A stretch of 63,967 bases of DNA, filler included, from Stramenopiles sp. TOSAG23-3 (taxonomy: Eukaryota): assembly GCA_900128585.1 (NCBI GenBank). It is 11 parts of 11 records of this genome, joined end to end, with 100 filler letters (N's around TTAATTAATTAA, not from the genome) between each part and the next. Parts side by side here need not be neighbours in the genome. Positions count along the whole stretch, not along the records: positions 29,196 to 34,926 come from LT643447.1; 10 more parts are not named here. One strand, 5' to 3'. How positions within the stretch are numbered: the first letter of the stretch is position 1; the number at the start of each line of letters is the position of its first letter. The position numbers and the translations under genes are program-made. Positions 1 through 63,967 of the stretch are shown in pieces. The notes under the pieces were generated by a model. It was not told where the DNA came from. It searched no databases and was given only the letters and a program-made list of their open reading frames with translations.

Positions 1-484
1 CTTTCATAGGGTATTGTTTGTTGGGCATGGGCGTAGTGTCCAAGGTCGCAACAATGGAGGGACAGGCTGGGACGATACGAAGGGTCATGTCTGGAGCGGA
101 CGGTACAATGATATTATTATTATCCAAAAACTCAGTGAAGGGTACGCCATTGTATTCGTAACCAAGGCAATTTCGTACGTTGTAGGAACCATGACCGTAT
201 GCTGTGCATGTGGTAAAAGTTGTATGGTGACAGTCCATCCTAACAATTCTTCTTAACTTAGACTCCGATATCCCCGAATTTAAAACAATCAACAACACAA
301 CTACAATAATAATCCCAATTATTTTGACATACCGAAGAGGTATAATCTTATTATTAATCTTATTAAATAGCGGGCTATTCTGTTTTGGAGGTGGTTCTGG
401 CTCAATATTATTAAAGACGAACTTAATCTTTTTGTTTGGCGTCAAGTCCCTTACATCAATTTTTAATTTTGGAAACTGACTCAT
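1..484 (-). CDS. Type II single-pass membrane protein, 3'-truncated (not in ORF track)
   Basis: Manual translation from ATG at 484 is open to the window edge: MSQFPKLKIDVRDL...YVKIIGIIIVVVLLIVLNSG...DCHHTTFTTCTAYGHGSYNVRNCLGY. One hydrophobic helix followed by a Cys-containing segment. Confidence 0.6.
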   Translation of the reverse strand, partial: MSQFPKLKIDVRDLTPNKKIKFVFNNIEPEPPPKQNSPLFNKINNKIIPLRYVKIIGIIIVVVLLIVLNSGISESKLRRIVRMDCHHTTFTTCTAYGHGSYNVRNCLGYEYNGVPFTEFLDNNNIIVPSAPDMTLRIVPACPSIVATLDTTPMPNKQYPMK

Positions 485-520
485 TTTAGAACAAAAACAA
501 CTATTGATATACTCACTCAG

Positions 521-1069
521 ATGAATTTGTTTTTTCTTGACCAGTGGCTGGAGACGAATTCGATGGTGATGTGCGACAAGCATGTTGTCAAAATGATACT
601 GGAAACTTGTCAAATTTTGTATACTTGTTGGCATTTACGTACGGACCTTCCTACGAGCGAGTTGGTACCTTACCGTGTATCGCACAAAAACCACCCCCTG
701 TCCATCTGGGTGCGTGCGTGCAAAGCAAATTACGACTACGCGTGTTACTACGGTCTATTGTTATGTGCGGAATATACCGCTCGTTACGGAAAGTACCACA
801 AGACGGAGTTGCATTTGCGGCAATTGCTGTCGTGGGGGTACCCGCCCCTGACAAAAGTTATTGATCCACCGAAGAAGGCCAAACCGATCGCGGTTGCGTA
901 CGATAACGTTCCTTATGGGTTGAGCTCTATTCCATTGTGCATGGACGAAGAGTATTACGTCCGTAAGGATGGCAAATTGTTGGGCGTGGAATCGTACAGG
1001 AATTATTACCGTAGCAAACAGGATAAGTTCAAGATGGTATGGAAGCGAAAGAAACCGGATTGGTTTTAA
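521..1069 (+). CDS. Pyrimidine dimer DNA glycosylase / T4 endonuclease V-like protein
   Basis: MNLFFLD...CDKHVVKMILETCQIL, YRxSHKNHPxSIWVR, LLCAEYTARYGKYH, ESYRNYY and C-terminal W..RKKPDWF match the phage/giant-virus Pyr_excise-type family pattern. Confidence 0.8.
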   Translation: MNLFFLDQWLETNSMVMCDKHVVKMILETCQILYTCWHLRTDLPTSELVPYRVSHKNHPLSIWVRACKANYDYACYYGLLLCAEYTARYGKYHKTELHLRQLLSWGYPPLTKVIDPPKKAKPIAVAYDNVPYGLSSIPLCMDEEYYVRKDGKLLGVESYRNYYRSKQDKFKMVWKRKKPDWF

Positions 1070-1100
1070 AGTAATATAAATTAGCGAGTAATGTTTTAAA

Positions 1101-1826
1101 ATGAATATAAACGAATACGAGTACAAAGGTACATCTGCCAACGTGGTCCTAGAAATTGTGGCTGCCATCAATGGAGAGAAAAGTCGGTTTAAATTCTATC
1201 GACAGTACGGCAATGTCTTAATTTACAATCTGGGAAATGAGCGTTGGACGGTGCATGAGGTAACACCAGAGCAATTAGACGCACGAACCAAGTTATGGCC
1301 CATTTTAAGGCGAATGGAAGGAGTTCAAACGGCAGAAACGTACCGTATCATGACACCAATACGTGAGATTCTCACCGACAAGCGTGTCTTGTTGGCAAAG
1401 TATGTCATGTGCAAGAAAACTTTACCAGACGATGGTTCTACCATGTGCGAGCTTCATAAATGGGGAATTTACCCGTTGATGCTTCGTTATTGTTCTGGTA
1501 TGTTACGTGTGGGATTAGAAGTGGAACAGGAGGCAACTTTGAATGAACATCGATATTTCGGAGCTTTGGAGAAATACAATATAACAAGTAGAAAACAGTA
1601 TCGTCTGGCCTGTAGGTACCAAGGATGGTTGGAATGGGCTGAATTGCATACAAATACGATGATCAATATTAAATTTCGTAATGCAAAGACCACCGTAGAA
1701 CGAGCAGGAAATTTTTTGAAGTCGCACTACAAAAATTTTTATACTAAAAACCACTGGAACAACATAGAGAAGAAAGTAAAGCAGTTTGACGGCATGTGTG
1801 ATAAAAATGTAATATTAAAACTTTAA
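1101..1826 (+). CDS. Hypothetical protein (241 aa), virus-like contig
   Basis: Clean ATG-TAA ORF tightly packed between neighbours; no family recognised. Confidence 0.7.
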   Translation: MNINEYEYKGTSANVVLEIVAAINGEKSRFKFYRQYGNVLIYNLGNERWTVHEVTPEQLDARTKLWPILRRMEGVQTAETYRIMTPIREILTDKRVLLAKYVMCKKTLPDDGSTMCELHKWGIYPLMLRYCSGMLRVGLEVEQEATLNEHRYFGALEKYNITSRKQYRLACRYQGWLEWAELHTNTMINIKFRNAKTTVERAGNFLKSHYKNFYTKNHWNNIEKKVKQFDGMCDKNVILKL

Positions 1827-4800
1827 AATTTTAGTTGATATACTCTCGAGGATGAACCTTGCAACATGGCGGTTCTCAGGTTCGACACTACTTTTATCTT
1901 GATATTTTTGAGATCTTCACGATCATAATACACCATAACTCCTCCAATCTGAATATATATCCCACTTGAATCTATTTCTGTTACAACGCCTGTTCTAATA
2001 TTTCCCGAATATTCCCACGTTATCCTTACCCTATTGCGCAATTTAATAATCTGTCCATCTTTGTCAAAAAATTGTCTGCGTTCGGGTTCGGGTTCAAACC
2101 TACGTATGTATTCCACCACATACACGTCTCCCTGTGTGTTTCCATGGGTTCCGGATACGGTGCCACTGGACGAACCCATTTTCCCAAGAGCCACCGTTTT
2201 CTCAAACTTTAGGTTGATGGCAATGGGCAACATCATGCCTTGCATTTCAACGGTTTGATTTCTCCAATTCACCTCGACAATATCCTCCAGCTGTTCACTT
2301 CGGACGTAAAACTTGACCCCCGAACGCGTTTGTACTAAGACATAGCGCTCTTTACCCATCTGTCCCCCCAGACCAGTTGTACTGACAGGCATTGGTTCGT
2401 CGGTTGGATCTCCGGTCATTCTGTTTGTTTTGACCCAATTGGTGTAAATTCCGGGGAAAAAGTACTGGCTGAGTTCAAGTTTAAGTTCAATACCATCGGA
2501 TTTTAACTTTTCATTTTTCAAGCAATTCTCTAAGCCCTTCTCTGTGGATGCTAACTTGTCTTCGACTTCTTTCAACTCCCTTTTTTTTACTTCCCGACTT
2601 TTAAATGGATTTTCTATGTTTAATTGTGATCTTTTTTGGTTTACTCTCATTTTTAGCTGGAACAAGTCATTATTCAGTTTATTGCATTCTACCGTCATTT
2701 CTTCCATTTCTGCCTCAAATGTTTTTTCAACCAAGCAAAACACCATACGCTTTCCGTTTTTCATGCGCGCGTCCAGAAAGATGGTGTTTTGGTAATCCTG
2801 TGCTTTCCATTCTCGGTTCATAAGACTGTCCAAGTCATTCACACAGTTGTGCATCACCGAATCGTAATTTTTTTGTCTTTTCTTCAGCGCCTTTATCCTC
2901 TTTGTAAAATTTTTACAACGTCGTTCCAACCAATTGATCGATGTTCTCAAATCTACTATATTGTAGGTCTTGTCTAAACCCTCCATTTCGCCAGTTATAG
3001 ATTCTAATTCGTTCATGAATTTGAACAGTTGTATACTCAAATCGACATTTTTTTGTTGTATTTCCTGTCTTTTCTGGGCATCCCGTTCATTTTCTAATTC
3101 TTCCTCGAGTCCCTTTAATGCCTCTTTGCCATCCGCAATTAAACGTTTCAGTTCCTTCACTCTCCCTTCCTTTGATCGATAAGCAGGTTCGTGCTCGGCG
3201 AGCTTCTTTTTTTTGTCTTTAATTTCTTTCGTGTAACCCTTGCATGTGTCTAACTCCTTTACTTGCTCCTTGATACGATCCATGTCCCATTGTTTCAGCT
3301 GTTCCAGCTGCTGCTTCTTTGCATCTGGCGATAATAAGATCAGAATGTTTGGATCTTTACACAGTTTGATAGCTCTTCTTACCGTCTCTTCTGAAAATGG
3401 GTACTTCAGTAGTAGTTTTACCCGCTCTACTGACACTGACTCTAAGGCTGTGTATTCCAATATTGACATCCTCTGAGAACCGTATACTACCTGATCTTCG
3501 CGATTAATGCGCAGATCGTCCAACAATAGTTTCAGTACGTCATCTGAATTTATACCCACGGTAAACAACGGGTGTCCGATGTTTGGTTCAACCGATGGAA
3601 CGTTTAGTATACAGCGCACCAAGTCGATGTCACCATCTACAATTGCTTGAATGAGTATGGTATCATTTCGAGTGGCATCATCATTTCGAGTGTTAATCAT
3701 GTCATCGGTTACTTTCCGTTTGTAATTAAAATGCTTGTACCCTTTTTCATCAAAGTATTTCACCAAAGCAATAATGTATTCGTGTACATTACGATGTTTT
3801 AGAAGAACAAATTTAACTTCGGAGTACAGCAACGATGGTTTCCCGTTTATGTCAATTTTCTTCAAAAGTTTGTCTGCCATTTCTACTGCATGATACCACT
3901 CCATTTCTTCCTTGATAGTATAATGGTAAAATACCCATGGTATTAACATGTATTTGTCTTCTACACCGTTTAAGGAACTGGAGAAGTCTACATTATCAAA
4001 CTCAATGGTGTCTAGTATGGACCGGGCTTTTATAGTTGTAAACGTAGGGCCAGAAATACCTAGCAACTCTTGCACCATTTTTCCGGTCGCATACCGTTTC
4101 ACCATTTTATTCAGTTTATTGTTCAATTCTGAGTTTAACTTTTCAATATCATGTCCTCCATACTTTGTAAACCAATTCAAATGTTGTACATAATTCGTGG
4201 CAATCGTGATTTTTGTCTCCTTATCTAGTTTTAATTTCAGAAATTTTTGAAGGATAGGTAGAATCGCATTGGTAGAAAAAATGCGATTGTTCTCGAACTT
4301 CTTAAACACCTCTTCAACGAGTTTTGGTTCTGTCTCCGTTATAAAATTGAATACGGCCCATGTCTCCTGCTCGATAGCTACCGACTGGACGTTTGCGTTG
4401 GCGTTTGGAAACTGTTTCAGCACTCGATCCGTTAGTCCGAATTCAATTGCCCGTTTGATGGTCTTGTCGGTAATAGCGCCTGTTTTTTTGCCTAGAGCAA
4501 ATTCAAACACTTCTTTACCGTAGTCACCTTCAAGAACGTCTTGCAGATCCAGTTGGGTGAGTTCGGGGATTAAATCGCTAAAGTCTTTTACCAAGAAGGT
4601 CCACAGGGGTATGCCCCCACGGATCTTTTGTTTCAAGTTTTTAATTCGTTCTAGAACCTCCCGATTTTTGCTTTTCAACGCGTTCATTATATCTTTTAAT
4701 TCGTCTCTATCTTTTGGTAGGTCCCACAGGACGATTTTGCCACTCGTCGCTTGACCAATTTTGTCCCCGTCAAAGACGAGATTCGTAACCTTATGTCCGG

Positions 4801-5737
4801 GGCAAATAGTGTAGGAGGCACCTGTTATAAAATTACGAACGCTTATTATGTCATTTTTATCTTCCACATCCTTGAATACAAGGTGATCGTACTTTATAAC
4901 AGCATGAATCCGAAGTAAATCTTTGGGGCCCCCTTTCATTTCCTCCTTAAAAACAAGTTTGTTTTTTTCTGTGACAACCGTAATGAAGTCTTTATCATTC
5001 TCCTTGTAAACTATCATCATGTACACCACCTCGTTAAACAGGGTTATGTCCAATGCTCTCACTAATGGGAATTCTGTGTACAACAATCGTTCAGGTTGTC
5101 CAAGCGATGGATTTTTATGAAGATGAACATGGTTTTCATTATCTAAAGTGGCGATAAAGTCTACGCCCCTAGCTCGCACCGCTGCCATACGCGGTATTCC
5201 AATTTCTGACGTCCAAATAGGCCTAGTTATTTTCGTTTTGTAATTGTAAGCCATAACAGTATATTCTTCCTCGTCATCATCGTCCTCATCATAGTCATTT
5301 AGCGGCGCAGTGTAATACACCGAATCATCGGTTATGGCGGTGTGAAATGAAAATAGAGATTCCATTTCCACCTCCATGTCTGGCGACGCCCGACCCCAGT
5401 CACTCTTTTTGACGTCCTTGTACAGGTAAATATAGCCGGTATCGTCCGTGACCGTATGTACCATGCAAGTTTTACCATTTGGACTGAAAGCAATATTCAT
5501 GATATAATGATTATCGTGTTTGTATGTTGTAGCATGCCAGAGGCTTCCTCGCCACCGAAGTGCACTGTTGTCAGCGTTTTGGTATATGATATCATCGACA
5601 GTAACACCATCCTGATCCACACCCGATTTTAAGGCCCAATACGAAGTCATGTTTATATCGTCTCCTTGTAATTCACGAATGTCCACTTCGGTGGGCTGCA
5701 TAAAGTGGTCCAAAAGCCACTTGACGGTCATGCCCAT
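1823..5737 (-). CDS. Large mosaic protein: beta-propeller-like, ankyrin-like repeats, coiled coils, C-terminal SH3/KOW-like domain (possibly 5'-partial)
   Basis: 1304-aa ORF. IMNIAFSPNGK and VTNLVFDGDK...IVLWDL are WD40-like; DTILIQAIVDGDIDLVRCILN is ankyrin-like; long K/E heptad regions. The frame stays open to the contig end. Confidence 0.75.
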   Translation of the reverse strand: MGMTVKWLLDHFMQPTEVDIRELQGDDINMTSYWALKSGVDQDGVTVDDIIYQNADNSALRWRGSLWHATTYKHDNHYIMNIAFSPNGKTCMVHTVTDDTGYIYLYKDVKKSDWGRASPDMEVEMESLFSFHTAITDDSVYYTAPLNDYDEDDDDEEEYTVMAYNYKTKITRPIWTSEIGIPRMAAVRARGVDFIATLDNENHVHLHKNPSLGQPERLLYTEFPLVRALDITLFNEVVYMMIVYKENDKDFITVVTEKNKLVFKEEMKGGPKDLLRIHAVIKYDHLVFKDVEDKNDIISVRNFITGASYTICPGHKVTNLVFDGDKIGQATSGKIVLWDLPKDRDELKDIMNALKSKNREVLERIKNLKQKIRGGIPLWTFLVKDFSDLIPELTQLDLQDVLEGDYGKEVFEFALGKKTGAITDKTIKRAIEFGLTDRVLKQFPNANANVQSVAIEQETWAVFNFITETEPKLVEEVFKKFENNRIFSTNAILPILQKFLKLKLDKETKITIATNYVQHLNWFTKYGGHDIEKLNSELNNKLNKMVKRYATGKMVQELLGISGPTFTTIKARSILDTIEFDNVDFSSSLNGVEDKYMLIPWVFYHYTIKEEMEWYHAVEMADKLLKKIDINGKPSLLYSEVKFVLLKHRNVHEYIIALVKYFDEKGYKHFNYKRKVTDDMINTRNDDATRNDTILIQAIVDGDIDLVRCILNVPSVEPNIGHPLFTVGINSDDVLKLLLDDLRINREDQVVYGSQRMSILEYTALESVSVERVKLLLKYPFSEETVRRAIKLCKDPNILILLSPDAKKQQLEQLKQWDMDRIKEQVKELDTCKGYTKEIKDKKKKLAEHEPAYRSKEGRVKELKRLIADGKEALKGLEEELENERDAQKRQEIQQKNVDLSIQLFKFMNELESITGEMEGLDKTYNIVDLRTSINWLERRCKNFTKRIKALKKRQKNYDSVMHNCVNDLDSLMNREWKAQDYQNTIFLDARMKNGKRMVFCLVEKTFEAEMEEMTVECNKLNNDLFQLKMRVNQKRSQLNIENPFKSREVKKRELKEVEDKLASTEKGLENCLKNEKLKSDGIELKLELSQYFFPGIYTNWVKTNRMTGDPTDEPMPVSTTGLGGQMGKERYVLVQTRSGVKFYVRSEQLEDIVEVNWRNQTVEMQGMMLPIAINLKFEKTVALGKMGSSSGTVSGTHGNTQGDVYVVEYIRRFEPEPERRQFFDKDGQIIKLRNRVRITWEYSGNIRTGVVTEIDSSGIYIQIGGVMVYYDREDLKNIKIKVVSNLRTAMLQGSSSRVYQLKF

Positions 5738-5744
5738 ATCTCTA

Positions 5745-5844
5745 NNNNNNNNNNNNNNNNNNNNNNNNNNNNNNNNNNNNNNNNNNNNTTAATTAATTAA
5801 NNNNNNNNNNNNNNNNNNNNNNNNNNNNNNNNNNNNNNNNNNNN
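5745..5844. other. Artificial contig spacer
   Basis: 44 N + TTAATTAATTAA (stops in all six frames) + 44 N. Confidence 0.99.
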
Positions 5845-5965
5845 AAGAAAGAAAGAAAGAAAGAAAGAAAGAAATCTAAAAAAGAAAGAAAGAAAGAAAG
5901 AAATCTAAAAAAGAAAGAAAGAAAGAAAGAAATCTAAAAAAGAAAGAAAGAGTCGAAAGAAAGAA
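5845..5965. repeat. (AAAG)n microsatellite with 29-bp higher-order unit
   Basis: AAAG runs with TCTAAAAAA recurring at 5875, 5904 and 5933. Confidence 0.9.
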
Positions 5966-6770
5966 GGATTATTATTATTGATTTTAATTTAATAATTTAA
6001 ATTATAATAAATATAATTTAAAATGTATACCCACCCTCCCCTCCCTCCGTATTACATTGTTATTAATTAATAATATACCAGTACGAGTAGAAGGTGATGA
6101 AGTAGAATAATTCATTACAGACGACTACCCACTATGTGGTATTAATTAATTTTTATACCTGCCTGTATTATAATCACACTGTATACTGTACCGGTATTAT
6201 AATATCCTCGTATACGTAGGTGTGTACGTAGTCTAGTGTAATATAATAATGTACAATAGAAGGTTGGTTCAGATGATACTGTAGTAAGTATAATGTACAC
6301 TGTAGTCGTCTAGTTAGATTATACGTATATCAGCTCAGCATAGGGATAGGGTCTTCTTTTTTAAACATGTATTTTTATAGTCTAGCATTGGTTATTATTA
6401 TTGTTAGCATCAACAGACAATGGGACCCGTGGGACCCATGGGTGGTGCAATTATGCGAAATATTGGTACGCGTGCTATACCACGTATACATACGTTTTTA
6501 CGCAGGCTTTAATTGCTTCCCCCTTGTTGTGTCACTCCTCGTATAATAATACCGAAGCTGGAACGAATGAACTTCGTTTCGATTGGAGCAGATTCACCTG
6601 GACTTTGCTAAAAGATCTCATCACGAATGCGTACTTACCTGCAAATGAAAAATAATTGAAAAAGGACGTTTCACATTTTGTTTTCGTTCTTATCCCACGG
6701 TCATCGTATATAGCAACCGTGTTCTACGTATAGATTCACGCGCTTGGAGGAGCACGTCGCGTCGTACAAG

Positions 6771-7727
6771 ATGCCGCGCGGACGCCCCAAAGGCAGTAGG
6801 AATAAAACAGGCAGGGGGTCGATTCCGAAACGGCGGTCCATTTCAAAGCCACAGAGGGTTGAGACAAAAACATGCAATAAATGCGGTTCAAGCGATCACA
6901 TACGGTCCACGAAGTCGCAGTGCCCAAAGTACTTTGAGCCTGCACCGCCCAAGCCGGCGACTGGCACTGGTAAACGTGGGAGGCCCAAAGGGTCTAAGAA
7001 CAAACCAAAGACATCAGGGAAGGGCAAAGGGAAAAGGGGCCGACCCTTGGGGTCAAAGAACAAACCGAAGGTGCCCATTAGCGCGCTGCATAATCTGAGT
7101 GCATCGTCTTCGTCGGCCGCCGGGCTCGACGGGCTCACGTCCATGGCATCCTCGTCGGCAAGCATGTTAAACTTGCAACCGTCTTACCACGGACATAATT
7201 TCTCAGTGCTAGGCTTGGACGGGGTGGAAGTCGGGCACCAGATGATGCAGATTCGGCGCGGCCGGGGGCGCCCATTGGGCTCCAAAAACAAGCCGAAGAA
7301 GACGGAGAAGCGGGGGCGACCAAAGAAATACAAAGACAAATCTTCCAAAAAATCATCGTCCAAGTCGAACAAGAAGAGAAAGGCGCGAATGGAATCGGGC
7401 TATTGCAACGTTTGCGGCTCGCGGGACCACATTCGGTCGACCCGGCGCCAGTGCCCCAAACACCCGGAGTTCGAACCGCCGAGCAGTAGCAACGGGGCGC
7501 ACGGCAGCACCACCGTCAACAAACGAATGCGTTCGGACAGTTATGATATGCCGCAAGATTTGCTGCTTATCATAAGGGGCGACGAGGTTGATACAGGGTC
7601 GAATGCAGATTGGAGCGGTCGCTCGGGGTACCGGTGTGAGATATGTGGAAGGAGGAGCGAAAACGTTGGGCCTCGGCGCGGTTTCGATTATCGGGCTTCA
7701 GTTTGCGGTGGTTGCACAGATTTGTAA
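6771..7727 (+). CDS. Multi-AT-hook protein with two Zn-knuckle-like motifs
   Basis: Five RGRP AT-hooks, two C-x2-C-x4-H-x7-C motifs (CNKCGSSDHIRSTKSQC, CNVCGSRDHIRSTRRQC) and C-terminal CxxC...CxxC. First ATG at 6771. Confidence 0.8.
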   Translation: MPRGRPKGSRNKTGRGSIPKRRSISKPQRVETKTCNKCGSSDHIRSTKSQCPKYFEPAPPKPATGTGKRGRPKGSKNKPKTSGKGKGKRGRPLGSKNKPKVPISALHNLSASSSSAAGLDGLTSMASSSASMLNLQPSYHGHNFSVLGLDGVEVGHQMMQIRRGRGRPLGSKNKPKKTEKRGRPKKYKDKSSKKSSSKSNKKRKARMESGYCNVCGSRDHIRSTRRQCPKHPEFEPPSSSNGAHGSTTVNKRMRSDSYDMPQDLLLIIRGDEVDTGSNADWSGRSGYRCEICGRRSENVGPRRGFDYRASVCGGCTDL

Positions 7728-7995
7728 AAAGAGGATGTGAGGTTTTAATAAACTTTAAAGAGGATGTGTTACAGACATGTAATTATTTGGTTTTAAACAT
7801 GTGATACGACTAACGAAATGTCGTACTATTAAATAAGAGAGGGTATATAAGATCGTAAAAGGATTTGTTTTTTAAAACGTAAAACACCAGAGCACTTCCC
7901 ACCGCTATTTGTAGCGGACTCGCATCGATTCAATTCGGTGTTGACTGTTACAAAAACATTGCATTTGCCCCTCACTGGGGGCCCGGCCCAAACGG

Positions 7996-8910
7996 TCACT
8001 GTATACTTCCCATTGGCCTGCCCCCCGCAACTCGTATGTTTGCCCCACAAACGTAAGATGAATTTTCGCTCAGCAAGTACTTCACGGTGTCGGCTATTTC
8101 GCTCGCTTGGCCCAAACGCTTCATAGGTATGGACGCTTTCGTCATTTCTTTTGCTTTCGCACTGGGCATGTCGGTGTCGCACATTCCCGGGGATATCGAA
8201 TTGATACGGACGGAGTGCAATGCACACTCTTGCACGATGCCGCACTGCAAACTATTCAAGGCCCCTTTTGATATCATGTAAAGGAGTGGGGCTCCCTGAA
8301 TGTACGCCGCCCCAGAACTTATGTTGACGATCTGACCACCTGTCCCCTTGCCGCTGAGCTTTGGCGACATTCTCTCGAGCGCAAGACGCGTGCACGCCAG
8401 GGGCCCGAGGACGTTCGGCCGCAAGACTTTCCAGAGTTCGTTTTCGAGCCCGTCCCCGTCAAGAGGCGGCAGCCCGAGCAGCTTCCCATCTTTTCCACCG
8501 GGCCCAATAATTGCCGCATTGTTGACCAAAGCGACCAGCGGGGAGTCTGCAAACGCAGCGTCAACAGCATCGAACATTGCCGCGACATCAGAGGGGTTGC
8601 CCACGTCGCACTGGAACGCCGCGCAAACGCCCCCAAGCTGTTGAACGGTTCGGACGACAAAGTCTGCTGCCGCTTTGTTTGACCGGTACACGCATGCGAT
8701 CTTGTACTGGTTTGCCAATGCTTTGCAAATGGCAGCGCCTATACCCCGGGAACCGCCTGTTACGATGCATACCCCAGAGCAGCTTGAGGTAGGGTTTGCC
8801 ACCACGAGAGGCCCGGGGCCCCCCTTCCTCGATTTTTGCCGCCGCCGCTGGCCGACAAGATACCCAACCGCAACCGAGCAAAGGCAGAGGGCAACCGCTT
8901 GCCCAGACAT
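7996..8910 (-). CDS. Short-chain dehydrogenase/reductase (SDR) with N-terminal membrane anchor
   Basis: VTGGSRGIG, VNNAA, NISS, YMISK (YxxxK) and RINSISPG motifs. Confidence 0.92.
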   Translation of the reverse strand: MSGQAVALCLCSVAVGYLVGQRRRQKSRKGGPGPLVVANPTSSCSGVCIVTGGSRGIGAAICKALANQYKIACVYRSNKAAADFVVRTVQQLGGVCAAFQCDVGNPSDVAAMFDAVDAAFADSPLVALVNNAAIIGPGGKDGKLLGLPPLDGDGLENELWKVLRPNVLGPLACTRLALERMSPKLSGKGTGGQIVNISSGAAYIQGAPLLYMISKGALNSLQCGIVQECALHSVRINSISPGMCDTDMPSAKAKEMTKASIPMKRLGQASEIADTVKYLLSENSSYVCGANIRVAGGRPMGSIQ

Positions 8911-9558
8911 CTCAAAAAATGGTTCTCCGATTAAGACAAGGGTAGAGTGTCTATGGTGTGTAACTTATTTTTCGAACAGCTTGAAATAACAAATATGATG
9001 TTTTGAATTCTTTTCCTTTTTTCATGAATCCTATTATTAAAAAAGTTTCGTAAATAATATATATTAGAGGAGAGGAGAACTACTATATTTTTATATTTTA
9101 TACCTTGGTATAGTTATAATAATAATATAATTATAATAGTCGTCTAATAATAATAATAGCTGCTCTTATTAAAGCTTAAAAAATAATAAAAAATTAATAA
9201 AATAATAAAATAATAATAATACGAGGATCGGCACCGCATAGTAGCGAAGATTGCTGTGTCTATGTAAATGCTTAGAATGCCGACCGCCGAGCGGCGAGCG
9301 GCTCCTCCGCCATGTTATTATTATTATTATCGTAAATTTTATTATATAGAAATAGGCAGTGCCAGAATCCAGATAGAAGTCCAAATTTCAAAAGACATTG
9401 TTGTTCTACGCCAATATATATAAATTCAAAACAAAAGAAATAGATTCTAGCTGGAGGACAAGTTTTTCTTACCCTTCTTTGTACGCCCCCCGTCCCCTTT
9501 TTTTAAATTGTACTTTTGTTTTTGAAGCATTTTCTTTTTTCTCGTTTCTTTCTAAAGG

Positions 9559-11394
9559 ATGGGAAACAAAGCCGTGTTGTCAACCTCGCATGGAGGGTGC
9601 CTCACACCCGTAGAGCTCGAAACCTGTGGGGTAACAGAAAGCGGTGAGTTGACGCTCGAAGAAGCCGCGGCAAAATACAAGATGCCAGCGGCAGTATGGA
9701 CCCGTCCTGCAACTGCTCATGGGACGTTTCTGCGCATAATAACTGTCAACGATGTGTACAAGCTGGAAAATTACCCGAACGTAGCGACGGCAGTTTTTGC
9801 CGCGCGTGCGGCTTCGAAACTCTTGGACGGTGTGGTTATTTCAACCTTACCGGGTGACTTTTTGTCCCCTTGCACGTTGACATCTTTGGATGGTGGCCGG
9901 GCCATGATGAAAGCCTTAAATATTGCGCAGATTGACTTTGCGTGTTTGGGAAATCATGAATTTGATTTGGGGTTTGCGGGGCTGGAGTCGATCCTTCAAA
10001 CGTCGTCCACAACGAAGATTATAAACAGCAATGTAGACGATAAGGAACTGCAAGCGTTACCGAAATACGTAAAATTTCTCGTCGGAAAACGCTCTTGTGT
10101 CCTCGGAGGATTCTTGACCGACGACACCTCCATTTACCCGCCTTCGACGAAGCCAAGCGTGCGCCCCGTCATTGTGTCGTGCGCGGAGTGCTGGGAAGCT
10201 GCGAAGGTGTCGGAGCCGCACGCGGGCAAGACACCAGATCTTTTTGTTCCCATGACGCACCAATTGACAAAACTGGACCGTGAAACGGGGGTAGCCCTGG
10301 CAAAGCACGATGAGCTGAAATCACGCACTCCCGTTGTCCTGGCCGCTCACGACCACGAAGTGTTTATAGAGGAGGCGGGAAATTCTGTCGTCGTAAAAGT
10401 AGGAGCAGACGCGTCGAATATAGGAATTATTGACATATGGTGGAATCAAGAGGAGGAGTTGAAATCGTCAGTGACGATGCTGCCAGCCAGCGAGTTCCCG
10501 CAGAGTGCACCGGTCGCCAGCTTTGTGGAGGAGCAGCGCGTATTTTTGGAAAAAATGATGGACGTGCCGATTGCTTCCCTGCCTGCCGAGGGCTTGTTGT
10601 CTTCGAAAAAGGTCCGTTTCGAAGAGTCCGCAATAGCGACGTTTCTTCTCTCGTTCGTAAAGCGAGGGCTGGCCCAAAATCAGGTCGAAGTTGCCATGAT
10701 TCAAGGCGGCGCTGTGCGCGCTGGGAAAATTTACAACAATAGCGAAAAGTTCCTGATGGGGGATCTCTTCCAAGAATTTGCCTTCGATTGCCACCAGGCT
10801 ATCATAAAAGTTCCTGGGCACATTATCGCCGCATCGATTCAGTCGACAAGATCTGCCCCGAAACCTGCAGCAAACTTTCTGCATTTGGACGACGGATGCA
10901 AAGTCCAGTTCATCCCTGGCACAAACACCCACACGGTGACACACCTGGATGGAAAGCCGATCGACCCCAACAAATTGTACAGTGTCGCGATTTACCAATT
11001 TCTTTTGACCGGCTTGAACGTCATCGAGCCGCTCCTTTCCTATGTCAAAGCGAACGTTGAGATTCCCGACCAAGAGGCCTGCCGCCCCGTGAAAGACATC
11101 GTCATGGAGTGTTGCATGAAAGACGCATGGCGACAGGTCGTAGGACTAGAGAAATGGGACGGGCTGCACACCAATGCGCGCAAGAAAGAAGAGTTTCAGC
11201 AGGCAATTCGCCTTGTCTTTGACGAGATCGATACAAGCAACGATGGATTTATCCACCCGGATGAATTGGAAAAGTACGTCGAGGAAAAACAGAATATTCA
11301 CAACCATGGTTTAATTGTCCAAATGATGAAAACTTTGGATGAAAATGGGGATGGAAAAATTAGTTTAGATGAACTTTCCCATATTGCCATATGA
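9559..11394 (+). CDS. 5'-nucleotidase-family metallophosphoesterase with C-terminal EF-hand pair
   Basis: NDVY, PGDFLSP, LGNHEFD, MTHQ, AHDH, QGGAVR; EF loops DTSNDGFIHPDE and DENGDGKISLDE. Confidence 0.88.
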   Translation: MGNKAVLSTSHGGCLTPVELETCGVTESGELTLEEAAAKYKMPAAVWTRPATAHGTFLRIITVNDVYKLENYPNVATAVFAARAASKLLDGVVISTLPGDFLSPCTLTSLDGGRAMMKALNIAQIDFACLGNHEFDLGFAGLESILQTSSTTKIINSNVDDKELQALPKYVKFLVGKRSCVLGGFLTDDTSIYPPSTKPSVRPVIVSCAECWEAAKVSEPHAGKTPDLFVPMTHQLTKLDRETGVALAKHDELKSRTPVVLAAHDHEVFIEEAGNSVVVKVGADASNIGIIDIWWNQEEELKSSVTMLPASEFPQSAPVASFVEEQRVFLEKMMDVPIASLPAEGLLSSKKVRFEESAIATFLLSFVKRGLAQNQVEVAMIQGGAVRAGKIYNNSEKFLMGDLFQEFAFDCHQAIIKVPGHIIAASIQSTRSAPKPAANFLHLDDGCKVQFIPGTNTHTVTHLDGKPIDPNKLYSVAIYQFLLTGLNVIEPLLSYVKANVEIPDQEACRPVKDIVMECCMKDAWRQVVGLEKWDGLHTNARKKEEFQQAIRLVFDEIDTSNDGFIHPDELEKYVEEKQNIHNHGLIVQMMKTLDENGDGKISLDELSHIAI

Positions 11395-11584
11395 TGAGTT
11401 GGGATGTTCGGATCTTCTTGCCTCTAATTATTTGTTTATTATTTTATTAGTCGTCGTCTATGTTATATAAATGTCCTTAAAATCATCGAAACCTAACACA
11501 TCTCTTCTTTTATTAAAAATTAAAAAAAAGAAACAAAACAACACACAATGAAAAATTAAATATTTCAAAAAAAACTTTTTTAAT

Positions 11585-11684
11585 NNNNNNNNNNNNNNNN
11601 NNNNNNNNNNNNNNNNNNNNNNNNNNNNTTAATTAATTAANNNNNNNNNNNNNNNNNNNNNNNNNNNNNNNNNNNNNNNNNNNN
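11585..11684. other. Artificial contig spacer
   Basis: N44-TTAATTAATTAA-N44. Confidence 0.99.
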
Positions 11685-14051
11685 TTCTTCTTCTGCTGAA
11701 GCGCAAGTTAAAAATGATTTTAATAGAGAGCTAACAATACAACACAATGTACCTGCACCGTACAGCATGCGGTTGTGCGCGAACACCTTGCGAACTACAG
11801 GTATCACACCGTCAGTGAAATCGAATTTGTCGAGGCTTAACGGGGAATTGACGCGTTTCGGCGCACCCTTATGAACGTGCCCCATGGCACCAAACCAAGG
11901 CTTCTTTTCTACCTTCTTCTTCTTCCTTTTACCTTTTGTAGGAGTGCTGGAGTAGGAGTTTGGAACAGGACCATCGTACACAATGTGCGACATTGTAGTT
12001 GCACTTTTAACTCCATTTTCAGTTCGAAAATTGCGATGGCCATGCAAAGCGTCCACAAACTCAGAGTAGGATATCTTGTCGTCGTGGTTGCGGTCAAAGT
12101 GCATGTGTTCAATCATTTTCAGGATTTCATCATTCGCCAGCCCTAGACCGAGTCGACTTAGGCCTTCTTGGATTTCGTCCTCCGTCAAATACCCATGACC
12201 AGATCGATCAAGGCTCTCAAACAGTGTACGAGTGTTTTCTATTGTGTGCCCATAAAGCTGTCGCTTGTGCTCAATTGCCATACGCACTACGTGAAAAACA
12301 TTGTGCTCCCAGTCTTCCACAGTCCTGGATGGCAGCGTGGGAGATGAACTTCTGGGGGACAAACTGTTTCGTCGCAGTGAACTGGGGGAACGAGAACGGG
12401 GGACTATGTGGGACGGAATGGCCGTGCTCTTCGCCACCTTAATGACCGGGTTTCGTGCACCGACATGAATTGCTGCTGACAACTCTTCCGGTTGTATCAT
12501 CCCATCACCGTTATCATCGATTTCTTCGATCAAAACCGCTATCTGCTTGTCACTTAAATTCAGCCCAATTTTCTTCATCCCCCTTTTTAAATCCAGTGCT
12601 GACAAATAACCCTTCCTTTGACGGTCCATTTGTTCAAACAATTTCATCGTGTGGTCTTCAGATTCACCGTACAAAAGGCGATTGTGGGCAAAAACTTTCC
12701 TGACTACCGGAATTATCCCATTAGAAAAATCCAGGGCCTCCATCGACAGCGGGGTGTTAACGTGCCTCTCTGACTTTATGGCCTTTGGTTTTGCACCGCT
12801 TGGTGTCCACGCCTTTTTGGGGGCTTTATCGTCATACCGGAGGGCGCCCCCGCGCTTCTTCGTAGACTTCGGTCTGCCGTTGGACAAGGTCTGGTTCAAA
12901 ATGCTCGAGCGCGGGGATGGGACACGAACTGACGGATGATTTTGTTGGTCTCGTTGCTCAAAACTTTCAAAGTGCAAATCGTGCAGCTGCACGTCCAGCA
13001 ATCGCACGCACGCACAGCGGATTCCGAGAGCAGGGCAGTAGGACTTTAGTATGTTTCTAGTTCTCTGGACACTATCCTCGTTTGCAGGGACTGTGATCAA
13101 CAAGTACGACTTGCAGTTTCCAGCCACCAGAGGAGCCACAAGTTTATTTAACAGGGTTTCTCTCGAGGATGTCAATACACCACTCCCACGGGTGGCATCA
13201 TGGACCGAACTCTTCTTGTGGCTGCAGAGCTCGTGAACAAGACGCTTCATGGACAGCGATTGCTTCGAGACTGTGCGGTAGGCATGATCCGACTTCTTGA
13301 AAGCAACGGGGCTGTCTCCAATACAGTCCACGATATGCAGCGTACTGGCGCGCATGTCCAGGCTGTTGTGAAGGACGATCCTGATAAACCCGTGCGCACG
13401 GTTTGGAAGTGTCGATGGTTCCGTGTCGTTCTCGGAATGCCAGTTGACGCTCCTTTTCCGCGATTCACGCAAAACGTCTATTGCAACCTTTAAATCAGGG
13501 GTATGGATGGTTGAAAAGTCAAATTGGGAATGGTTTTTGGACGATATTGGGGGCTTATTATCTGACGACAACAAATCGATGAGTTGGTTTCCTCTTATTT
13601 CCCAGGCAGACAGGGCTATCGATATCGCCGTTGGATCTTCATACGTTTGCCGTCGGTGAAAAAGGGACGCGAGAATCATTCCAGAGAGTCCGCAATTGTT
13701 TCCTACCAATGTGAAACTTTTACCAGAACCACTCTCCCCATTCGCTATGACCGATGCATTAAACCCATCCCACACCCACTCAACACAAGGTGCTCCAATG
13801 GAGTCAAACACGTCGTCTTCGGTTGCCCTTTCGTCCAGCGCTACGGACGTCTCGAACAGGGAGTCTGTTGCTTCGTCTTGCACGACAACCAATTTCTTAT
13901 TTCGAATGTGCACCGATTTATTGCCGTCCTTTGCGGTGTTCGGAGCGACTCGCACGACGACATCAATTTCTCCAACCCGTGCATCGCCTCCACCAAGTCG
14001 CTCAAGCTCCTCGGTCAACAGCACCAGGTCGTCCGGCACCGCTGCATACAT
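11685..14051 (-). CDS. Divergent kinesin motor-like domain plus repeated EF-hand modules, 3'-truncated
   Basis: VVVRVAP, DGFNASVIANGESGSGKSFTL (P-loop), LSAWEIRGNQLIDLL, LVAPLVAGNCKS; EF-hands such as DDNGDGMIQPEE and DRNHDDKISYSE. Confidence 0.8.
11694..11763 (-). repeat. 70-bp perfect inverted copy of 16108-16177
   Basis: Reverse complement is GTACGGTGCAGGTACATTG...TTGCGCTTCAGCA, identical to 16108-16177. Confidence 0.95.
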
Positions 14052-14647
14052 AATATCCCTTCCTCCCGTAAGTCTGTTTCGTATTTGGACGTCTTCCCGG
14101 CCAAATATTACAACCTACGTCAAGTCACAGAATACTTCCCTTCTTTCAATTCTCCTCCCATTCCTCGTACCCTTCGTTAATTTATATTCATTCATCAACA
14201 ATCGATGACGAAGAAACAACCGAACTGGCCTAATTAATATTTTAAGAAGAGTGTGACAATTTGAAATTATTAAAATTAGACGATTATTTATTTTATTATT
14301 ATTATTTAAAAAAAAAAAAAATATAAAAAAAAAAACAACACAACAACAAACAACAACAAACAAAAAACAAAAAAATCTTCATCATCTTCTCATTATTTAT
14401 TATTATTATTATATTTCTTCTCATTATTACATTACTTATTCATCACAACATCTTCAACAAAATAAACCTAAATTCAACCCTAACTAGAACATCACTGTAC
14501 CAGAGCAACAGACACAGGTTTGAACTACAGTTCTTCAGTTTCTTGTTCCTCTTTCCTTCGTACCCGTGCGTATTTATATTATACCCTACCAGGTACGGTT
14601 TCAAAAACCGTTTTTGTATTATATGCGCAAGTTACAAAATGATTGGG

Positions 14648-15778
14648 TCACTGTTCTTGTGTCACCGCATCTATTTTATCCACCAACCGCCCAATATCTT
14701 TGTGCGTTATTCTGCAACACCCCCCAACAATGTTCGCCCCGTTTCGGATCCATTCTAAGCATGCATCTTCAAATGAGTGATCATGCAACGTATCGCCGTC
14801 GTCGCGCCATTGCTCTTCTTCTCCATCGTCCAATTTTCGTGCAATGTACCGTTCGCCGCTGTTTGGATACACTACTACCACTTTGTCACTGCAGTTGTTC
14901 TCACTTAGCGTTTTGTTTATTATATCTAGTAACGGAAGCACCAGAGCAGGCGCAGAGCAATTAATTCCCAAAGCGGTCACGTATTGACACTTGCATATTA
15001 CTTCAACGCACGATTTCAGAGAATCCCCAGAATCAACTGTGTCACCAGTTGGACAAGTGAAGGTGATCCACGTATCGATGTTATCAAGCAAGGAGGATTT
15101 CTGTCCCAGAACATTGCATATGGCTTGGCACTCCATTTTGTCTCCACAAGTTTCAAACGCAAAGCAGACAGAATCGTTGTGGTTATTGCCGTAGGTTCTT
15201 ACACGGGAAATAATCTCATCTGACAACCGCATGTTAAAATAATTTTCAATAGAGCTTAGCGATGCACCGAACCCTTTTTTATTATAGATGCCCTCATTCT
15301 TTTCGTCGTATATGCGATTGGTCGTTTCGGTGCGCCCAGGAATCGTAATTCCAAATGTGGCAATAGACACTGCTAATATGGGCCTTTTTTCTGCCTGTGT
15401 TGATTCCTTGTTCATGAATTCCTCAATGCACTCGTTTGCCAAATCGATACCTGCCACTGTCCACTTTGTAACGTGGCCCGCGTAGTCATAGTCACTATCT
15501 TTGGTCCGGGACAAATCGTTGTTGACCACCATCATCACAGACTCCGGGTACACACGGTATGTATTAGCTGTTAAAATATCAACCCCACTATTCAAAAATT
15601 GCAAGTGTGCTGTTTTAGTGGCATCATAGATGTGACTTTCATCGAGTCTCCACCCAGCCGTCCACGCTTCCGTTTCCGTGAGACCAGCTTGACTGAGGGT
15701 CGTACCCATCGCTCCATCGAGAACCAGGCACGACTTGCCACTTTTTATTGTACGGTTGCAAAACTTTTTTGTTGCCAT
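14648..15778 (-). CDS. Homocysteine S-methyltransferase family protein
   Basis: LVLDGAMGT, AFET, GINC, VYPNSGE and GGCC Zn-binding motifs. Confidence 0.92.
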   Translation of the reverse strand: MATKKFCNRTIKSGKSCLVLDGAMGTTLSQAGLTETEAWTAGWRLDESHIYDATKTAHLQFLNSGVDILTANTYRVYPESVMMVVNNDLSRTKDSDYDYAGHVTKWTVAGIDLANECIEEFMNKESTQAEKRPILAVSIATFGITIPGRTETTNRIYDEKNEGIYNKKGFGASLSSIENYFNMRLSDEIISRVRTYGNNHNDSVCFAFETCGDKMECQAICNVLGQKSSLLDNIDTWITFTCPTGDTVDSGDSLKSCVEVICKCQYVTALGINCSAPALVLPLLDIINKTLSENNCSDKVVVVYPNSGERYIARKLDDGEEEQWRDDGDTLHDHSFEDACLEWIRNGANIVGGCCRITHKDIGRLVDKIDAVTQEQ

Positions 15779-16107
15779 TCTATTTTCACAAACGGAGGCG
15801 TGGTACTATTGTATTCCTTCTGCTTTGAAAAAGAAAAGCGATCAAGAGGCGTTAAATAGTTGTTTACTCTTCGTTTAGTAATAATGAATGTTTCTTTGAA
15901 TCTCAAAATTGGAGGACGACGTAATAAAAGAAGTACGAGGAGGAAGAAGAAGAATGAATCGGTATTAATATTTATACCCGTAATACGAGGTCGTACGGTA
16001 TAGGTATAAAAAAATACAGAAGAAGGAGGAGCAGAAAATAAAAAGAAAGAAAATTTAGTATTCCTTCTTGTTGTTTGTCGTCTTCTTAAAAGTAGTACGT
16101 ACCTGTA

Positions 16108-16177
16108 GTACGGTGCAGGTACATTGTGTTGTATTGTTAGCTCTCTATTAAAATCATTTTTAACTTGCGCTTCAGCA
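16108..16177 (+). repeat. Intergenic copy of the 70-bp inverted repeat
   Basis: Identical to the reverse complement of 11694-11763. Confidence 0.95.
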
Positions 16178-16401
16178 ATGAGTGTAGAGAGAAGAGAGGG
16201 TATATATACCTTGGTATAATAATGTAATAGTAGAAGAAGAGAAGAAGAAGAACAAACAACTGCAACACTTCTTGCTCATCATAAATTGGTTTTGCCAAAC
16301 GTTCTGTTTCGATTATGGAAAACCTTTGTAATATTTAAAATGCCAATCTCAGAAGAAATACCTGCGCCAACAGAAACACAGATATAGTGCAATTTATAAA
16401 C

Positions 16402-17423
16402 ATGGAAGATGGGGCAGAGCTGGACGATATGATGATCGTAACAGTCGTCGAAGATGAGGAACTCGAAAGCGCACAAAACCCAACGAAACCTCTTCTTGAA
16501 TTTGAAAGTCTGGAGGAGACCGTTTGGGAAAAATATTTTGATGAGCAGTACGAGACAGACTGTTACAAGAACATCTCTACGGGAAAAGTTTCTTGGGTAA
16601 GACCAGACGGTTATTCCACTCCACGCCAGGAGTCCAATAAAGACCATGAGAATAGCGTTGAGCGTACTTCGGAAGAGGGCACCATTTTTACTGCCCAAAT
16701 TCCCCGCTGGAGCGATGGTTACAAACCCACAGCTTCAATTTTGGGTGAATTGCCATCCACTTATGATTCCGAAGGCGAAGAAGACGAAACACCTGCTGCT
16801 GAACTAGAAAAAGAAGACGCGGCCGATGAGGGCAAGGTCGAAGAGAATTCGGAGGATGCAATTGACTATGTATTAAACGACATTATTGGTACGATTGAAG
16901 CAAGCGCCAGGGAAGTCGTGAACGAAGAGCGCGAACTTAAAATGCTTCAATCGATGAGCATCAAAGTCTGTGAACTGATGATAATTGCAGCAACCGAAGA
17001 AGTTGTACACCAAATAATGCTTGAGAGGAAACCGAAGAGTTTTGATGAAGAATTAGAAGCTATTAATATGGAGGCCGAGGATAGAAATTACTTCAAAGAA
17101 GCAGATTATGAAGCAAAGAGACAAGAACGGCTGAGACAAGCCCAGGAAGTTTTTGGTTTGACTGACAACGACGATTCGGCAGACGAGTTGATCGAGGTGG
17201 GCATTGAAGGAGGAGCTGTGATGGATCTGGGAAAAATGATCGAGTCTTCATTAGAAAAGAGCAGAAAAGAGGAAGAGCTGGCCAGGAAAAAGCGGGAAAG
17301 GGAAATGAAGCTGGCAGCAAAGCGGCGGAAAAACAAATTAGCAGAAAAAAAGAAAAAGTTTTGGGAAGAAGAATACGCAGAAGATGAGAACGCCAGGACC
17401 AACAAGCAGTTAGTTGATCGGTA
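16402..17423 (+). CDS. Acidic WW-domain / coiled-coil protein, 3'-truncated
   Basis: WEKYFDEQYETDCYKNISTGKVSWVRP is WW-like; the ORF runs into the spacer; start codon uncertain. Confidence 0.7.
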
Positions 17424-17523
17424 NNNNNNNNNNNNNNNNNNNNNNNNNNNNNNNNNNNNNNNNNNNNTTAATTAATTAANNNNNNNNNNNNNNNNNNNNN
17501 NNNNNNNNNNNNNNNNNNNNNNN
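17424..17523. other. Artificial contig spacer
   Basis: N44-TTAATTAATTAA-N44. Confidence 0.99.
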
Positions 17524-17525
17524 AT

Positions 17526-20500
17526 TTTTCTTACGTACTGAGCAACAAAATATCCCCGACGTGGTTCAACTTTTACAAAGTGCCGCAAAACGAGCTGCCG
17601 TGGTTCGGCAGGTCGCCCCGTGTAAATAAAGTTCAGCAGACAGAGTTCGCTGGTCGAGTCCTGATGAGCCTTGCGGCCGTCATAACGGAAACGCCAGAGC
17701 GCTCGGAGAAAGCGCAAAAACCCGTGCAACCCCCCCAAAGTTGCGAGTACATTCTGCACGTAGACGTGTACCAGACCAGTCCCCTGGTCGGAGTCGGGGG
17801 TTTTTTTTCGTGGGAGGACGTGAAGGTCGAAATGCTGTTTGGGCCACACAAAAGGAGAAGCGTGACTGGCAGAAGGAAGCTTGGGGCCGACGGGAAGTTG
17901 CAGGGCTACGAGTTCGCCGTGGAGGGACGGGACTCGGAAGGGGGCGAGAGGACGGAGTTTGGCAAGTGCCAGTTTAAGTCGGTGAGGTGTCAATTGCCGA
18001 GGGTAACGGAAAAGGACACTAAAATGCAGTGGGACCAGCTGTACGATGTGATTTTGAACGTGTACGACGGTGACTCAAACCGCATCGGTTTGGTACGGTT
18101 CGACGCCCAGTCGTTGATTCGCAAGACGGACACCCAAATGCTCTCAAAGCCGGAATGGCACCCGATCAGAGGGTTGGAGGAAGACGGGGCCGTCCGGACC
18201 CGGGGCTTCATCCTCTTCCACGCTGCCCTGCGGGCCCTGAAGAGGGGTGAAAGCTCGCCCCCAAGGCCGCAAATGGACTCCCCCGTCATGGCGAAGCACT
18301 ACGTTCGTGCCCACATCTACATGGCGAAAGAGTTGTCTGCGGTGAACAGCAACGGCCTCTCCTCCCCTTTCGTCCGCGTCAGCTTGGGCGGAACGCACCT
18401 GGGCCTTCTGGCCCCGCACAAGAGAGACGAAGAAGACCCGGAGAAGTGGAAGCCAACGACGCAAGAAAATGCAGAGCAAGCCGTCAAAATGCTCGAGCTA
18501 GAAGGTCGAAAGCAGACCTCCACTGTGGAGAACACGTTGAACCCTGTGTGGATGCAGACTTTGTACGCCGAGGTAGAGCTGCCAAAAATTGAAGGGGCAG
18601 ATGCCTCGATGAGCCTGTCCCTGGCCCCGGACGTCGTACTTACCGTCTACAACGAGGGTCAAAGCGAAGAGGAGTACATCGGCCGCTGCTCGTACCCTGC
18701 CGTATTGTGCGAAGAGGAACGCTGGGCGGGACAGAACCCATCGACGGGCAAAAAGGAACCGGTATGGCTGGAGCTGCGAAAAGACGATCTGTCTGGGACG
18801 TACGAAAAGCTGGTGGACAAGGAGGACGAAAAAACTGGTGCGTACGCCGGTGGTCGCAAATCGGAGGGGAAAATTTTGGTGTGGTTTGAAATTGTGGACG
18901 AGGACAAGTTCGACGTTGATGACGATGAGTTGGACGGAGGGCACGAGTGGCCGGAGTTGCAGTCCGCGCGAATACAGCTGGTTTCATTAGGGCTTCGAAA
19001 CCTGATCAAGCTCGGTGGTTACCCGGCAACCAACCCAGAGTTCGAGTTGATTGTTCCAAATTTTCCCGACCGGCGAAAGGAGAGGTCTCTGCGCCGGGAG
19101 CTGGAAGACCGCGAGGCAGAGACTACAGACGAGGAAGGAGACGATGACCACAGCAACGAATCCAGCGATGACGAGCACAGCGGGAACGGCTTGGGATCAA
19201 GCAGCGACGAAACGGACTCGGACGAAGAGGATAACCAAACCAAAGCAAAAATGCAGTATCACTTGGACCACCTCTTGGGAACCAAAATGGTGTGGTCGTC
19301 GAAAGATTTGAAAGAGAAGAGCAAACTTCCGAGCAATTCTAGCCCGTACCACTACACAGACATAGTTTTAGAAGTCAAAGCGCCACGCGACGCATTTTAC
19401 TGTGGTGCGTTAACCGTTCTGGTGAAAGAGGAAGGGATGTTTGGAGAGGAAATCATTGCAAGCCGGGATATTCCTCTTGCAAAGTACGCGGTGAATGAGA
19501 TGTACGACGCCGTCAATAAAGGAAGGGCAACTGTGGTTGTCGAAACCCGCGTAAAGGAGTTTTGGCACATGGAGACCGCTTTTCGCAAAGACAACGACGA
19601 CGAGGGCGACACGAAAGGTGGCGGAGGACCAGTTATACAGGAATTAGACGACGACGGCGACGACGAAGGGGGCGACGGCGCGGGACCACCCAGCGAAATT
19701 ACACCAGAAATTAGACTGGACGCCGACGACATAAACATGGTGTTTGAGAAGGAGCTGACTGCGTACAAAGAAGAAGGCGAATCTTCCTTGGAGGAATCCT
19801 CAGATGGTGGTAGGGAAGAGTCTGTGTTTTGGCCAGGTGACTTCGACGACGAAGGCGATAACCTTGGGAGGCAAAATTTTAGCAATGCCTTAGAAGACGT
19901 CAATTTCTTGCACCCTGTTTATGGAACGTGGGAGCTGTATGCTGGAAACAACCAAAATGAAACGGGTAGGGGAAAAAATGTCTCAAATCGGACGGTCGGA
20001 AAACTGAAAGGAGTGCTGAAAATGTGGTCTGCCAGCAACCCGTTCTACACCGACTCGAGTGGGCAACACCATGCGTATGCAACCATGCCCAAAGCACCAG
20101 ATTGGTTCAACTGTCTCGAGTCAAAAGCCAACGGGAAAGAGCGGAACCCGAAAAATGTTTGGTTGGCAGACATGGACGCTAGAAAAGTAGGGGAGAACGA
20201 CGGCACCACTGAAATAGTCAAGGTTCGAATTTATGTATTGAATGCGTACAATTTGGCCCCGTTGGCCAGCGGTAATTCCTCCAACCCATTCATTGCTGTG
20301 CAAATGCACGATCGGGGGGAGGTCGATCGAATCATGGCCTCTGGGTTCGAGGGGCATTTCGATTTCTCCGATGATAACAATTATAAACCAAACACTCTCA
20401 ACCCAGAATTTAATTGGTGGCACGAACTGGATGGGATTCTCCCGTCCATTACAACCCTTGAAGTAGCCCTGTACGACCACGGTTACATCACCGACACTTT

Positions 20501-21359
20501 GATCGGCAGAACGTACATAGATTTGGAAGATCGGTGGTTTGACCAGGAATGGCGGAAACTGCGAGATGTGCAGCAGATTCCTCGAGAAAACAGGGTCCTC
20601 CTGAACGACAACAGTATCGTGCCTCAGGGAAAGATGGAAATGTGGGTAGAGATGTACGAGCCAAAGAAGTCGATCGATATCCCGATCGTACCAATCGAAA
20701 GCCCGCAGGTCACGGAGTGGGAGCTGCGATTAGTTGTCTGGGAAACAAGAAAAGTTCCGAAATTGCCCGACAAGCGCTCGACCAATATGTACGTCTCGGC
20801 AGAGTTGCTGTACTTTACGGCAGACGGGGAGCAAGGGGCCAAACAAGTATTCGAAACTGACGTTCACGATGGGGTCCGAGGTGGAGACGGGAAGTTCAAC
20901 TGGCGAATGAAATTTCGCGTACCAATCCCTTGCAAGAACCCCAGAATCCGCGTGCAAGTGCACGACTACGCAATGTTTGGTGTGGACGGCTTCATAGCCG
21001 AAAGCATTATCAATCTACATCAAATTTTTAAGGAAGCACTTCATACACAAGCCGAGGTCGCGAAATCAAAAAGCTACTTTCGTTTGTCTTCGTCCAGTTT
21101 TCCCGGTGAAACGAGAGGAGAAGTTGATTTGCAAATGAATATACTTCCACTCAAGGACGCAGAAAAAAATCCCGTCGGTGCAGCTCGGGACAAACCAAAC
21201 GATGATCCGTTTCTGCCGGAGCCCGTTCGCAAGGTAAGATCATTCTTCAACTCGAATTTTATGTACTACGTAAAAATTGTCTTCTTCGTTGGAATCCTTG
21301 CGGGAGTAATATTTTTTACTGTCGTTGGAACGAACGTCAACAACCAGAAGCAAGCGTAG
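17526..21359 (+). CDS. Ferlin-family multi-C2 tail-anchored protein, 5'-truncated
   Basis: VRAHIYMAKEL...GLSSPF, TLNPVW, VRIYVLNAYNL, IGRTYIDLEDRW, QGKMEMWVE, WELRLVVWETR, ETDVH...GKFNWRMKF, NPVGAARDKPN..PFLPEP and a C-terminal TM helix. Frame open from the contig start. Confidence 0.92.
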   Translation, partial: FSYVLSNKISPTWFNFYKVPQNELPWFGRSPRVNKVQQTEFAGRVLMSLAAVITETPERSEKAQKPVQPPQSCEYILHVDVYQTSPLVGVGGFFSWEDVKVEMLFGPHKRRSVTGRRKLGADGKLQGYEFAVEGRDSEGGERTEFGKCQFKSVRCQLPRVTEKDTKMQWDQLYDVILNVYDGDSNRIGLVRFDAQSLIRKTDTQMLSKPEWHPIRGLEEDGAVRTRGFILFHAALRALKRGESSPPRPQMDSPVMAKHYVRAHIYMAKELSAVNSNGLSSPFVRVSLGGTHLGLLAPHKRDEEDPEKWKPTTQENAEQAVKMLELEGRKQTSTVENTLNPVWMQTLYAEVELPKIEGADASMSLSLAPDVVLTVYNEGQSEEEYIGRCSYPAVLCEEERWAGQNPSTGKKEPVWLELRKDDLSGTYEKLVDKEDEKTGAYAGGRKSEGKILVWFEIVDEDKFDVDDDELDGGHEWPELQSARIQLVSLGLRNLIKLGGYPATNPEFELIVPNFPDRRKERSLRRELEDREAETTDEEGDDDHSNESSDDEHSGNGLGSSSDETDSDEEDNQTKAKMQYHLDHLLGTKMVWSSKDLKEKSKLPSNSSPYHYTDIVLEVKAPRDAFYCGALTVLVKEEGMFGEEIIASRDIPLAKYAVNEMYDAVNKGRATVVVETRVKEFWHMETAFRKDNDDEGDTKGGGGPVIQELDDDGDDEGGDGAGPPSEITPEIRLDADDINMVFEKELTAYKEEGESSLEESSDGGREESVFWPGDFDDEGDNLGRQNFSNALEDVNFLHPVYGTWELYAGNNQNETGRGKNVSNRTVGKLKGVLKMWSASNPFYTDSSGQHHAYATMPKAPDWFNCLESKANGKERNPKNVWLADMDARKVGENDGTTEIVKVRIYVLNAYNLAPLASGNSSNPFIAVQMHDRGEVDRIMASGFEGHFDFSDDNNYKPNTLNPEFNWWHELDGILPSITTLEVALYDHGYITDTLIGRTYIDLEDRWFDQEWRKLRDVQQIPRENRVLLNDNSIVPQGKMEMWVEMYEPKKSIDIPIVPIESPQVTEWELRLVVWETRKVPKLPDKRSTNMYVSAELLYFTADGEQGAKQVFETDVHDGVRGGDGKFNWRMKFRVPIPCKNPRIRVQVHDYAMFGVDGFIAESIINLHQIFKEALHTQAEVAKSKSYFRLSSSSFPGETRGEVDLQMNILPLKDAEKNPVGAARDKPNDDPFLPEPVRKVRSFFNSNFMYYVKIVFFVGILAGVIFFTVVGTNVNNQKQA

Positions 21360-21565
21360 CAATTTTCAAATGTCGTTGTTCATCGTTCTTTTAAGAAACA
21401 AAAAACTGATAAAGAAAAAATCGATCACTGTGTCTTTCTCTCATTTTGTGTGTTACTCCTCGACTTATACCATTCTTTTTAAACGTTTGACGCAATGTCA
21501 TGACATTTTTTCTCTCTCTTTCTTGTGTGATGTATAAACCATTCCCGTTGTTTTTGATCAAATAG

Positions 21566-21670
21566 GTGAAAGGAATGTTCGACTCTCCAATATTTAAATG
21601 GTTGTTTAGGATTATTATTGTTCTGGGGTTGGTTGGAATAGCAGCAGTATCGCTGGGAGTAGGAATATGA
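21566..21670 (+). CDS. Putative alternative terminal exon of the ferlin (second TM anchor)
   Basis: Phase-0 donor AAG|GTAAGA at 21233/21234 and pyrimidine tract + AATAG| acceptor at 21565 give VKGMFDSPIFKWLFRIIIVLGLVGIAAVSLGVGI-stop. Confidence 0.7.
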   Translation: MKGMFDSPIFKWLFRIIIVLGLVGIAAVSLGVGI

Positions 21671-21816
21671 TAGACGGCACGTGTAAATTTACTGACACGC
21701 GCAGCATTTCTTATGATAATTTAAAATTTTCCAACCATCATTTTAACGAGAGAGATACGATAAATGCCTTAACAATATTACGTACGAAGTACATTCTTTG
21801 TTATTTACGAGTGTAC

Positions 21817-23211
21817 TCAAATTTTCTTTTCTCCACCGGTGCAATTATTAATGACACGCAGCTTCACCTCTTTAACAGCAGCCACATCCCCACTTCGCGT
21901 TGCTGGGTTGGGTAGATTTGCAAAAACCGTGCGACGCTCTTCTGGGAGCAAGATAAAGTAATTGTCCGACCACACCAGGTCTAGAAAAGTTTCTCCGTTC
22001 GACATAGCTACGGAAGCAATATTCAAAAAAAAAGCGACACGGTCGAAATGTGGATTTTCTAGAGTGACTGATAGTGTGTCCGGTCCCGCGAGAACTGCCT
22101 CTACATTCACCGTCACCGACGGCAAATCTTGCAAGTCAGTGAAATCCGCAAAAGAGGTTAAGTTGCATCTAAAATAATTGCAAGATGTATAATTGACAAT
22201 ATCATTACTTCGTGTCATGCTTGGGAGTGCGTACGTTCCAACATCAAAGATGCCCTCTCTGTCACTGTCGGCTGATGTCAACGCTAGCCGAAGTAACAAT
22301 GTCCCATTGTGGTGGCCAAGCCAGTCTCTGGGAAGGGCATTAAGCAATTCGATCGAGCTATCGGGATCGATAGTCGGCGGCAGTGACAGCTGTTGGCTTC
22401 TCAGTTGTTTCCCATCGCTTGCCCGGTACAATGATACAGCTGCCTCCAACGCGTTTCCCGCAAATGATTCGTACCCAGAATTGATCAATTTTACACCAAG
22501 CGAGGTGTAATCAAAAGCAAGGTGTAACGGATACGCTGTTGCCTTTTTTGTTCCGTAAAAAGCCCCACCACCAACCCCAAAATAATCGTACAGGTGCCAT
22601 ATGTTGGACGGCCAAGCCGAATTTAACATCCATTGCACGATCCCCGTCGAGGCAAACTCGTCACTGCCCCCACCATATTTGTTCATGGAGTATGCTTCCA
22701 TCATGGCGCGATGCGACTCGTACACCATGAATTGTGATTTGCAAGCGTATTCGTCTGCCGAGTACGACGCCCCAAGTCTTGCTTCAAGCGCAGGGGTAAA
22801 CCATGATAGTGTATTAAACCTACCAGTTTCACTCCCTGCATGCCACGACCAGTAATCGTTTGGTTCAGTGCTATTCTTGTTCCACAGGCGAGTTTCTGGA
22901 ATTATTTTTTGGATGGACTCTATTGTCAACACGCTGGCGCCTGGAGAGGTCTCCGCGATAAACCCGCTAGCACCCCCGTAAGATCTCTTTGCCTCTGCGT
23001 TGGTCCAGTAATTTGGGGGAATCCACGCATAAGGACCGGTCATTTTTGCGCCGGATTGCCCAGAAATTGGAGACACCCAGCTCCCAGCTGATGACATGAT
23101 CGGGTTCGACCATTGTTCTTCGTTCAAAATTTTCCGGTATGAGGTTTCAACGTTTAGCGGAGGCAGTTCATCACTAGAGAGTAGAAAGAAAAAAATTGAC
23201 GGATGAAAGCT
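21817..23211 (-). CDS. GH2 exo-beta-D-glucosaminidase (CsxA-like), C-terminal part
   Basis: Frame extends upstream of the tracked ORF to HPSIFFFLLSSD; also KMTGPYAWIPPNYW, FIAETSPG, TGIVQWMLNSAWPSNIWHLYDY and WSDNYFILLPEE. Confidence 0.85.
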   Translation of the reverse strand, partial: SFHPSIFFFLLSSDELPPLNVETSYRKILNEEQWSNPIMSSAGSWVSPISGQSGAKMTGPYAWIPPNYWTNAEAKRSYGGASGFIAETSPGASVLTIESIQKIIPETRLWNKNSTEPNDYWSWHAGSETGRFNTLSWFTPALEARLGASYSADEYACKSQFMVYESHRAMMEAYSMNKYGGGSDEFASTGIVQWMLNSAWPSNIWHLYDYFGVGGGAFYGTKKATAYPLHLAFDYTSLGVKLINSGYESFAGNALEAAVSLYRASDGKQLRSQQLSLPPTIDPDSSIELLNALPRDWLGHHNGTLLLRLALTSADSDREGIFDVGTYALPSMTRSNDIVNYTSCNYFRCNLTSFADFTDLQDLPSVTVNVEAVLAGPDTLSVTLENPHFDRVAFFLNIASVAMSNGETFLDLVWSDNYFILLPEERRTVFANLPNPATRSGDVAAVKEVKLRVINNCTGGEKKI

Positions 23212-23259
23212 CTTACCTCGTAGACGACTATTACTACCTCCTCTCTCCTTCTCCCTTTC

Positions 23260-23359
23260 NNNNNNNNNNNNNNNNNNNNNNNNNNNNNNNNNNNNNNNNN
23301 NNNTTAATTAATTAANNNNNNNNNNNNNNNNNNNNNNNNNNNNNNNNNNNNNNNNNNNN
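23260..23359. other. Artificial contig spacer
   Basis: N44-TTAATTAATTAA-N44. Confidence 0.99.
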
Positions 23360-23586
23360 GTTCAAGAACAATATCTCCTCCTATTGCAGATCCTCCCCAA
23401 GTTCTGGTCAAGATTCCAATTGATTGGTCTTAAAAGTAGTATTGGATTTAAAATGAGAGTCTTAAAACATACTATATATTTTGTTTTACATACATTAAAA
23501 TAACAGCCAATTTTTCTTGTTTTTACTATACATAAATAACCGCCAGTAATTAATTTTGTTTTTAACTTTTGGTGCTCAGCCTCCCG

Positions 23587-25320
23587 TCACCCATTCACGC
23601 TACCACATTTTCCATCCTCCCATTCTATCTCGCAGCCGGCCCACTTTGTCTGGATTACTTTATCGACACCTTTGTTTGCTAACCCCGTCGCGACCCCGAC
23701 GACAGCTATCCGTTTGTGCACTCGGCATTTGGTTAAAATCGCCCCTCGTTTTTGCCCTTTCACAACGCCAGAGAGCCCATTGTAATGGAATAGTGCAAAC
23801 CCAGAGCTAGGCTTCGGGCTTGCGGAACTACTCCCGCCGTCGACTCTCTGTCGTTTCGGGTTACTCTCCGCAGTTTGGACCGCTCTTGCAACCGGGCCCG
23901 TTGGCGCAAGGTTTCCTGGCTTCGGCGTCGTGCATATCTCACACGCTACTCTCGACGCCTCGTTCAAGTACGTGCAGGCGGGACAAGACCAACTGGCTGC
24001 TCCCCCGACATTTTGACCGCGAGGGGTGGTCTCAGGCCTGTCCCAATCCGCAAGTTTCATGTTTTCCACCACGACCGGAACGAGCGTGGACACAAAGTCT
24101 TGCCACAGTACTATTCCGGTCGATTGAGAATCTAGTTTCTTCTGAAGCCGGTTAACGGCCATGGAGCACTCTGGTGAACCGTCGTCCATCAGTTCAAGGT
24201 CTCTCAGAACGGGCACGATGGACGTAGATGCGATGAAGCCCCCGCCCTGGGCGTCCTGCTTGGCGAAAGCCCTTCTCAACCGCTTCTCCGCGCTATCCTC
24301 CGGTGAATCCATGCCAACGCTCGTCGATGTCGAAAACAAGACGGTAAAATGCGACTCGCTAGCAACAATCCATATAGGAAACGCGGGTGTCTTGTAATAT
24401 TCACCGACGGTGCAGTACCGCAACGATTCCAACAGGGAAAGATAGCCAACTGCTGGTGTTCTTGAAACTCCCCTCAGCACCAGGCCGCTGTCACCGAGGG
24501 CGACTTCCCCGTCGTGCACTTGGCTAGAGGCATACCCGCAGAGCAGCAAGTTCACAAGCTCTTGGGCACAATGCCCGAACTGGGCTGTCAAATAATTTTC
24601 AGAATCGTCCATGTCCTCTTTAACTTGGTCGATTGTCCTCGTTGCGACCAAGGAGAACATGAACAGGACCACCCCCGTTTCACTTTGAAAGCTTTTCAAC
24701 TTTTCGCGAACGATTCGACGCACCTCATCCAGGGCTCCTAACCCCGAGTGAACAGTAAAATGTGACGCTTTCGTAGCTAAAGTCGTGGCACCGGGCGGGC
24801 AAGAGATCACCGAAACTCCAGACGAAGGCGATGGGCGAGCGTTCCAAAGTATTTCGGAAAGGGAACCCACCAACGTCGCCTCGCGGACTTCGTCCGTGGC
24901 CTGAAGGGGGTGTTGCCGTTCTGACTCCCCACCGTTTTCAAACAGCATCCCCTTTAGCATGAACGCCTGAACGGCAGCAAAAACGCCGCAGGGGCCACCC
25001 CGGCTCTGCCGAAGCCCCGCGCGAATATGGTCCTCCTCCGAAAACACAAACCCTTCCGAGTGCCAGCGGTTGGTATCATCTTCCGAGAGCCCTGGTGGCC
25101 AAATGATCTTTCTGAACTTGGCCAACATTTCGTCCGTCAGGGAGCTGTCCGCACGCTCCACGGCCTCTCCAACTTTCGATGACACCCCTTCCCCTACCTT
25201 TGAAGACCCACTCGGCTCTTCATTTTTGTAACCAACACCTCCTGAACTTACCGTCGCAACGACAAAGCTTGCCGCTATTGTTGCCGCCAACGCTTCCGCC
25301 TCCGCCTCTTTGCTCGACAT
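23587..25320 (-). CDS. MINDY3/4-type deubiquitinase with EF-hand-like insert and RanBP2/NZF zinc finger
   Basis: QSRGGPCGVFAAVQA (catalytic Cys), GHCAQELVNLLLCG, PIWIVASESHFTVLF (His), FALFHYNGL; NZF motif WSCPACTYLNEASRVACEIC. Confidence 0.9.
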   Translation of the reverse strand: MSSKEAEAEALAATIAASFVVATVSSGGVGYKNEEPSGSSKVGEGVSSKVGEAVERADSSLTDEMLAKFRKIIWPPGLSEDDTNRWHSEGFVFSEEDHIRAGLRQSRGGPCGVFAAVQAFMLKGMLFENGGESERQHPLQATDEVREATLVGSLSEILWNARPSPSSGVSVISCPPGATTLATKASHFTVHSGLGALDEVRRIVREKLKSFQSETGVVLFMFSLVATRTIDQVKEDMDDSENYLTAQFGHCAQELVNLLLCGYASSQVHDGEVALGDSGLVLRGVSRTPAVGYLSLLESLRYCTVGEYYKTPAFPIWIVASESHFTVLFSTSTSVGMDSPEDSAEKRLRRAFAKQDAQGGGFIASTSIVPVLRDLELMDDGSPECSMAVNRLQKKLDSQSTGIVLWQDFVSTLVPVVVENMKLADWDRPETTPRGQNVGGAASWSCPACTYLNEASRVACEICTTPKPGNLAPTGPVARAVQTAESNPKRQRVDGGSSSASPKPSSGFALFHYNGLSGVVKGQKRGAILTKCRVHKRIAVVGVATGLANKGVDKVIQTKWAGCEIEWEDGKCGSVNG

Positions 25321-25903
25321 GTTTCGGAATACCGCGGCGGTTTTGTCTGTGAGTGATCGAACTGACCTACAAAGAATACACCACCACCGTGATTTAATAC
25401 ACTACTCTTTTGGACGTTGAGCAACCCAAACGCTTGACGAAGTCACAATCGGGTGAGATAACGAAGTTTCGCAACAGAGGATGTACTTTTTCAAAAAACT
25501 GGTTATTACAATCATTAAAATTTTTCAGTATTATTATATCTATTAATGGCCAATATATATTTTATATAATTAATTGAATAATAATTATTTTGTTTTTTTT
25601 TAGTCAACATCATCATAATATAATATACAACAACAACAGGTTTATTATAATATAATAAAAAAAAAATATATAAAACTCTCTTTTTTCTATCTCTTATTGG
25701 ACTTATTATGAGTGCGTACGCTTAAATAAAAAAATAAGCAAAGAAGAAAGGGACGCCCGAGGAAGAAGAGTTTGGATGTGATAATGCTATTCCTATGCAT
25801 TTACAAAATTTATTGAATTATCTCATAGTCGTCTAGTTTAAAAGACAAAAAAAAAAGACCATCCCCCATCCATCCACCATCCATCCATATTAATAATAAT
25901 CAA

Positions 25904-25982
25904 AATAATATTTAAGATCGATAGATCAAGTCAGCTCAAAAATCCCACGCTCCCCCAGACCATAATTTATAGATTAGCGGAG
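25904..25982 (+). repeat. Intergenic copy of a 79-bp inverted repeat
   Basis: Identical to the reverse complement of 29017-29095. Confidence 0.95.
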
Positions 25983-26098
25983 GAAAAAATTTCTTCGGAT
26001 TTCAGTTTTGATGTTGACTTTGCTTTCATTTTTGTTCGTAGGCCACAATAAATTTATATCTACCTGTTCATTTGTGTTTTTTGTTTTGGCTTGTGGAA

Positions 26099-27124
26099 AT
26101 GAATCGAATTGTGTTTTGTTTACTACTGGCAGTCGGCACGACGTCCGCCGCGTCTTTTGCAACGGGGCCTGAGGTAAAGCTATTTGAGGAATTCGAGGTC
26201 ATGTTTGAACGACGGTATACTACGGCGGAAGAACGCTTGGATCGGTACAATGTTTTCAAAGACAATCTGAAAAGGATAAATGAGTTGAACAACAGTACAG
26301 GTGGGACGGCTGTCTATTCTCACCTCACGCAATGGGCAGACTCTACCAAACACGAATTTACGACCATGCACGGCTTCTTGCCACAGACTGTCTGTCAATT
26401 TGCTACCCCCGCCCCAACACTCTCCCCAACTGCAACCCCAAAATCTAGCTTAGACTATGTTGCCCTGGGGGCAACCGTGGGGGTAAAGAATCAGGGAAAG
26501 TGTGGAAGCTGCTGGGCACATGCCACCACCGCCGTGGTCGAGGGACGACTAAAAATTGATACGGGCAACATCACCAGTTTGAGCGAACAGTACTTGCTGG
26601 ACTGCGACCCAAAACGCGTTTGTCAAGGATGCTGTGGAGGGCTACCAGAGCGCACGCTTCAGTGGTTGGCAAGCGAATCCTGTCCTGGCATTGCAAGCGA
26701 ACAACAGTACCCTTATGCGAGTGGAAGTGGAACAGATCCCACAAAGAACCAATGCAAGAGCAATGTGCCTTTGGTTGGAAACGTCACAGGAATGGGGGTG
26801 TTAAATGGCGATGCCAGATCAATGGTTTCCGGAAGCACAGAGTACGGTATCATTGGGGTTGCAATGGATTCATCGCCCCTTCAGTTCTACAAAAGTGGTA
26901 TAATTACGAACCCCAAGTGCACCGATACTTCGAACCACGCGGTTGCAATCGTTGGTTACGGCGCTGAAAACGGCGTCGATTACTGGAAAGTCCGAAATAG
27001 TTATTCAACGAAGTTCGGCGAGGACGGATACTTTCGAATTGAACGATACGCATCTGGTGGTGACGGCGCACCTTGCGGAATGAGCGGTTGCGTCGTTGCT
27101 GCAACTGGGGCGAAGTACTTGTAA
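26099..27124 (+). CDS. Papain-family (C1A) cysteine protease with signal peptide and I29 prodomain
   Basis: MNRIVFCLLLAVG signal, ERFNIN-like prodomain, VKNQGKCGSCW, SLSEQYLLDCD, NHAVAIVGYG and YWKVRNS. Confidence 0.95.
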   Translation: MNRIVFCLLLAVGTTSAASFATGPEVKLFEEFEVMFERRYTTAEERLDRYNVFKDNLKRINELNNSTGGTAVYSHLTQWADSTKHEFTTMHGFLPQTVCQFATPAPTLSPTATPKSSLDYVALGATVGVKNQGKCGSCWAHATTAVVEGRLKIDTGNITSLSEQYLLDCDPKRVCQGCCGGLPERTLQWLASESCPGIASEQQYPYASGSGTDPTKNQCKSNVPLVGNVTGMGVLNGDARSMVSGSTEYGIIGVAMDSSPLQFYKSGIITNPKCTDTSNHAVAIVGYGAENGVDYWKVRNSYSTKFGEDGYFRIERYASGGDGAPCGMSGCVVAATGAKYL

Positions 27125-27266
27125 AAGTTTGAAAATAGTTTTTTTAAGACGCGTGAATTCGTACAGATCTTTTTAAGATAATTTTATTTTGGACAGCCAT
27201 TAATTTTGGTTTTAAAGTACATGAAGGAATGTAAAAACCTCTAATGGACAAAAGCTGAGTAGATTC

Positions 27267-27302
27267 ATTTTCGCGGTATATGAGGAAGCTAAATTTTAAT
27301 TA
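27267..27302 (-). repeat. 36-bp dispersed non-coding repeat (copy of 40460-40495)
   Basis: Reverse complement TAATTAAAATTTAGCTTCCTCATATACCGCGAAAAT is identical to 40460-40495 on another contig. Confidence 0.9.
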
Positions 27303-28441
27303 CTCTAAATAACAGCAAATATAATGTAATATTACGGTATATTAATATAAATATTATTAATAAAAAAATTATTTTTTGTTTTTAATTATCTATAATAAAA
27401 TAGTTTCTCTATAAATAATATGGCTAAAGCTTTAAGTAGTACATTAAATAATACATAATAATAATAACAACAATAATTTTTTTTCTCCATTTTAGCTAGA
27501 GCTATTATTATATTATTATATATAAAATATTATAATAATAATAATCTGAAGTAAATAAATAATCTCTCTGAGAAACGTCGTAGAGCTCTATCATAGGATA
27601 TAATAACTACATTTATTAGTATTACAATAGACTATGAATCTATTTTTTCAAGGGAGGAAGGGGACGTTGTTGCGACGAGAGCAAAGAAGATGGATGCAAG
27701 TATCTTTGGCGCGGAATAGAAAACTGGGAAAGAACTTTGTGTTAACTATTTCAAACGAAGAGATCTTTATGAAAAAAGGATAATTTTTATAAATTTATTG
27801 AGCCAAAAGTGCTTTTTAATATAGAAAAGTATGCCAGAAGGGTTCATTTTTGTAACGCGAACAAAGGAATAAGTGTTTGTTAGGGTGGCGTTTGGTCTAA
27901 ATCGCCCGTTTCACCAAAAATTATCCCTAGGAACCACATTTCCAAGTCATTTGAGGGCAAACGCTGCTAGCGAAACAATTGGCTTATCTAAACTTATGCA
28001 GATATGCGTCCTCCTGGAATTATTTTCCCGTTTTCTGCCAGGATGCTTCCAAACTTTGAAATTCGAGTTGGATTTTTATTCGCGCCAAGGACACTGAACA
28101 CTTTATATTACAGGTGTCTACCACCGCATTTTACTTAAAGCAAAACAACGACCGCCGTGTTCTTATTTTTTTGTTGTAGTAAGTTTTTTTAGAAATATTT
28201 TCTGTCATATTTGTCTCGATTAATTTATTTTATTGTATCCTGTGTCTATATACCACAATAATTGTAAAAACAAAACAAAATGCAAACGCAGAATCTTGTT
28301 GTTGTTGGTCAAAATCATCATCATAAAAATCGATAATTACAACAAAAAATTGGCTGTTATTTAATTAAAAGATAAGAATTTGGACTTACTTAAGAAATAT
28401 ATAAACCTTCTCTTTAATTATTAAAAACAAATTATATAAGT

Positions 28442-29026
28442 TTACTGATCCCCGCACGCATCTTTATTCTCCAGGGGGCAAAAGTTTTGTTCCTGCTCCA
28501 AGTCCTGTGCCATTGTTGGGATTCTTCTTAAATTATTGCTACTCCTAGGTGGGCTGCTTGGTTTTGGAAGACCACGGGTTCTCATCGGAACCGTTTTGTT
28601 GAAAAAACGGTGGTATCTTGGCACTGGAAGGTGTTCCCTGGTCTCTGCCTTTCTGTTTCCCATTGCCGGGTCAGTAATTGTTGCTTTCCCTGTTTCCATT
28701 TTCCCCATGAACCGCCGAGTAAACGATTTTGTGGGGCGGTCACTTTCACAGTCGGCACGAGCAACAATTGAAAAATCATACCAGTTTCCACTGTGAGAAA
28801 CATTGATTTCCTGCTGTGCTTCTGAGCCGTCCACCGCAAATTTCCAGGGCCCGCCAAATCCGTACGCGTTGTCTTCCACGGCAAGTGACAAGGCACACTT
28901 CTCCCCATCCAGTTGAAAGCTGGCCAAATTTGTTGATGGTCTCGCAAAGAACGAAATGGTGCCCTTGTCAAAGTGTTCGAGCATTTCCACGCTAACGAGA
29001 GCTGCTAGCCTTGAATCTCCGCTAAT
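28442..29026 (-). CDS. C-terminal (DUF756-like) part of a bacterial-type phosphocholine-specific phospholipase C, 5'-truncated
   Basis: DNAYGFGGPWKF...SGNWYDFSI...FTRRFMGKMETGKATITDPAMG matches the PlcN/PlcH C-terminal pattern. Confidence 0.8.
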   Translation of the reverse strand: MSGDSRLAALVSVEMLEHFDKGTISFFARPSTNLASFQLDGEKCALSLAVEDNAYGFGGPWKFAVDGSEAQQEINVSHSGNWYDFSIVARADCESDRPTKSFTRRFMGKMETGKATITDPAMGNRKAETREHLPVPRYHRFFNKTVPMRTRGLPKPSSPPRSSNNLRRIPTMAQDLEQEQNFCPLENKDACGDQ

Positions 29027-29095
29027 CTATAAATTATGGTCTGGGGGAGCGTGGGATTTTTGAGCTGACTTGATCTATCGATCTTAAATATTATT
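29017..29095 (-). repeat. Contig-terminal 79-bp inverted copy of 25904-25982
   Basis: Perfect match running to the contig end and cutting the PLC reading frame. Confidence 0.95.
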
Positions 29096-29195
29096 NNNNN
29101 NNNNNNNNNNNNNNNNNNNNNNNNNNNNNNNNNNNNNNNTTAATTAATTAANNNNNNNNNNNNNNNNNNNNNNNNNNNNNNNNNNNNNNNNNNNN
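29096..29195. other. Artificial contig spacer
   Basis: N44-TTAATTAATTAA-N44. Confidence 0.99.
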
Positions 29196-30098
29196 TTCAT
29201 TGTCTCGCAGATCTAACTTCGTCAACCTAGTGCAATTTTCAATGTAAGGCGACAACGCCTTTATTTTGAGACCAGGGGCGATTATTTCTTTAATGGTTTC
29301 GTAGGAACATTCTGGAACCCCAAAAATTCCATTTTTGAAGACCAGTTTAGGCTCGGCATTTTCCCATAAAACGCTGCCAAGCTCCGCAGAACACTTTGAA
29401 TTTATATGAACGGATGATCCGACGACATAAAACAACTGCACAGTTGCAAAGACTACTCCGCAGAGCATTATTATGAAAAGGCCTTTCAATCCCTGCGCGC
29501 GCGTTTTCGTTCTCGGCTTCGTTAGCCCCTCTTCTGGTTTACTCTTTTCGACTAATTTAACTCCTATTGCCTCCCCCATTTCTTGTAAACGAAGCAAAAA
29601 TAAAATAGAAGGCTGAGCAAGACTCATGCTTCCAACAAACGGATCTCCATACAAATCCGTAGATTTCAAGAATGACATGTTTAAGCAGAAACACATGAAA
29701 TCAATGATGGTATCTGTGGCCAGAAACATTCCGTTTCGAAGCCCTGATTCAGAGGCATCCGGAGGTACTTTGATTTGTAAAAACACAAACAGTGTATTCA
29801 CTAGCAAGTTCAAAAAGAAAAAAACAGAAGCCATCTGCACGTACAACTGCGGCTTCTGTCCGTAGAAAGTTTGCAAACTAATAATCAGCATTGCAATTTC
29901 AAAGATCTCCCAAACCATCATTTCAGCGAAGAAGAATTCCCCGTTTCGTAGACTAGTGCTTTGCTTGTACTGATCCAGAATGCGTTGAAAACAATTCTTT
30001 TTTCCCTCTTCCGAGATGTTGTCGTAAACAATTGCGCCGTGTCCTGAAATTGCAACCGTAGCAAGCTGCAACGTGAAACAAGTGAGAATACGAAGCAA
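29196..30098 (-). CDS. Fragment of a multi-pass membrane protein followed by leucine-rich repeats
   Basis: Several hydrophobic helices, then LKIKALSPYIENCTRLTKLDLRDN (LRR). No ATG at the 5' end; 3'-truncated. Confidence 0.6.
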
Positions 30099-30888
30099 TG
30101 GGGTGTTTTAGATGCTGCAAAAGCCTGTGCATTTGTCTTTCTCGAGCTTGATGCTGTCGTAACATGGAAACGAAACCACGCCAACGCTGCCAACCCATGA
30201 CCAGCGACCGCATTGCAATGTATCTAAATTCCCTAGAAACGATCCGGCGCAGTAAAGCCCTGCGCGAATGCTGAGATGACATTTTTCGATCTATATGCAC
30301 CAATTGGTTCTGCCAATGCACAAACGCGTCGTGTAAAATGTAGCCCGTATTCTTTATTATGAGCAGTAGGACGGCTCTTCGTTTGGTTTTTAGTAATTTT
30401 GACACCCTAACCCAGCCTTTAAAATGTATTCGCAATGATCCCATGCGCCACTTTTTGTCCGCTCGACGGGTATTTGCTCGGTAGTGCCGTACTTTTCTGC
30501 TGTACTGACGCCACACCCAAAATACTCTCCTAATTAAGCGATTTGAAGCACGGAACAATAAACTTTTCTGCAGTCGAAAGACATTCTGGGAAATATAATC
30601 CAGCTTCGATTGCATGACGGTTGACTGCATGGCGGCAGCATTGTCACTGTTGCCTCTATGCATTGCAAATTGTGTTATCCTAGCGATTTTTTGTCTTCTG
30701 CGAATTTCTCGATACTTTTGAATTTTCTTTAAACTGTCTTCTTTGGCCTTCGCTGCCTTGGCAACATGTTTCCAGGACAAGAAACGTTTTCTGGTGGAAA
30801 GATGCTTTCGTAGTCGGTGTATGTTTTCTTCAGAACTTGAAGGCGTTTTCAACGGTGCCAATGCTTTCCATATCTCCCATGCATGCAT
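29953..30888 (-). pseudogene. Fragment with Sfi1-like Trp repeats, fused out of frame to the TM-LRR fragment
   Basis: Periodic RVFWVWR, IHFKGWV, DAFVHWQ and MGWQRWR motifs; protein-like character is lost after about 30100. Confidence 0.5.
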
Positions 30889-31456
30889 TAATTCTCTATG
30901 TTGGAGTTATCAAAAATAATAATAATAAAATATAAACCCACCGCCGCCGTCGCCGCCGCCGCCGCCCGCACGTGATTACTTTACGAGTAGTAGTTGTTAC
31001 CATGAATGCAAAGTTAAGAAATCATGTTGATATTGGTATTGATTTCTAGGAGATTTAATTCAACACACATTCAAGGGTTTATTTGCCAACGCATGATTTT
31101 TTGGGGTTCGAGTTGAAACATTACTTGTTTCAGAAGTACATCATAAACGCATTTAAACGAAGAGTATGTCGCACGATAAAAGTGGTCATCGTGGTGAGGA
31201 TGGCCCCTGCTCCCCCGTCGTCGCCAAATGGAGATCACACCGTGACCGGATGAGAAGCCGCTTGTCAGCAACGAAGTCGCGCCCAGAGGAATTGGAGTTA
31301 AGGGACAGCGGTCGTTTGGGGAATGCATACCATGGAATTGAAAATGCGTTGGAGGTGATCCACGCTTCTGTCGCACAGGGAGGTACGAAATGTCTGGGTG
31401 CAACTGTTGTTACTACCCCATTGAGATGTTTACTAATTTAACACACACGTTTTCTG

Positions 31457-34400
31457 TCAAACGACAACAGTAGGCGCGAGCGACAAGGGTCTATACTTCA
31501 TTCCATTTATATCCAAGTTGATACGAAGTTTCTGATCCCTGGCTGAGACAGCTATGCGCATGGTACCACCCGATATTCCAATATCACTAAACGCTTCTCC
31601 CATGCTCTTACCGTTCAGAAAAAATTCTATACTTTTTTTTCCTAAATTTGCAAGACACCCAATTACGTCCCCATGTTTCCATTTGTTGCCATAATCTTCG
31701 TTGCGTTTATTCGACCCTTTTTGTCGGCCCCATTTTTTCCCTTTGTTTTCGCCCCCTCTGTTTCCGTCAAAGCCCCAGCTATGGCAATCATCTCCTACGC
31801 CATCAGATGACTGTAGGTTCTTTGCCTCGAATTTATCATCCACAAAACCGCATTGCGAAAATCCTTTTCCGCTAATGTATTCGATTTCGTAGTAAATATT
31901 AACAGTGTCATAACCCTTTTCAGTGGCAAAGGTACTAAACTCTTTGAAGTCCACGACATACACATTAGGCAGTAATTTTTCGATTAGGCAGTTTCCCGGC
32001 AATCCAACAATACGATGAAAGACTATTTCACCAGCAGCTTGAATTCTCTTCGCCTCCCTTTTTTCTTCCTCCAATCTTTCTGAAAGATCTGATGGCATCA
32101 ATTTCAGGAACTCGTCTTTTTGTCCTAGTTTATGGTACATCTCTGCAAGCCGTTTCTCGGTTTCTGAAATTTCTTCATCGCCTTCTGGCAAAATACGTTT
32201 GTAAAGCGCCAACGTTTCCTCAAATAAGGAACGTGCTTGTTCATAGTGCTCCTCAAAATCGCTGTATATTGATGCAAGATTGTACATGCTCACTGCAACG
32301 TCCCGATGTTCTTCGCCATAGATCTTTTTACGGAAATCCAACGCTTTTTCCAACAACTCTAACGCATCTTTTATATTTTGGTCCTTTCCTATTTTAATGT
32401 GAGTAATAGCAAGATTGTTCATGCTGTCGGCTATGTATGGATGATCCTCGGGCCCTTCCTGTTGACGATCCGCCAATGTTTTCTTATGCAACTCAAGGGC
32501 ATCATTATACCGTTCTAATTCGTTGTACGTAAGTGCAAGGTTATTCTGAGCCTTAGTAATATCTAAAAAGCTGGCTTCTTTCTTTCGAAAACATTGCAGT
32601 GCTTCGTCTTCCAATTTACGCGCTTCCTCACAATTCTGTGCGCCTCCTTTATTTCTGTACGCATTTGCAAGATCCCCCTTGCCCCTTGCAATTTTTAGTT
32701 CATCACCTTGCAGTTTAGTGAGTTCCAGCGATTCTTTATACAATTCAAGGGCCTTATCAGTGTATTTCAAACGTAAGTAGGTATCTGCGAGCTTGTTCTG
32801 AGCTGTTGCAATGTCTAGATTATTACTTCTAAGGAAATCTAACCATTTCATTTTCATTTGACGGGCGTCTTCATGGTGCCCTAAACGACTGTGCGTATCT
32901 CCAATATGCCCCATTAAAGTTCCCACTTCCCCGTCCGTTTCATTCTGCAGCCGAGGAACTGAATTTAGAAGAAATTTCCCATGGCTAACCCAGCGTTGCA
33001 AAAACTTCATCTTCTCCACCCATTTCTCTTTGCTCTTGTTTGCACTAATGAAGCCTTGATTGAAGGCACGAACACAAACACGAGCCAATTTTATTTTCTC
33101 TTCGTCCGATATTTCATCAAACTGTACCTCTTGGACCAACCTATGAATCGAAAACGTGTTGTTGTTGTTATCCCACTCTACGAGCGAATTACTTGATAGC
33201 TCACTCAGCAATTTCCTTGCATCTCCTGTTTCAAAAGGAGTATTGTCTGTGGAATCAGGAATTTTTGAAATAATGTCTACAATCTCCACCGGTTTGTAGT
33301 CCGGTGCCATAAACGACGCAAGTCGAAACATATACTTTGCCTTACGAGGCAATTCCATTACATTCATGTGCCATGTCGTTTTGATCGTTTCCTTTTTTCT
33401 AGCTTCATCATCTTCATCATTGAAATCAAGCTTTTCTATCGCACTCATCATCTTACGTTCATCTACTTTGAACTTGAATTTCAAATCGCTTTCTTTCAGA
33501 AATTGCATATCTTTTAACCTATTGTATCCAAGACGTGTTAACTCTTTTTCATATTTGCCAAGATCATTGTCACATAACCATTTCCGAACTATCACTTTCT
33601 CCCGCAATTTTTTCTGTTCCGTTTCATCAAACATTTTTGTACGTTTCTTAACGTACAGCTGTTTGTACTCCTCCCATGTACAACCCCTTATCCGTACGAA
33701 AGAACCGGCCTGGACAAGTGCTAATGGAAGACCGTGCAGTCCATGTCGGCCAGCAAGCCACTTTAGCGCTTCCCCTTCTTGGTCGCCTTTATGTCCTGCA
33801 ACACGCAACAATAACCTCTGTGCTGAACATTGTTCAAGGGTTGATATAGGTAAAATATATTCTTTACCAAATCCAAGCTGTTCTAATTCAATAGAATTGT
33901 GCCTTGCTCGTGTTGTCAACAGAACATCCCCTCGCATTGCCTTGCATGGTAAAATGGTTCTAATGGTTCTACAGCAAAGCAACTCAAGGTTGTCCGCATT
34001 GTCGTAGATAATCAACCAATTTGAATGTTCTTGAAACCATTTTAAAACGCGCACAATGACTACTTTATATTTGGTTTTTTCCAAGCCTTTCATCCTGAGA
34101 TCAATATCGGCAATGTTCCAGAAACTCGCTTCAATTGACTTCTTAGTGCCTGCAGACACCCAGAATACGCCGCCTGGGTATGCTTTACGATTCTTACGCG
34201 CATACTGTTTTACAATTGCAGTCTTGCCAAGACCGCCAAGCCCTTGCAAAGCGACCATGTTTACGTTAGTAGGCCGCAAATGACGAACCAACTCTTGATA
34301 ATTTTGATTGTCAGTGAAAAATGGGTCTTCCGACTCGATTTCCCGTGGCCAAGCTTCCTGTTTATGAACCGCACGCATTTTTTCTATCTTGACTAACAAC

Positions 34401-34926
34401 TCCACAACCGTCGTGTGTCCATTTTCTTTTGCCAGATGCAAAGCCATGTACCAATATTTTTCTACCTTCTTGTCGATACAGCAGTTTTGGTGACCCATAA
34501 ATAACAACTTCACAACCTCCGCGTGTCCTTTTTCTGATGCCAGATGCAAAGCTGTGTACCCATATTCACGTTGCCTCTTGTCGTTTATCGTTAGATTTAC
34601 ACCACAATCTCTATTAAATGTTGTATATCCATCCAGTATAATTTTGACAACCTCCATGTATCCTTTTTCTGATGCCAGATGCAAGGCCGTCCGCCCACAC
34701 TTGTCCCGCATGTTGATATGACAGTTTTGGTGACCCAATAACAAGTTCACAACCTCCGCGCGTCCGTTTTTTGATGCCAGATGCAAAGCTGTGTACCCAT
34801 ATTCACACTTGTCCCGCATGTCATTTATCGTTAGATTTACACCACAATCTCTATTAAATGTTGTATATCCATGCAGTATAATTTTGACAACCTCCATGTA
34901 TCCTTTTTCTGATGCCAGATGCAAGG
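31457..34926 (-). CDS. NLR-like STAND protein: ankyrin repeats - NB-ARC (with inserted SAM) - TPRs - SPRY, 5'-truncated
   Basis: TALHLAS ankyrins; GLGGLGKT (Walker A), WLIIYDNAD (Walker B), VLLTTR, GLPLAL, FSIHRLVQ; TPRs such as HPYIADSMNNLA; SPRY YYEIE...GVGDDCHSWGFDG...GDVIGC...FFLNG. Confidence 0.9.
34441..34926 (-). repeat. High-identity coding tandem repeat (240-bp period) in the ankyrin array
   Basis: 34584-34686 and 34824-34926 are 103 bp with a single mismatch. Confidence 0.9.
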
Positions 34927-35026
34927 NNNNNNNNNNNNNNNNNNNNNNNNNNNNNNNNNNNNNNNNNNNNTTAATTAATTAANNNNNNNNNNNNNNNNNN
35001 NNNNNNNNNNNNNNNNNNNNNNNNNN
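34927..35026. other. Artificial contig spacer
   Basis: N44-TTAATTAATTAA-N44. Confidence 0.99.
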
Positions 35027-35519
35027 AAAACGATGAAATAGCGAATCGAAAATGGGACCGAACGGGACAGGGCACAATTGTTGGGTAGAGTTTGCACGCG
35101 GGGCGTAAAATATTTTATTAGCCCACAACCTCCCCTGATTCATAATAAGTTTATCACACATCTTTTAACTCGTACGAAGTGTTATCTTATGCACATTTAA
35201 CGTTCATGATTTAATAATATTACTTGGTACAAACTATTTTATTTGTTTTTTTTTTACTTGGTTGTAAATTTAATTAATCTTTTATGTCATACGTATCATA
35301 TCATATTATAGCATACGTATCATATGATAATGTAATTTAAGAAATAAAGATTACGAGTTTAAACGCCTAAATAATTCGCGTAACAACCAAATATTTGTTT
35401 CTAATTTCTTCGTAAGCATATTTTCAGAATTCTTCGAATACTTAAGAGTAAGAATTCTTATTAATCATATATTTGTTTCTTAAACGAATGCCCCCCCCCA
35501 TTACTACTACTTCGTAATA

Positions 35520-36722
35520 TCATTTTTTAGTTTTTCGCTTCGTGCGAAGTAAAAAGAGGTCCGCGTGCGCAAAGCAGGGCAGCTGGGAGAAACATATGAC
35601 TTCCTCCTCCCCATCTTTAACCAACGCCTTCAGGCTGCACGTTTGGATTTCATCCCAAAATTTTCCTAGGTGCTTTGCTTCAGCCTTTGCTTTCGTTCCC
35701 AAACTCCACGCTTCCAGTCTGGCACGCCGCCGGTACCGCTCCTCCCAGTTCATTTCCACTACGGTGTCAAAACTTTCAATTCGTTTGTGCTTCAGAATTT
35801 TCTTCCGTTCCCCTTCCGGGTTATCAGACGACCGGATCCACAATTGTTGCACCATTGCCATCATTTTTTTTGCATGAAGTGTATGTAACCTTTGGCAGCG
35901 GCCTAGCCATTGCTCTTCGTAATTCTCATTTATTGGCTTGACGGAACCATGGCTCCAAGCCCTGCTATGCTCCATGTGCAGCGCAAGGGAGCAGGTCCCT
36001 TCCTGCGGCCATGCACACGGACAACTCGCCGCGGCGGATAGTTTTCTGGGAACAGGCTGTCCCGCATCGCGCTGCAGGATCAAATAAAAACGCTTCGATT
36101 TGTTGTTATGCGGCATATCCATAACAACATTGGACGTAAAACCAGCTTGCACCGAAAGAAATTGGAGCCTTCCACAATCGGAAGGTCGATTTGGGAAAAA
36201 TTGAGCAACCAGGACGCCACCGGGGTGCAAAAGCTTTAGTGCCTTTGCCATAAATTGGACAATCAAGTCGTCCGTATCTTCCCTTATGCACAACCACTGA
36301 AGCGCTGAAATGCTAAATATTCCGTCAAAAACGGGGGCGTCTCTGAACGGCAAAGACTGGCAAAAATTTTGAGAAAGTAGATCCCTCTGGAATTCTAACT
36401 GGGAATGCTGGCCTTGGCGCAACATATCAATGGACAGATCCGTCCCGATCACAAAAGGCGCCTTGCTGGAATATTTGTCTATCGTATTCTGACAGCTCCC
36501 TGACCCAATGCCCACATTCAGAAAAAAACCGCTTTGCTTTCCAATCCCGGTGTGCGAGTGCATGAAATGCAATGCTCTGTACGCCAGTTCGTCTTGTATC
36601 CCCGTCTTTTTCTCAGCACGGGAATATCGTTTCGTTTCGGTTTCATCGTAATACGCTCCTTCCCCAGCTGTTCCAGACGTCTCCGGCCTCCCTCGTCGAT
36701 CCCTCTTCCGCTTTCTCGTCAT
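35520..36722 (-). CDS. BUD23/WBSCR22-like class I methyltransferase (divergent paralog)
   Basis: RPE...YYDETETKRY, IQDELAYRAL, GTDLSIDML, LPFR...FDGIFSISALQWLC, QFFP and AGF...VMDMPHNNKSKRFYLIL. Confidence 0.8.
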   Translation of the reverse strand: MTRKRKRDRRGRPETSGTAGEGAYYDETETKRYSRAEKKTGIQDELAYRALHFMHSHTGIGKQSGFFLNVGIGSGSCQNTIDKYSSKAPFVIGTDLSIDMLRQGQHSQLEFQRDLLSQNFCQSLPFRDAPVFDGIFSISALQWLCIREDTDDLIVQFMAKALKLLHPGGVLVAQFFPNRPSDCGRLQFLSVQAGFTSNVVMDMPHNNKSKRFYLILQRDAGQPVPRKLSAAASCPCAWPQEGTCSLALHMEHSRAWSHGSVKPINENYEEQWLGRCQRLHTLHAKKMMAMVQQLWIRSSDNPEGERKKILKHKRIESFDTVVEMNWEERYRRRARLEAWSLGTKAKAEAKHLGKFWDEIQTCSLKALVKDGEEEVICFSQLPCFAHADLFLLRTKRKTKK

Positions 36723-37260
36723 GGGTACTCAACGTGCCTGGCTGTTGAACGCGCGCCGCGTATTGCGAACCGTCTACCAAATAGAAACAATACAAGCTCT
36801 CTTAATAAAACGAAATACAAAATATTTAAACGATGCAAAATATTTTTTGAAGAAAAAAAATAGACGACATACAAAATATTGAAATAATATACTAATGAAG
36901 AAAAAAAATAGCTTCCTGCTTCCTCTTCTTCTCCTCCGTCTGTCGTCGTCATCTCTCCTCTGGCTTGCTTTTTTTGGCGGCTTTTTTTTTTCTTCTTCAT
37001 TCATTGGAATATTAAAAATTAAAAAAAAAATAATACGACGTCTCTATATTTAATACTACGCGATAAAGAAAAAATATTATAGTAAGTAGGAGGGGGCGGC
37101 TAATCCTCCTCCTCCTCCTCTAAAGGCTACTAACTTATTACCATGTTCAACCAAGTGACCAGTATAAACATTGAACAACGTTTTCATTTTCCCCACCCCC
37201 CGAAAAGACACACAAAAGGAACCTTCAAGCACTGCCGCTAGTCTTGGATTTGTAAAAAGG

Positions 37261-40200
37261 ATGGCTTCGTTTTTTGTAAAGGTCTTCGAAACGCTTTCTG
37301 CCCCGTCGCAGGAGGACGAGCAACTTCAAAAGCAACGGGTGTACTTACTGAAGGGCCTGAAACAAACGTCGAAACGTGTGCTCTCGAATTCATCGGTCGG
37401 GGAAAACGCTGGTCGAATAAGGTCAACGGACCCGTTTGCAGAGCAACTGTGCAATGATATTTTAGCGTGTCTTCGCCATGGCCTGAAGGGCCGTGGGAAA
37501 GATGGTTTCTGGGGGTTCATCAATGAGTGCTGCAAACGGGTGCTGTCTTCCAGTTCCCAAAATTCAAAGTTGGAACCATTTTTGGATAGCGTGCAGGCCG
37601 TTGGGATGCTCGACTTTGTAAAGACCCCAGAAGGGAAATCGAGAGCATGGGTAAGGCAGGCTTTGAACACCAAGGCAATGGCGGACGCGATCGAAGAAAT
37701 GATCCGGCACCAACCTACCCTGATACTAAGGTACGAGCCCTGGTCGCTCTTGAGGTGCAGTACTGGCAACCGAATACTAGTTTCTATAATAGCGCCTCTC
37801 GCAATATTTGATTTTTGTTTCGATGTTGACATCGCGCTTCTTGACCACCAAGACTTTCCAAGCCTCCCGGAAGAATTAATTATTGCGTCCATGGCTTCCG
37901 CGAAGCCTCCCGGGAGAGCGTCCCGTTCCACTTCGCAAGCGGAACAGGAGTTACAGAATAAACTTTGGGAAAGCAAGCGCGCTGGCGGAAGCCAAGTTCG
38001 AAGGAAGCGGAGTGCGTCCGACGGTGGCGGGGTGACCAATCTGGCGTCGTCTGCGTTTTCTTTCCTCTCTCGCGCTGCTCATACAATAACAAAAGACGCT
38101 TCGTCCGCACTGGACGTAATAATCGATGGGATGAGCAATACGAAACGACTTCGCCAAAAGTGTGGGTTCGAAATGAACCTGTCGTTACTCGTACGCTCGC
38201 AGCGTCACTGCCGCCACGCACTGCTGGAACCAAGGCTCGGGGTCCCGCGGATTGCCGAGCAGTGTTTCAACGCCCTGGAAAGTCAGCTGGATACGAAGGG
38301 CTTGTTCCAAGTTTCACCGCCCGAGGCGGAGGTGTTGGCGCTTAAAGAGGCGTACAGTACGGGAAGAAGTCTACCGGTCGGGCTGTTTTCGGCGCATGCG
38401 ATCGGTGGCCTTCTGATCGCCTTCTTGTCCAGCATCCCGCATTGTCTGGTCCCGCCGCTGCACCGACTGCCGCTGATCGTCTGCGCGACGGAGATCGAAG
38501 AAGTAGAAGCACGCGATCGAAACATAGGCTTTCGGCTGCAAGAGTTGCCTTGGGCGCACCGCCCGCTGTTTCGAAAATTGGTCGAATTTTTTCGCCGGGT
38601 AGTTTCCCCAGAGCACTCCGCCTTGAATGGGACGTCGCCGATGGGCGTTGCGGGCCTCCTGGCTCACATCATGTTCGACATTCACGGTGTCGAAACTATA
38701 GAAACGTTGGACGGCAGTTTGGAAACTACAGATGGGAAAACAGGGGGGCCCCGGACTGTGAAAAAGACGGTTCCAAAAATGTCATCGTCTGAAATTGAAA
38801 AGGCGATCCAAACGGCGCACATAATTCTCACGGGAAGGGATCAAGTCTTGGCGGGGATCAAAGAGAAAATGGCGCAGCACAAGCAGTCGCTAGATGGGAA
38901 AGTTCTGTACCTTCGACAAACGTACGAGGTCCAATTTAAACCATTCAATGCACAGAGCCCGTCCCACGTTAGCCTCTTACGGAAAATATGGGATTTACTG
39001 CTGCACAAAGTTGAAGGCCCAATGCCGAGCCCGTTGCCTCCCTTTTCCCTTCAATCAGGCATGTGGTCCAGGTTTGGGTTTCGTGGCAGCGATCCTACCA
39101 TCGATCTGCGCGGGGGCGGTATTTACGCGCTTCAACAACTCGTTTACCTGTACACCAACTACACAGAGAAAATACTGTTTCTCCTGCGTTGGCACGAGGA
39201 GGTCTCGAACAATAGAGCACTGCACGCGTACCCTATGGTGATAACGTTCGTTCGATGCGCGAGAATCGTGACCGAGGTGACAGGGCTACAGCCCAAGGCT
39301 ACGGGCGCGTCGGCGTCAGACACGTTCTCGCTGAACTCCCTATGCAACGGGCCGTGTTGGAGGCTGTTTGACCACGGTTCGTCGTCGATGGGGGAGCTTT
39401 GCGCGTTTGCATTCTTGCTTCACGACCGTCACTGGAGGAAGCAGGACGCGCATTTCGTGGACTACGACCGTCTTTTGGAGGAAACTAAGCATGAACTGAC
39501 AGGGTTGCTAACGCGCAGGCCCAGCGACACCAAGGGCCTTTGGAAGCTGTGGATCGACGACAACAGCAAAAAAGAGTTTGGAGGTGGTCCTCGCGGTGAA
39601 CTGATAGCGGAAACTGCAAATGCACCATCGATCGCGCCCGCGCCGGCGGTCCAACCGGCCCCTGAAGGCATTGCGCCGAGTAGAAAAGGGAGCAGAGAGT
39701 CGTTGCCGGATTCTCCCGTCAGAAAGCGGGTTCCCACAATGGAACAGGGCCCCGGGTCACCGCTCCTCAGTTCTTCCTTTATACTCCAACCGGACCACGT
39801 GTCCTTTTTAGTCGAAAATGCCCTTCCAATTACCTGCAAAGACTATTCGTGGGTCAGGGCGTTTAGCTTGGGGAGCGATGGCAAATCGTTCACTAATTTT
39901 CAACGGAAAATTAAGTCTCACATGGGGTCCATTCTTGTAATTAAAGATTCGACTGGACGAATTTTTGGCGGGTATGCGTCCGAACCATGGGGTCAAAACC
40001 AGGAGGGATACTATGGAACCGGGGAATGTTTTGTATTCTCGTTGGACCCATCGCGAAAAGCGTACAAATGGACGTCCAAGAATAACTTGTGCATGATGCT
40101 TAACGAGACAGCGATTGCGATGGGCGGGGGCGGGTCGTTCGCTTTTTATTTGGATAGAGATTTGTACCGTGGAAGTTCCGGGCCATGCGAAACATTTGGG

Positions 40201-40347
40201 TGCCCTAATTTAGCCGGGGGTGACGGCAAGTTCTTTTGCGTGGACCTTGAAGTTTGGTATTTCACCAGCGAAACGGTACGCACGTCGCCGTCTATGTCAG
40301 GGGGGGGATCGCCCAGCAGCATGAACCTGGGCTCGCTGGAAATTTAG
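37261..40347 (+). CDS. RUN - RhoGAP-like - ELMO/CED-12 - TLDc multidomain protein
   Basis: RUN: CLRHGLK...FWGFI...GKSRAWVRQALN. RhoGAP: VPRIAEQC...GLFQVS. ELMO: WSRFGFRGSDPTIDLRGGG. TLDc: IFGGYASEPW...YYGTGECFVF...GSSGPCETF...LEVW. Confidence 0.85.
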   Translation: MASFFVKVFETLSAPSQEDEQLQKQRVYLLKGLKQTSKRVLSNSSVGENAGRIRSTDPFAEQLCNDILACLRHGLKGRGKDGFWGFINECCKRVLSSSSQNSKLEPFLDSVQAVGMLDFVKTPEGKSRAWVRQALNTKAMADAIEEMIRHQPTLILRYEPWSLLRCSTGNRILVSIIAPLAIFDFCFDVDIALLDHQDFPSLPEELIIASMASAKPPGRASRSTSQAEQELQNKLWESKRAGGSQVRRKRSASDGGGVTNLASSAFSFLSRAAHTITKDASSALDVIIDGMSNTKRLRQKCGFEMNLSLLVRSQRHCRHALLEPRLGVPRIAEQCFNALESQLDTKGLFQVSPPEAEVLALKEAYSTGRSLPVGLFSAHAIGGLLIAFLSSIPHCLVPPLHRLPLIVCATEIEEVEARDRNIGFRLQELPWAHRPLFRKLVEFFRRVVSPEHSALNGTSPMGVAGLLAHIMFDIHGVETIETLDGSLETTDGKTGGPRTVKKTVPKMSSSEIEKAIQTAHIILTGRDQVLAGIKEKMAQHKQSLDGKVLYLRQTYEVQFKPFNAQSPSHVSLLRKIWDLLLHKVEGPMPSPLPPFSLQSGMWSRFGFRGSDPTIDLRGGGIYALQQLVYLYTNYTEKILFLLRWHEEVSNNRALHAYPMVITFVRCARIVTEVTGLQPKATGASASDTFSLNSLCNGPCWRLFDHGSSSMGELCAFAFLLHDRHWRKQDAHFVDYDRLLEETKHELTGLLTRRPSDTKGLWKLWIDDNSKKEFGGGPRGELIAETANAPSIAPAPAVQPAPEGIAPSRKGSRESLPDSPVRKRVPTMEQGPGSPLLSSSFILQPDHVSFLVENALPITCKDYSWVRAFSLGSDGKSFTNFQRKIKSHMGSILVIKDSTGRIFGGYASEPWGQNQEGYYGTGECFVFSLDPSRKAYKWTSKNNLCMMLNETAIAMGGGGSFAFYLDRDLYRGSSGPCETFGCPNLAGGDGKFFCVDLEVWYFTSETVRTSPSMSGGGSPSSMNLGSLEI

Positions 40348-40459
40348 TAAAAGTAAAAAAATAAAAACAAAAAATTGGGCCATAATTATTTAGTCGTAAT
40401 TGATATAAAATGAGAGTCTTAGAGCATACTTACTATGTAATTTGTTTTTTAGATAGAGT

Positions 40460-40495
40460 TAATTAAAATTTAGCTTCCTCATATACCGCGAAAAT
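40460..40495 (+). repeat. 36-bp dispersed non-coding repeat (copy of 27267-27302)
   Basis: Exact inverted match; adjacent 40406-40421 also matches 23449-23464. Confidence 0.9.
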
Positions 40496-40616
40496 ACTGC
40501 GTACAACTTCTATACTAGAACGACTAGTTTCTACTCCTCGTCTGCGGCGTCCCCCGGCCTCCGGTTTAACCTCTTGTGACGATGCGGTCCCCCTCGAGCC
40601 GGTTTGCATCGGGACC

Positions 40617-40742
40617 TTACTTCACAAAATACTCCTGAGCCATTACCACCCGTTTTCTATCCCCTATCTTCAGCCCGAGTTCGCGCATGTCGTCCTGTGT
40701 CAGTGCCAGGAACACCTGAAAGTCAATGCCTTCCTCTTCGAA
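40617..40742 (-). CDS. 3' end of a SAM-domain protein (not in ORF track)
   Basis: FEEEGIDFQVFLALTQDDMRELGLKIGDRKRVVMAQEYFVK-stop, the C-terminal half of a SAM domain. Confidence 0.8.
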   Translation of the reverse strand, partial: FEEEGIDFQVFLALTQDDMRELGLKIGDRKRVVMAQEYFVK

Positions 40743-40744
40743 AC

Positions 40745-40844
40745 NNNNNNNNNNNNNNNNNNNNNNNNNNNNNNNNNNNNNNNNNNNNTTAATTAATTAA
40801 NNNNNNNNNNNNNNNNNNNNNNNNNNNNNNNNNNNNNNNNNNNN
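40745..40844. other. Artificial contig spacer
   Basis: N44-TTAATTAATTAA-N44. Confidence 0.99.
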
Positions 40845-40845
40845 C

Positions 40846-41472
40846 TACACCTACAAGAGCAACAGCATTTTGGGACAGTTGTACAAAACGTACATGCATA
40901 ATTTATCACAGTGGGCGCAATTGAACACGGATCGGGATTTAACATCAAATTCTGGCCATGGCGGTGAATTAGATGAACACTTGATGCGGTACAAAGATAA
41001 TTATTTCAAATCCAATTTTACTAGTGATAAGGAATCGGCTCGTTGGCAGAAAGAAGCGGAAATAAAGAAAGCTGTGGGCGACCGGTACGATCGGTACGTG
41101 CAAGAACTGAATAAATATCGAAACCATAAAAGGCGAAAAGAGTTGTGGTACGACCTTATTAGCAAGCACCACACGCATTTCAAAACTATGTATCCCGAAG
41201 TCAACGAGCGTCGTGTGGCAGCAGTCATTTGCTACGAACTTTTAAAGACTCGAGAGTACACCCGAAATCCCGTAAGGGTTATCAACGCAGGAAAATATTC
41301 CTGGCACGTTTGCAGCGACGAGCTCAATGCCATAAAAGCTGAAGGAATCGGTACTCCGCTCCTTGTGGCACCGCACCTAATACCGTCCTTCATGAAGTCC
41401 TTCCCAAAAAAGAGAAAGGCTGGTTACCTGAAATCATCACGCGTGGAGAAGAAGTCCAGAAGAAGGAGATGA
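40846..41472 (+). CDS. C-terminal part of a cellular RNAi RNA-dependent RNA polymerase (RDR/QDE-1 family), 5'-truncated
   Basis: YKSNSILGQLY (YxSxSILGxLY) and AAVICY...YSWHVCSDELNAIKA motifs. The catalytic DxDGD is not in the window. Confidence 0.7.
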   Translation, partial: YTYKSNSILGQLYKTYMHNLSQWAQLNTDRDLTSNSGHGGELDEHLMRYKDNYFKSNFTSDKESARWQKEAEIKKAVGDRYDRYVQELNKYRNHKRRKELWYDLISKHHTHFKTMYPEVNERRVAAVICYELLKTREYTRNPVRVINAGKYSWHVCSDELNAIKAEGIGTPLLVAPHLIPSFMKSFPKKRKAGYLKSSRVEKKSRRRR

Positions 41473-41990
41473 ACCATATGGTGTAGTAAAAATAACACGG
41501 AGAACAAAGTGAATCAAAAGTACAACTACTACTTCTTTGTGTAAAAAACAAATTGTAAATAATAAATATATATTGTAACACAATCAATAATATTTTATAC
41601 TAATACTTAAAATACTCCTCTCTCCTCTCTTTGGCTCTCTCCCTCTGTGATATTAATAAAAAAAAATCAACCCACAACCCACAACCCACAACCCACAACA
41701 CAACAATCAAAACAGCAGGGACACAGTATTATAATTTTCATTTATCCAATCACATCACAGACCAGAAATGTACCCCTATGATCCTCCTATGATTACATTA
41801 CATTAAATTCATACTTGATACTTCATACAATAATTAATCGTATTATTAATGCTGTTGTATGTTGTGTCCATATTCGTCCTAAAGTGTAACAGACAAATCA
41901 CAAATCACAAATCAATACAAAAAGAAAGGAAAGGAATAGGACATAGGAATAGAAATTGGTAGTCTAATACGATAATAAGTATAATATTGC

Positions 41991-42297
41991 AAGAAGAAAG
42001 AAGAAGAAGAAAGAAGAAAGAAGAAGAACAAGAGGACAATGAAAGAAGAAGAAGAAGAAGAGGACAAAGAAGAAAAGAAGAAAGAAGAAGAACAAGAGGA
42101 CAAAGAAGAAAGAAGAGGACAAAGAAAGAAGAAGAATGAAGAAGAAGAATGAAGAAGAATGAAGAAGAAGAATGAAGAAGAAGAAGAAGAAGAAGAAGAA
42201 GAAGACGAAGAAAGAAGAAGAAGAAGACGAAGAAAGAAGAAGAAGAAGAAGAAGAAGAAAGAAGAAGAAGAAGAAGAGGACAAAAGGAAGAGGAACG
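41991..42297. repeat. (GAA)n-rich microsatellite
   Basis: Long imperfect GAA array with GAGGACAA interruptions. Confidence 0.95.
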
Positions 42298-42652
42298 ACG
42301 ACCTTCTTCTTCTTCTTCTTTTTATTTGTGCGCAAAAATACTATTAACTAACTGGAAGAAACAAACTGGCGATTGGAGACTGGAGACTTGACTCTTTGAA
42401 TAAAAATGAGAAACAATGGTAGGTGTTATCTCTCTGCACATTTTTTCATGAATGTAACGAGATTAAACACATACGCCTACGAGGACAGAACGATTTCGTA
42501 GTTTCTGGATGGCGACTAACGCCGCGGTTGTTTCCAAATGGCGCTTTCAGCCGTAGTCCACTCTCAAAATTTTGTTTGCCGCTGTATGCACTGAACACTT
42601 TCCAAATTGTTTTCAAATTGTTTCAGGGGGTTTTATATAGGTTTTAGTCAAG

Positions 42653-45600
42653 ATGATTGGTGAGTTCCTCTCCACCGTTATTATTATTGCCGCACTGGTT
42701 TTTTTCGCCACCCTTGCGTCGTTTTTCGCCTTGGTCGCTATTCGGAAATATGAGGTAAGTAGGAGGTATGAACGTAAGGTGGAATTGATACGGCGCATCA
42801 GTGTTAGTTCAAGGAAAGCGCGGCGCAATAGCAAGGTTTTATCTACTAAAACACCGTTGTACAGAACACCGTCGATGAACCCATTCCTGAACAAGTCTAA
42901 AGTTCGAGACTTGTCGAAGCGTGCAAAGTTTCGGCGAGCGTTCAAACTCTCCATTGTGATACCCGAAGAGGACAGCGACCAGTCGACTGGCCGGAAAGGC
43001 GCCCACACCAAGGTTGCGTCCCCGGTGCCGCTGTGGTCGCCTTCAACGTTAGAGATAGCCCTGCGCAAGGTTGTGAAGGACAACTTTGCGTCCGACAGTT
43101 TTTTTGCAAAGTCCCCGAAACATGGGTCCCCGAAGGCTAAAGGTGGCAAAGTCTTCTTTCCAGACTCGCCGAAATATTTTATCAAAGGCCCAGACGGGGA
43201 CGCCTGGACCTCCAAGGACATGGACGCCTCCCTCAATGACGGCCTGGGGAGGACCAACGTTGCGACTGGGAGAAACAGCCAGGACAAGGACAACGAGACT
43301 ACATTTTACTCACGCTACCGAACCTTGGGCACGTGGATGCTCGAAACCTGCAGCATGGCAGAGCCGGTGGCAACAAAGTGGTCCACCGCTTCGTTCACAA
43401 TAAAATGGGACCAGACTATTATCTCTGGGGAAACGACTGTGCTGGAATATGACCTGCAATGCAGGGTGAAAAATAAGAACAGCCTGGAATCCCTGGAGGA
43501 AGGATACAACAGCGAAAGCAGCGACGGGGACTTTAAAACAGAAAGTATTTGGGTGGATCCAAGGGGGCACAAGAGCAAGCGCGTGTTCTTCGAGTGCCGG
43601 AACAGTTTCAAGTCCATTCCACGGGCGGCATTTGACGGGGACCTCGATAAGGTGGTGATCCAGGGGTTGAGCGAACACTCCCAAGGCCTTCAATTCCGAG
43701 TTAGAATGAAAGGATTTGCTGGCTGGGGGCCATTCAGTAGGCCAAGCGCCGTGCTGTTCCCACTGCCATCGTCAACGTTTGCCCCTGATACCGGAGCAAT
43801 TACGTCCCGGGGCATCGAAGTGCGCTGGCAGCCTTTGAAAGATCTTAGGTATGGAAAAACCATTCGGTACACGTTGAGTGGCAAGCAGGCCGGGGATGAC
43901 ACTTTCTGTACGATTTTCATCGGGCGGGGAACGGTCTGCGTTGTCCAGGCCCTTGGAAACAAGGCCCTTATCCCAAACACGACATATGTCTTTAAGCTGT
44001 TGATAAAAACAGAGGGCGGAGACGTCAATAGCAAGTTGCTTCCTGTCACGACGTTCGCTGCCGCTCCAGAGCCGCCCATTTCCCCTGTGGTCGGAACGGT
44101 GACGTCTAGCTCGGTCCACCTGTCTTGGTTTCCCCCGTGTGATAATGGGGCGCCCATTATTCGGTACGTGCTGTACGGGCGCAGGCAACGTTCAAATAGG
44201 TTCAAACGACTGTACACCGGCAACGAGTCGGAATACAACATTGGCGGCAGCCATGGTCAAGGGCAGCTGGCCCCTGACACGGTGTACATCTTCAAACTTA
44301 AAGCCACGAATGTCCACGGGGACAGCCCCACCAGTGCGACGGTGAGCGTGACGACCTTGTCCTTGACCGTATCGCCTGAGCGAGGAGCTGGGGACGGTAG
44401 CGGTCCCAATTCTCCCATTTTAAGTTCTCCCGTGGCTTTAGGCCGGCGCAGGTCATCGGCTGGTGGCCCGCAGGGGCGTCGTGATTCATTTATTACCACC
44501 AGCATCCCGACAATAGACTCTGTCAGTCCAGGTGGACAGCAGGTCGCAAGAAGGAACTCCGTCACGTCGCCTACCGTGTCGACAGCCCCCGCGCGGGTAT
44601 CGGAGCTGCCCAACGGGTGGGTAGAGTGCTGGGACCCGCAGCGCGAGAACTGCTACTATTACAATAGCATGACCGGCATCACCCAGTGGATGCACCCGAC
44701 GAAAGGAGACTCGACCGACCCGGAGTTACCGTTTCGAAAGAAACGGTTCAAGCTGCTTTACTCGTTGCGCGAGCGGGACTGGCCCAAAGGCGGGAGAAAG
44801 ATTATAAAGATTACGCTCCGTCGGCAGCACTTGGTCCAGGACTCATTCCAGGCCCTCGAGCGGCTTGGCGTGGAGAAGCTGAAATTGAAGACAAAAATTG
44901 TGTTCGAAGGCGAAGACGGGATCGACTCGGGCGGCCTTACAAAGGATTGGTTCCTCCAATTGTCTCGGGGTTTATTCAACCCTCAGTTCTGTTTGCTGAA
45001 ACAGCACGAATCGAAAGTGTACCACATCGACAGTCGCTCGGGCATCAACGAGGAGCATCTGAAGTATTTTCATTTTTTTGGAAACTTCTTGGCGAAAGCA
45101 ATCTACGACCGGCAGCTTGTTGACGTCCCGTTTTGCAAAATGATCTACAAACACCTGCTTGGCCTCCCCGCGACGCTTGGCGACCTTGCCGATATCGACC
45201 CGGTCTACCACACAAGTCTGAAGTGGATGTTGAACAACGACATTGACGGAATAATCGACGAGACGTTTTCCATCACCGTGGACAATTTTGGGGAACGCAT
45301 TACGGTGGACTTGAAAAAGGGCGGGCGCAACATCGAAGTAACGGACAAGAACAAGGGTAGCTACGTCCAAGCCGTTGTGAATTGGCAGATGGGAGGGGCG
45401 ATGAAGTTACAAATTGACAACCTCAGGAAAGGCTTCTATGAGATCGTCCCGATCCATGAAATTGCCGACTTCACGCCAGACGAGCTAAGTCTGCTGTTGA
45501 ATGGCAAACATGACATTGACGTCAATGAAATGGCAAGCCAGTCCAAGTACACTGGAGGTTACGACAAAAATAGCACAACGATACAGTTCTTCTGGGTAGC

Positions 45601-45850
45601 GGTAAAGTCCTTTTCCAAGGAAGAGAGGGGGAAACTCCTACAATTCGCAACTGGCACAAGCAGGGCACCATTGGATGGTTTTGACCCAGCATTTACTGTC
45701 ACGCGCGCGGAAGGGGTAGATGAGAACGCCCTTCCAACTGCACATACCTGCTTCAATCAACTCGTCCTGCCCGAGTACAAATCAGTTGAAACGCTCATGG
45801 CAAAATTGCGGTATGCTTTTGACAGCAGTGAAGGGTTTATGCTGACTTGA
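42653..45850 (+). CDS. Membrane-anchored FN3 - WW - HECT E3 ubiquitin ligase
   Basis: N-terminal TM; three FN3-like units (FRVRMKGFAGWGPFS, YIFKLKATNVHGDS); WW LPNGWVECWD...YYYNSMTGITQWMHP; HECT FEGEDGIDSGGLTKDWF...LLQFATG...LPTAHTCFNQL. Confidence 0.93.
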   Translation: MIGEFLSTVIIIAALVFFATLASFFALVAIRKYEVSRRYERKVELIRRISVSSRKARRNSKVLSTKTPLYRTPSMNPFLNKSKVRDLSKRAKFRRAFKLSIVIPEEDSDQSTGRKGAHTKVASPVPLWSPSTLEIALRKVVKDNFASDSFFAKSPKHGSPKAKGGKVFFPDSPKYFIKGPDGDAWTSKDMDASLNDGLGRTNVATGRNSQDKDNETTFYSRYRTLGTWMLETCSMAEPVATKWSTASFTIKWDQTIISGETTVLEYDLQCRVKNKNSLESLEEGYNSESSDGDFKTESIWVDPRGHKSKRVFFECRNSFKSIPRAAFDGDLDKVVIQGLSEHSQGLQFRVRMKGFAGWGPFSRPSAVLFPLPSSTFAPDTGAITSRGIEVRWQPLKDLRYGKTIRYTLSGKQAGDDTFCTIFIGRGTVCVVQALGNKALIPNTTYVFKLLIKTEGGDVNSKLLPVTTFAAAPEPPISPVVGTVTSSSVHLSWFPPCDNGAPIIRYVLYGRRQRSNRFKRLYTGNESEYNIGGSHGQGQLAPDTVYIFKLKATNVHGDSPTSATVSVTTLSLTVSPERGAGDGSGPNSPILSSPVALGRRRSSAGGPQGRRDSFITTSIPTIDSVSPGGQQVARRNSVTSPTVSTAPARVSELPNGWVECWDPQRENCYYYNSMTGITQWMHPTKGDSTDPELPFRKKRFKLLYSLRERDWPKGGRKIIKITLRRQHLVQDSFQALERLGVEKLKLKTKIVFEGEDGIDSGGLTKDWFLQLSRGLFNPQFCLLKQHESKVYHIDSRSGINEEHLKYFHFFGNFLAKAIYDRQLVDVPFCKMIYKHLLGLPATLGDLADIDPVYHTSLKWMLNNDIDGIIDETFSITVDNFGERITVDLKKGGRNIEVTDKNKGSYVQAVVNWQMGGAMKLQIDNLRKGFYEIVPIHEIADFTPDELSLLLNGKHDIDVNEMASQSKYTGGYDKNSTTIQFFWVAVKSFSKEERGKLLQFATGTSRAPLDGFDPAFTVTRAEGVDENALPTAHTCFNQLVLPEYKSVETLMAKLRYAFDSSEGFMLT

Positions 45851-45855
45851 GGAGT

Positions 45856-45947
45856 TGCACATACCTGTTTCAATCAACTCGTCCTGCCCGAGTACAAATC
45901 AGTTGAAACGCTCATGTGGCAAAATTGCTGACTTGATTGAGGAGTTG
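45856..45947 (+). repeat. Rearranged tandem copy of the HECT gene 3' end (45739-45857)
   Basis: Near-identical copy with one substitution, a TG duplication, a TTGA duplication and an internal deletion. Confidence 0.9.
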
Positions 45948-46318
45948 AAGAGAGCAAGAGAGCTGAGGAGAGCTTTCTTCTTTCTTTCTTCCATCTTAAT
46001 AGTAAATTCCCTATGTATATTTAGAATTAGAATACATTATCAATTTTACAAGTACATATTATATAGTTTTTCTTCTCTTCGCGTCTTTCGCGTCGTCGTG
46101 TCGTTTCTTTCTTCTTGTTTTTTGTTCTCCTCTAAACTAAACACGTTCACTGATCAAGATTAATGAAAGTGAATGGCAATGAAAATTTGTCCAAGTTGTT
46201 TATTCACAACCACAAAATTTTAATAACCCATAGACCAATATCGAGCCTTGATCCATGATCTGTAGTTATTTGGCATTTGTACAAGATGGATTGCGGTGAA
46301 AGAGATGGCTTTCGCGGG

Positions 46319-46560
46319 ATGCGAGTCCGTGCCCTATTGTTTTTTATTGTACTTGTAACATTGGCTCATGATGGTCTTGGTTTGGATCAATTAGGCTCCG
46401 AAAAACTTTTAATCTTTTCCCAGAACCTTGATAAAGTTGTTGATAATAACGCATTGCTGGAAGAGATAAAGTCCGTTGATGCTGACGTAGTAATTCTTCA
46501 TGGGCATGCTCTGGGGTCGCCCGGGGGATTTTTCGAATCACTGGTTACGCACCAGTACTT
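46319..46560 (+). CDS. 5' end of a secreted protein, possibly EEP (endonuclease/exonuclease/phosphatase) fold
   Basis: Signal-like MRVRALLFFIVLVTLA, then LLIFSQNL...EEIKSVDADVVIL; truncated by the spacer. Confidence 0.45.
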
Positions 46561-46660
46561 NNNNNNNNNNNNNNNNNNNNNNNNNNNNNNNNNNNNNNNN
46601 NNNNTTAATTAATTAANNNNNNNNNNNNNNNNNNNNNNNNNNNNNNNNNNNNNNNNNNNN
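46561..46660. other. Artificial contig spacer
   Basis: N44-TTAATTAATTAA-N44. Confidence 0.99.
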
Positions 46661-46941
46661 TCCAGCAAAATAACCGAAGCGTTTGTCTTTGACAATTCCC
46701 TGGCAATGGCAGAACCGATACAGCCAGCGCCAATAATAGCAATGTCATAGCTGCCATCGCTCCTCGCCGACGTATTCCTCGAGCGGGAACGTGGACAGGT
46801 TGCGCAGTTCTTGCTGCAACGCTTATGGCTCCCGTTCGATATGTTAAACTTGTCCGCACACTCTTCTATGTTTACCCAGTCCCCGGCAACAAAAGCCCCT
46901 TTGGAGCCGTGAACGTTCGAATTTCGAGCTTGGCCTGGCAT
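46661..46941 (-). CDS. 5' end of an FAD-dependent oxidoreductase (DAO/LhgO-like)
   Basis: YDIAIIGAGCIGSAIARELSK Rossmann motif; truncated. Confidence 0.8.
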
Positions 46942-47665
46942 ATTTTTTCCTAAACGAAGAACGTGGTATTGACGTGGTGGTGGTTACAAATCAAACGTTT
47001 CGATTCGAGTAAATTTCGAAGTTGGTTCAAATCAATGAGAATTGAATCTTTTTTTGTTCGCGCTGTCAAACGGAACGACCCCACATCATTCAGCATTTAG
47101 ATGTTTCACAACATCCAATCCATCATGCACATATCTGTAATAAAAGAGCTAATAAATGCGAAAAGAAGAGAAAAGAAGAAGAATTAATATTTCAACGAAT
47201 GGTCAAAAAATGTCAATTGTGTGTTGTTGTGGTGTGTATTATTTTAAATAATTAATTTAATAAATTTTTCGCCAATAATAATAATAATTCTTCTTCTTTC
47301 TTTCTTCTTCTTTCTCCTCAGGTTCTTGTTAGCTATATAAGAAGAACGTCATTTTCTTTTATCGATGACGTACTTCTTTCTTATTACCTTGGTATTTTAT
47401 AGAATTAAATTAATTTTAATTCCGCCGCCGTGGTGGTGGCAACGAACGGGCAAAACAGGCAGGCACCGACCGAACCAACCCATATTTTTTTTTTTTAAGT
47501 TGTTCTTGTTATGAATAATAATTTTATACCCCATCTCCCTCTCTAGACAACGAATTAAGGCAATATTGTATATATACTGTTATGTGCTATTGCTTTTCCT
47601 CCTTTTCTTCCTTGTTCTTTGTTACACAACTACAAAACCCTTTCTTCTATGATTGCTCTTTTTTT

Positions 47666-49411
47666 TTACCCAGGCGTCGTCCTCTTTTTGGGAAGTATTC
47701 GTGCGGGTCGACCTTTGAAATACTCCCGGGCCAGGCTTTCCTTGTCGGCGCATATGACTTTGTCGCTCTCGATCAATGCATCGTACTTTCCATTCAAACT
47801 GAAGCGACCGCCCTTTCCATCCTGTATGTAATTGCTGACGCTTGTAAAGCTCTTGTTCGAGGGCCGTGTCGTCAAATCCATGTAAAACCATACCCTGACC
47901 CAAAACTCTACGTTTTCGTAGTTTTCAGAGAAAAAGGTGTCCCGCGTGATGATAATGGAATTTTTCCAAGACCCATACACGACACCGCCATTGCTGCACC
48001 ATTGGCTGAAAAACTGGTTCCACTGGGACGCCAAAAACTTTGAGTACTGCACAAACGTTTCTAGGCCCTCCAAAATAGCTGGGTTGAAACTCGTAATTTG
48101 AGGGATCAAAACGTCCCGCATCTTCCCCCTGTTGGACCAGGCCGGGGTTGAATCTTGTAGGTACGGGATTTCGAGCCCGTCGGCGTACTTAAAAATGTGC
48201 TCCTTGTCCAGCCGCAGCAACGGCCGAAGGAGCACGATGCCGTCCTCCACGCTGTGCTTTGGCATCGCTACGAGATCGTCGAAATGTATCTTCCGAGATA
48301 GGTTGGAAAAAATGTTCTCATAACAATCGTTTCGGTTGTGGCCTAGTACAATCGGACAGTTAAAGTATTTGTAGAAACTGAACCGAATTTTTCGAGTGCA
48401 CTCTTCGTACAAGGCACGAAAAGAGCTGTTCCGCTGCCGCTTGATTTCGTCGATTGTTCGAACGTACAACGGCGCGCCCAGCTCCCTTGCCCACCACTTC
48501 AACAGCAAAACTTCTTTATCGACGCAGGAGCGGTTGTTGTAGCAAATGTGGAGCAGGACCATCGTTTTCCCGTTCAATCTGCACCATTCTTGGACAAAAA
48601 AGCTGCAAAGCATTGAGTCCACCCCTCCTGAAATGCTGATGGCGACCTTGTCCGAGGATTTGCAGTGAACGGATACTTCGTCGAAGCCTTTCAACAACGA
48701 GGCCACGGTTGCCCTTTTCGAACCGTCGTCTGTGCCAAAGGGGCGGTGAAACGGCGGTTCCAAAATGTCCTGGAAGCCCGTCTTGGCCGTTGCCCCCGAC
48801 ACGTCTTCTTCGCGATACCCGATGCTTGACTTGCACGCGTTTACATCCAGAATCGTTGCCTTCAAAAACCGCATGTACAGTTTGTGGCCTGGGCCCAGGG
48901 TCGCCTCGTCAGGGCGGTCGCCATTGCCCCCGCCATTGCAGTTTAAAATGCCCCTTAACTTTTTCAGCACAAACTCCTTCATTTTCAGCGATTTGTTGTG
49001 TCTTAGGGTCAGCAGGACAAACACTTTCTGCCACGCTTCGCAGGATGCGAACTGGTCGCAGTGGATGACGTGCAGGGCTAGAAAGCTCGCAAAGCGGAAC
49101 GCTACAGGCTTGTTCCTTTCCAACACTTTTCCGTCTGGGCTCGGGTGACGGAAGATCTGGTCATAGTGTAATATTAGAGACATGTTTGTCTGCAAATCGT
49201 TCGAGTACCGAATGTATTTCACAGGGAAATCCTCAACCGGCTTATGACTGAACCACATCGACTTATTCTTCGCCCAGAAGGAAATTATATTGTCAAGCAC
49301 CATGATTGAATCTGCGCACTGCTCTGGAAACCGGGCTGCGTGCACAATGACGTAAAAATCTTGCAAACACCCATGATGCCCCAAAGTCGACGATTCACCG
49401 CTTCCTTCCAT
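47666..49411 (-). CDS. TilS-like PP-loop ATPase with N-terminal DUF924-like helical domain
   Basis: ISISGGVDSM, HICYNNR, LGHNRNDCYEN, LLRPLL..K and IPYLQDSTPAWSNRGKMRD; N-terminal IISFW...WF...YDQIFRH. Confidence 0.82.
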   Translation of the reverse strand: MEGSGESSTLGHHGCLQDFYVIVHAARFPEQCADSIMVLDNIISFWAKNKSMWFSHKPVEDFPVKYIRYSNDLQTNMSLILHYDQIFRHPSPDGKVLERNKPVAFRFASFLALHVIHCDQFASCEAWQKVFVLLTLRHNKSLKMKEFVLKKLRGILNCNGGGNGDRPDEATLGPGHKLYMRFLKATILDVNACKSSIGYREEDVSGATAKTGFQDILEPPFHRPFGTDDGSKRATVASLLKGFDEVSVHCKSSDKVAISISGGVDSMLCSFFVQEWCRLNGKTMVLLHICYNNRSCVDKEVLLLKWWARELGAPLYVRTIDEIKRQRNSSFRALYEECTRKIRFSFYKYFNCPIVLGHNRNDCYENIFSNLSRKIHFDDLVAMPKHSVEDGIVLLRPLLRLDKEHIFKYADGLEIPYLQDSTPAWSNRGKMRDVLIPQITSFNPAILEGLETFVQYSKFLASQWNQFFSQWCSNGGVVYGSWKNSIIITRDTFFSENYENVEFWVRVWFYMDLTTRPSNKSFTSVSNYIQDGKGGRFSLNGKYDALIESDKVICADKESLAREYFKGRPARILPKKRTTPG

Positions 49412-50025
49412 CACCGAAACGAAACCAAACCAAGTGTGATAAATCCCTCACATGTAATTGAACTATCACACAAAAAAATGGTTAACTAAAGTAAGAACCA
49501 CACTACACAAATATTTATTTTTACGTTCGGGTTGGTCAATAGTTCTACGTATGTACAATTTGTATTGGGTCAGGCATCGAGGAAAGAAAGAAGCAAGTAT
49601 TATTTTTGAATGTTTTATTATCTTGCTCGACGACAGGGTTATGTGCCATGATCGTGAAAATAATCCAAAGGACTTTAAGATAAGGCGCGTCTGTTCGGTA
49701 GTAATGACACATGTCCTTTCAGGAATAAATACTTTATCACTTCTTCGTCGTGAATGAATCAAATATTGTTTTGTGTGATGAATTACAGTATCTTTTATAT
49801 TATTATTAAAAAATATTTTATAAGGAAGGAGGGGGAGGGGGGAGCGCCGCGCCTTCTTTCTACATTAACCTTAATCTTAACTCTAATCATATTATCAATT
49901 TACGAACCGTTATGGTAAAAAGGTATTCTGTTTCCCAATACCATTAATAGTATTCTAATATGAAATAACTTCCTATATAAACTTCAAGACTCGAATTTAA
50001 ATCCATCGGTTAGGTTTTTATATAC

Positions 50026-50164
50026 TTTTTTTCTTTCTTTTTTCTTCACTTCTCTTTCTTTCTTCACTTCTCTTTCTTTCTTTCTTCTCTTTCTTTTCTT
50101 CACTTTCCTTCTTTTCCTTCTTTCTTCTCTTTCTTCTCTTTCTTCTCTTTCTTTCTTCTTTCTT
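50026..50164. repeat. CT-rich (TTC/TTTC) microsatellite
   Basis: Pyrimidine tract of TTCTC/TTTC units. Confidence 0.9.
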
Positions 50165-50443
50165 ATTAGTTAGCCTTCAAGAAGGATCATAAATAGAAAT
50201 AACTAGACTAACGGAATAGATTGGTAACATTGTATAGCATCTAAAATATAATTATATAGGTATAATTATAAGTACATATATGTATATACTTTTAAAAATG
50301 ATGTGAAGAATAGAAGTACCGTAACGGAAGAAACGGTCTTATAGTATTCCTATATAAATATATTATTAAATTAAAAAAAAAATGTAGGAGGAGGAGGTAG
50401 GATGGAGTACGCTCCCCTCCCTTTATTTAAACAATTATAATAA

Positions 50444-52367
50444 ATGGAAAAGAAAAGAAACAAACAAACGTGCAAACACAAACGAACAAACAGAGTAAAC
50501 AAGAAAACAAGAAGAATAAGAGAAGAAACAGATGACGAAAAGGTATATTGGACAATTAATTTGATTATATTGTTGATCGTGCGTTTTCTTTCTTTTTAGA
50601 ATTGAACTGTATAGGACGTGGCGTTTGAGTCGTCCGCGTTCGAGGCGCTGGAAAGGGATTTTCAAGAAGTTCTGCAAGAGTTAGTTGGGGACAAATCATT
50701 AGAACGCTTTCGTGCCGAGTATGAGAAGTTGCACAGGGCTTTGAAGAAGTCTCACGAGCAAGAGAAACGGCTCATCAAGCGCTGCCGCGAGTTAAATGCA
50801 GAGATTGTAAATAACGCGGCGAAGGTCCAAACGGCGTTGAAGCTGTCGCAAGAGGACCAGCACACGATAACCTCCCTGAAGAAAGAGATCGAGAAGGCGT
50901 GGAAGATGGTAGACGCGTCTCACGAGAAGGAAGTCCGTGCCAAAGAAACGATCCAGAAGTTAAAGATGGAGATATCGAACCTGTCCCGGCTCGTGGAGCA
51001 AGGGGCCGGGCTCAGCATAGGCCAGGACAACACCGTGTCCGAGCTGATTAAACTTCGTGACGACCTCAAAAAGCAAGTCGACGACCAAGCCGGCAGCATC
51101 AAGCAGTTGAAGGAGCACATGAACACCCTGAACGGCCGAATAGTTGAGCTGGAAGGCGAGAAGGAAGAAGGTCAGCTGATGATAAAGGAACTGAAAGAGC
51201 AAATCAACCAGAAAGACGCCGAGGCAGACCGAGACAAACGGCGACGCAAACGCCTGGACGAGGAGCTGAAAGACTTGAAGGCACAGCTCGAAAAACGGAT
51301 GCACGAGCAAGGCGGCCTGAACCGTGCGCTCGAAGATAGCAAGGACAAGATTAAAAAACTTGAGATACAGCTGAAGGACACCAGGAACACCATGGAAAAG
51401 CAAGTGCAGGCGATGGATACGCTGTTCGGAAAAACCCAGAAACTAGCGGAGGATTTAGACGAACAAATGATCCAGAACGACGGGCTGACAAAGGAACTGC
51501 AGAGGGTGGAAGGGGAGGTCAAGCTCCGCGACAACCAGATCACCGGCCTTGCGAACGAAAAGTCTGGCGTTCAGCGAAAGTTGGACCGAGAAAAGAAGCA
51601 AGTGGAAATTTTTCGCCAGCGAGTGGGCGATGCCAAACTGGCCCGCGACGTGCTGCAGACGGAGATAAATGGCCTGAGGAAGGACATGGAAATCTCCGCG
51701 CGGCGCGAGGATGAGTTGAGCAAGCAGATTGGGACGCTGAATCAGAAGCTGGAGGTGAAGGACCGGGTCATATCCCGAGAGCAGGACAAGACCAAGGCGC
51801 AAATAGATGCACGGTCCATGCAAGAGCGCCAAACGAAAGCGCTGGAGGAAGACATCCATGTGTACGCGCAGGAAGCTGGGAAACAGAGGAAGCTGATCTA
51901 TCAATTGGAAAAAGATAGAGAAAAGCTTGGTGGTGACGCGGCAGAGTCTGAGGCCAGGTACAAGGGAGTGGTCGAAGACGTCAAGCTCAAAGAAATGCAG
52001 CTCACGGAAATGGGCAAAAAGGTTGCAGAGAGTGAGCAGAAATTGAAGCAGCAACAGCAACTCTACGAGGCGGTCCGAAGCGACCGAAACCTTTACTCAA
52101 AGAACTTGATTGAGTCGCAGGACGAGATTGCTGAAATGAAGCGAAAGTTTAAAATCATGAACCACCAGGTCGAGCAGCTCAAAGAGGAGATCACGGCGAA
52201 GGACCAAGCCCTTGTCAAAGAGCATTTTGACCACCAAAAGGTGGAGAAACAAAGAGAACAGCTCAAGAACGAGCTGAGCAAAATGAAAAAGTTGTTGGAG
52301 GCCAATGCAGAAACGATCGACAGCCAAAACGTTGAGCTCTTGAAACTCACCAACATGATCCAGCAAA
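50444..52367 (+). CDS. CFAP58: Cilia- and flagella-associated protein 58, 3'-truncated, probable intron 50543-50614
   Basis: AFEALERDFQEVLQEL...FRAEYEKLHRALKKSHE and QQLYEAVRSDRNLYSKNLIESQDEIAEMKRKFKIM. A phase-0 72-nt GT..AG intron links it to ATG 50444; this first exon is inferred. Confidence 0.9.
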
Positions 52368-52467
52368 NNNNNNNNNNNNNNNNNNNNNNNNNNNNNNNNN
52401 NNNNNNNNNNNTTAATTAATTAANNNNNNNNNNNNNNNNNNNNNNNNNNNNNNNNNNNNNNNNNNNN
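52368..52467. other. Artificial contig spacer
   Basis: N44-TTAATTAATTAA-N44. Confidence 0.99.
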
Positions 52468-52947
52468 AAAAAATAATCAAAAAATAAAAAATAAAAAAAA
52501 AATAAAAAAATTCATCTGCTCGTAAACAACTGTTTCTACTGTATTAATTATTTTTTATTATATTTTTAATTCAATTATTTTATTTTTCATCAATATATAT
52601 AATGATTTGGGTTCACTGATAATATTATTACATTTACACAGCAGGAAAATTCATCAACCCCAGAGATTTGTTGTTGTTGATGATATGATGATGATGATGC
52701 GAAAATAGAAGAAGAAGTTCGTACCACCGGGTGAAACCGATGATTGACCAAAATGTCGCATCAATATAATTGCCTGTCTTACATTTTAATTGGTCTTTGC
52801 CGACGTTTCAATGCAGAGAACATCTTCACGTTTTATTAGTTCGGAAGGGACATCGTCTTCGTACACAGACTTCTTGCTTTCTGTTCATCTCTGTTAAAGC
52901 AACCAAGCATTTCAGTCAACATCCACTGACCAATATAGATAGAAAAA

Positions 52948-55900
52948 ATGCCCATAAAAGAGTACAAGTATGGACGGGGAATTGGTAACGACCATGAAAC
53001 TACTAATTCTTCGTCCTCGCTTCGCTCGGCTTCTTCGTCTGCCTCTACCCGCTATGGCTCTCGGCCAAGTGCACCGAGAGGGATAGCAATGTTAGAAAAG
53101 AAAATGGCCATACAAGAAGAATACCAATCCATTGGCCACCGAGTAAAAACAACCCTCGATGATTTTGAGGAATACGACAGTCGGGACATTTTCCACGCAA
53201 TGGAAGAGCAGATGTACCAGGAGGAAAAGAAGAGAAAGTCTAGGATTTATCTTCAGGCTGGAGAAGAAAAGGAAATTGTATACAAACGCATCCCAATAGA
53301 GAAGCGTGAAAAGGCCTTCAAAGCGGCCGTAAAACGCAGCAGGGACAGGCTGAAAAATTTGGAGACCAACCTCTTGGCCGTATGCGCTGGACGGCTTGGT
53401 TTACTAAGTGAAGTCGATGTTTGGTTCGAGGAGAAGGGGGACACCATGGACAAAGATGAGCATGAGTGGAACAAATGGGAAGTAGAAGCTGCAATGGAAA
53501 AGGCGGGGGTCATCAGCGAAGAGACGATGATGCAGCAGTTGGAGGAGATTAAGAACATGGTTAGCCATAAGCAATCGAATGCAGCGCGAAAAATTTTGAA
53601 CCTCCATACGAGCATGATACAAGATATGAAATTCACGGTTTCACGGATAATTCAGCACGCAAAAGATGATCTGCAAGCTGTGGAAGAAGAAAACGAAAAA
53701 TACCAATCCACAGTAGACGACCTGATTCTAGAGTCGAGGGAGTACCAAGAAGAGGTTAAAGATTTGAAAAGCAAATCTGCAGAACTTGCTAAAAATTTGA
53801 TGAAAGTGCAAAAGTCAAACGTTCAAAATAAATCGGACAGGAGCAAGGCCATTGCGGCAAAGAACGTCGCCATCGATGAAGCGCGCCACTTGGAGAAGCA
53901 AAATAAGGCTTTCCGGGATGAGCAAGGAGAGATGATGCAAAAAATCGTGGCGATGGAAGGCAATATAAAGCGTGCCGTGGCTCGCGCTGAAATTGCAGAA
54001 GAAGGCCTCAGCAGTGCAGACTCGATGTTGTCAAACGAACGGAACAAGCTCCAGGCGCTCTCCGCTGCAAGCAACGAGGAAAAGCGCATCAATGATATTC
54101 TTAGAGAAAAATTACGAACGAAGGAGACCGAGCTAATAGACGGGAAGAAACGGTATAGCGACTTGATGAATGCGCTTGACATGCAAAATAGGGCACATGA
54201 GAAGATTGTAGAGGATATTACCATGCAACAGGAGTTCGAAACCAAAGAAAAAACCAACCAAATATTTGAACTGTTTCGGTACAACCAGGCAATATGGCAC
54301 GGCTCCCTCCTTGGACAGTTTCTGTCTTTCGCTGCCATCAGCACACCTACTATGGGGGCAGTCGCTGCAGGCGAAGTCAATTTCGAAAAGTTAGATACGT
54401 TGACACGGGAACAAACTGCAGACATCGTCCATCAAGTTGAGACGCAATTTAAAAACCTTAAGCAAACGCAACGAGATCTTTTCGATGGCACCCTGCCCAT
54501 TCCGGAAAAGGACAGGGTGGAGACTACGGGAATGAATGCAGAGGATCTGGAGTCGCTGAGCAAGTCCAAGCTGCGAGCCGCTCAACTTAAGCAACAAAAC
54601 GTCTCTTTCAAAATGCGACTGGCGGCCGAAAAGGAATTAAACGGAGAGCTACGAAAACGCGTGGGTGAAACTACTTCTGTACTAGAAAAGGAGAGACAGG
54701 AGTGGAGAAGCAACCGGCACGATTACGAGGGAAAATTATTCGCTGCAAATCATCTTGCAACCACCAATAAACAATTAATAGAGGAGCATGAGGGTACCCA
54801 AAAAAGACTGCAAGCTACTATCGATAAACTGACAGAAGCTCTTCAGCACGGGGGCGACGAAGAGTCGCAGTTGCGGTTGCTCCTGCAGCGTTTGAAAGAA
54901 CTAGAAGGTGCTCTGACACGCGCAAATTCTGACAGAGCGAAGCAGGAACAAGAGCTACTGCGCCAGCGGCAAGAGATGAACACCCTGAAGCGGTCTTTGG
55001 ACGAAGCATCTACTACAAAAGAAACAAGTTCAGCCCCGATGATGAAAATCACAAAGCTTTCAACGAGAAATAAGAAGGTTCAAAAGACGGACGATGAGCT
55101 GTTGCGTTTACGGGCAAGGGTAAGCATGTTGACAAATGAAATAGCACACTTGAAAGTAGAGTTGAATGCCCTGTACAAAGAGCATGATATTGAGCCCACG
55201 GTCCGCAGCCTGACGCCTCCAAGGATTCACACCCCTGAGGTAAAACTTGTGGAAGTCATTAAGGTCGTTGAAAAAATCAGAATAATTGATAAAACGGGAA
55301 AACATGACGCTGTCGAAAAAGAATTGCTCTCTCAGCAGACACAGACTGACACTCAAAGATCCGATCCAATCATAAAAGTGCGAGTTGAAAAGTCAAAACC
55401 GAATTATGTTCCAAGTTATCGTGAAATAAAGGTCGTTTCCCAGCCCCAAACCAAAGAGGCTGTATCAGTAGGGACACAGACGGACACAGTCGTCGCACAC
55501 AGGCAAATGGAAGACTTAGAGCTCGTGCTAGTCCGCCGAAGCTCTCCCGACGTTGATGATAAACAGCCAAAATATGTTCAAGAACCGTTTGCGCTCAGGG
55601 TGCCAATTCCTTCCGAGCGGGTCAAACAGAAAAAGGTCGTCCAGGTTCGTTCGCCGAGACGACAGCTATCAAACCAACAGAACGATGTTGTGGTGCACGA
55701 AAATATTAGCGCTCCTCAAGAGACGCCTGGTGTTTTCCCTAGCAAGCCCCCCCCCCCCCGAGGTTATGGTAATCCATTCAAACTCGCACCTAGAGAGTAG
55801 GGAAATCTTACGATTGAAGGAGCTGAACGCTATTTTAGAGCATATTCACAAGAAGCAAGAAGCGGAAGTTGAGCGCTTGAGGACGCAAGTTCAGCACCTT

Positions 55901-57226
55901 ACAGGTCTACTCACTGGAAGTGCCGACGACAGCAGAAGAAGTCATCAAGTGGATACAATGATACAGACCCAAATTGACGAATTTCTTATGATTTTAAATA
56001 GCCAAGCAACCGAATTGTCAAATGCCCACACAGTTATCAAGGAAATGACGAAGGCCATCAAGGCGACATCCGAGAATCACTGGTACCAGCAGCACGAACA
56101 CGAACGCAAAGTGGCAGGGATGAAAATCGCTTACTCCAGGCTTTGGAACGAATACGAACGCCTGAAAAATGCCCCAATCGACCCCAATTTAATAATTAAA
56201 GGTATACCGACGGGCAATGCTGGGTTTGCCCCAACGCAGGCTTTAACTGCTTCGCATGCACCAGTTTTGAAGCCAAAGCAATCTGAATTTAAAGAGCAGA
56301 GATTACAGCGTATTCTTGCTACAGACAGTGCACTTCACAGGCCATTAACCCCAGAGACATTTCCAACCGAAGAATTTTCGGTCGTGTTGCGCATGGAAGA
56401 AAATCGTGCGAGAGCAACTGTGAATAGATCGCACATGGTCAAAAATTCGCCCTTTTCCAGCGGGGACGTGCAAGCAATAGAAGGGTTTCGGCCAGGGAAA
56501 GTATTGAAGGCGTTGCCCACTAACCCTGCCGATCGGAAAACGTTGGCAGATGACCCACTAGCAGATTACCGAATCAATTGTGGCCCGCTGTTGTCTGAAA
56601 ATGCAAAACAGACGGAACCGATCAAGGTTCCGAAGAAAAGAACCGCTTGTTACAGTGCAAAGCGGAGCAAAACGCCAAAAATCCCGAAACCGTTGTGTCG
56701 GGGAAAAATAAATGGGCGCGCCCTCAAAAAACACAACAAATCTGTGGAAGCTCCCGAACAGGTGCTGCCTGAGCGAGACTCTCTTGTTAGTGGACGCCCC
56801 GGGCTGCCATTTCGTCCTTCATCGACTTCTGCCAGACGGTATTACAGAAACAATGCTCGTTTTCTCTTTGAAGGAGACGAAGTGAGGAAGCAGACGTCCG
56901 TATATAGTATCAGCAAGCAAACAGAGCAGGAATTGAAGGAACGCCTCCTCTCTGGGCATGGAGGAAGCGGCCCCGACGCGGTAGAGTCTTGGTGGAAGAT
57001 ATTTCTGCAGGATGAACGCGAGCCCCAGCCAAGTAACATACAGTCATGTTCTTCGGATCTGTTGGAACAGTTTGAACTAACCGCCAAATTTCAGTACGAT
57101 CAAAAGCTAAAGACGAATAGCAGATTCCTGAAGCAGCGCAACGATGAGAAACAAGAAAAGAAGGCTGCGAAAGGAGCCAACCAAAACAAAAGTGCGCGTG
57201 CAATTAATATAATACTACCTTCGTGA
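52948..57226 (+). CDS. Long coiled-coil protein split into two frames at a C13 tract (55747-55759)
   Basis: ORFs 52948-55800 and 55553-57226 join if one C is removed, or via a 31-nt GT-AG intron at 55763-55793. Confidence 0.7.
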
Positions 57227-57392
57227 ATGCGGCGGTGTCAAAAAAAGTTAAGAGTAATTCAGTACTATAAAAGAACAAATTATTTTTTTTTAAAACTAAC
57301 AAATTATATAGTATTATAATACCAGTACATGCTCCACAAATACAAATACAATGCGCGAGCTTGACAATAAGAATTTAGGGAAAACTGCCGTG

Positions 57393-57956
57393 CTACTGCA
57401 CTGTGCAACATCCGCCGCAGCCTGGTTTTGGTGGCTGCACGGCGACGACGGCGTCGTCGCTTTCTCGACCAATGTCTGTCGGCCTTTTGCTCTCTCCGCA
57501 ATCCTTTGCCCCCTGGGCTCCTTTCGCAGAAGCCAGGGCCAACAGAGGGAGCAAGCCTATCCCTGCGTCCAGAGAATTGCTGGACTTGAAAATATCTATC
57601 GCTTCCCTAGTTATATCAAAATTCCCGTTCGGCTGGTCCATAGGACCATCACTTTCCCTATCGACCTCCCGCGGGTCCTCCTGTTCCCCCTGGGTACCAC
57701 TCGCCGACTCCGACGAGTCGTCCTCAAAGTTAACCTCTTCCCTACCGGAGGGTTTCTTTTTGAATTTATGAGTTACTCGATTTTCTATGGTTTTCCGCAG
57801 TTCCAGAGCTTCCTGTTCAGCGACTAAAAGCGGATTGGCTTCCAAGACCCCACCCGTGTCCACCTCATTCCACGAATATGCCGTATGCCCTATGGGCACA
57901 CTCTCCGATGACACCCACGAAAATTCTGTGTGCCCAAACGGTACGCCCTTGGGCAT
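57393..57956 (-). CDS. Small acidic protein with C-terminal CaaX and upstream cysteines
   Basis: Ends GCGGCCTVQ-stop; internal VP[FI]GHT..SW duplication. Confidence 0.6.
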   Translation of the reverse strand: MPKGVPFGHTEFSWVSSESVPIGHTAYSWNEVDTGGVLEANPLLVAEQEALELRKTIENRVTHKFKKKPSGREEVNFEDDSSESASGTQGEQEDPREVDRESDGPMDQPNGNFDITREAIDIFKSSNSLDAGIGLLPLLALASAKGAQGAKDCGESKRPTDIGRESDDAVVAVQPPKPGCGGCCTVQ

Positions 57957-58168
57957 TGCTCTTTCTACGCGTTGCCTAGTCGTCCAAAGTGCAACGCAGG
58001 TTGCTCAGTTGTTTACTATTCTATACGAAACCATAGATTCTTGGTTTCGTGGAACGTTGGGAAAGGACGTCACATAATACCATCATTTCGAAGCCATGAA
58101 TGCAAAAATAGAAGCCTCGAAACTCACAGAGTGCGTGGCCGAGCTAGATGCTCTTCTAAAAGCAAAAA

Positions 58169-58268
58169 NNNNNNNNNNNNNNNNNNNNNNNNNNNNNNNN
58201 NNNNNNNNNNNNTTAATTAATTAANNNNNNNNNNNNNNNNNNNNNNNNNNNNNNNNNNNNNNNNNNNN
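58169..58268. other. Artificial contig spacer
   Basis: N44-TTAATTAATTAA-N44. Confidence 0.99.
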
Positions 58269-58270
58269 GA

Positions 58271-58330
<60 letters not shown>

Positions 58331-58737
58331 AACAAACAAACAAACAACAAACAAACAAAGAAAAAAAGAAAGAAAAAAAGAAAGAAAGAAAAAAGAAAGA
58401 AAGAAAGAAGAAGAAGGAGAAGAAGGAGAAGAAGAAGAAAGAAGAAGAAAGAAGAAGAAGAGGAAGAAGCCTTAGCAGACGACAAGCACCGGTAGAAAAA
58501 CTCTTTCTTCTACTTGGGTACCACAGCATACATTTCTCATCCCCCCCGCGCCCCGTGCTGTCCAAAAGCCAAAAGCGCAGCAGAGAAAGAGGAAGAAGAA
58601 TGATGAATAAAAAATTAAAAGAAGAAGAAGAAGAAAAGAAGAAGAAGAAAAGAAGAAGAGAAGAAAAGAAGAAGAAAAGAAGAAGAAGAAAAGAAGAAGA
58701 GAAGAAAAGAAGAAGAAAAGAAGAAGAAGAGAAGAGA
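58269..58737. repeat. (GAAA)n/(GAA)n microsatellite block with a roughly 110-bp complex insert
   Basis: Purine repeats on both sides of 58470-58582. Confidence 0.9.
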
Positions 58738-58911
58738 ATAATGATCATCATACATCATCACAATTTTTCTTTTTTTATTTTCTACTCGTCGTATCACAAA
58801 ACACTATTAATACCGTACCGACTCGAGAAAGGAACATCAAAAACACACATAAACCCAACGAACGAAAGAAGTCTTTATTTATTCAATGAAAGTTTTTGTC
58901 TATGACAGGCA

Positions 58912-61900
58912 ATGGCAAATTATTCCGTACGCCCGACCCTACACCGCTTTAACGAAAAAATGCCAAAGAATCCGTCCGTGTCTTTTTGCTTTAGAAACTA
59001 CAAAGAGCTTAGCCGAAATAAAAATGGTAGCGACAACCGGCCGAGCAAACCGCCCTCGCTCATGCGTTTAAAGTCGGGGACAGATGGTCATGAAGAAATA
59101 GCCGAGTTTGTCGAGAAAAAATTCGGCAGTGATAAAAGTGTTGTCTTGTATGTCCTGGAAAAAATATCGGAGTCTTTCAAAGCGGGGAATATTACGTATA
59201 AGGAGAAAACAAGGTTGAAAAAACTGCTGCTTAATGACAAAAAGGGACTTTTCACGGTCATGGCAGAAAGTGTTACTTTCGATAAATGGAAAAAATATTG
59301 TGTAATGTGCGACAAAAAAATAGAAAGCAGGTTAAAAGGCATTAAGTGTGAAACGCAGTCGCACTTTACCTGCGCGGCTTGTTTAGACAAATGGGTTGGG
59401 CAGTTTACTTTTGAAAGTCTTACAATAGCGCGTGCGGAAGGGTTTAATTTTCAAGACTTGTTCGTCCGTCGTGGGCACATTATGTGCCCTGCTGCTGCTT
59501 CTGGAAATTGCAATTCAGACCATTATGGCGATCATGAAATATCGATACTCTTGTCGCAAAGCGTTTGTTGTAGGTTTATTACCACCTTGTTGTACGCAAC
59601 AGAATCTAACAAACTTGTACATGATATGGAAGAGCAATTATTAAAAGCCGTAGAAGGTCCCGGAATAAACGATGGGACAGACGAATGCACAAGCAGAGCA
59701 CAAGCGTTGAAAAAAGCAATCCCGAACAGTCGCATGTGCAATCGCTGTTTGCTTGGCCCTCTTGTCAATTCGAATGGCAATACAGAAAAGGAAAACGATA
59801 GTTTCTTTTGTCCGCGTTGTGGGCTTGAAAGCACAAATTTGTCTGATCGATTAGTCTGGGATGGTAGACTGCCGTGTGAGTCCATGGTTTTGAATTCAAA
59901 TTGCAATGGCAGTAGTAAAAGTAACGAGAATGAAGAGGGACCACAATATGGTTCGCTAATTAGGAAAGAAATTAGAAAGGGAAATAAAATAGAGACAGAA
60001 ATATTCCCAATTACGACACAAATGGGAAAAGCTAAGATGATATTGCCTCGTAACGATGGAGTAAATGTCCTGGAGTTGAATTGGTCCCTTGCAAATGGTT
60101 CGAAGGCTTACATGTATACACGAAAACAATTAGCGCACACATTTGAGAAAAAACCGTTGTTGCGTAACGTAGTGAAAAATATAGAACAGTTAGAAAGAGA
60201 CATAAAAGAGCAAAAACTACGCATTGAAAAATTAAAGATTAGTTCGGGCCAATTAAGAGCAGAAGTCTTAAATGGTCGTACAAAAAAAATTAATAGGAAA
60301 CATCTTCAAAAATGTTTTGAAAAAAAGAAATGTTGCGTTGAATTTCTATTAAAGACGCACCGGCCAAAATTTGTAAAACAAAAGGATATGTTGTTGGAAG
60401 AAGCAAAGAAGTTAAATGAAGAAATTGCAGCGCATGCGGAAGAAGTTGAAAAGGAACAGAGTCTTGTATTGCCAATAGTGCAGCAACAGGAAGCACTCAT
60501 TAAAAAAGTAGAGGGAATCCTAACGCCAGTGTCGCTTGAGTTCGACGCTACGTGCGCAGAGTTACAGCGTCATAGGCGCGGTGAGCTAGAAGAGTTTTGC
60601 TTGCTGCGTAGACCCAGTCCACCAATGTTGCTAGTAGCTGAAGCATTAGGCATTTTGTTTGGGTTGAAACCACGTAGGTCAAATGGGCCACGGGTATGGA
60701 GAGAAGTTCAACAAATGATACGAAGAGACCGCTACCGCTTTCTTTCAACTCAACTCAGAGAGTATGACAGAGACAACATCCCAAAAAAAATTATTCGAAA
60801 ATTAGGAAGGATTATTAACGATGAATCTTTTTGTCCAGATGTATTGCGCAGACAACAAGCTTATGCATCAACTCTCTGTCGATGGGTGCGCATTATATAT
60901 AAATGGCATTTTGTGGAAAAAGAATGTCATCCGATAAAACAAGAACTAATACTGCTCCGTGAAAAACTTGACAATGAACGAAATATAGAAATACTAAATC
61001 AACAAAACAAAAGACAGAAGGATATTACAAAAAAATTATCCAAAGTCTCCGATTTAGAGAAATGCCTGAATGCTTTATTGGCTGTTGAAACTGTGATGAA
61101 AGATGAAAGGAGCTTAAAAGAAAGTAAAGGTTGTCTTAAATCAATAGACTCAAGTTTAAGAACGTACGAAAAAACGATGTTAACAGTGTCGTTCTTAAAT
61201 GATTCCAACAGCAAATTAATCACGTATATCCATCGTGGTGACGTTGAAGCAGTAAGAAACCTAATTGAACAAAGCAATTGTGCTATCAATTGTGTCGTTG
61301 GAGGGTCTACCCCTTTGTGCACTGCGATAAAAGGGGGGTTTACCGTTGTATTTGATTACTTAATGCAACAGCCAAATCTTGATATAAACAAATGCTCGTC
61401 GGCTACGGGAACAACTCCGTTACGGCTTGCCGTACACCATAATCGCGTTGAAATGATCGCTCGTCTGCTAATGGAACCGGATATTATCCCATCGCTCTGG
61501 ATTCGGAGCAGATTCGATTTGTACCATGAAGGTTTTCCTATAAAATTCCGGGAAAATGAAGCTATTCTAAACGCAAACTGGGGGAGTGCCCAAGATGTTC
61601 TTTCTAAAGTGAAACAGTTGAGGAAGAAAGGCCCATTTCAGGTCTCAGAAAGAGAAATTGGGCGGGGACCAGGGCCTTGGATTAACAATTTTCTGGGAGC
61701 AGGGTTTACGAAGACATTGTATCTCGCAACAGACAGCGACATATACAGCTATGACGAAAAGGCTTTCGTTGGGCCTCTGTTGCCTAAGAATGCTTTAATT
61801 ACGAGTGCATTTTACGGGAAGGCAATCGATGTCACGGACCATGTCAACGCTATGCAGCAGGGTGATCGGATCACCTGTATTGCTCTGGGTTGTGACCCAT

Positions 61901-63967
61901 TTCCTGGCCAAACAAAGAAATTGTCTGTCATATATCCTACTAATATTTTGCCCCTAAACAATGAAAAGGTTAAGATAACAATGGAACAACATATTGAAGG
62001 AACAGACAGAAACTATGGTCATCAAATGAAGTCTTTGAAGCAGGAGAAGAACAGGCTGAAAATTATGGAGAAACGACTGGAAAATCTTACAACAGAAAGA
62101 AGTAAATTTATTAAAGTGCCATTGACTGGGAAGGCCTGGAGGCGAATAAAGAAGATACAAATCAACACTGATTCAATGTACAAAAGTAAAGCCTGGGAAT
62201 TGGATGGTAAAATGGAAAATCTTCAGTACACGTCTGGTGATGTCGTGGTGTTAAAAACGGTGGAACTGCGTCCGGAATGGCTTGTAGGAGGGATTAATTA
62301 CACACGGCGCGAAACATTACTGAATGAAAAACGTCGTAGAGTTTGTATAGTTCAAAACTTGAATATGAGCGATAACATTGTGGAACTTTTAACTGACGAT
62401 TATCTTCTTCTGGAAAATGTCCCACTGAAGAACATTGCACCCTTTTCAAAACTGGTCGGCGATTGTTCTTGCGTTAAAATATTAACAAGCAACGGTCGTA
62501 CCGGGTATGTGCTTATTGGTGCACGATTTTGCGGGACGGAAAATGCGAATAATGACGACGAAGGAAAATTCGTTATCCCAAGTTCGTTTTGCCCTTCGTA
62601 TTCAAATGAGATACAGGATAGATCTTTGCATTTTTTGGTTTTACAAGTAACAAAATTGTATGAATCAAGAAACATGGAAACGGTAATAGGTACCTTGCAA
62701 CCTGCGGATATAGTTAAACTATCCCCAGAGGATTCAGACTTGAACGACAGAAGGATTCTCGCAAAACCCGACGAAGCGCTTCTGACAGCACTTGTGCTTC
62801 AGCACACCGGTGGATGGCGTGATGAATCCATGCGGTCTTGGTGTAATCTACCAAAGGGCGGAAAGGATGGCGGTGGTCCTCAAGCATGTAATCATGGACT
62901 TGCAATAATTCGAAAGGCACATTGGTCCTGTTGCGGGGTTACTGATCGTTACCACCCATGCAGAAAATTAGGAAAGAATAACAAGCAATTGAAGGTAAAC
63001 GATTTGGTTTTTGCAACGCCACAGTTGTTCAATAAAAGATGCGCAATCAATGATGAAGATTGGAAACCGGGGAAATTATTGAGAAGAAATCAGGACGGAA
63101 GTTTCAAGATCGCTTTTGTAAAGAAAGTAAATGGGAAAACCAGAACACTAATTGTTGATTCTGTTAACAATGTGGTGCCAGATCATGTGTTTTCAAGTTA
63201 CACGCGCAGTATGCCCCTTAGTTTCGACAACATTCGTGTAGCTAAAAGAGTCCTACGTTATTTAACAAGACTAGAATACGGCTTTAAAACACCCGATTCC
63301 TGGCGATTGAGCCTGTGGGCGCGTCAAAACGGTGTATTCACATTCGAGTGGGAGAGCAAAATTTACGCTGCAGATACAAAACGAAAACTTCTATACTTTC
63401 CCAATGGTCATACAATAAAAATTAATAATGGAAAGCTGATTCCAGTTGATATCATTGAAAGCCATAGGGGCATACTGAATGGAACAACGAAAAGAATGTT
63501 CCTTCCTAGAACATGGCAACAGTTTTCTTATCAAGCCGAGACCATTTTAGACATGGTTAATATCCAAAGTGCGCATGTTATGAAAAAAAATGGCGATTAT
63601 CATGATTATTACCGGGGGGGGTTATTGAATGAAACAACATACAAGGAAATGCTGATACAAATGGAAGCAAACGATTTAATTGCGTGCCATCCATTTCCGT
63701 ACCCTGATAATAGGAAGAAGAAAAATGAAGAAAGCATTGTGGCCGTAGATTATGTTTTTATCTTAGGAGAGCTTGTAAATATACAAAAAAACTATTGGGG
63801 AAAAAACTGTGAAAAGGTCGGTAGAGTTATTGGTTTCCATAATGATGGCAGAGTAAAAATACATATCAGAAACAAACGAAACGAAAGAGAAAGCAAGCAG
63901 GAGGAAACATATACCAAAGATGCTAATCAGGAGTACTTGAACAGAGACCAGTTGAGGATATTTTTCT
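58912..63967 (+). CDS. Giant multidomain protein: RING/Zn - coiled coil - dynein MT-binding stalk - ankyrins - SUEL/DUF3395-like - SH3/Tudor-like, 3'-truncated (not in ORF track)
   Basis: Manual translation from ATG 58912 finds no stop in 1685 codons to the window end; motifs are listed in the findings. Confidence 0.85.
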   Translation, partial: MANYSVRPTLHRFNEKMPKNPSVSFCFRNYKELSRNKNGSDNRPSKPPSLMRLKSGTDGHEEIAEFVEKKFGSDKSVVLYVLEKISESFKAGNITYKEKTRLKKLLLNDKKGLFTVMAESVTFDKWKKYCVMCDKKIESRLKGIKCETQSHFTCAACLDKWVGQFTFESLTIARAEGFNFQDLFVRRGHIMCPAAASGNCNSDHYGDHEISILLSQSVCCRFITTLLYATESNKLVHDMEEQLLKAVEGPGINDGTDECTSRAQALKKAIPNSRMCNRCLLGPLVNSNGNTEKENDSFFCPRCGLESTNLSDRLVWDGRLPCESMVLNSNCNGSSKSNENEEGPQYGSLIRKEIRKGNKIETEIFPITTQMGKAKMILPRNDGVNVLELNWSLANGSKAYMYTRKQLAHTFEKKPLLRNVVKNIEQLERDIKEQKLRIEKLKISSGQLRAEVLNGRTKKINRKHLQKCFEKKKCCVEFLLKTHRPKFVKQKDMLLEEAKKLNEEIAAHAEEVEKEQSLVLPIVQQQEALIKKVEGILTPVSLEFDATCAELQRHRRGELEEFCLLRRPSPPMLLVAEALGILFGLKPRRSNGPRVWREVQQMIRRDRYRFLSTQLREYDRDNIPKKIIRKLGRIINDESFCPDVLRRQQAYASTLCRWVRIIYKWHFVEKECHPIKQELILLREKLDNERNIEILNQQNKRQKDITKKLSKVSDLEKCLNALLAVETVMKDERSLKESKGCLKSIDSSLRTYEKTMLTVSFLNDSNSKLITYIHRGDVEAVRNLIEQSNCAINCVVGGSTPLCTAIKGGFTVVFDYLMQQPNLDINKCSSATGTTPLRLAVHHNRVEMIARLLMEPDIIPSLWIRSRFDLYHEGFPIKFRENEAILNANWGSAQDVLSKVKQLRKKGPFQVSEREIGRGPGPWINNFLGAGFTKTLYLATDSDIYSYDEKAFVGPLLPKNALITSAFYGKAIDVTDHVNAMQQGDRITCIALGCDPFPGQTKKLSVIYPTNILPLNNEKVKITMEQHIEGTDRNYGHQMKSLKQEKNRLKIMEKRLENLTTERSKFIKVPLTGKAWRRIKKIQINTDSMYKSKAWELDGKMENLQYTSGDVVVLKTVELRPEWLVGGINYTRRETLLNEKRRRVCIVQNLNMSDNIVELLTDDYLLLENVPLKNIAPFSKLVGDCSCVKILTSNGRTGYVLIGARFCGTENANNDDEGKFVIPSSFCPSYSNEIQDRSLHFLVLQVTKLYESRNMETVIGTLQPADIVKLSPEDSDLNDRRILAKPDEALLTALVLQHTGGWRDESMRSWCNLPKGGKDGGGPQACNHGLAIIRKAHWSCCGVTDRYHPCRKLGKNNKQLKVNDLVFATPQLFNKRCAINDEDWKPGKLLRRNQDGSFKIAFVKKVNGKTRTLIVDSVNNVVPDHVFSSYTRSMPLSFDNIRVAKRVLRYLTRLEYGFKTPDSWRLSLWARQNGVFTFEWESKIYAADTKRKLLYFPNGHTIKINNGKLIPVDIIESHRGILNGTTKRMFLPRTWQQFSYQAETILDMVNIQSAHVMKKNGDYHDYYRGGLLNETTYKEMLIQMEANDLIACHPFPYPDNRKKKNEESIVAVDYVFILGELVNIQKNYWGKNCEKVGRVIGFHNDGRVKIHIRNKRNERESKQEETYTKDANQEYLNRDQLRIFF

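What the first reader, a model, noticed from the sequence alone, without database searches (positions are those of the whole stretch)
21231..21670. Ferlin with two alternative tail-anchor exons
Seen: unspliced, the ORF ends EPVRK|VRSFFNSNFMYYVKIVFFVGILAGVIFFTVVGTNVNNQKQA. A strong donor (AAG|GTAAGA, 21234) and an acceptor after a pyrimidine tract (AG at 21564-21565) give in-frame EPVRK|VKGMFDSPIFKWLFRIIIVLGLVGIAAVSLGVGI. The two ends align (V-R/K-x-x-F-N/D-S, then a TM helix) but differ in luminal tail. Known: vertebrate otoferlin also uses alternative C-terminal exons. Inference: splice-switched membrane targeting in an intron-poor protist.
Basis: partly seen in the sequence, partly recalled or inferred. 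Interest (0 to 1): 0.7.

Follow-up and report, generated by a model that had tools for sequence, protein, structure and literature searches.

The report
Plankton ferlin with two swappable anchors
A ferlin-like membrane-trafficking gene of a marine protist encodes two different C-terminal membrane anchors, both conserved in related species, and likely picks one by keeping or removing its last intron, which would send the protein to different membranes as vertebrate otoferlin's two anchors do, but by an independent origin.

Summary
Read-through gives tail A (41 aa). A 332-nt GT-AG intron (21234-21565) would join tail B (34 aa) in frame. Two related loci (76-77% amino-acid identity before the donor, synonymous sites saturated) keep the same donor, a tail A and a tail B, there split by a second intron. 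Both tails change far less at non-synonymous than at synonymous sites. One database protein (P0048) matches the doubly spliced B form of one relative (last 40 of 40 residues); it is likely transcript-derived. Outgroup orthologues have one in-frame B-like tail, so B is likely ancestral, and A plus the intron likely arose by duplication of the gene end. Against: no junction was seen in 6 of 6 RNA runs of this species (shallow contigs). Four of them bridge the donor unspliced, and RNA cover runs on past B, which favours intron retention over early polyadenylation. Different targeting is untested; both anchors look ER-inserted. Verdict: a real, new variant of a known kind (otoferlin, SLMAP), independently evolved in a unicellular lineage.

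The parts
17526..21233 (+). Shared body of a ferlin-like multi-C2 protein (5' end cut by the contig edge; full length 1535 aa)
   Evidence: Open frame; 3 C2 stretches in the window part, 5 in full-length P0001 with weak FerI and Ferlin_C; the only PDB hits at E<1e-5 are dysferlin, myoferlin and otoferlin
21231..21239 (+). 5' splice site AAG/GTAAGA inside the coding frame (phase 0)
   Evidence: Sequence; same nine bases in L002 and L003; used in the relative's protein P0048
21234..21359 (+). Tail A: read-through coding of the retained intron, 41 aa, TM helix about 21270-21326, then a polar luminal tail of about 9-10 aa; likely the derived copy
   Evidence: A-type tails in 40 of 41 protein records of the clade; pN 0.25 vs pS 0.74 between L002 and L003; donor bridged unspliced in RNA contigs of X15, X16, X17, X19
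21234..21565 (+). Alternative last intron, 332 nt (342 nt in L002, 319 nt in L003)
21395..21402 (+). GAAACAAA, core of a non-coding word shared with both relatives (17 nt identical between L002 and L003); possible splicing or 3'-end signal, untested
   Evidence: 0 of 1000 shuffled pairs share 17 nt
21564..21565 (+). 3' splice site AG, after a T-rich stretch
   Evidence: branch-like words 12 and 79 nt upstream
21566..21670 (+). Tail B exon: 34 aa, TM helix 21611-21667 running to the C-terminus with no luminal tail; likely the ancestral tail
   Evidence: 16 and 13 of 32 identities to B tails of L002 and L003; closer than A to the single tails of outgroup orthologues
21728..21763 (+). Likely 3' end of the transcripts (weak hint)
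   Evidence: RNA contigs of X15, X16, X18 stop at 21763, 21731, 21728 where runs X1 and X11 go on; X19 covers 21717-22000, possibly from the convergent neighbour

Best explanation
This ferlin-like gene encodes two conserved C-terminal membrane anchors in tandem and likely makes both proteins, tail A when the last intron is kept and tail B when it is spliced out, which would give one Ca2+/lipid-binding C2 body two anchors predicted to sort differently within the secretory system. Shown: the layout, its conservation in two relatives, purifying selection on both tails, unspliced RNA-library contigs here, and a B-form protein record in a relative. Inferred: that this species splices the intron; that A and the intron arose when the gene end was duplicated, leaving a donor in the first copy and an acceptor before the second; that the ratio is regulated, perhaps through the conserved non-coding word. 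Both anchors have high hydrophobicity and a tail charge of 0 or +1, so both are predicted to enter the ER. The difference (luminal extension in A, none in B; a juxtamembrane Asp-Ser/Thr-Pro in B only) would act later, for example Golgi or endosome versus cell surface or food vacuole. This last step is untested.
For: Same donor, tail A and tail B in L002 and L003 although synonymous sites are saturated (pS 0.81-0.83). B: pN 0.23 vs pS 0.95; A: pN 0.25 vs pS 0.74 (L002/L003). P0048 (JGI/IMG, 1565 aa, contig 5253 nt) equals the L002 locus with two introns removed, including a 19-nt micro-exon: last 40 of 40 and 299 of the last 300 residues, while other members of its 90% cluster end in tail A. 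Unspliced donor bridged in 4 of 6 RNA runs. All 14 outgroup orthologue records with a tail score closer to B than to A, L005 has no second tail downstream, and the A-bearing rows form one clade (95/93). A and B are alike in the relatives (0 of 5000 shuffles). Both copies start AG/GT in the window, as the duplication model expects (PMC3265369, introduction).
Against: No junction in 6 of 6 RNA runs of this species (depth 2.4-8.7; contigs drop minor forms; DNA in the libraries not excluded). Only 1 of 41 protein records of the clade is B-type (most are likely intron-blind calls on DNA, so A is the default). The contig behind P0048 could not be fetched, so an intron-aware gene model is not excluded. 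The donor's nine-base identity is only suggestive by itself: 3 of 63 comparable codon triples upstream are also identical in all three. In L002 and L003 tail B starts AG/AA, not AG/GT. No localisation data.
Confidence: 0.72

Rival explanations
1. Only tail A is used in this species; B is a still-intact leftover of the ancestral tail in the 3' UTR, spliced in only in some relatives or as noise.
For: 0 of 6 RNA runs show the junction, 4 bridge the donor and 2 (X16, X19) the acceptor unspliced; the P0004 lineage lacks GT at this codon.
Against: The window's B keeps frame, phase, acceptor, TM and the conserved juxtamembrane motif although synonymous sites against relatives are saturated (pN 0.39-0.41 vs pS 0.76-1.07); the one B polymorphism seen is conservative, Ile to Val. 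The RNA runs are shallow contigs.
Confidence: 0.12
2. Both isoforms are made, but the anchors are functionally equivalent; the arrangement tunes amount, stability or 3' UTR length, or guarantees an anchor whether or not the intron is spliced.
For: TM hydrophobicity (best 17-mer 2.5-3.1) and tail charge (0 or +1) are similar in A and B; both fall in the ER class of the mammalian rules (PMC5450235, passages).
Against: A and B keep distinct signatures across species: A always has a luminal polar extension with G-T/S-x-V, B ends at the membrane and keeps Asp-Ser/Thr-Pro. Redundant copies would be expected to decay (inference).
Confidence: 0.1
3. The choice is made by alternative polyadenylation: cleavage between the A stop and the acceptor yields A, otherwise splicing yields B (composite last exon).
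For: RNA contigs of X17 and X20 stop at 21399 and 21356; a conserved AT-rich word lies just after the A stop; in L002 and L003 a second intron downstream of the A stop could expose long A transcripts to nonsense-mediated decay (inference). This differs from the best explanation only in how A is produced.
Against: X15, X16, X18 and X19 cover the non-coding stretch, and X16 and X19 run through the acceptor into B unspliced.
Confidence: 0.04
4. B is a separate 31-aa membrane micropeptide gene starting at the ATG at 21575.
For: The Met is kept in both relatives; RNA contigs of X15 and X18 begin at 21576 and 21577.
Against: P0048 carries B fused in frame to the ferlin body, with the residues upstream of the Met; outgroups have the same motif as the ferlin's own tail, some with Phe, Leu or Ala for Met; the acceptor phase is kept.
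Confidence: 0.02

Closest known systems
Vertebrate otoferlin (OTOF) exon 47 / exon 48 TMD isoforms
   Same: Ferlin with two alternative C-terminal TM tails chosen by splicing; when the upstream tail is used the downstream one stays untranslated. The two otoferlin isoforms localise differently in HEK293 cells (PMC10394277, passages).
   Different: Otoferlin skips or includes a separate cassette exon in a tissue-specific way; here the upstream tail is continuous with the body and doubles as an intron. Independent origin: outgroup orthologues have one tail. Unicellular host; 34 or 41 aa tails versus about 60 aa.
SLMAP TA1/TA2 alternatively spliced tail anchors
   Same: Two spliced tail anchors on one body set the target membrane (PMC2712456, abstract).
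   Different: SLMAP switches ER versus mitochondria through TM hydrophobicity; here both TMs are about equally hydrophobic, so that mechanism is unlikely.
Protist type II (non-DysF) ferlin-like proteins (Apicomplexa, Ostreococcus)
   Same: At least five C2 domains, C2-FerI-C2 start, C-terminal TM (PMC2923515, passages).
   Different: FerI and Ferlin_C are below Pfam cut-offs and FerB is not detected; that paper has no mention of alternative splicing or stramenopiles (0 hits each).
Intron gain by tandem duplication of an AGGT segment (Rogers model; ATP2A1)
   Same: Donor in the first copy, acceptor in the second, intron resembling the flanking exon (PMC3265369, abstract and introduction).
   Different: There the redundant copy is excised and the peptide is unchanged; here the intronic copy includes a stop, stays under purifying selection and serves as a second C-terminus. 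The duplication is old and inferred from protein likeness only.

Membership tests
Ferlin (ferlin-like, type II) | Five or more tandem C2 domains | tested here: met
   5 C2 stretches in P0001 and P0048
Ferlin (ferlin-like, type II) | Single C-terminal transmembrane helix next to the last C2 | tested here: met
   Last C2 at residues 1066-1171 of 1277; TM in either tail
Ferlin (ferlin-like, type II) | N-terminal C2-FerI-C2 motif | tested here: inconclusive
   FerI at residues 130-153 after a C2 at 9-104, E 0.025, 14.9 bits against a cut-off of 28; residues 9-262 match dysferlin, myoferlin and otoferlin at E 8e-39 to 2e-33
Ferlin (ferlin-like, type II) | FerB motif | tested here: not met
   No PF08150 hit at E<=1 in 8 of 8 proteins scanned; so filed as ferlin-like, not as a canonical ferlin
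Ferlin type I | DysF domain | tested here: not met
   No DysF hit
Ferlin (ferlin-like, type II) | Ca2+-dependent membrane binding or fusion | not testable with these tools
   Inferred from family only
Otoferlin-type alternative TMD exons | Two homologous terminal TM segments on one gene | tested here: met
Otoferlin-type alternative TMD exons | Both isoforms expressed | tested here: inconclusive
   A form in RNA-library contigs here; B form only as P0048 in a relative; 0 of 6 runs with the junction here
Otoferlin-type alternative TMD exons | Upstream tail is a separate cassette exon, inherited from the same ancestral event | tested here: not met
   Tail A is continuous with the body; outgroups have one tail
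Otoferlin-type alternative TMD exons | Isoforms localise differently | not testable with these tools
   Needs reporters
Intron gained by tandem duplication | Intron absent in outgroups | tested here: met
   L005 DNA is continuous through a B-like tail with no second tail; 14 outgroup protein records have in-frame B-like tails, though only L005 was seen as DNA
Intron gained by tandem duplication | Intron resembles the flanking exon; AG/GT at both copies | tested here: inconclusive
   Protein likeness clear in relatives and weak in the window; AG/GT at both sites in the window only

The most novel reading that the evidence does not exclude
A single-celled marine protist lineage independently invented an otoferlin-like anchor switch: a duplication of the gene end created a new intron in one step, the intronic copy was kept as a second working anchor, and regulated retention, guided by a conserved intronic word, sends one ferlin to two membranes (for example food vacuole or cell surface versus Golgi or endosome).
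Probability: 0.35. Interest if true: 0.68.

Novelty: new variant of a known kind. Interest (0 to 1): 0.52.

Why it matters
Conserved, protein-changing alternative splicing is rarely documented in unicellular protists (own knowledge), and this case is invisible to standard annotation, which reports only the read-through tail. It shows the ferlin anchor switch of otoferlin arising a second time, which suggests that the tail alone is a general handle for retargeting ferlins. It also offers a natural example of a duplication-born intron whose intronic copy stayed coding. The two short anchors are directly testable as reporter fusions, and the splice ratio can be read from existing ocean metatranscriptomes.

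Tried and rejected
Junction search in this species: 6 RNA runs and 2 runs of unknown kind were laid, of 24 listed; no joints. These are contigs at depth 2.4-8.7, so absence is weak. No positive-control intron was covered, and no silent stretch was laid on purpose, so DNA carry-over is open. Contig starts at 21576 and 21577 in X15 and X18 do not fit a graph branch at the acceptor and were taken as coverage gaps. No B-form protein of this species in three homologue searches, the representative search or 9 of 10 members of its cluster. Relatives in genome contigs and viral contigs: none. DNA for the P0003, P0004, P0068 and P0048 records could not be fetched; 5 of the 8 loci were not informative for layout (L004 is the same species; L006-L009 are distant ferlin-like genes). 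A Ferlin_C family search of G000 gave 4 sub-threshold matches, missed this locus, and none matched 12 ferlin queries; a second ferlin-like start lies on G000:C923 (35%), so 'one ferlin per genome' is not claimed. Stop-codon read-through from A into B is rejected: 206 nt apart, out of frame. ER-versus-mitochondrion switching is judged unlikely. The organism was not identified: named homologues at 25-28% are stramenopiles and animals, all named habitats are marine; a MAST-type stramenopile is my guess from recall, and a paper search on it gave nothing relevant in the 12 listed. Literature: (listings and abstract starts of 12-25 papers each) showed no protist ferlin with alternative anchors; subscription papers and supplements were not seen. 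Earlier scan findings: none. No fold or complex job was run.

Full report
Observation. The window is a string of contigs of about 5.7 kb joined by N runs; the finding lies on G000:C3141. One open frame runs from the contig edge to TAG at 21357-21359. The donor GT is at 21234-21235 after AAG, the acceptor AG at 21564-21565. Read-through gives a 41-aa tail (A). The exon 21566-21670 gives a 34-aa tail (B) in the same phase. Each has a hydrophobic 19-mer (2.64, 2.73). Of the 23 AG sites scanned in 21240-21900 only this one starts a TM-like peptide of that kind. In 2000 dinucleotide shuffles of 21360-21816 none gave a peptide scoring like B against four reference tails (207 versus at most 38; one reference was one residue out of register and was re-scored), and a TM-like exon arose 22 times.

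The protein. The 1277 residues in the window are identical to the end of P0001, 1535 aa, called as one uninterrupted frame, so the gene has no other intron in this species; its start is on G000:C2541. It has five C2 stretches, weak FerI and Ferlin_C matches below cut-off, and no DysF, FerA or FerB hit. The only solved structures matched at E<1e-5 are dysferlin, myoferlin and otoferlin. By the description in PMC2923515 (passages) it is a non-DysF ferlin-like protein; the missing FerB keeps it from the strict definition. The organism was not identified; all named habitats are marine.

Conservation. The metagenome scan gave 8 loci; two are close relatives with the gene end (L002, L003), 152 and 154 of 200 residues identical to the window before the donor, with synonymous sites saturated (pS 0.81-0.83). 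Both have the same nine-base donor at the same codon, a read-through tail A, and a downstream B. In both, B is split into a 19-nt micro-exon and a last exon by a second intron (106 and 62 nt); the first intron is 342 and 319 nt. Between L002 and L003, B has pN 0.23 and pS 0.95, A has pN 0.25 and pS 0.74, and the body pN 0.06 (crude counts on 32-37 codons for the tails). The window's B shares 16 and 13 of 32 residues with theirs. The donor's identity is suggestive only: codon usage gives 1-2% per gene, but 3 of 63 comparable triples upstream are also identical in all three. A 17-nt non-coding word is identical in L002 and L003 (0 of 1000 shuffles), and its 8-nt core is at 21395-21402 in the window.

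Evidence for splicing. P0048, a JGI/IMG record of 1565 aa on a 5253-nt contig in the 90% cluster of P0002, ends in tail B. It equals the L002 locus with both introns removed: last 40 of 40 and 299 of the last 300 residues. Its body is 97-98% identical to cluster members that end in A. The simplest reading is a transcript contig called by an intron-blind gene finder; other JGI/IMG records here start without Met or run into apparent non-coding sequence. The contig could not be fetched, so an intron-aware model is not excluded. It is 1 of 41 records of the clade with a readable tail; the other 40 are A, as expected if most come from DNA.

RNA of this species. Six RNA runs were laid. None shows a joint. 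Four (X15, X16, X17, X19) bridge the donor unspliced; X20 has too few letters on one side and X18 has a gap there. X16 and X19 bridge the acceptor unspliced. Cover stops at 21728, 21731 and 21763 in three runs where X1 and X11 go on, a weak hint of the 3' end; X17 and X20 stop at 21399 and 21356. These are unstranded contigs at depth 2.4-8.7 that drop minor forms, and DNA carry-over was not excluded. So A by intron retention looks like the main form in these samples, and B in this species rests on conservation.

Origin. In a tree of the shared body (20 rows, tails removed) the A-bearing rows and P0048 form one clade (95/93), with P0187, L005 and P0094 outside it at weaker support. All 14 outgroup orthologue records with a tail score closer to B than to A over the first 15 residues; 9 carry a motif nearly the same as the window's B, 5 are diverged and score low, and 3 more distant records were uninformative. 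L005 is continuous DNA with no second tail. A and B are themselves alike in the relatives (0 of 5000 shuffles) and weakly in the window (32 of 5000). So B is likely ancestral and A a duplicate placed upstream of it. This fits intron birth by tandem duplication of an AG/GT segment (PMC3265369, abstract and introduction); both copies start AG/GT in the window, but B starts AG/AA in the relatives. In the P0004 lineage A starts with Ile, so the donor there is moved or lost.

Mechanism. Retention gives body plus A: a TM followed by a polar luminal tail with a conserved G-T/S-x-V. Splicing gives body plus B: a juxtamembrane Asp-Ser/Thr-Pro and a TM that ends the chain. Both TMs are strongly hydrophobic (2.5-3.1) and tail charge is 0 or +1. 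By the mammalian rules in PMC5450235 (passages) both would enter the ER, unlike the ER/mitochondrion switch of SLMAP (PMC2712456, abstract). I therefore expect the difference to act in later sorting, as for otoferlin, whose two TMD isoforms are reported as dispersed versus plasma-membrane in HEK293 cells (PMC10394277, passages). This step is an inference across distant lineages.

Comparison and verdict. It works like otoferlin exon 47/48 but is not the same event: the upstream tail is continuous with the body and doubles as the intron, and it is limited to one protist clade. Nine literature searches (listings only, apart from the five papers named) showed no protist ferlin with alternative anchors; subscription papers and supplements were not seen. 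Real feature, new variant of a known kind; both isoforms likely made (about 0.85), different targeting plausible but untested; interest 0.52.

Noticed in passing
window 23207-23259: Contigs of runs X1 and X11 both leave the window sequence at 23207 and go on with the same other sequence, so the last 50 bases of this contig are likely misassembled; the convergent glycoside-hydrolase-like gene (Ig_GlcNase domain, 21817 upward, minus strand) probably continues there.
   Followed up: partly
window 21230 and 21614: Population variants: a synonymous C>A four bases before the donor in 4 of the 5 RNA runs that cover it (X15, X16, X19, X20; not X17) and in X11, and a conservative Ile-to-Val change in tail B in X11. 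The first could affect donor strength.
   Followed up: partly
L002:6745-6761 and the matching stretch of L003: 17-nt identical non-coding word between the A stop and the acceptor; a GTGTCT word also occurs nearer the acceptor in all three species.
   Followed up: partly
L002:6877-6895, L003:5412-5430: 19-nt micro-exon flanked by two introns in the relatives; the window species lacks the second intron, so it was gained or lost after the duplication.
   Followed up: partly
L005:502-510: The outgroup tail contains a strong donor-like word (CAG/GTATGT) two codons into the tail, but no TM exon follows.
   Followed up: partly
G000:C923:247-678: Start of a second ferlin-like gene in the same genome, 35% identical to the N-terminus; its 3' end was not looked for.
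   Followed up: no
window 11637-14114 (minus): 825-aa frame that by eye looks like a kinesin-like motor followed by repeated EF-hand pairs; label from recall, not scanned.
   Followed up: no
window 23587-25401 (minus) and 26042-27124 (plus): MINDY-3/4 deubiquitinase with a RanBP zinc finger, and a papain-family protease with I29 propeptide, each on a single open frame.
   Followed up: no

What the first reader, a model, noticed from the sequence alone, without database searches (positions are those of the whole stretch)
31457..34926. Protist NLR-like receptor with a SAM domain inserted inside NB-ARC and a C-terminal SPRY
Seen: the order is ankyrins, NB-ARC up to GLPL, then VRKWLCDNDLGKYEKELTRLGYNRLKDMQFLKESDL...RKMMSAIEKL (SAM-like, about 33428-33595), then the winged-helix part (TTW...FSIHRLVQ), TPRs and SPRY. 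Known: NB-ARC-TPR proteins act as immune sensors in fungi and bacteria and are candidates in brown algae; extra domains normally sit at the termini. Inference: repeats on both sides of the ATPase plus an internal polymerising SAM suggest an undescribed receptor design in a unicellular flagellate.
Basis: partly seen in the sequence, partly recalled or inferred. Interest (0 to 1): 0.7.

Follow-up and report, generated by a model that had tools for sequence, protein, structure and literature searches.

The report
NLR-like ATPase with SAM in hinge
A marine protist gene encodes an NLR-like switch protein with a real SAM interaction domain built into the hinge of its ATPase core, a rare layout shared by a few uncultured relatives, several of which carry a caspase-like protease.

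Summary
ORF 31457-34924 (- strand, 1155 aa) is cut at its 5' end by a piece boundary. It reads Ank repeats, NB-ARC (NBD+HD1), a ~75-aa insert, a winged helix (DUF7779), TPR_10/12 repeats, then SPRY.

The insert is a genuine SAM domain:
- Alone it just reaches Pfam's SAM_1 cut-off, 23.9 against 23 bits.
- A profile of it plus six homologous inserts hits only SAM domains in the PDB, best E 5.6e-8.
- AlphaFold models it as a helical bundle whose structural neighbours are all SAM domains.

It sits in the HD1-WHD linker. That linker is under 20 aa in 136 of 142 measured homologs.

It is not an assembly artefact. An independent seawater metagenome bridges both junctions, and an oligo-dT RNA library covers the 3' one.

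It is not unique. Six metagenomic relatives have one or two SAMs at the same site, and four of them have an N-terminal caspase-like domain. They group with it on an NB-ARC tree. Five literature searches found no description.

Polymerisation, an immune role and "flagellate" remain untested. Verdict: a new variant of the NB-ARC-TPR STAND/NLR-like kind, of moderate interest.

The parts
31457..34924 (-). 5'-truncated ORF of 1155 codons plus stop (31457-31459). It encodes Ank - NB-ARC - SAM - WHD - TPR - SPRY.
   Evidence: No start codon; the frame runs into the N spacer at 34927.
34355..34924 (-). Ankyrin repeats: at least 5 'LHLA' units, residues 1-~190. Two are a near-identical 240-nt duplication.
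   Evidence: Ank 96.2 bits, Ank_2 92.6 bits; LHLA at 1, 47, 81, 126, 162; D2 repeat, 96%.
33599..34300 (-). NB-ARC nucleotide-binding domain plus helical domain 1 (residues 209-442). Motifs: P-loop GLGGLGKT at 34220-34243, Walker B LIIYDNAD at 33992-34015, LLTTRA at 33905-33922, GLPLAL at 33716-33733.
   Evidence: NB-ARC 50.7 bits; motif coordinates; these columns are 90% or more conserved in 45 homologs; fold.
33389..33619 (-). Insert relative to homologs (residues 436-512). The SAM domain core is residues 445-499, window 33428-33592.
   Evidence: Junctions bridged by independent contigs.
33098..33361 (-). Winged-helix domain (DUF7779, residues 522-609). It starts at the conserved TTW (33365-33382) and holds the MHD-equivalent IHRLVQ (33131-33148).
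   Evidence: 42.7 bits; T323, H400, R401, Q404 nearly invariant; helix-strand-strand-helix.
32180..32857 (-). TPR_10/TPR_12 (kinesin-light-chain-type) repeat array, residues ~690-915.
   Evidence: TPR_12 113.6 bits, TPR_10 94.7 bits; family profile against kinesin light chain TPRs.
31514..31894 (-). C-terminal SPRY domain, residues 1011-1137.
   Evidence: 51.6 bits, cut-off 26.3; closest solved: RyR SPRY2 E 2.8e-8, RanBP9/10, DDX1.
34927..35026 (.). Artificial spacer (N44-TTAATTAATTAA-N44) between two unrelated pieces of the window. This is why the N-terminus is missing.

Best explanation
The gene encodes a eukaryotic (marine protist) STAND NTPase of the NB-ARC-TPR (Apaf-1/NLR-like) kind. All nucleotide-switch motifs are intact. 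A bona fide SAM domain has been integrated into the short linker between helical domain 1 and the winged-helix domain. That linker is the hinge about which NB-ARC proteins open when they swap ADP for ATP and oligomerise; the hinge role is established for Apaf-1 and plant NLRs and is recalled here, not tested.

Shown here: the domain order, the SAM fold, the insertion site, its presence in independent samples, and its conservation at the same site in six distant relatives. Two of those have tandem SAMs. Four have an N-terminal caspase-like peptidase.

Inferred: the TPR array and C-terminal SPRY (and perhaps the Ank repeats) bind a ligand. This releases the closed ADP state and the NODs oligomerise. 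The hinge SAMs are thereby clustered on the outside of the oligomer and act as a homotypic interaction module. They could reinforce or extend the oligomer, or recruit SAM-bearing partners. This would be the induced-proximity logic of CARD, PYD or TIR, but delivered from inside the NOD. In the caspase-bearing relatives the output would be protease activation, a single-chain apoptosome. In this protein the N-terminal effector, if there is one, lies beyond the piece end.
For: Architecture and motifs.

NB-ARC fold:
- The AF2 model of residues 195-660 has pLDDT 86.7 and pTM 0.80.
- Foldseek gives 84 PDB matches at E<=0.001, led by NRC3, NRC1 and NRC2, Apaf-1 and CED-4.
- TM-scores are best against closed or resting forms: 0.51-0.56 for 8bv0, 3sfz, 1z6t and 8xuo.

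SAM identity:
- Pfam SAM_1 scores 23.9 bits on the insert alone.
- The 7-insert profile gives 20 PDB rows at E<=0.01, and all 20 are SAM domains: Caskin-1 5.6e-8, SHIP2, ANKS1A/B, SAMSN1, liprin-beta, Eph receptors, SARM1.
- In model 1 the insert forms five short helices at block pLDDT 74-92.
- The insert-only model has core pLDDT 80-86.
- All 34 Foldseek rows listed are SAM entries, at rmsd ~1 A over 51-56 columns.
- The top 32 VIA-align rows are all SAM entries, Z 9.2-6.6.

Site:
- Pfam NB-ARC ends at 442 (profile 236 of 248) and DUF7779 starts at 522 (profile 3 of 95).
- The spacer is under 20 aa in 136 of 142 homologs.

Not an artefact:
- Seawater metagenome X3 has identical 151-nt contigs at 33363-33513 and 33515-33665, covering both junctions.
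- Oligo-dT RNA library X11 has an identical contig at 33354-33504.

Conservation:
- P0113, P0117, P0128, P0169, P0192 and P0222 carry SAM-like inserts at the same place.
- On a tree built without the insert columns, all seven insert-bearers fall in one 9-row group with SH-aLRT 83.
- An AU test does not reject the seven as one clade, p 0.469.
- Caspase (Peptidase_C14) hits in four relatives score 21.4-37.1 bits against a cut-off of 21.4.
Against: - In the context of the whole protein the SAM_1 score (19.3) is below Pfam's cut-off. In the relatives the SAM hits are all sub-threshold, 13.9-16.1 bits, and P0222 and P0113 have none listed.
- The insert alone finds no solved SAM by plain phmmer.
- Foldseek E-values for the small model are weak, 0.16 or higher. 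VIA's own note says Z under 8 to 13 can be a common helical arrangement.
- The closest relative by identity, P0001 (45%), lacks the insert and is sister to the query on the tree at 95. So the SAM is dispensable in at least one lineage, or that gene model skipped it.
- The 9-row group has only 83 SH-aLRT and also holds the insert-less P0123.
- Nothing here shows ATP binding, oligomerisation, SAM self-association, ligand binding or any immune role.
- The nearest solved NOD by sequence is the transcription regulator AfsR, 100.8 bits.
- The X11 reads come from an RNA library that may contain DNA.
Confidence: 0.6

Rival explanations
1. The hinge SAM is an intramolecular regulator, not an assembly module. 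It packs on the NBD/WHD and acts as a lock that stabilises the closed ADP state. Alternatively it is an integrated decoy that a pathogen effector or a SAM-bearing host protein must displace to let the hinge open.
For: The AF2 model of residues 195-660 is compact (pTM 0.80) and matches closed or resting NB-ARC structures best. The insert lies exactly at the pivot. From the abstract in the listing, a nematode SPRYSEC effector blocks NRC helper NLRs by preventing the intramolecular rearrangement needed for oligomerisation (10.1101/2024.06.16.598756). This shows that the rearrangement step is a known point of regulation.
Against: No coordinates or contact maps were available, so I could not see whether the SAM touches the NBD or WHD. 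Two relatives have tandem SAMs, which fits an interaction array better than a lock. AF2 tends to give closed states whatever the biology.
Confidence: 0.2
2. The protein is a non-immune signalling or scaffolding STAND. Examples would be a cytoskeletal or ciliary scaffold, or a transcription or stress regulator. Ank, SAM, TPR and SPRY would then simply be protein-interaction modules.
For: The closest solved NOD by sequence is AfsR, a Streptomyces regulator. Ank, SAM and NPHP3-type TPR domains co-occur in the ciliary inversin compartment proteins INVS, ANKS6 and NPHP3 (abstract of PMC7202064, listing). The SAM profile's best hits are scaffolds: Caskin, ANKS1A/B and liprin. No paralog expansion is visible in the other ten pieces of the window.
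Against: TPR_NPHP3 scores 39.4 bits against a cut-off of 100, so this is not an NPHP3 ortholog. Four of the six insert-bearing relatives carry a caspase-like domain, which points to a cell-death output in the clade. Only 64 kb of the genome was visible, so the copy number is unknown.
Confidence: 0.15
3. The insert is an artefact: an assembly chimera, or an unspliced in-frame intron that only looks SAM-like by chance.
For: The window is stitched from short pieces and appears to come from very small runs. The nearest relative P0001 lacks the segment. The whole-protein SAM_1 score is sub-threshold.
Against: - An independent seawater metagenome has identical contigs across both junctions, and an oligo-dT RNA library has one across the 3' junction.
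- Six relatives have homologous inserts at the same site.
- Profile and fold searches return only SAM domains.
- No joints or skips were reported in this region (table 5).
Confidence: 0.03

Closest known systems
NB-ARC-TPR STAND proteins of bacteria, fungi, brown algae and some invertebrates. Examples are TIR-, XRE- or kinase-NB-ARC-TPR proteins, 'FxSxx-COOH system tetratricopeptide repeat protein', and AfsR.
   Same: The NOD has the same motifs (GxGGxGKT, DNAD, TTR, GLPLAL, TTW, HRLVQ), a DUF7779 winged helix and TPR_10/12 repeats. Identity is 25-33% over the NOD. AfsR is the best solved match by sequence.
   Different: In 136 of 142 measured homologs HD1 joins the WHD through a linker under 20 aa. 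Here a 75-aa SAM domain sits there. There are also Ank repeats upstream and a SPRY after the TPRs.
Metagenomic caspase-NB-ARC(SAM)-TPR proteins P0117, P0128, P0192 and P0222, plus P0113 and the GOS fragment P0169. These are unnamed and undescribed.
   Same: A SAM-like insert at the identical HD1-WHD site. They fall in the same group on the NOD tree. Where the C-terminus is present, it carries TPR_10/12.
   Different: They have an N-terminal Peptidase_C14 instead of Ank repeats, and no SPRY. Two have tandem SAMs. NOD identity is only 25-33%. They have a GC-rich composition. All are singletons from metagenome sources.
Apaf-1, CED-4 and plant NRC/ZAR1 NB-ARC modules
   Same: Same fold of NBD-HD1-WHD. 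Foldseek E 4e-10 to 1e-7; TM 0.51-0.56 to the closed forms.
   Different: Identity is 13-17%. None of these has a folded domain in the HD1-WHD linker (recalled from the structures, not tested here). Their sensors are WD40 or LRR, not TPR+SPRY.
SAMD9 / SAMD9L
   Same: [quoted passage not shown] The SAM is proposed to replace DEATH-fold adaptors (passages of PMC5445408).
   Different: There the SAM is N-terminal, is limited to vertebrates, and sits outside the NTPase module. The NTPase is not an NB-ARC, and no sequence relationship was seen here.
SARM1 / TIR-1
   Same: SAM domains that oligomerise to switch on a cell-death effector. The SARM1 SAM is among the profile and fold hits: E 0.002 and Z 8.2.
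   Different: There is no STAND ATPase. The SAMs themselves form the ring. That they form a ring is recalled; one search shows only that oligomerisation through the SAM domains enhances activity.
Teleost NLR-B30.2 (NLR-C) proteins
   Same: An NLR with a SPRY-type (B30.2) domain (PMC2268669 and PMC4852459; I saw only the search listing and the start of each abstract). That the B30.2 follows the repeat sensor at the C-terminus is recalled.
   Different: They have a NACHT, not an NB-ARC, and LRRs, not TPRs (PMC4852459 abstract). That they have a PRY-SPRY and no internal SAM is recalled.

Membership tests
STAND NTPase, NB-ARC (AP-ATPase) clade | Pfam NB-ARC above the gathering score | tested here: met
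   50.7 bits against 23.5, residues 209-442.
STAND NTPase, NB-ARC (AP-ATPase) clade | Walker A, Walker B, sensor-1 Arg (TTR), GLPL, and the conserved His of the winged helix (MHD-equivalent) | tested here: met
   GLGGLGKT 228-235, LIIYDNAD 304-311, LLTTRA 335-340, GLPLAL 398-403, IHRLVQ 593-598. The same columns are 90% or more conserved in 45 homologs.
STAND NTPase, NB-ARC (AP-ATPase) clade | NBD-HD1-WHD three-domain fold | tested here: met
   AF2 pLDDT 86.7. Foldseek top hits are NRC1/2/3, Apaf-1 and CED-4, E down to 4e-10.
STAND NTPase, NB-ARC (AP-ATPase) clade | Nucleotide-dependent oligomerisation | not testable with these tools
   Needs biochemistry.
NB-ARC-TPR subfamily | DUF7779-type winged helix followed by TPR_10/TPR_12 repeats | tested here: met
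   DUF7779 42.7 bits against 27; TPR_12 113.6; TPR_10 94.7.
SAM domain (sterile alpha motif) | Pfam SAM_1 or SAM_2 at or above the gathering score | tested here: inconclusive
   19.3 bits, under 23, in the whole protein. 23.9 bits, at or above 23, for the insert alone. SAM_2 scores 14.3, under 20.5.
SAM domain (sterile alpha motif) | Profile-level sequence similarity to solved SAM domains | tested here: met
   The 7-insert profile gives 20 of 20 PDB rows at E<=0.01 as SAM domains, best 5.6e-8.
SAM domain (sterile alpha motif) | Compact ~65-residue helical bundle superposable on SAM structures | tested here: met
   Insert model core pLDDT 80-86. 34 of 34 listed Foldseek rows are SAM, rmsd ~1 A. 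The VIA top 32 rows are all SAM, Z 9.2-6.6, for example SAMD5 with 61 of 64 residues at 2.1 A.
SAM domain (sterile alpha motif) | Homo- or hetero-typic SAM-SAM association | not testable with these tools
   Needs SEC-MALS, AUC or EM on the purified domain.
NLR-type innate immune receptor (functional class) | Tripartite layout: N-terminal effector, NOD, C-terminal repeat sensor | tested here: inconclusive
   NOD and C-terminal repeats are present. The N-terminus is cut off by the piece end. Only Ank repeats are seen upstream.
NLR-type innate immune receptor (functional class) | Demonstrated role in pathogen sensing or cell death | not testable with these tools
   No experiment possible. The only expression hint is two identical contigs in an oligo-dT metatranscriptome.
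Nephrocystin-3 (NPHP3) | TPR_NPHP3 above the gathering score | tested here: not met
   39.4 bits against 100.
SPRY domain | Pfam SPRY above the gathering score | tested here: met
   51.6 bits against 26.3, residues 1011-1137. RyR SPRY2, RanBP9/10 and DDX1 are the closest solved.

The most novel reading that the evidence does not exclude
The hinge SAM is a built-in, conformation-gated polymerisation switch. Opening of the NB-ARC on ligand binding frees or aligns the SAMs. They then zip activated protomers into a collar or filament, as in tankyrase or SARM1. This defines a protist-specific class of NLR-like cell-death machines. Its caspase-fused members would be single-chain apoptosomes of marine plankton, plausibly acting in antiviral or anti-parasite suicide.
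Probability: 0.15. Interest if true: 0.8.

Novelty: new variant of a known kind. Interest (0 to 1): 0.55.

Why it matters
In STAND/NLR proteins, accessory domains are almost always found at the termini. The HD1-WHD hinge is the moving part of the switch. A folded interaction domain conserved at that hinge across distant protist relatives suggests one of two things: a different way of coupling the nucleotide switch to higher-order assembly, or a new point of regulation. Some of those relatives are fused to a caspase-like protease.

The finding also adds a concrete, testable NLR-like family to marine protists, where cell-death and immune signalling are poorly known. Precomputed Pfam annotation does not flag the SAM in any of the relatives. 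That explains why the layout would have escaped domain-architecture surveys.

Tried and rejected
- Plain phmmer of the insert against PDB sequences gave only a chance hit, NDUB7 at E 0.77.
- A word-indexed search with the insert alone among 635-2022-aa proteins found 34 candidates, none at E<=10.
- A profile (A1) search among longer proteins returned 5 of the 6 relatives used to build the profile (P0169 was not returned), then caskin-1-type proteins at E 0.11-0.58. It found no new NB-ARC+SAM protein among 8000 scored candidates.
- Complex prediction with two copies of the SAM (residues 8-80 of P0112) gave 'no answer', score 0.00. The alignment was not used and the controls were not run. This is no evidence either way.
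- No whole genome is held for the window, so I could not look for paralogs or the N-terminus beyond the window. tblastn of the protein against the other ten pieces found nothing at E<=1e-3.
- The N-terminus could not be extended. The source-like run's contigs break up in the ankyrin repeats: loose ends, a 130-nt skip and a 3-nt deletion variant.
- I looked at the DNA of the insert for signs of a cassette or exitron and saw nothing to build on.
- The earlier-findings look-ups returned nothing for this genome or sequence. For the words 'NB-ARC SAM' they returned only radical-SAM operons of bacteria, which are unrelated.
- An alignment of 92 sequences failed internally. I repeated it with 45.
- Parts of the gene without cover in X3, X4 and X11 say nothing.
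- Supplementary files of papers were not consulted.
Full report
**What the window is.** The 63,967-base window is not one contiguous locus. It holds 20 runs of 44 N, arranged as ten N44-TTAATTAATTAA-N44 spacers, so it is 11 pieces of about 5.7 kb. The finding lies in piece 29196-34926. No whole genome is held.

The other pieces carry typical eukaryotic multidomain genes:
- a kinesin with EF-hands;
- a HECT ligase with fn3 and WW;
- a RUN-RhoGAP-ELMO-TLDc protein;
- a C2 protein.

Long uninterrupted ORFs are the rule.

**The ORF.** ORF 31457-34924 on the minus strand has 1155 codons and a stop, but no start. The reading frame runs straight into the spacer. The 'missing N-terminus' is therefore a piece-end effect.

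The last 240 nt before the break duplicate two ankyrin units at 96% identity. In the small source-like run X1 the contigs fall apart exactly there. This probably explains the break.

**Domain order.** Pfam on the whole protein gives:

| Domain | Residues | Score (cut-off) |
|---|---|---|
| Ank repeats | 1-~190 | Ank 96.2 bits |
| NB-ARC | 209-442 | 50.7 bits (23.5) |
| SAM_1 | 445-499 | 19.3 bits (23) |
| DUF7779, the winged helix of NB-ARC-TPR proteins | 522-609 | 42.7 bits |
| TPR_12 / TPR_10 | ~690-915 | 113.6 / 94.7 bits |
| SPRY | 1011-1137 | 51.6 bits |

The switch motifs are all present: GLGGLGKT, LIIYDNAD, LLTTRA, GLPLAL, TTW and IHRLVQ. They fall in columns that are at least 90% conserved in a 45-sequence alignment.

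That is the Pfam SAM_1 envelope.

**Is there really an insert?** Two searches with residues 200-660 gave homologs:
- The word-indexed search found 111 proteins at E<=0.001 among 8000 scored candidates.
- The exhaustive phmmer search found 11,461 at E<=0.001, with the best 150 listed.

Most of the 150 listed rows match in two stretches that stop at about query position 235 and resume near 313. In other words, the alignment breaks at the insert.

I anchored the end of HD1 and the 'TTW' start of the winged helix in the 261 collected proteins. 142 had both anchors. The spacer lengths were:

| Spacer (aa) | Homologs |
|---|---|
| 0-9 | 126 |
| 10-19 | 10 |
| 20 | 1 |
| 70-150 | 4 |
| negative (mis-anchored) | 1 |

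In the query the spacer is 74 aa. The closest relative, P0001 (an EukProt protein, 45% identity, FYVE-...-NB-ARC-DUF7779), has no insert.

**Is the insert a SAM domain?** There are four lines of evidence.
- *Pfam.* Scanned alone (P0112, residues 430-520), the insert scores 23.9 bits on SAM_1. This is just over the cut-off, E 5.4e-5, over profile positions 7-63 of 64.
- *Profile against PDB sequences.* I aligned the insert with the six homologous inserts (alignment A1) and searched the profile against PDB sequences. All 20 rows at E<=0.01 are SAM domains. They include Caskin-1 (5.6e-8), SHIP2, ANKS1A/B, Caskin-2, SAMSN1, liprin-beta, Eph receptors, SARM1, SAMD5 and ARAP3.
- *AlphaFold, in context.* In the model of residues 195-660 (45-row alignment, mean pLDDT 86.7, pTM 0.80) the insert forms five short helices, with block pLDDT 74-92.
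- *AlphaFold, alone.* The insert modelled on its own (alignment A3) has mean pLDDT 71.5 and core blocks of 80-86. In Foldseek all 34 listed rows are SAM-domain entries, at rmsd about 1 A over 51-56 columns. The E-values are weak, 0.16 or higher, as expected for so small a domain. In VIA-align against 48,161 representative chains the top 32 rows are all SAM entries, Z 9.2 to 6.6. Examples are SAMD5 with 61 of 64 residues at 2.1 A, and tankyrase-1 SAM with 60 of 63 at 1.9 A.

Against this:
- A plain phmmer of the insert alone finds nothing in the PDB.
- The whole-protein Pfam score is sub-threshold.

Taken together, the fold assignment is secure.

Protein-interaction SAMs score above the RNA-binding Smaug and Vts1 SAMs, which reach Z 6.2 and 5.4.

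**Where exactly is it?**
- The Pfam NB-ARC match ends at residue 442, profile position 236 of 248.
- DUF7779 begins at residue 522, profile position 3 of 95.
- In the model, the GLPL helix and the following 'W..Y' helix precede the insert, and the 'TTW' helix follows it.

From recall of the Apaf-1 structure (not tested here), this corresponds to the short HD1-WHD linker of Apaf-1, the pivot of the closed-to-open transition.

The rest of the model is an ordinary NB-ARC:
- Foldseek gives 84 PDB matches at E<=0.001.
- They are led by tomato NRC3, NRC1 and NRC2, Apaf-1 and CED-4.
- The best TM-scores, 0.51-0.56, are to closed or resting forms.

**Is it an artefact?** No.
- Run X1, probably the source, has a 7101-nt contig identical over 31300-34492.
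- Seawater metagenome X3 is independent. It has identical 151-nt contigs at 33363-33513 and 33515-33665, which bridge both junctions of the insert.
- The oligo-dT marine RNA library X11 has identical contigs at 33096-33246 and 33354-33504. The second crosses the SAM-to-WHD junction.
- No joint or skip was reported in this region.

The RNA library may contain DNA, so transcription is suggested but not shown.

**Relatives with the same design.** Six of the 261 collected homologs carry an insert at the same site: P0113, P0117, P0128, P0169, P0192 and P0222.
- P0117 and P0128 have two SAM-like units in tandem.
- Their Pfam SAM hits are all sub-threshold, 13.9-16.1 bits, and P0222 and P0113 have none listed. 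The precomputed annotations show no SAM at all. This is presumably why the layout has gone unnoticed.
- P0117, P0128, P0192 and P0222 have an N-terminal Peptidase_C14 (caspase) domain, 21.4-37.1 bits against a cut-off of 21.4. P0192 and P0113 have TPR_10/12 arrays.
- All six are singletons, or a pair, from metagenome sources including GOS.

I then built a tree of 66 NOD sequences, with the insert columns removed.
- Rows used: the query, P0001, the six insert-bearers, the first 38 of the other 144 rows that start by query position 40, and 20 rows picked for diversity.
- Rows left out: the remaining 106 and 90.
- Result: all seven insert-bearers fall into one 9-row group (SH-aLRT 83, not starred) together with P0001 and P0123, which lack the insert. 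Query plus P0001 has 95, and the caspase group has 97.
- AU test: it does not reject the seven as a single clade, p 0.469.

One ancient insertion with later loss is the simplest reading. A gene-model omission in P0001 is an alternative. The data cannot tell gain from loss.

A profile search for further members found none.

**Mechanism.**

Shown:
- an intact NB-ARC switch;
- a SAM fold in its hinge;
- repeat and SPRY domains that could bind ligands;
- conservation of the hinge SAM across distant relatives.

Inferred from the known behaviour of Apaf-1, plant NLRs and bacterial Avs (recalled):
- Ligand binding to the C-terminal sensor releases the closed ADP state.
- The NODs then oligomerise.

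My preferred reading (0.6 for the whole statement, much less for its last step) is that oligomerisation clusters the hinge SAMs. They would then strengthen or extend the assembly, or recruit SAM-bearing partners.

In the caspase-fused relatives this would amount to a single-chain apoptosome.

Rivals:
- a SAM lock or integrated decoy at the hinge (0.2);
- a non-immune scaffold or regulator (0.15), noting that AfsR is the best solved NOD by sequence;
- an artefact (0.03).

**Comparison with known systems.**
- By membership, the protein is an NB-ARC-TPR STAND. It is not an NPHP3 ortholog: TPR_NPHP3 scores 39.4 bits against 100.
- SAMD9/9L also combine SAM, a STAND-like NTPase and TPRs, but with the SAM at the N-terminus (passages of PMC5445408).
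- SARM1 uses SAM oligomerisation to drive a TIR effector (passage).
- Teleost NLR-B30.2 proteins carry a SPRY-type B30.2 domain; that it follows the repeat sensor is recalled (PMC2268669 and PMC4852459, listing and abstract starts only).
- The SPRY here is closest to RyR SPRY2, RanBP9/10 and DDX1.
- Five full-text searches found no paper describing a SAM inside an NB-ARC. Subscription journals and supplements were not searchable.

**Verdict.**
- The SAM and its position are real.
- The design is rare and apparently undescribed.
- It belongs to a small clade rather than being unique.
- Its polymerising and immune roles are untested.

It is a new variant of a known kind.

Noticed in passing
window 5745-5844, 11585-11684... 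58169-58268 (ten spacers): The window is a concatenation of 11 pieces of ~5.7 kb, joined by N44-TTAATTAATTAA-N44 spacers. Genes at piece ends are cut, and neighbouring pieces need not be neighbours in the genome.
   Followed up: yes
relatives P0117, P0128, P0192, P0222 (metagenome proteins): Caspase-like Peptidase_C14 fused N-terminally to NB-ARC with hinge SAM(s) and, in P0192, TPR_10/12 repeats. P0117, P0128 and P0222 show no TPRs. This is a one-chain caspase-plus-Apaf-like layout. P0117 and P0128 have two SAMs in tandem.
   Followed up: partly
relative P0113 (1357 aa): It has two NB-ARC/P-loop modules in tandem, one at residues ~1-450 and one from ~503. The second carries a longer SAM-like insert. 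It also has TPR_12 repeats and a weak, sub-threshold C-terminal SEC-C hit (19.5 bits against 20.4).
   Followed up: no
relative P0001 (EukProt, 817 aa): This is the closest relative (45% identity). It reads FYVE - long coiled region - NB-ARC - DUF7779, then ends in a hydrophobic tail instead of TPRs. It lacks the SAM insert. It may be an incomplete gene model.
   Followed up: partly
window 34574-34686 and 34814-34926: A 96% identical 113-nt direct repeat at 240-nt spacing (two-ankyrin unit). The source-like run shows a 130-nt skip and a 3-nt deletion variant here. This suggests repeat-number variation or collapse in the ankyrin array.
   Followed up: partly
window 37171-40347 (+): A 1058-aa ORF combining RUN, RhoGAP, ELMO/CED-12 and TLDc domains in one protein.
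   Followed up: no
window 11637-14051 (-) and 9559-11394 (+): A kinesin motor fused to several EF-hands, and a 5'-nucleotidase C-terminal domain fused to EF-hands. Calcium-binding modules are attached to unrelated enzymes in adjacent pieces.
   Followed up: no
window 1823-5737 (-) and 52948-55800 (+): Two long ORFs (1304 and 950 aa) with no Pfam family at E<=1e-5.
   Followed up: no
window 29953-30888 (-) and 29196-30098 (-): Two overlapping ORFs downstream of the NLR-like gene in the same piece, with no Pfam match at E<=0.01. It was not resolved which one is the real gene.
   Followed up: no

Follow-up and report, generated by a model that had tools for sequence, protein, structure and literature searches.

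The dynein stalk and its microtubule-binding domain (MTBD) are usually treated as part of a motor, in which affinity for the microtubule is set by a sliding of the stalk helices that the AAA ring drives. In inner-arm dyneins, as in DNAH1 (PDB 8i3j), the MTBD of Chlamydomonas dynein-c (2rr7) and the MTBD of DNAH7 (described in PMC6629372), the stalk is an antiparallel coiled-coil hairpin that bears a six-helix MTBD, and the base of the hairpin joins AAA4 and AAA5. A dynein MTBD hairpin has also been mounted on a non-motor base in engineered fusions with seryl-tRNA synthetase (SRS), which were made in the laboratory with a shortened stalk in order to fix the stalk registry (constructs in PMC6629372; PDB 3err).

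We analyzed a window of 63,967 nucleotides (the whole stretch of DNA under study) from Stramenopiles sp. TOSAG23-3 and found an ORF, P0001, whose predicted product shares the antiparallel hairpin and the six-helix MTBD with the inner-arm dyneins, but is without the linker, AAA1-6, the strut and the C-sequence; moreover, its hairpin is flanked at the base by a zinc-finger part and ankyrin repeats. As in the SRS-MTBD fusions, the helix registry would be fixed because the hairpin is mounted on a non-motor base, whereas P0001 occurs naturally, keeps nearly the whole length of the stalk and has a base unrelated to theirs. The protein also resembles the Mind bomb-type and RBR-type E3 ligases in its ankyrins, SH3/Tudor-like barrels, zinc modules and RING-like Cys/His cluster. 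To our knowledge, these ligases contain no MTBD. The reading that we prefer, with a probability of roughly 0.6 for the whole, is that this marine-protist gene is intact, spans about 1690 codons and encodes a non-motor, static, microtubule-anchored scaffold, in which a dynein stalk is set into a lineage-specific protein.

The reading frame and its continuity

P0001 is an uninterrupted frame of 1685 codons (58912-63966; this and all features below are on the plus strand) that is open at the 3' end of the window, and an in-frame TGA (58903-58905) lies shortly before its ATG. An RNA-library contig (X19) from a related variant, 90-95% alike, extends beyond position 63966 with five codons followed by TAA, and the last base of the window is unlike this contig at the same place. 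Because this transcript contig stops five codons past the window end, the whole protein probably comprises about 1690 residues, with its stop a few codons outside the window. A preliminary description of this DNA had called the ORF giant; a single ORF was indeed found, and the adjective overstates its probable length.

Sequence support along the ORF was checked against independent material, and contigs at least 99% identical to the ORF region were present in a marine metagenome and two metatranscriptomes. In the marine metagenome (X5), 26 of the 30 bins were covered by such contigs, the cover excluding 59964-60146 and 63624-63967. One X5 contig (61079-61594) crosses the boundary between the second coiled-coil arm of the stalk and the ankyrins, and an RNA-library contig from X17 (60003-240) crosses the boundary at which the N-terminal part gives way to the stalk. 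No joints were reported in the matching metagenome and RNA-library contigs. In a further run (X3), 0.97 of the sampled words were recovered, and its one short matching record, located upstream of the ORF, adds nothing on contiguity. The RNA-library contigs suggest that the gene is transcribed, with the reservation that such contigs can come from contaminating DNA.

The contigs also bear on the idea that P0001 arose by chimeric assembly or is a pseudogene in decay. A run of N, read as a scaffold gap, is found about 650 bases upstream of the ORF, one X5 contig departs from the window after position 62228 (182 unlike bases), and no full-length relative was found in a collection of 5.8 billion protein clusters (word-index searches at near, longer and shorter lengths), all of which would fit such an origin. 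However, 1685 codons run without a stop, the contigs at 99% identity or above cross domain boundaries with no joint reported, a related variant has an in-frame insertion of 3 bases close to the 3' end, and a fragment, P0037, is 91% identical to P0001 with the frame kept. We consider a chimera or pseudogene hardly credible.

The stalk and the search for a motor

We compared P0001 with sequences in the PDB using phmmer and found that aa 493-709 match the stalk-MTBD of human DNAH1 (8i3j_A, E 1e-17), followed by many axonemal heavy chains. The best matches other than ankyrins were dynein heavy chains, with inner-arm types first, and the DNAH1 alignments begin at aa 480-493. The Pfam MT family (PF12777) was matched at aa 497-710 (24.2 bits, cut-off 24; profile positions 48-252 of 344). 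The margin over this cut-off is just 0.2 bits, so that the match is marginal by profile and strong by phmmer. By sequence, the putative stalk is nearest to that of DNAH1-type heavy chains, which are single-headed and belong to the axonemal inner arm. A dynein MTBD had been proposed at aa 537-675 (60520-60935), and the DNAH1 match and the Pfam scan, in which both the dynein stalk and the ankyrins exceeded the cut-offs, place it there.

The hairpin can be divided into a first coiled-coil arm, CC1 (60154-60603, aa 415-564), which is modelled confidently from about aa 485, the MTBD (60604-60936, aa 565-675), with six predicted short helices and an 11-residue loop at the flap site, and a second arm, CC2 (60937-61191, aa 676-760), which aligns with dynein CC2. 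We used the stalk pieces of seven dyneins for the alignment, as whole dyneins scattered the query in global MAFFT. The two stalk prolines of the preliminary description were recovered as P568, P570 and P571, a proline motif at the CC1 base, and as P674 in CC2. Among 53 columns that are invariant in the seven dyneins, 31 were changed and 22 kept, including W596, D619, D621, F640, C656, W658, K670 and P674; V668 is kept as well. The MTBD contains 24 K+R and 11 D+E, compared with 16-20 and 13-16, respectively, in the seven dyneins, which gives a net charge of about +13 versus +2 to +4. In helix H1, the residue after the double proline is Leu, where five of the seven dyneins have K or R and two have Q. 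The insert between H2 and H3 opens with a KP-basic stretch, as in flap-bearing dyneins, and the flap is reduced to the 11-residue loop in comparison with inner-arm dyneins. The stalk may bind microtubules, a property for which residue conservation and charge were examined.

An AlphaFold model of aa 415-760 gave a helical hairpin tipped by six helices (mean pLDDT 76.1; 85-95 across most of model residues 80-300). The CC1 helix spans model residues 48-139, with pLDDT values of 78-93 from about residue 71, and the CC2 helix spans residues 236-345, with values of 80-95 up to about residue 310; at the MTBD tip, pLDDT is around 90 except in the flap loop. When the model was compared with the PDB using Foldseek, every listed match was a dynein stalk/MTBD structure; the best was 8i3j (E 1.6e-9, TM 0.60, target-normalised), and 5ayh, 3wuq, 3err and in-situ dyneins were also among the top matches. 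The prediction recovers the dynein-stalk fold from an input alignment of dynein stalks, so that the matches by sequence and by fold do not count as independent evidence.

It could be supposed that the stalk has lost microtubule binding and persists as a relic, serving only as a rigid coiled-coil spacer or as a surface that binds something else, for which there is a precedent in a dynein class, referred to in PMC5100056, whose stalk is without a typical microtubule-binding site. The 31 changed columns, the shortened flap and the lost basic residue of H1 are consistent with this idea. However, the core signature residues of the MTBD and both proline motifs are retained, the domain is more basic than those of dyneins, not less, and the tip outside the flap loop is predicted with high confidence. 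We regard such a loss as distinctly unlikely and prefer the reading of a microtubule-anchored scaffold.

In Pfam searches over all 1685 residues of P0001, no AAA, linker or DHC family was matched at E <= 1, and in two upstream ORFs none of these was matched at E <= 1e-5. In the alignment with the seven dyneins, P0001 lacked both the AAA4-lid segment found ahead of CC1 and the GLGGEK.RW motif found behind CC2, which agrees with the earlier remark that AAA motifs are seen on neither side of the stalk. We also considered P0001 as a dynein heavy chain motor and rejected this candidate: the stalk with its MTBD is present, and the six AAA+ modules and the linker were not found. Because sequence, profile and predicted fold match and the AAA modules are absent, these results support a putative stand-alone dynein stalk/MTBD inside a non-dynein multidomain protein.

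The insert-like block and the C-terminal array

The relation of the stalk to the remaining protein was examined using a relative of 713 residues, P0010, which matches aa 300-407 and aa 1086-1660 of P0001 and has only about 30 residues where P0001 has aa 408-1085 (25% identity, E 2e-40 for the alignment that includes the scaffold segment described below). With both ends of the protein matched by P0010 and aa 408-1085 missing from it, the block of stalk, ankyrins and DUF3395-like units has the appearance of an insertion into a scaffold specific to the lineage. The P0010 gene model may itself have been truncated or wrongly spliced, so that the apparent insert could be a loss or an artefact. The stalk block has a GC3 of 0.32, compared with 0.38-0.47 in the remaining ORF, which gives no clear sign of a foreign origin.

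Behind the stalk, about three ankyrin repeats were detected by Pfam (61207-61497, aa 766-862). Ank_2 scored 35.3 bits at aa 774-854 (cut-off 27.3), corresponding to about 2.5-3 repeats, Ank scored 22.4 bits (cut-off 21.1), and ankyrin and DARPin chains were among the PDB matches in phmmer. These are followed by two units resembling DUF3395 (DnaJ-like_C11_C) and SUEL lectins (61537-61944, aa ~876-1011). No direct Pfam match was obtained for the two units; they align with repeats of the homologue P0018 (27-38% identity, E 7e-8), which was matched at E 3.4e-8 in a HMMER search with aa 860-1685 and which carries DnaJ-like_C11_C (PF11875, E 7e-40) and SUEL_Lectin (PF02140, E 2e-10) in Pfam. A charged helical segment (62014-62136, aa ~1035-1075), a coiled-coil candidate read from the sequence, forms the end of the block absent from P0010.

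The C-terminal array begins with a scaffold segment common to P0010 (62167-62781, aa 1086-1290), which appears SH3-like by eye and has no Pfam match; a fragment, P0009, covers aa ~1133-1245 of it. Next to this lies a putative BTK-motif-like zinc finger (62785-62961, aa 1292-1350), assigned by homology to P0016. The HMMER search with aa 860-1685, conducted over 1.84 billion representatives, yielded 28 matches, and for 21 of these the best stretch was at query residues 411-551 of 826, that is, the BTK-like segment. P0016 (29.9 bits, cut-off 24) and P0013 pass Pfam BTK, and the H..GxWR...HWSCCG segment aligns with P0016 repeats at 45% identity (E 1e-13); the direct BTK (PF00779) score of P0001 is 10.7 bits (E 0.52, cut-off 24).

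A candidate Tudor/SH3-like barrel (62989-63156, aa ~1360-1415) was assigned transitively via P0010 and P0011: P0011 has a 53-BP1_Tudor match in Pfam (E 3.5e-5), in a segment aligned to P0001 through P0010, and P0014 has an SH3 match. The array ends with a C-terminal domain that is conserved in the scaffold family (aa ~1481-1600) and a candidate terminal SH3-like barrel (aa ~1612-1655), together at 63352-63876. In HMMER, the C-terminal domain matched P0010 (1.1e-32), P0011 (1.7e-28), P0012, P0014 and P0017 (alignments A1 and A2), whereas a profile search of the PDB with A1 gave nothing under E 0.24. The protein atlas reached 0.83 at best for this domain, with a MIB_HERC2 lead at 0.79, and the C-terminal SH3_15 match in Pfam was weak (E 0.06). 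The three ankyrins of the preliminary description were confirmed directly, its two SUEL/DUF3395-like units and its HTGGWR...HWSCCG zinc motif gained support through the homologues P0018 and P0016, and its SH3/Tudor-like segments found transitive support through P0011 and P0014.

Word-index searches with the whole protein returned only dynein heavy chains and the near-identical fragments P0037 and P0009. Pfam detected no stalk in the 18 of 28 HMMER matches that were scanned (the 15 best plus P0026, P0031 and P0033). Searches of metagenome contigs for related loci gave 207 pattern matches with A2 and 76 with P0001, none of which was confirmed, and the N-terminal part had no match in viral contigs; A1 offered no segment of sufficient conservation to serve as a query. 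A full-text literature search, with papers judged mainly from their abstracts, found no published description of any protein other than a dynein that carries a dynein stalk or MTBD. The architecture had at the outset been called unrecognised, and these searches found neither a full-length relative, nor a relative of the scaffold with the stalk, nor a published description.

The Cys/His cluster and the possible role of the protein

The N-terminal part contains a Cys/His cluster (59299-59511, aa 130-200) with eight candidate ligands (C130, C133, C146, H151, C154, C157, C192 and C200), the first six of which are kept in P0037. Their spacing, C-x2-C-x12-C-x4-H-x2-C-x2-C-x34-C-x7-C, would be compatible with a cross-brace of the RING/PHD type. 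The RING consensus is C-x2-C-x(9-39)-C-x(1-3)-H-x(2-3)-C-x2-C-x(4-48)-C-x2-C; all eight ligands of the cluster are in RING order, and two spacings, C-x4-H and C-x7-C, deviate from this consensus. On aa 116-220, Pfam gave no RING, IBR or U-box match up to E 10, and for the whole protein none up to E 1; over eight pieces of the protein, neither RING nor IBR was matched at E <= 10. The best Pfam matches at the cluster were PHD-like and below the cut-off (E 0.0078-0.044), led by zf-HC5HC2H (E 0.0078, 16.8 bits, cut-off 29.1) and including zf-HC5HC2H_2 (E 0.014). PDB matches of the N-terminal part were at chance level (phmmer, and a profile search with alignment A3), and an AlphaFold model of aa 100-420, built from a three-row alignment, was unusable (mean pLDDT 33.9). 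In the protein atlas, the neighbours with a family belonged to IBR families at 0.82-0.84, below the guide value of 0.9 of this tool, in which shuffled proteins reach 0.8 in a third of cases.

A second module follows (59737-60141), consisting of a zinc-ribbon-like CxxC pair (C276, C279, C300 and C303; aa 276-303), after which come WDGRLP and a predicted beta-strand segment (aa ~304-410) whose strands appear at low confidence in the N-terminal model. This segment also occurs in P0010 (41% identity to aa 20-104 of P0010, E 6e-18), and the module has no Pfam family. As features of an RBR protein, we found neither an IBR family in Pfam nor more than two CxxC knuckles in this second module. The Cys and His positions that had been described for the RING-like and second zinc modules are real, whereas membership in the RING family, or in any named family for the second module, was not confirmed. 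The proposed identity as a ubiquitin ligase rested on Cys/His spacing and gained no support from Pfam, PDB searches or structure prediction; ubiquitin ligase activity is a possibility.

If the cluster were a working RING or an RBR RING1, P0001 would be an E3 ligase that its MTBD directs to microtubules or the axoneme. The eight candidate zinc ligands in cross-brace order point in this direction, as do the H-x2-C-x2-C-x3-W stretch and the late C-P...C pair, which we take to resemble RING-HC and RBR RING1, and the IBR neighbours in the atlas; the ankyrins, the SH3/Tudor-like barrels and the MIB_HERC2 lead recall Mind bomb-type ligases. However, the two aberrant spacings, the Pfam and PDB results, the failed fold prediction and atlas scores under the guide value, in a tool where shuffled proteins often reach 0.8, argue against a ligase, and, unlike the Mind bomb-type and RBR-type ligases, P0001 itself matches no RING, IBR, MIB_HERC2 or ZZ profile and has a different domain order. 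We consider a working ligase unlikely.

The same Pfam scores could indicate a reader or adaptor, in which PHD-like and Tudor-like modules recognize lysine modifications of dynein, tubulin or proteins of chromatin, and the MTBD tethers these partners to microtubules; the signals at the cluster are only PHD-like, and P0011 carries the 53-BP1-type Tudor signal. Every such score is, however, below the cut-off or transitive, and the C3HC4-like order of the cluster presumably fits RING better than PHD, so that a reader is very improbable.

In the scaffold that we prefer, a complete stalk (CC1, MTBD and CC2), the ankyrins and the two DUF3395-like units would have been inserted between two scaffold parts, namely the N-terminal zinc-finger part and the C-terminal array, which is made up of zinc modules and small barrels. 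As no AAA ring is present that could make the stalk helices slide, the MTBD would be expected to stay in one fixed affinity state. The marked basic excess of the domain suggests tight, static binding to the acidic surface of microtubules, which could be cytoplasmic or axonemal. The stalk would keep the other modules (zinc-finger, ankyrin and barrel) at a distance of some 10-15 nm from the lattice, and at this distance they may bind or modify partners.

We tentatively suggest, at slightly less than even odds, that the dynein stalk and MTBD form a transferable cassette in protists, which made a scaffold, possibly a ligase, stand on microtubules at a fixed distance; P0001 would then be a natural counterpart to the engineered fixed-registry fusions and the first known non-motor protein with the entire hairpin. 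It is unusual for a natural protein to reuse part of a motor as a probable static microtubule anchor. A whole hairpin without a ring would show that the hairpin can act as an autonomous microtubule-targeting module, and a natural stalk of fixed registry would offer a way of asking which of the affinity states is the default one. If the N-terminal cluster is a ligase domain, the protein would represent a new way to aim ubiquitination at microtubules or axonemes.

The open frame, its support and its surroundings

Positions 58912–63966 on the plus strand form a single open frame of 1685 codons, still open at the 3΄ end of the window and encoding the protein P0001, to which amino acid numbers refer. 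An in-frame TGA lies three codons 5΄ of the first ATG, and the frame therefore cannot reach further upstream without splicing; a 91% identical fragment of 187 aa (P0037) spans the N-terminus and points to the second methionine as a possible conserved start. At the other end, a contig of metatranscriptome run X19 runs on beyond 63966 for five codons and then a TAA; it derives from a variant 90–95% alike, in which three bases are inserted in frame. Because the last base of the window differs from this contig, the end can be placed only probably, a few residues past the window at about 1690 aa, in agreement with relatives that end 25–50 residues beyond the shared terminal barrel.

Parts of the window were present in runs of 14 studies, mostly labelled marine or seawater metagenomes. 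In the marine metagenome X5, whose study is not the one from which the window probably comes, contigs of at least 99% identity covered 26 of 30 bins, and one of these contigs (61079–61594) spans the boundary between the second coiled-coil arm of the stalk (CC2) and the ankyrins. The metatranscriptome libraries X17 and X19, from two further studies, each contributed three contigs inside the frame, and one of these, at least 99% identical (60003–60242), spans the junction between the N-terminal part and the stalk; such contigs cannot show transcript ends, and RNA libraries can carry DNA contamination. A fourth run, X3, contributed no further evidence. The comparison of these runs with the window reported no joints, and it is highly improbable that P0001 is an artefact. 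One X5 contig matches the window to 62228 and then departs into 182 unlike AT-rich bases, and another begins exactly at 62229; this break may represent a strain variant or an assembly-graph artefact.

The window holds 21 other ORFs of at least 250 codons (ATG starts) on both strands, which encode eukaryotic proteins including a kinesin with EF-hands, a HECT ligase, a MINDY deubiquitinase, a CFAP58-like protein and an NB-ARC/TPR/ankyrin/SPRY protein; the source looks like the gene-dense genome of a flagellated eukaryote with long uninterrupted frames. The kinesin ORF (11637–14051, minus strand) joins a motor domain to several EF-hand pairs and is a candidate calcium-regulated kinesin. The 1146-residue ORF at 31457–34897 (minus strand), carrying ankyrin repeats, NB-ARC, DUF7779, TPR and a C-terminal SPRY, is a protist example of STAND/NLR-like architecture, and RUN, RhoGAP, ELMO and TLDc occur in one protein at 37261–40347 (plus strand). 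Two long plus-strand ORFs (52948–55800 and 55556–57226), overlapping by ~245 bases and containing no Pfam family, may belong to a single gene that a frameshift or assembly error has split. Third-position GC was bimodal across the eight window genes measured: 0.60–0.64 for the multidomain ORFs 17664–21359 and 37261–40347 and the HECT gene 42653–45850, and 0.32–0.47 for the P0001 gene, the NB-ARC gene and the 1304-codon ORF 1823–5737. Directly upstream of the P0001 gene are an N run (a scaffold gap) near 58.2 kb and long GAAA/AAG simple repeats (58160–58760), where six-frame ORFs were dismissed as low-complexity artefacts.

A dynein stalk without a motor

A dynein microtubule-binding domain (MTBD) had been proposed at 60520–60935 (plus strand; aa ~537–675), and sequence and fold comparisons both found it there. 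The Pfam model MT (PF12777) matched aa 497–710 with 24.2 bits, barely above its cut-off of 24. Using phmmer against all PDB chains, the best dynein match was 8i3j_A, a crystal-structure construct of the human DNAH1 stalk and MTBD (E = 1e-17, aa 493–709), followed by full-length DNAH1 chains, a T. brucei axonemal heavy chain, the Chlamydomonas dynein-c MTBD (2rr7), DNAH6 and many more, whereas outer-arm and I1 heavy chains scored far lower. We modelled aa 415–760 with AlphaFold on an alignment with the stalk regions of seven dynein heavy chains from database searches. The model (mean pLDDT 76.1; 85–95 across most of model residues 80–300) is a helical hairpin, in which a long helix leads through six short helices at the tip into a long return helix. 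Its best Foldseek matches in the PDB were dynein stalk/MTBD structures only, headed by 8i3j (E = 1.6e-9, TM 0.60 normalised to the target) and including 5ayh and 3wuq, structures of the 'entire stalk', and the SRS–MTBD fusion 3err; since the model was built on dynein rows, this agreement in fold corroborates the finding without proving it independently. Judged by the concurrence of Pfam, phmmer and predicted fold, this is a real dynein stalk.

The dynein sequences on either side of this stalk are missing. In the alignment with the seven dyneins (A4), P0001 lacks the segment that precedes the first arm (CC1) in all of them, which we take to be the AAA4 lid, and the GLGGEK.RW motif that follows CC2. 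As the preliminary description had stated, no AAA motifs flank the stalk: Pfam detected no AAA, linker or other heavy-chain family in the P0001 frame at E ≤ 1, nor in the two upstream ORFs at E ≤ 1e-5. Only the hairpin, then, was borrowed. P0001 would act partly as one element of dynein does, and it is not a dynein heavy chain, since tests for the AAA ring that defines those chains came back negative.

The seven dyneins have 53 invariant columns in common; P0001 has the same residue at 22 of them, including W596, D619, D621, F640, C656, W658, V668, K670 and P674, and keeps the proline motif of the CC1–MTBD junction (P568, P570, P571). Helix H1 after the prolines bears a leucine, where five of the seven dyneins have Lys/Arg and two Gln. 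The H2–H3 insert is only an 11-residue loop, in contrast to the 'flap' of DNAH7-type inner-arm dyneins, although it opens with a KP-basic motif like that of flap-bearing dyneins; according to PMC6629372, this flap touches the neighbouring protofilament. The MTBD is also much more basic than those of the seven dyneins (24 K+R versus 16–20; 11 D+E versus 13–16). A relic stalk that has lost microtubule binding is improbable.

Domains around the stalk

The region re-mapped to aa 130–200 (59299–59511, plus strand) had been described as a RING. Its cluster reads C-x2-C-x12-C-x4-H-x2-C-x2-C-x34-C-x7-C; the ligand order and the H-x2-C-x2-C-x3-W stretch resemble RING-HC or RBR RING1, and two spacings fall outside what we take to be the RING consensus. 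RING identity was not borne out: no RING, U-box or IBR model of Pfam matched the cluster at E ≤ 10, and sequence and profile searches of this part against the PDB gave chance-level matches only. PHD-like Pfam models alone matched (E = 0.0078–0.044, far under their cut-offs). In the protein atlas, the nearest entries were giant-virus hypothetical proteins (0.88), with IBR families at 0.82–0.84 and all neighbours under the guide value of 0.9, and AlphaFold gave the N-terminal part a pLDDT of 33.9 on a three-row alignment of available relatives. The cluster can safely be called a candidate zinc-binding module of RING/PHD type; ligase activity is a hypothesis, and a ligase version of the anchor-scaffold model discussed below is unlikely. 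A version of P0001 as a reader or adaptor is distinctly improbable.

The remaining domains had been listed largely correctly, with correct coordinates; the ankyrins (aa ~767–860, plus strand) are direct, above the Pfam cut-off, and most other assignments are only transitive via homologues. A HMMER search with aa 860–1685 gave only 28 matches among 1.84 billion representatives. The BTK-like zinc motif was the best stretch for 21 of the 28. The matches P0016 and P0013 pass Pfam BTK, P0016 aligning pairwise with the P0001 motif at 45% identity (E = 1e-13), and several of the 28 matches bear Mind bomb SH3 repeats. P0018, which is made up of DnaJ-like_C11_C (DUF3395)/SUEL-type repeats, matches aa ~910–1011, and its alignments reveal two such units in P0001. 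The C-terminal ~200 residues, common to five matches (P0010, P0011, P0012, P0014 and P0017), had no Pfam or PDB match; P0011 has a 53-BP1-type Tudor signal immediately upstream of them.

P0010 (713 aa) aligned with P0001 in two blocks: aa 20–104 with aa 300–407 (41% identity, E = 6e-18), comprising the second CxxC knuckle, WDGRLP and a strand-rich segment, and aa 134–680 with aa 1086–1660 (25% identity, E = 2e-40). Between them lie ~30 residues in P0010 versus 678 in P0001, namely the stalk/MTBD, the ankyrins, two DUF3395-like units and a short charged helix. The simplest reading of these alignments is that a lineage-specific scaffold family gained the 678-residue block by insertion. A faulty gene model of P0010, which appears truncated at its N-terminus, could also have mimicked a deletion.

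A putative microtubule anchor

The architecture, unrecognised in the preliminary description, had no earlier account in our full-text literature searches: no paper came up in which a protein other than dynein carries a dynein stalk or MTBD. In the sections available of a dynein-class survey (PMC5100056), aberrant stalks are mentioned only within heavy chains. The nearest design analogue is engineered, the seryl-tRNA-synthetase–MTBD fusion (3err). No relative with a stalk was found, including by Pfam on 18 of the 28 HMMER matches (the 15 best plus P0026, P0031 and P0033), and there is one full-length sequence of this kind. The stalk element is known; its use whole and without a motor, among domains such as these, appears not to have been described.

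Dynein switches its MTBD between weak and strong binding through the AAA ring, which alters the register between CC1 and CC2. The main change on MTBD binding, according to PMC6629372, is the movement of H1. Without the ring, the P0001 hairpin would have one register and hence one affinity, and the strong positive charge of its MTBD would favour a tight electrostatic hold on tubulin, whose surface is acidic. The target could be cytoplasmic or axonemal microtubules, because the best sequence matches of the stalk among PDB chains (phmmer) are single-headed inner-arm axonemal heavy chains and the CFAP58-like gene suggests that the organism has a flagellum. We consider it probable (roughly 0.6) that P0001 is a microtubule anchor-scaffold. 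With 70–90 helical residues per arm in the model, the hairpin would hold both scaffold ends ~10–15 nm above the lattice, where the zinc finger, ankyrins, barrels and BTK-type finger would be free to bind partners.
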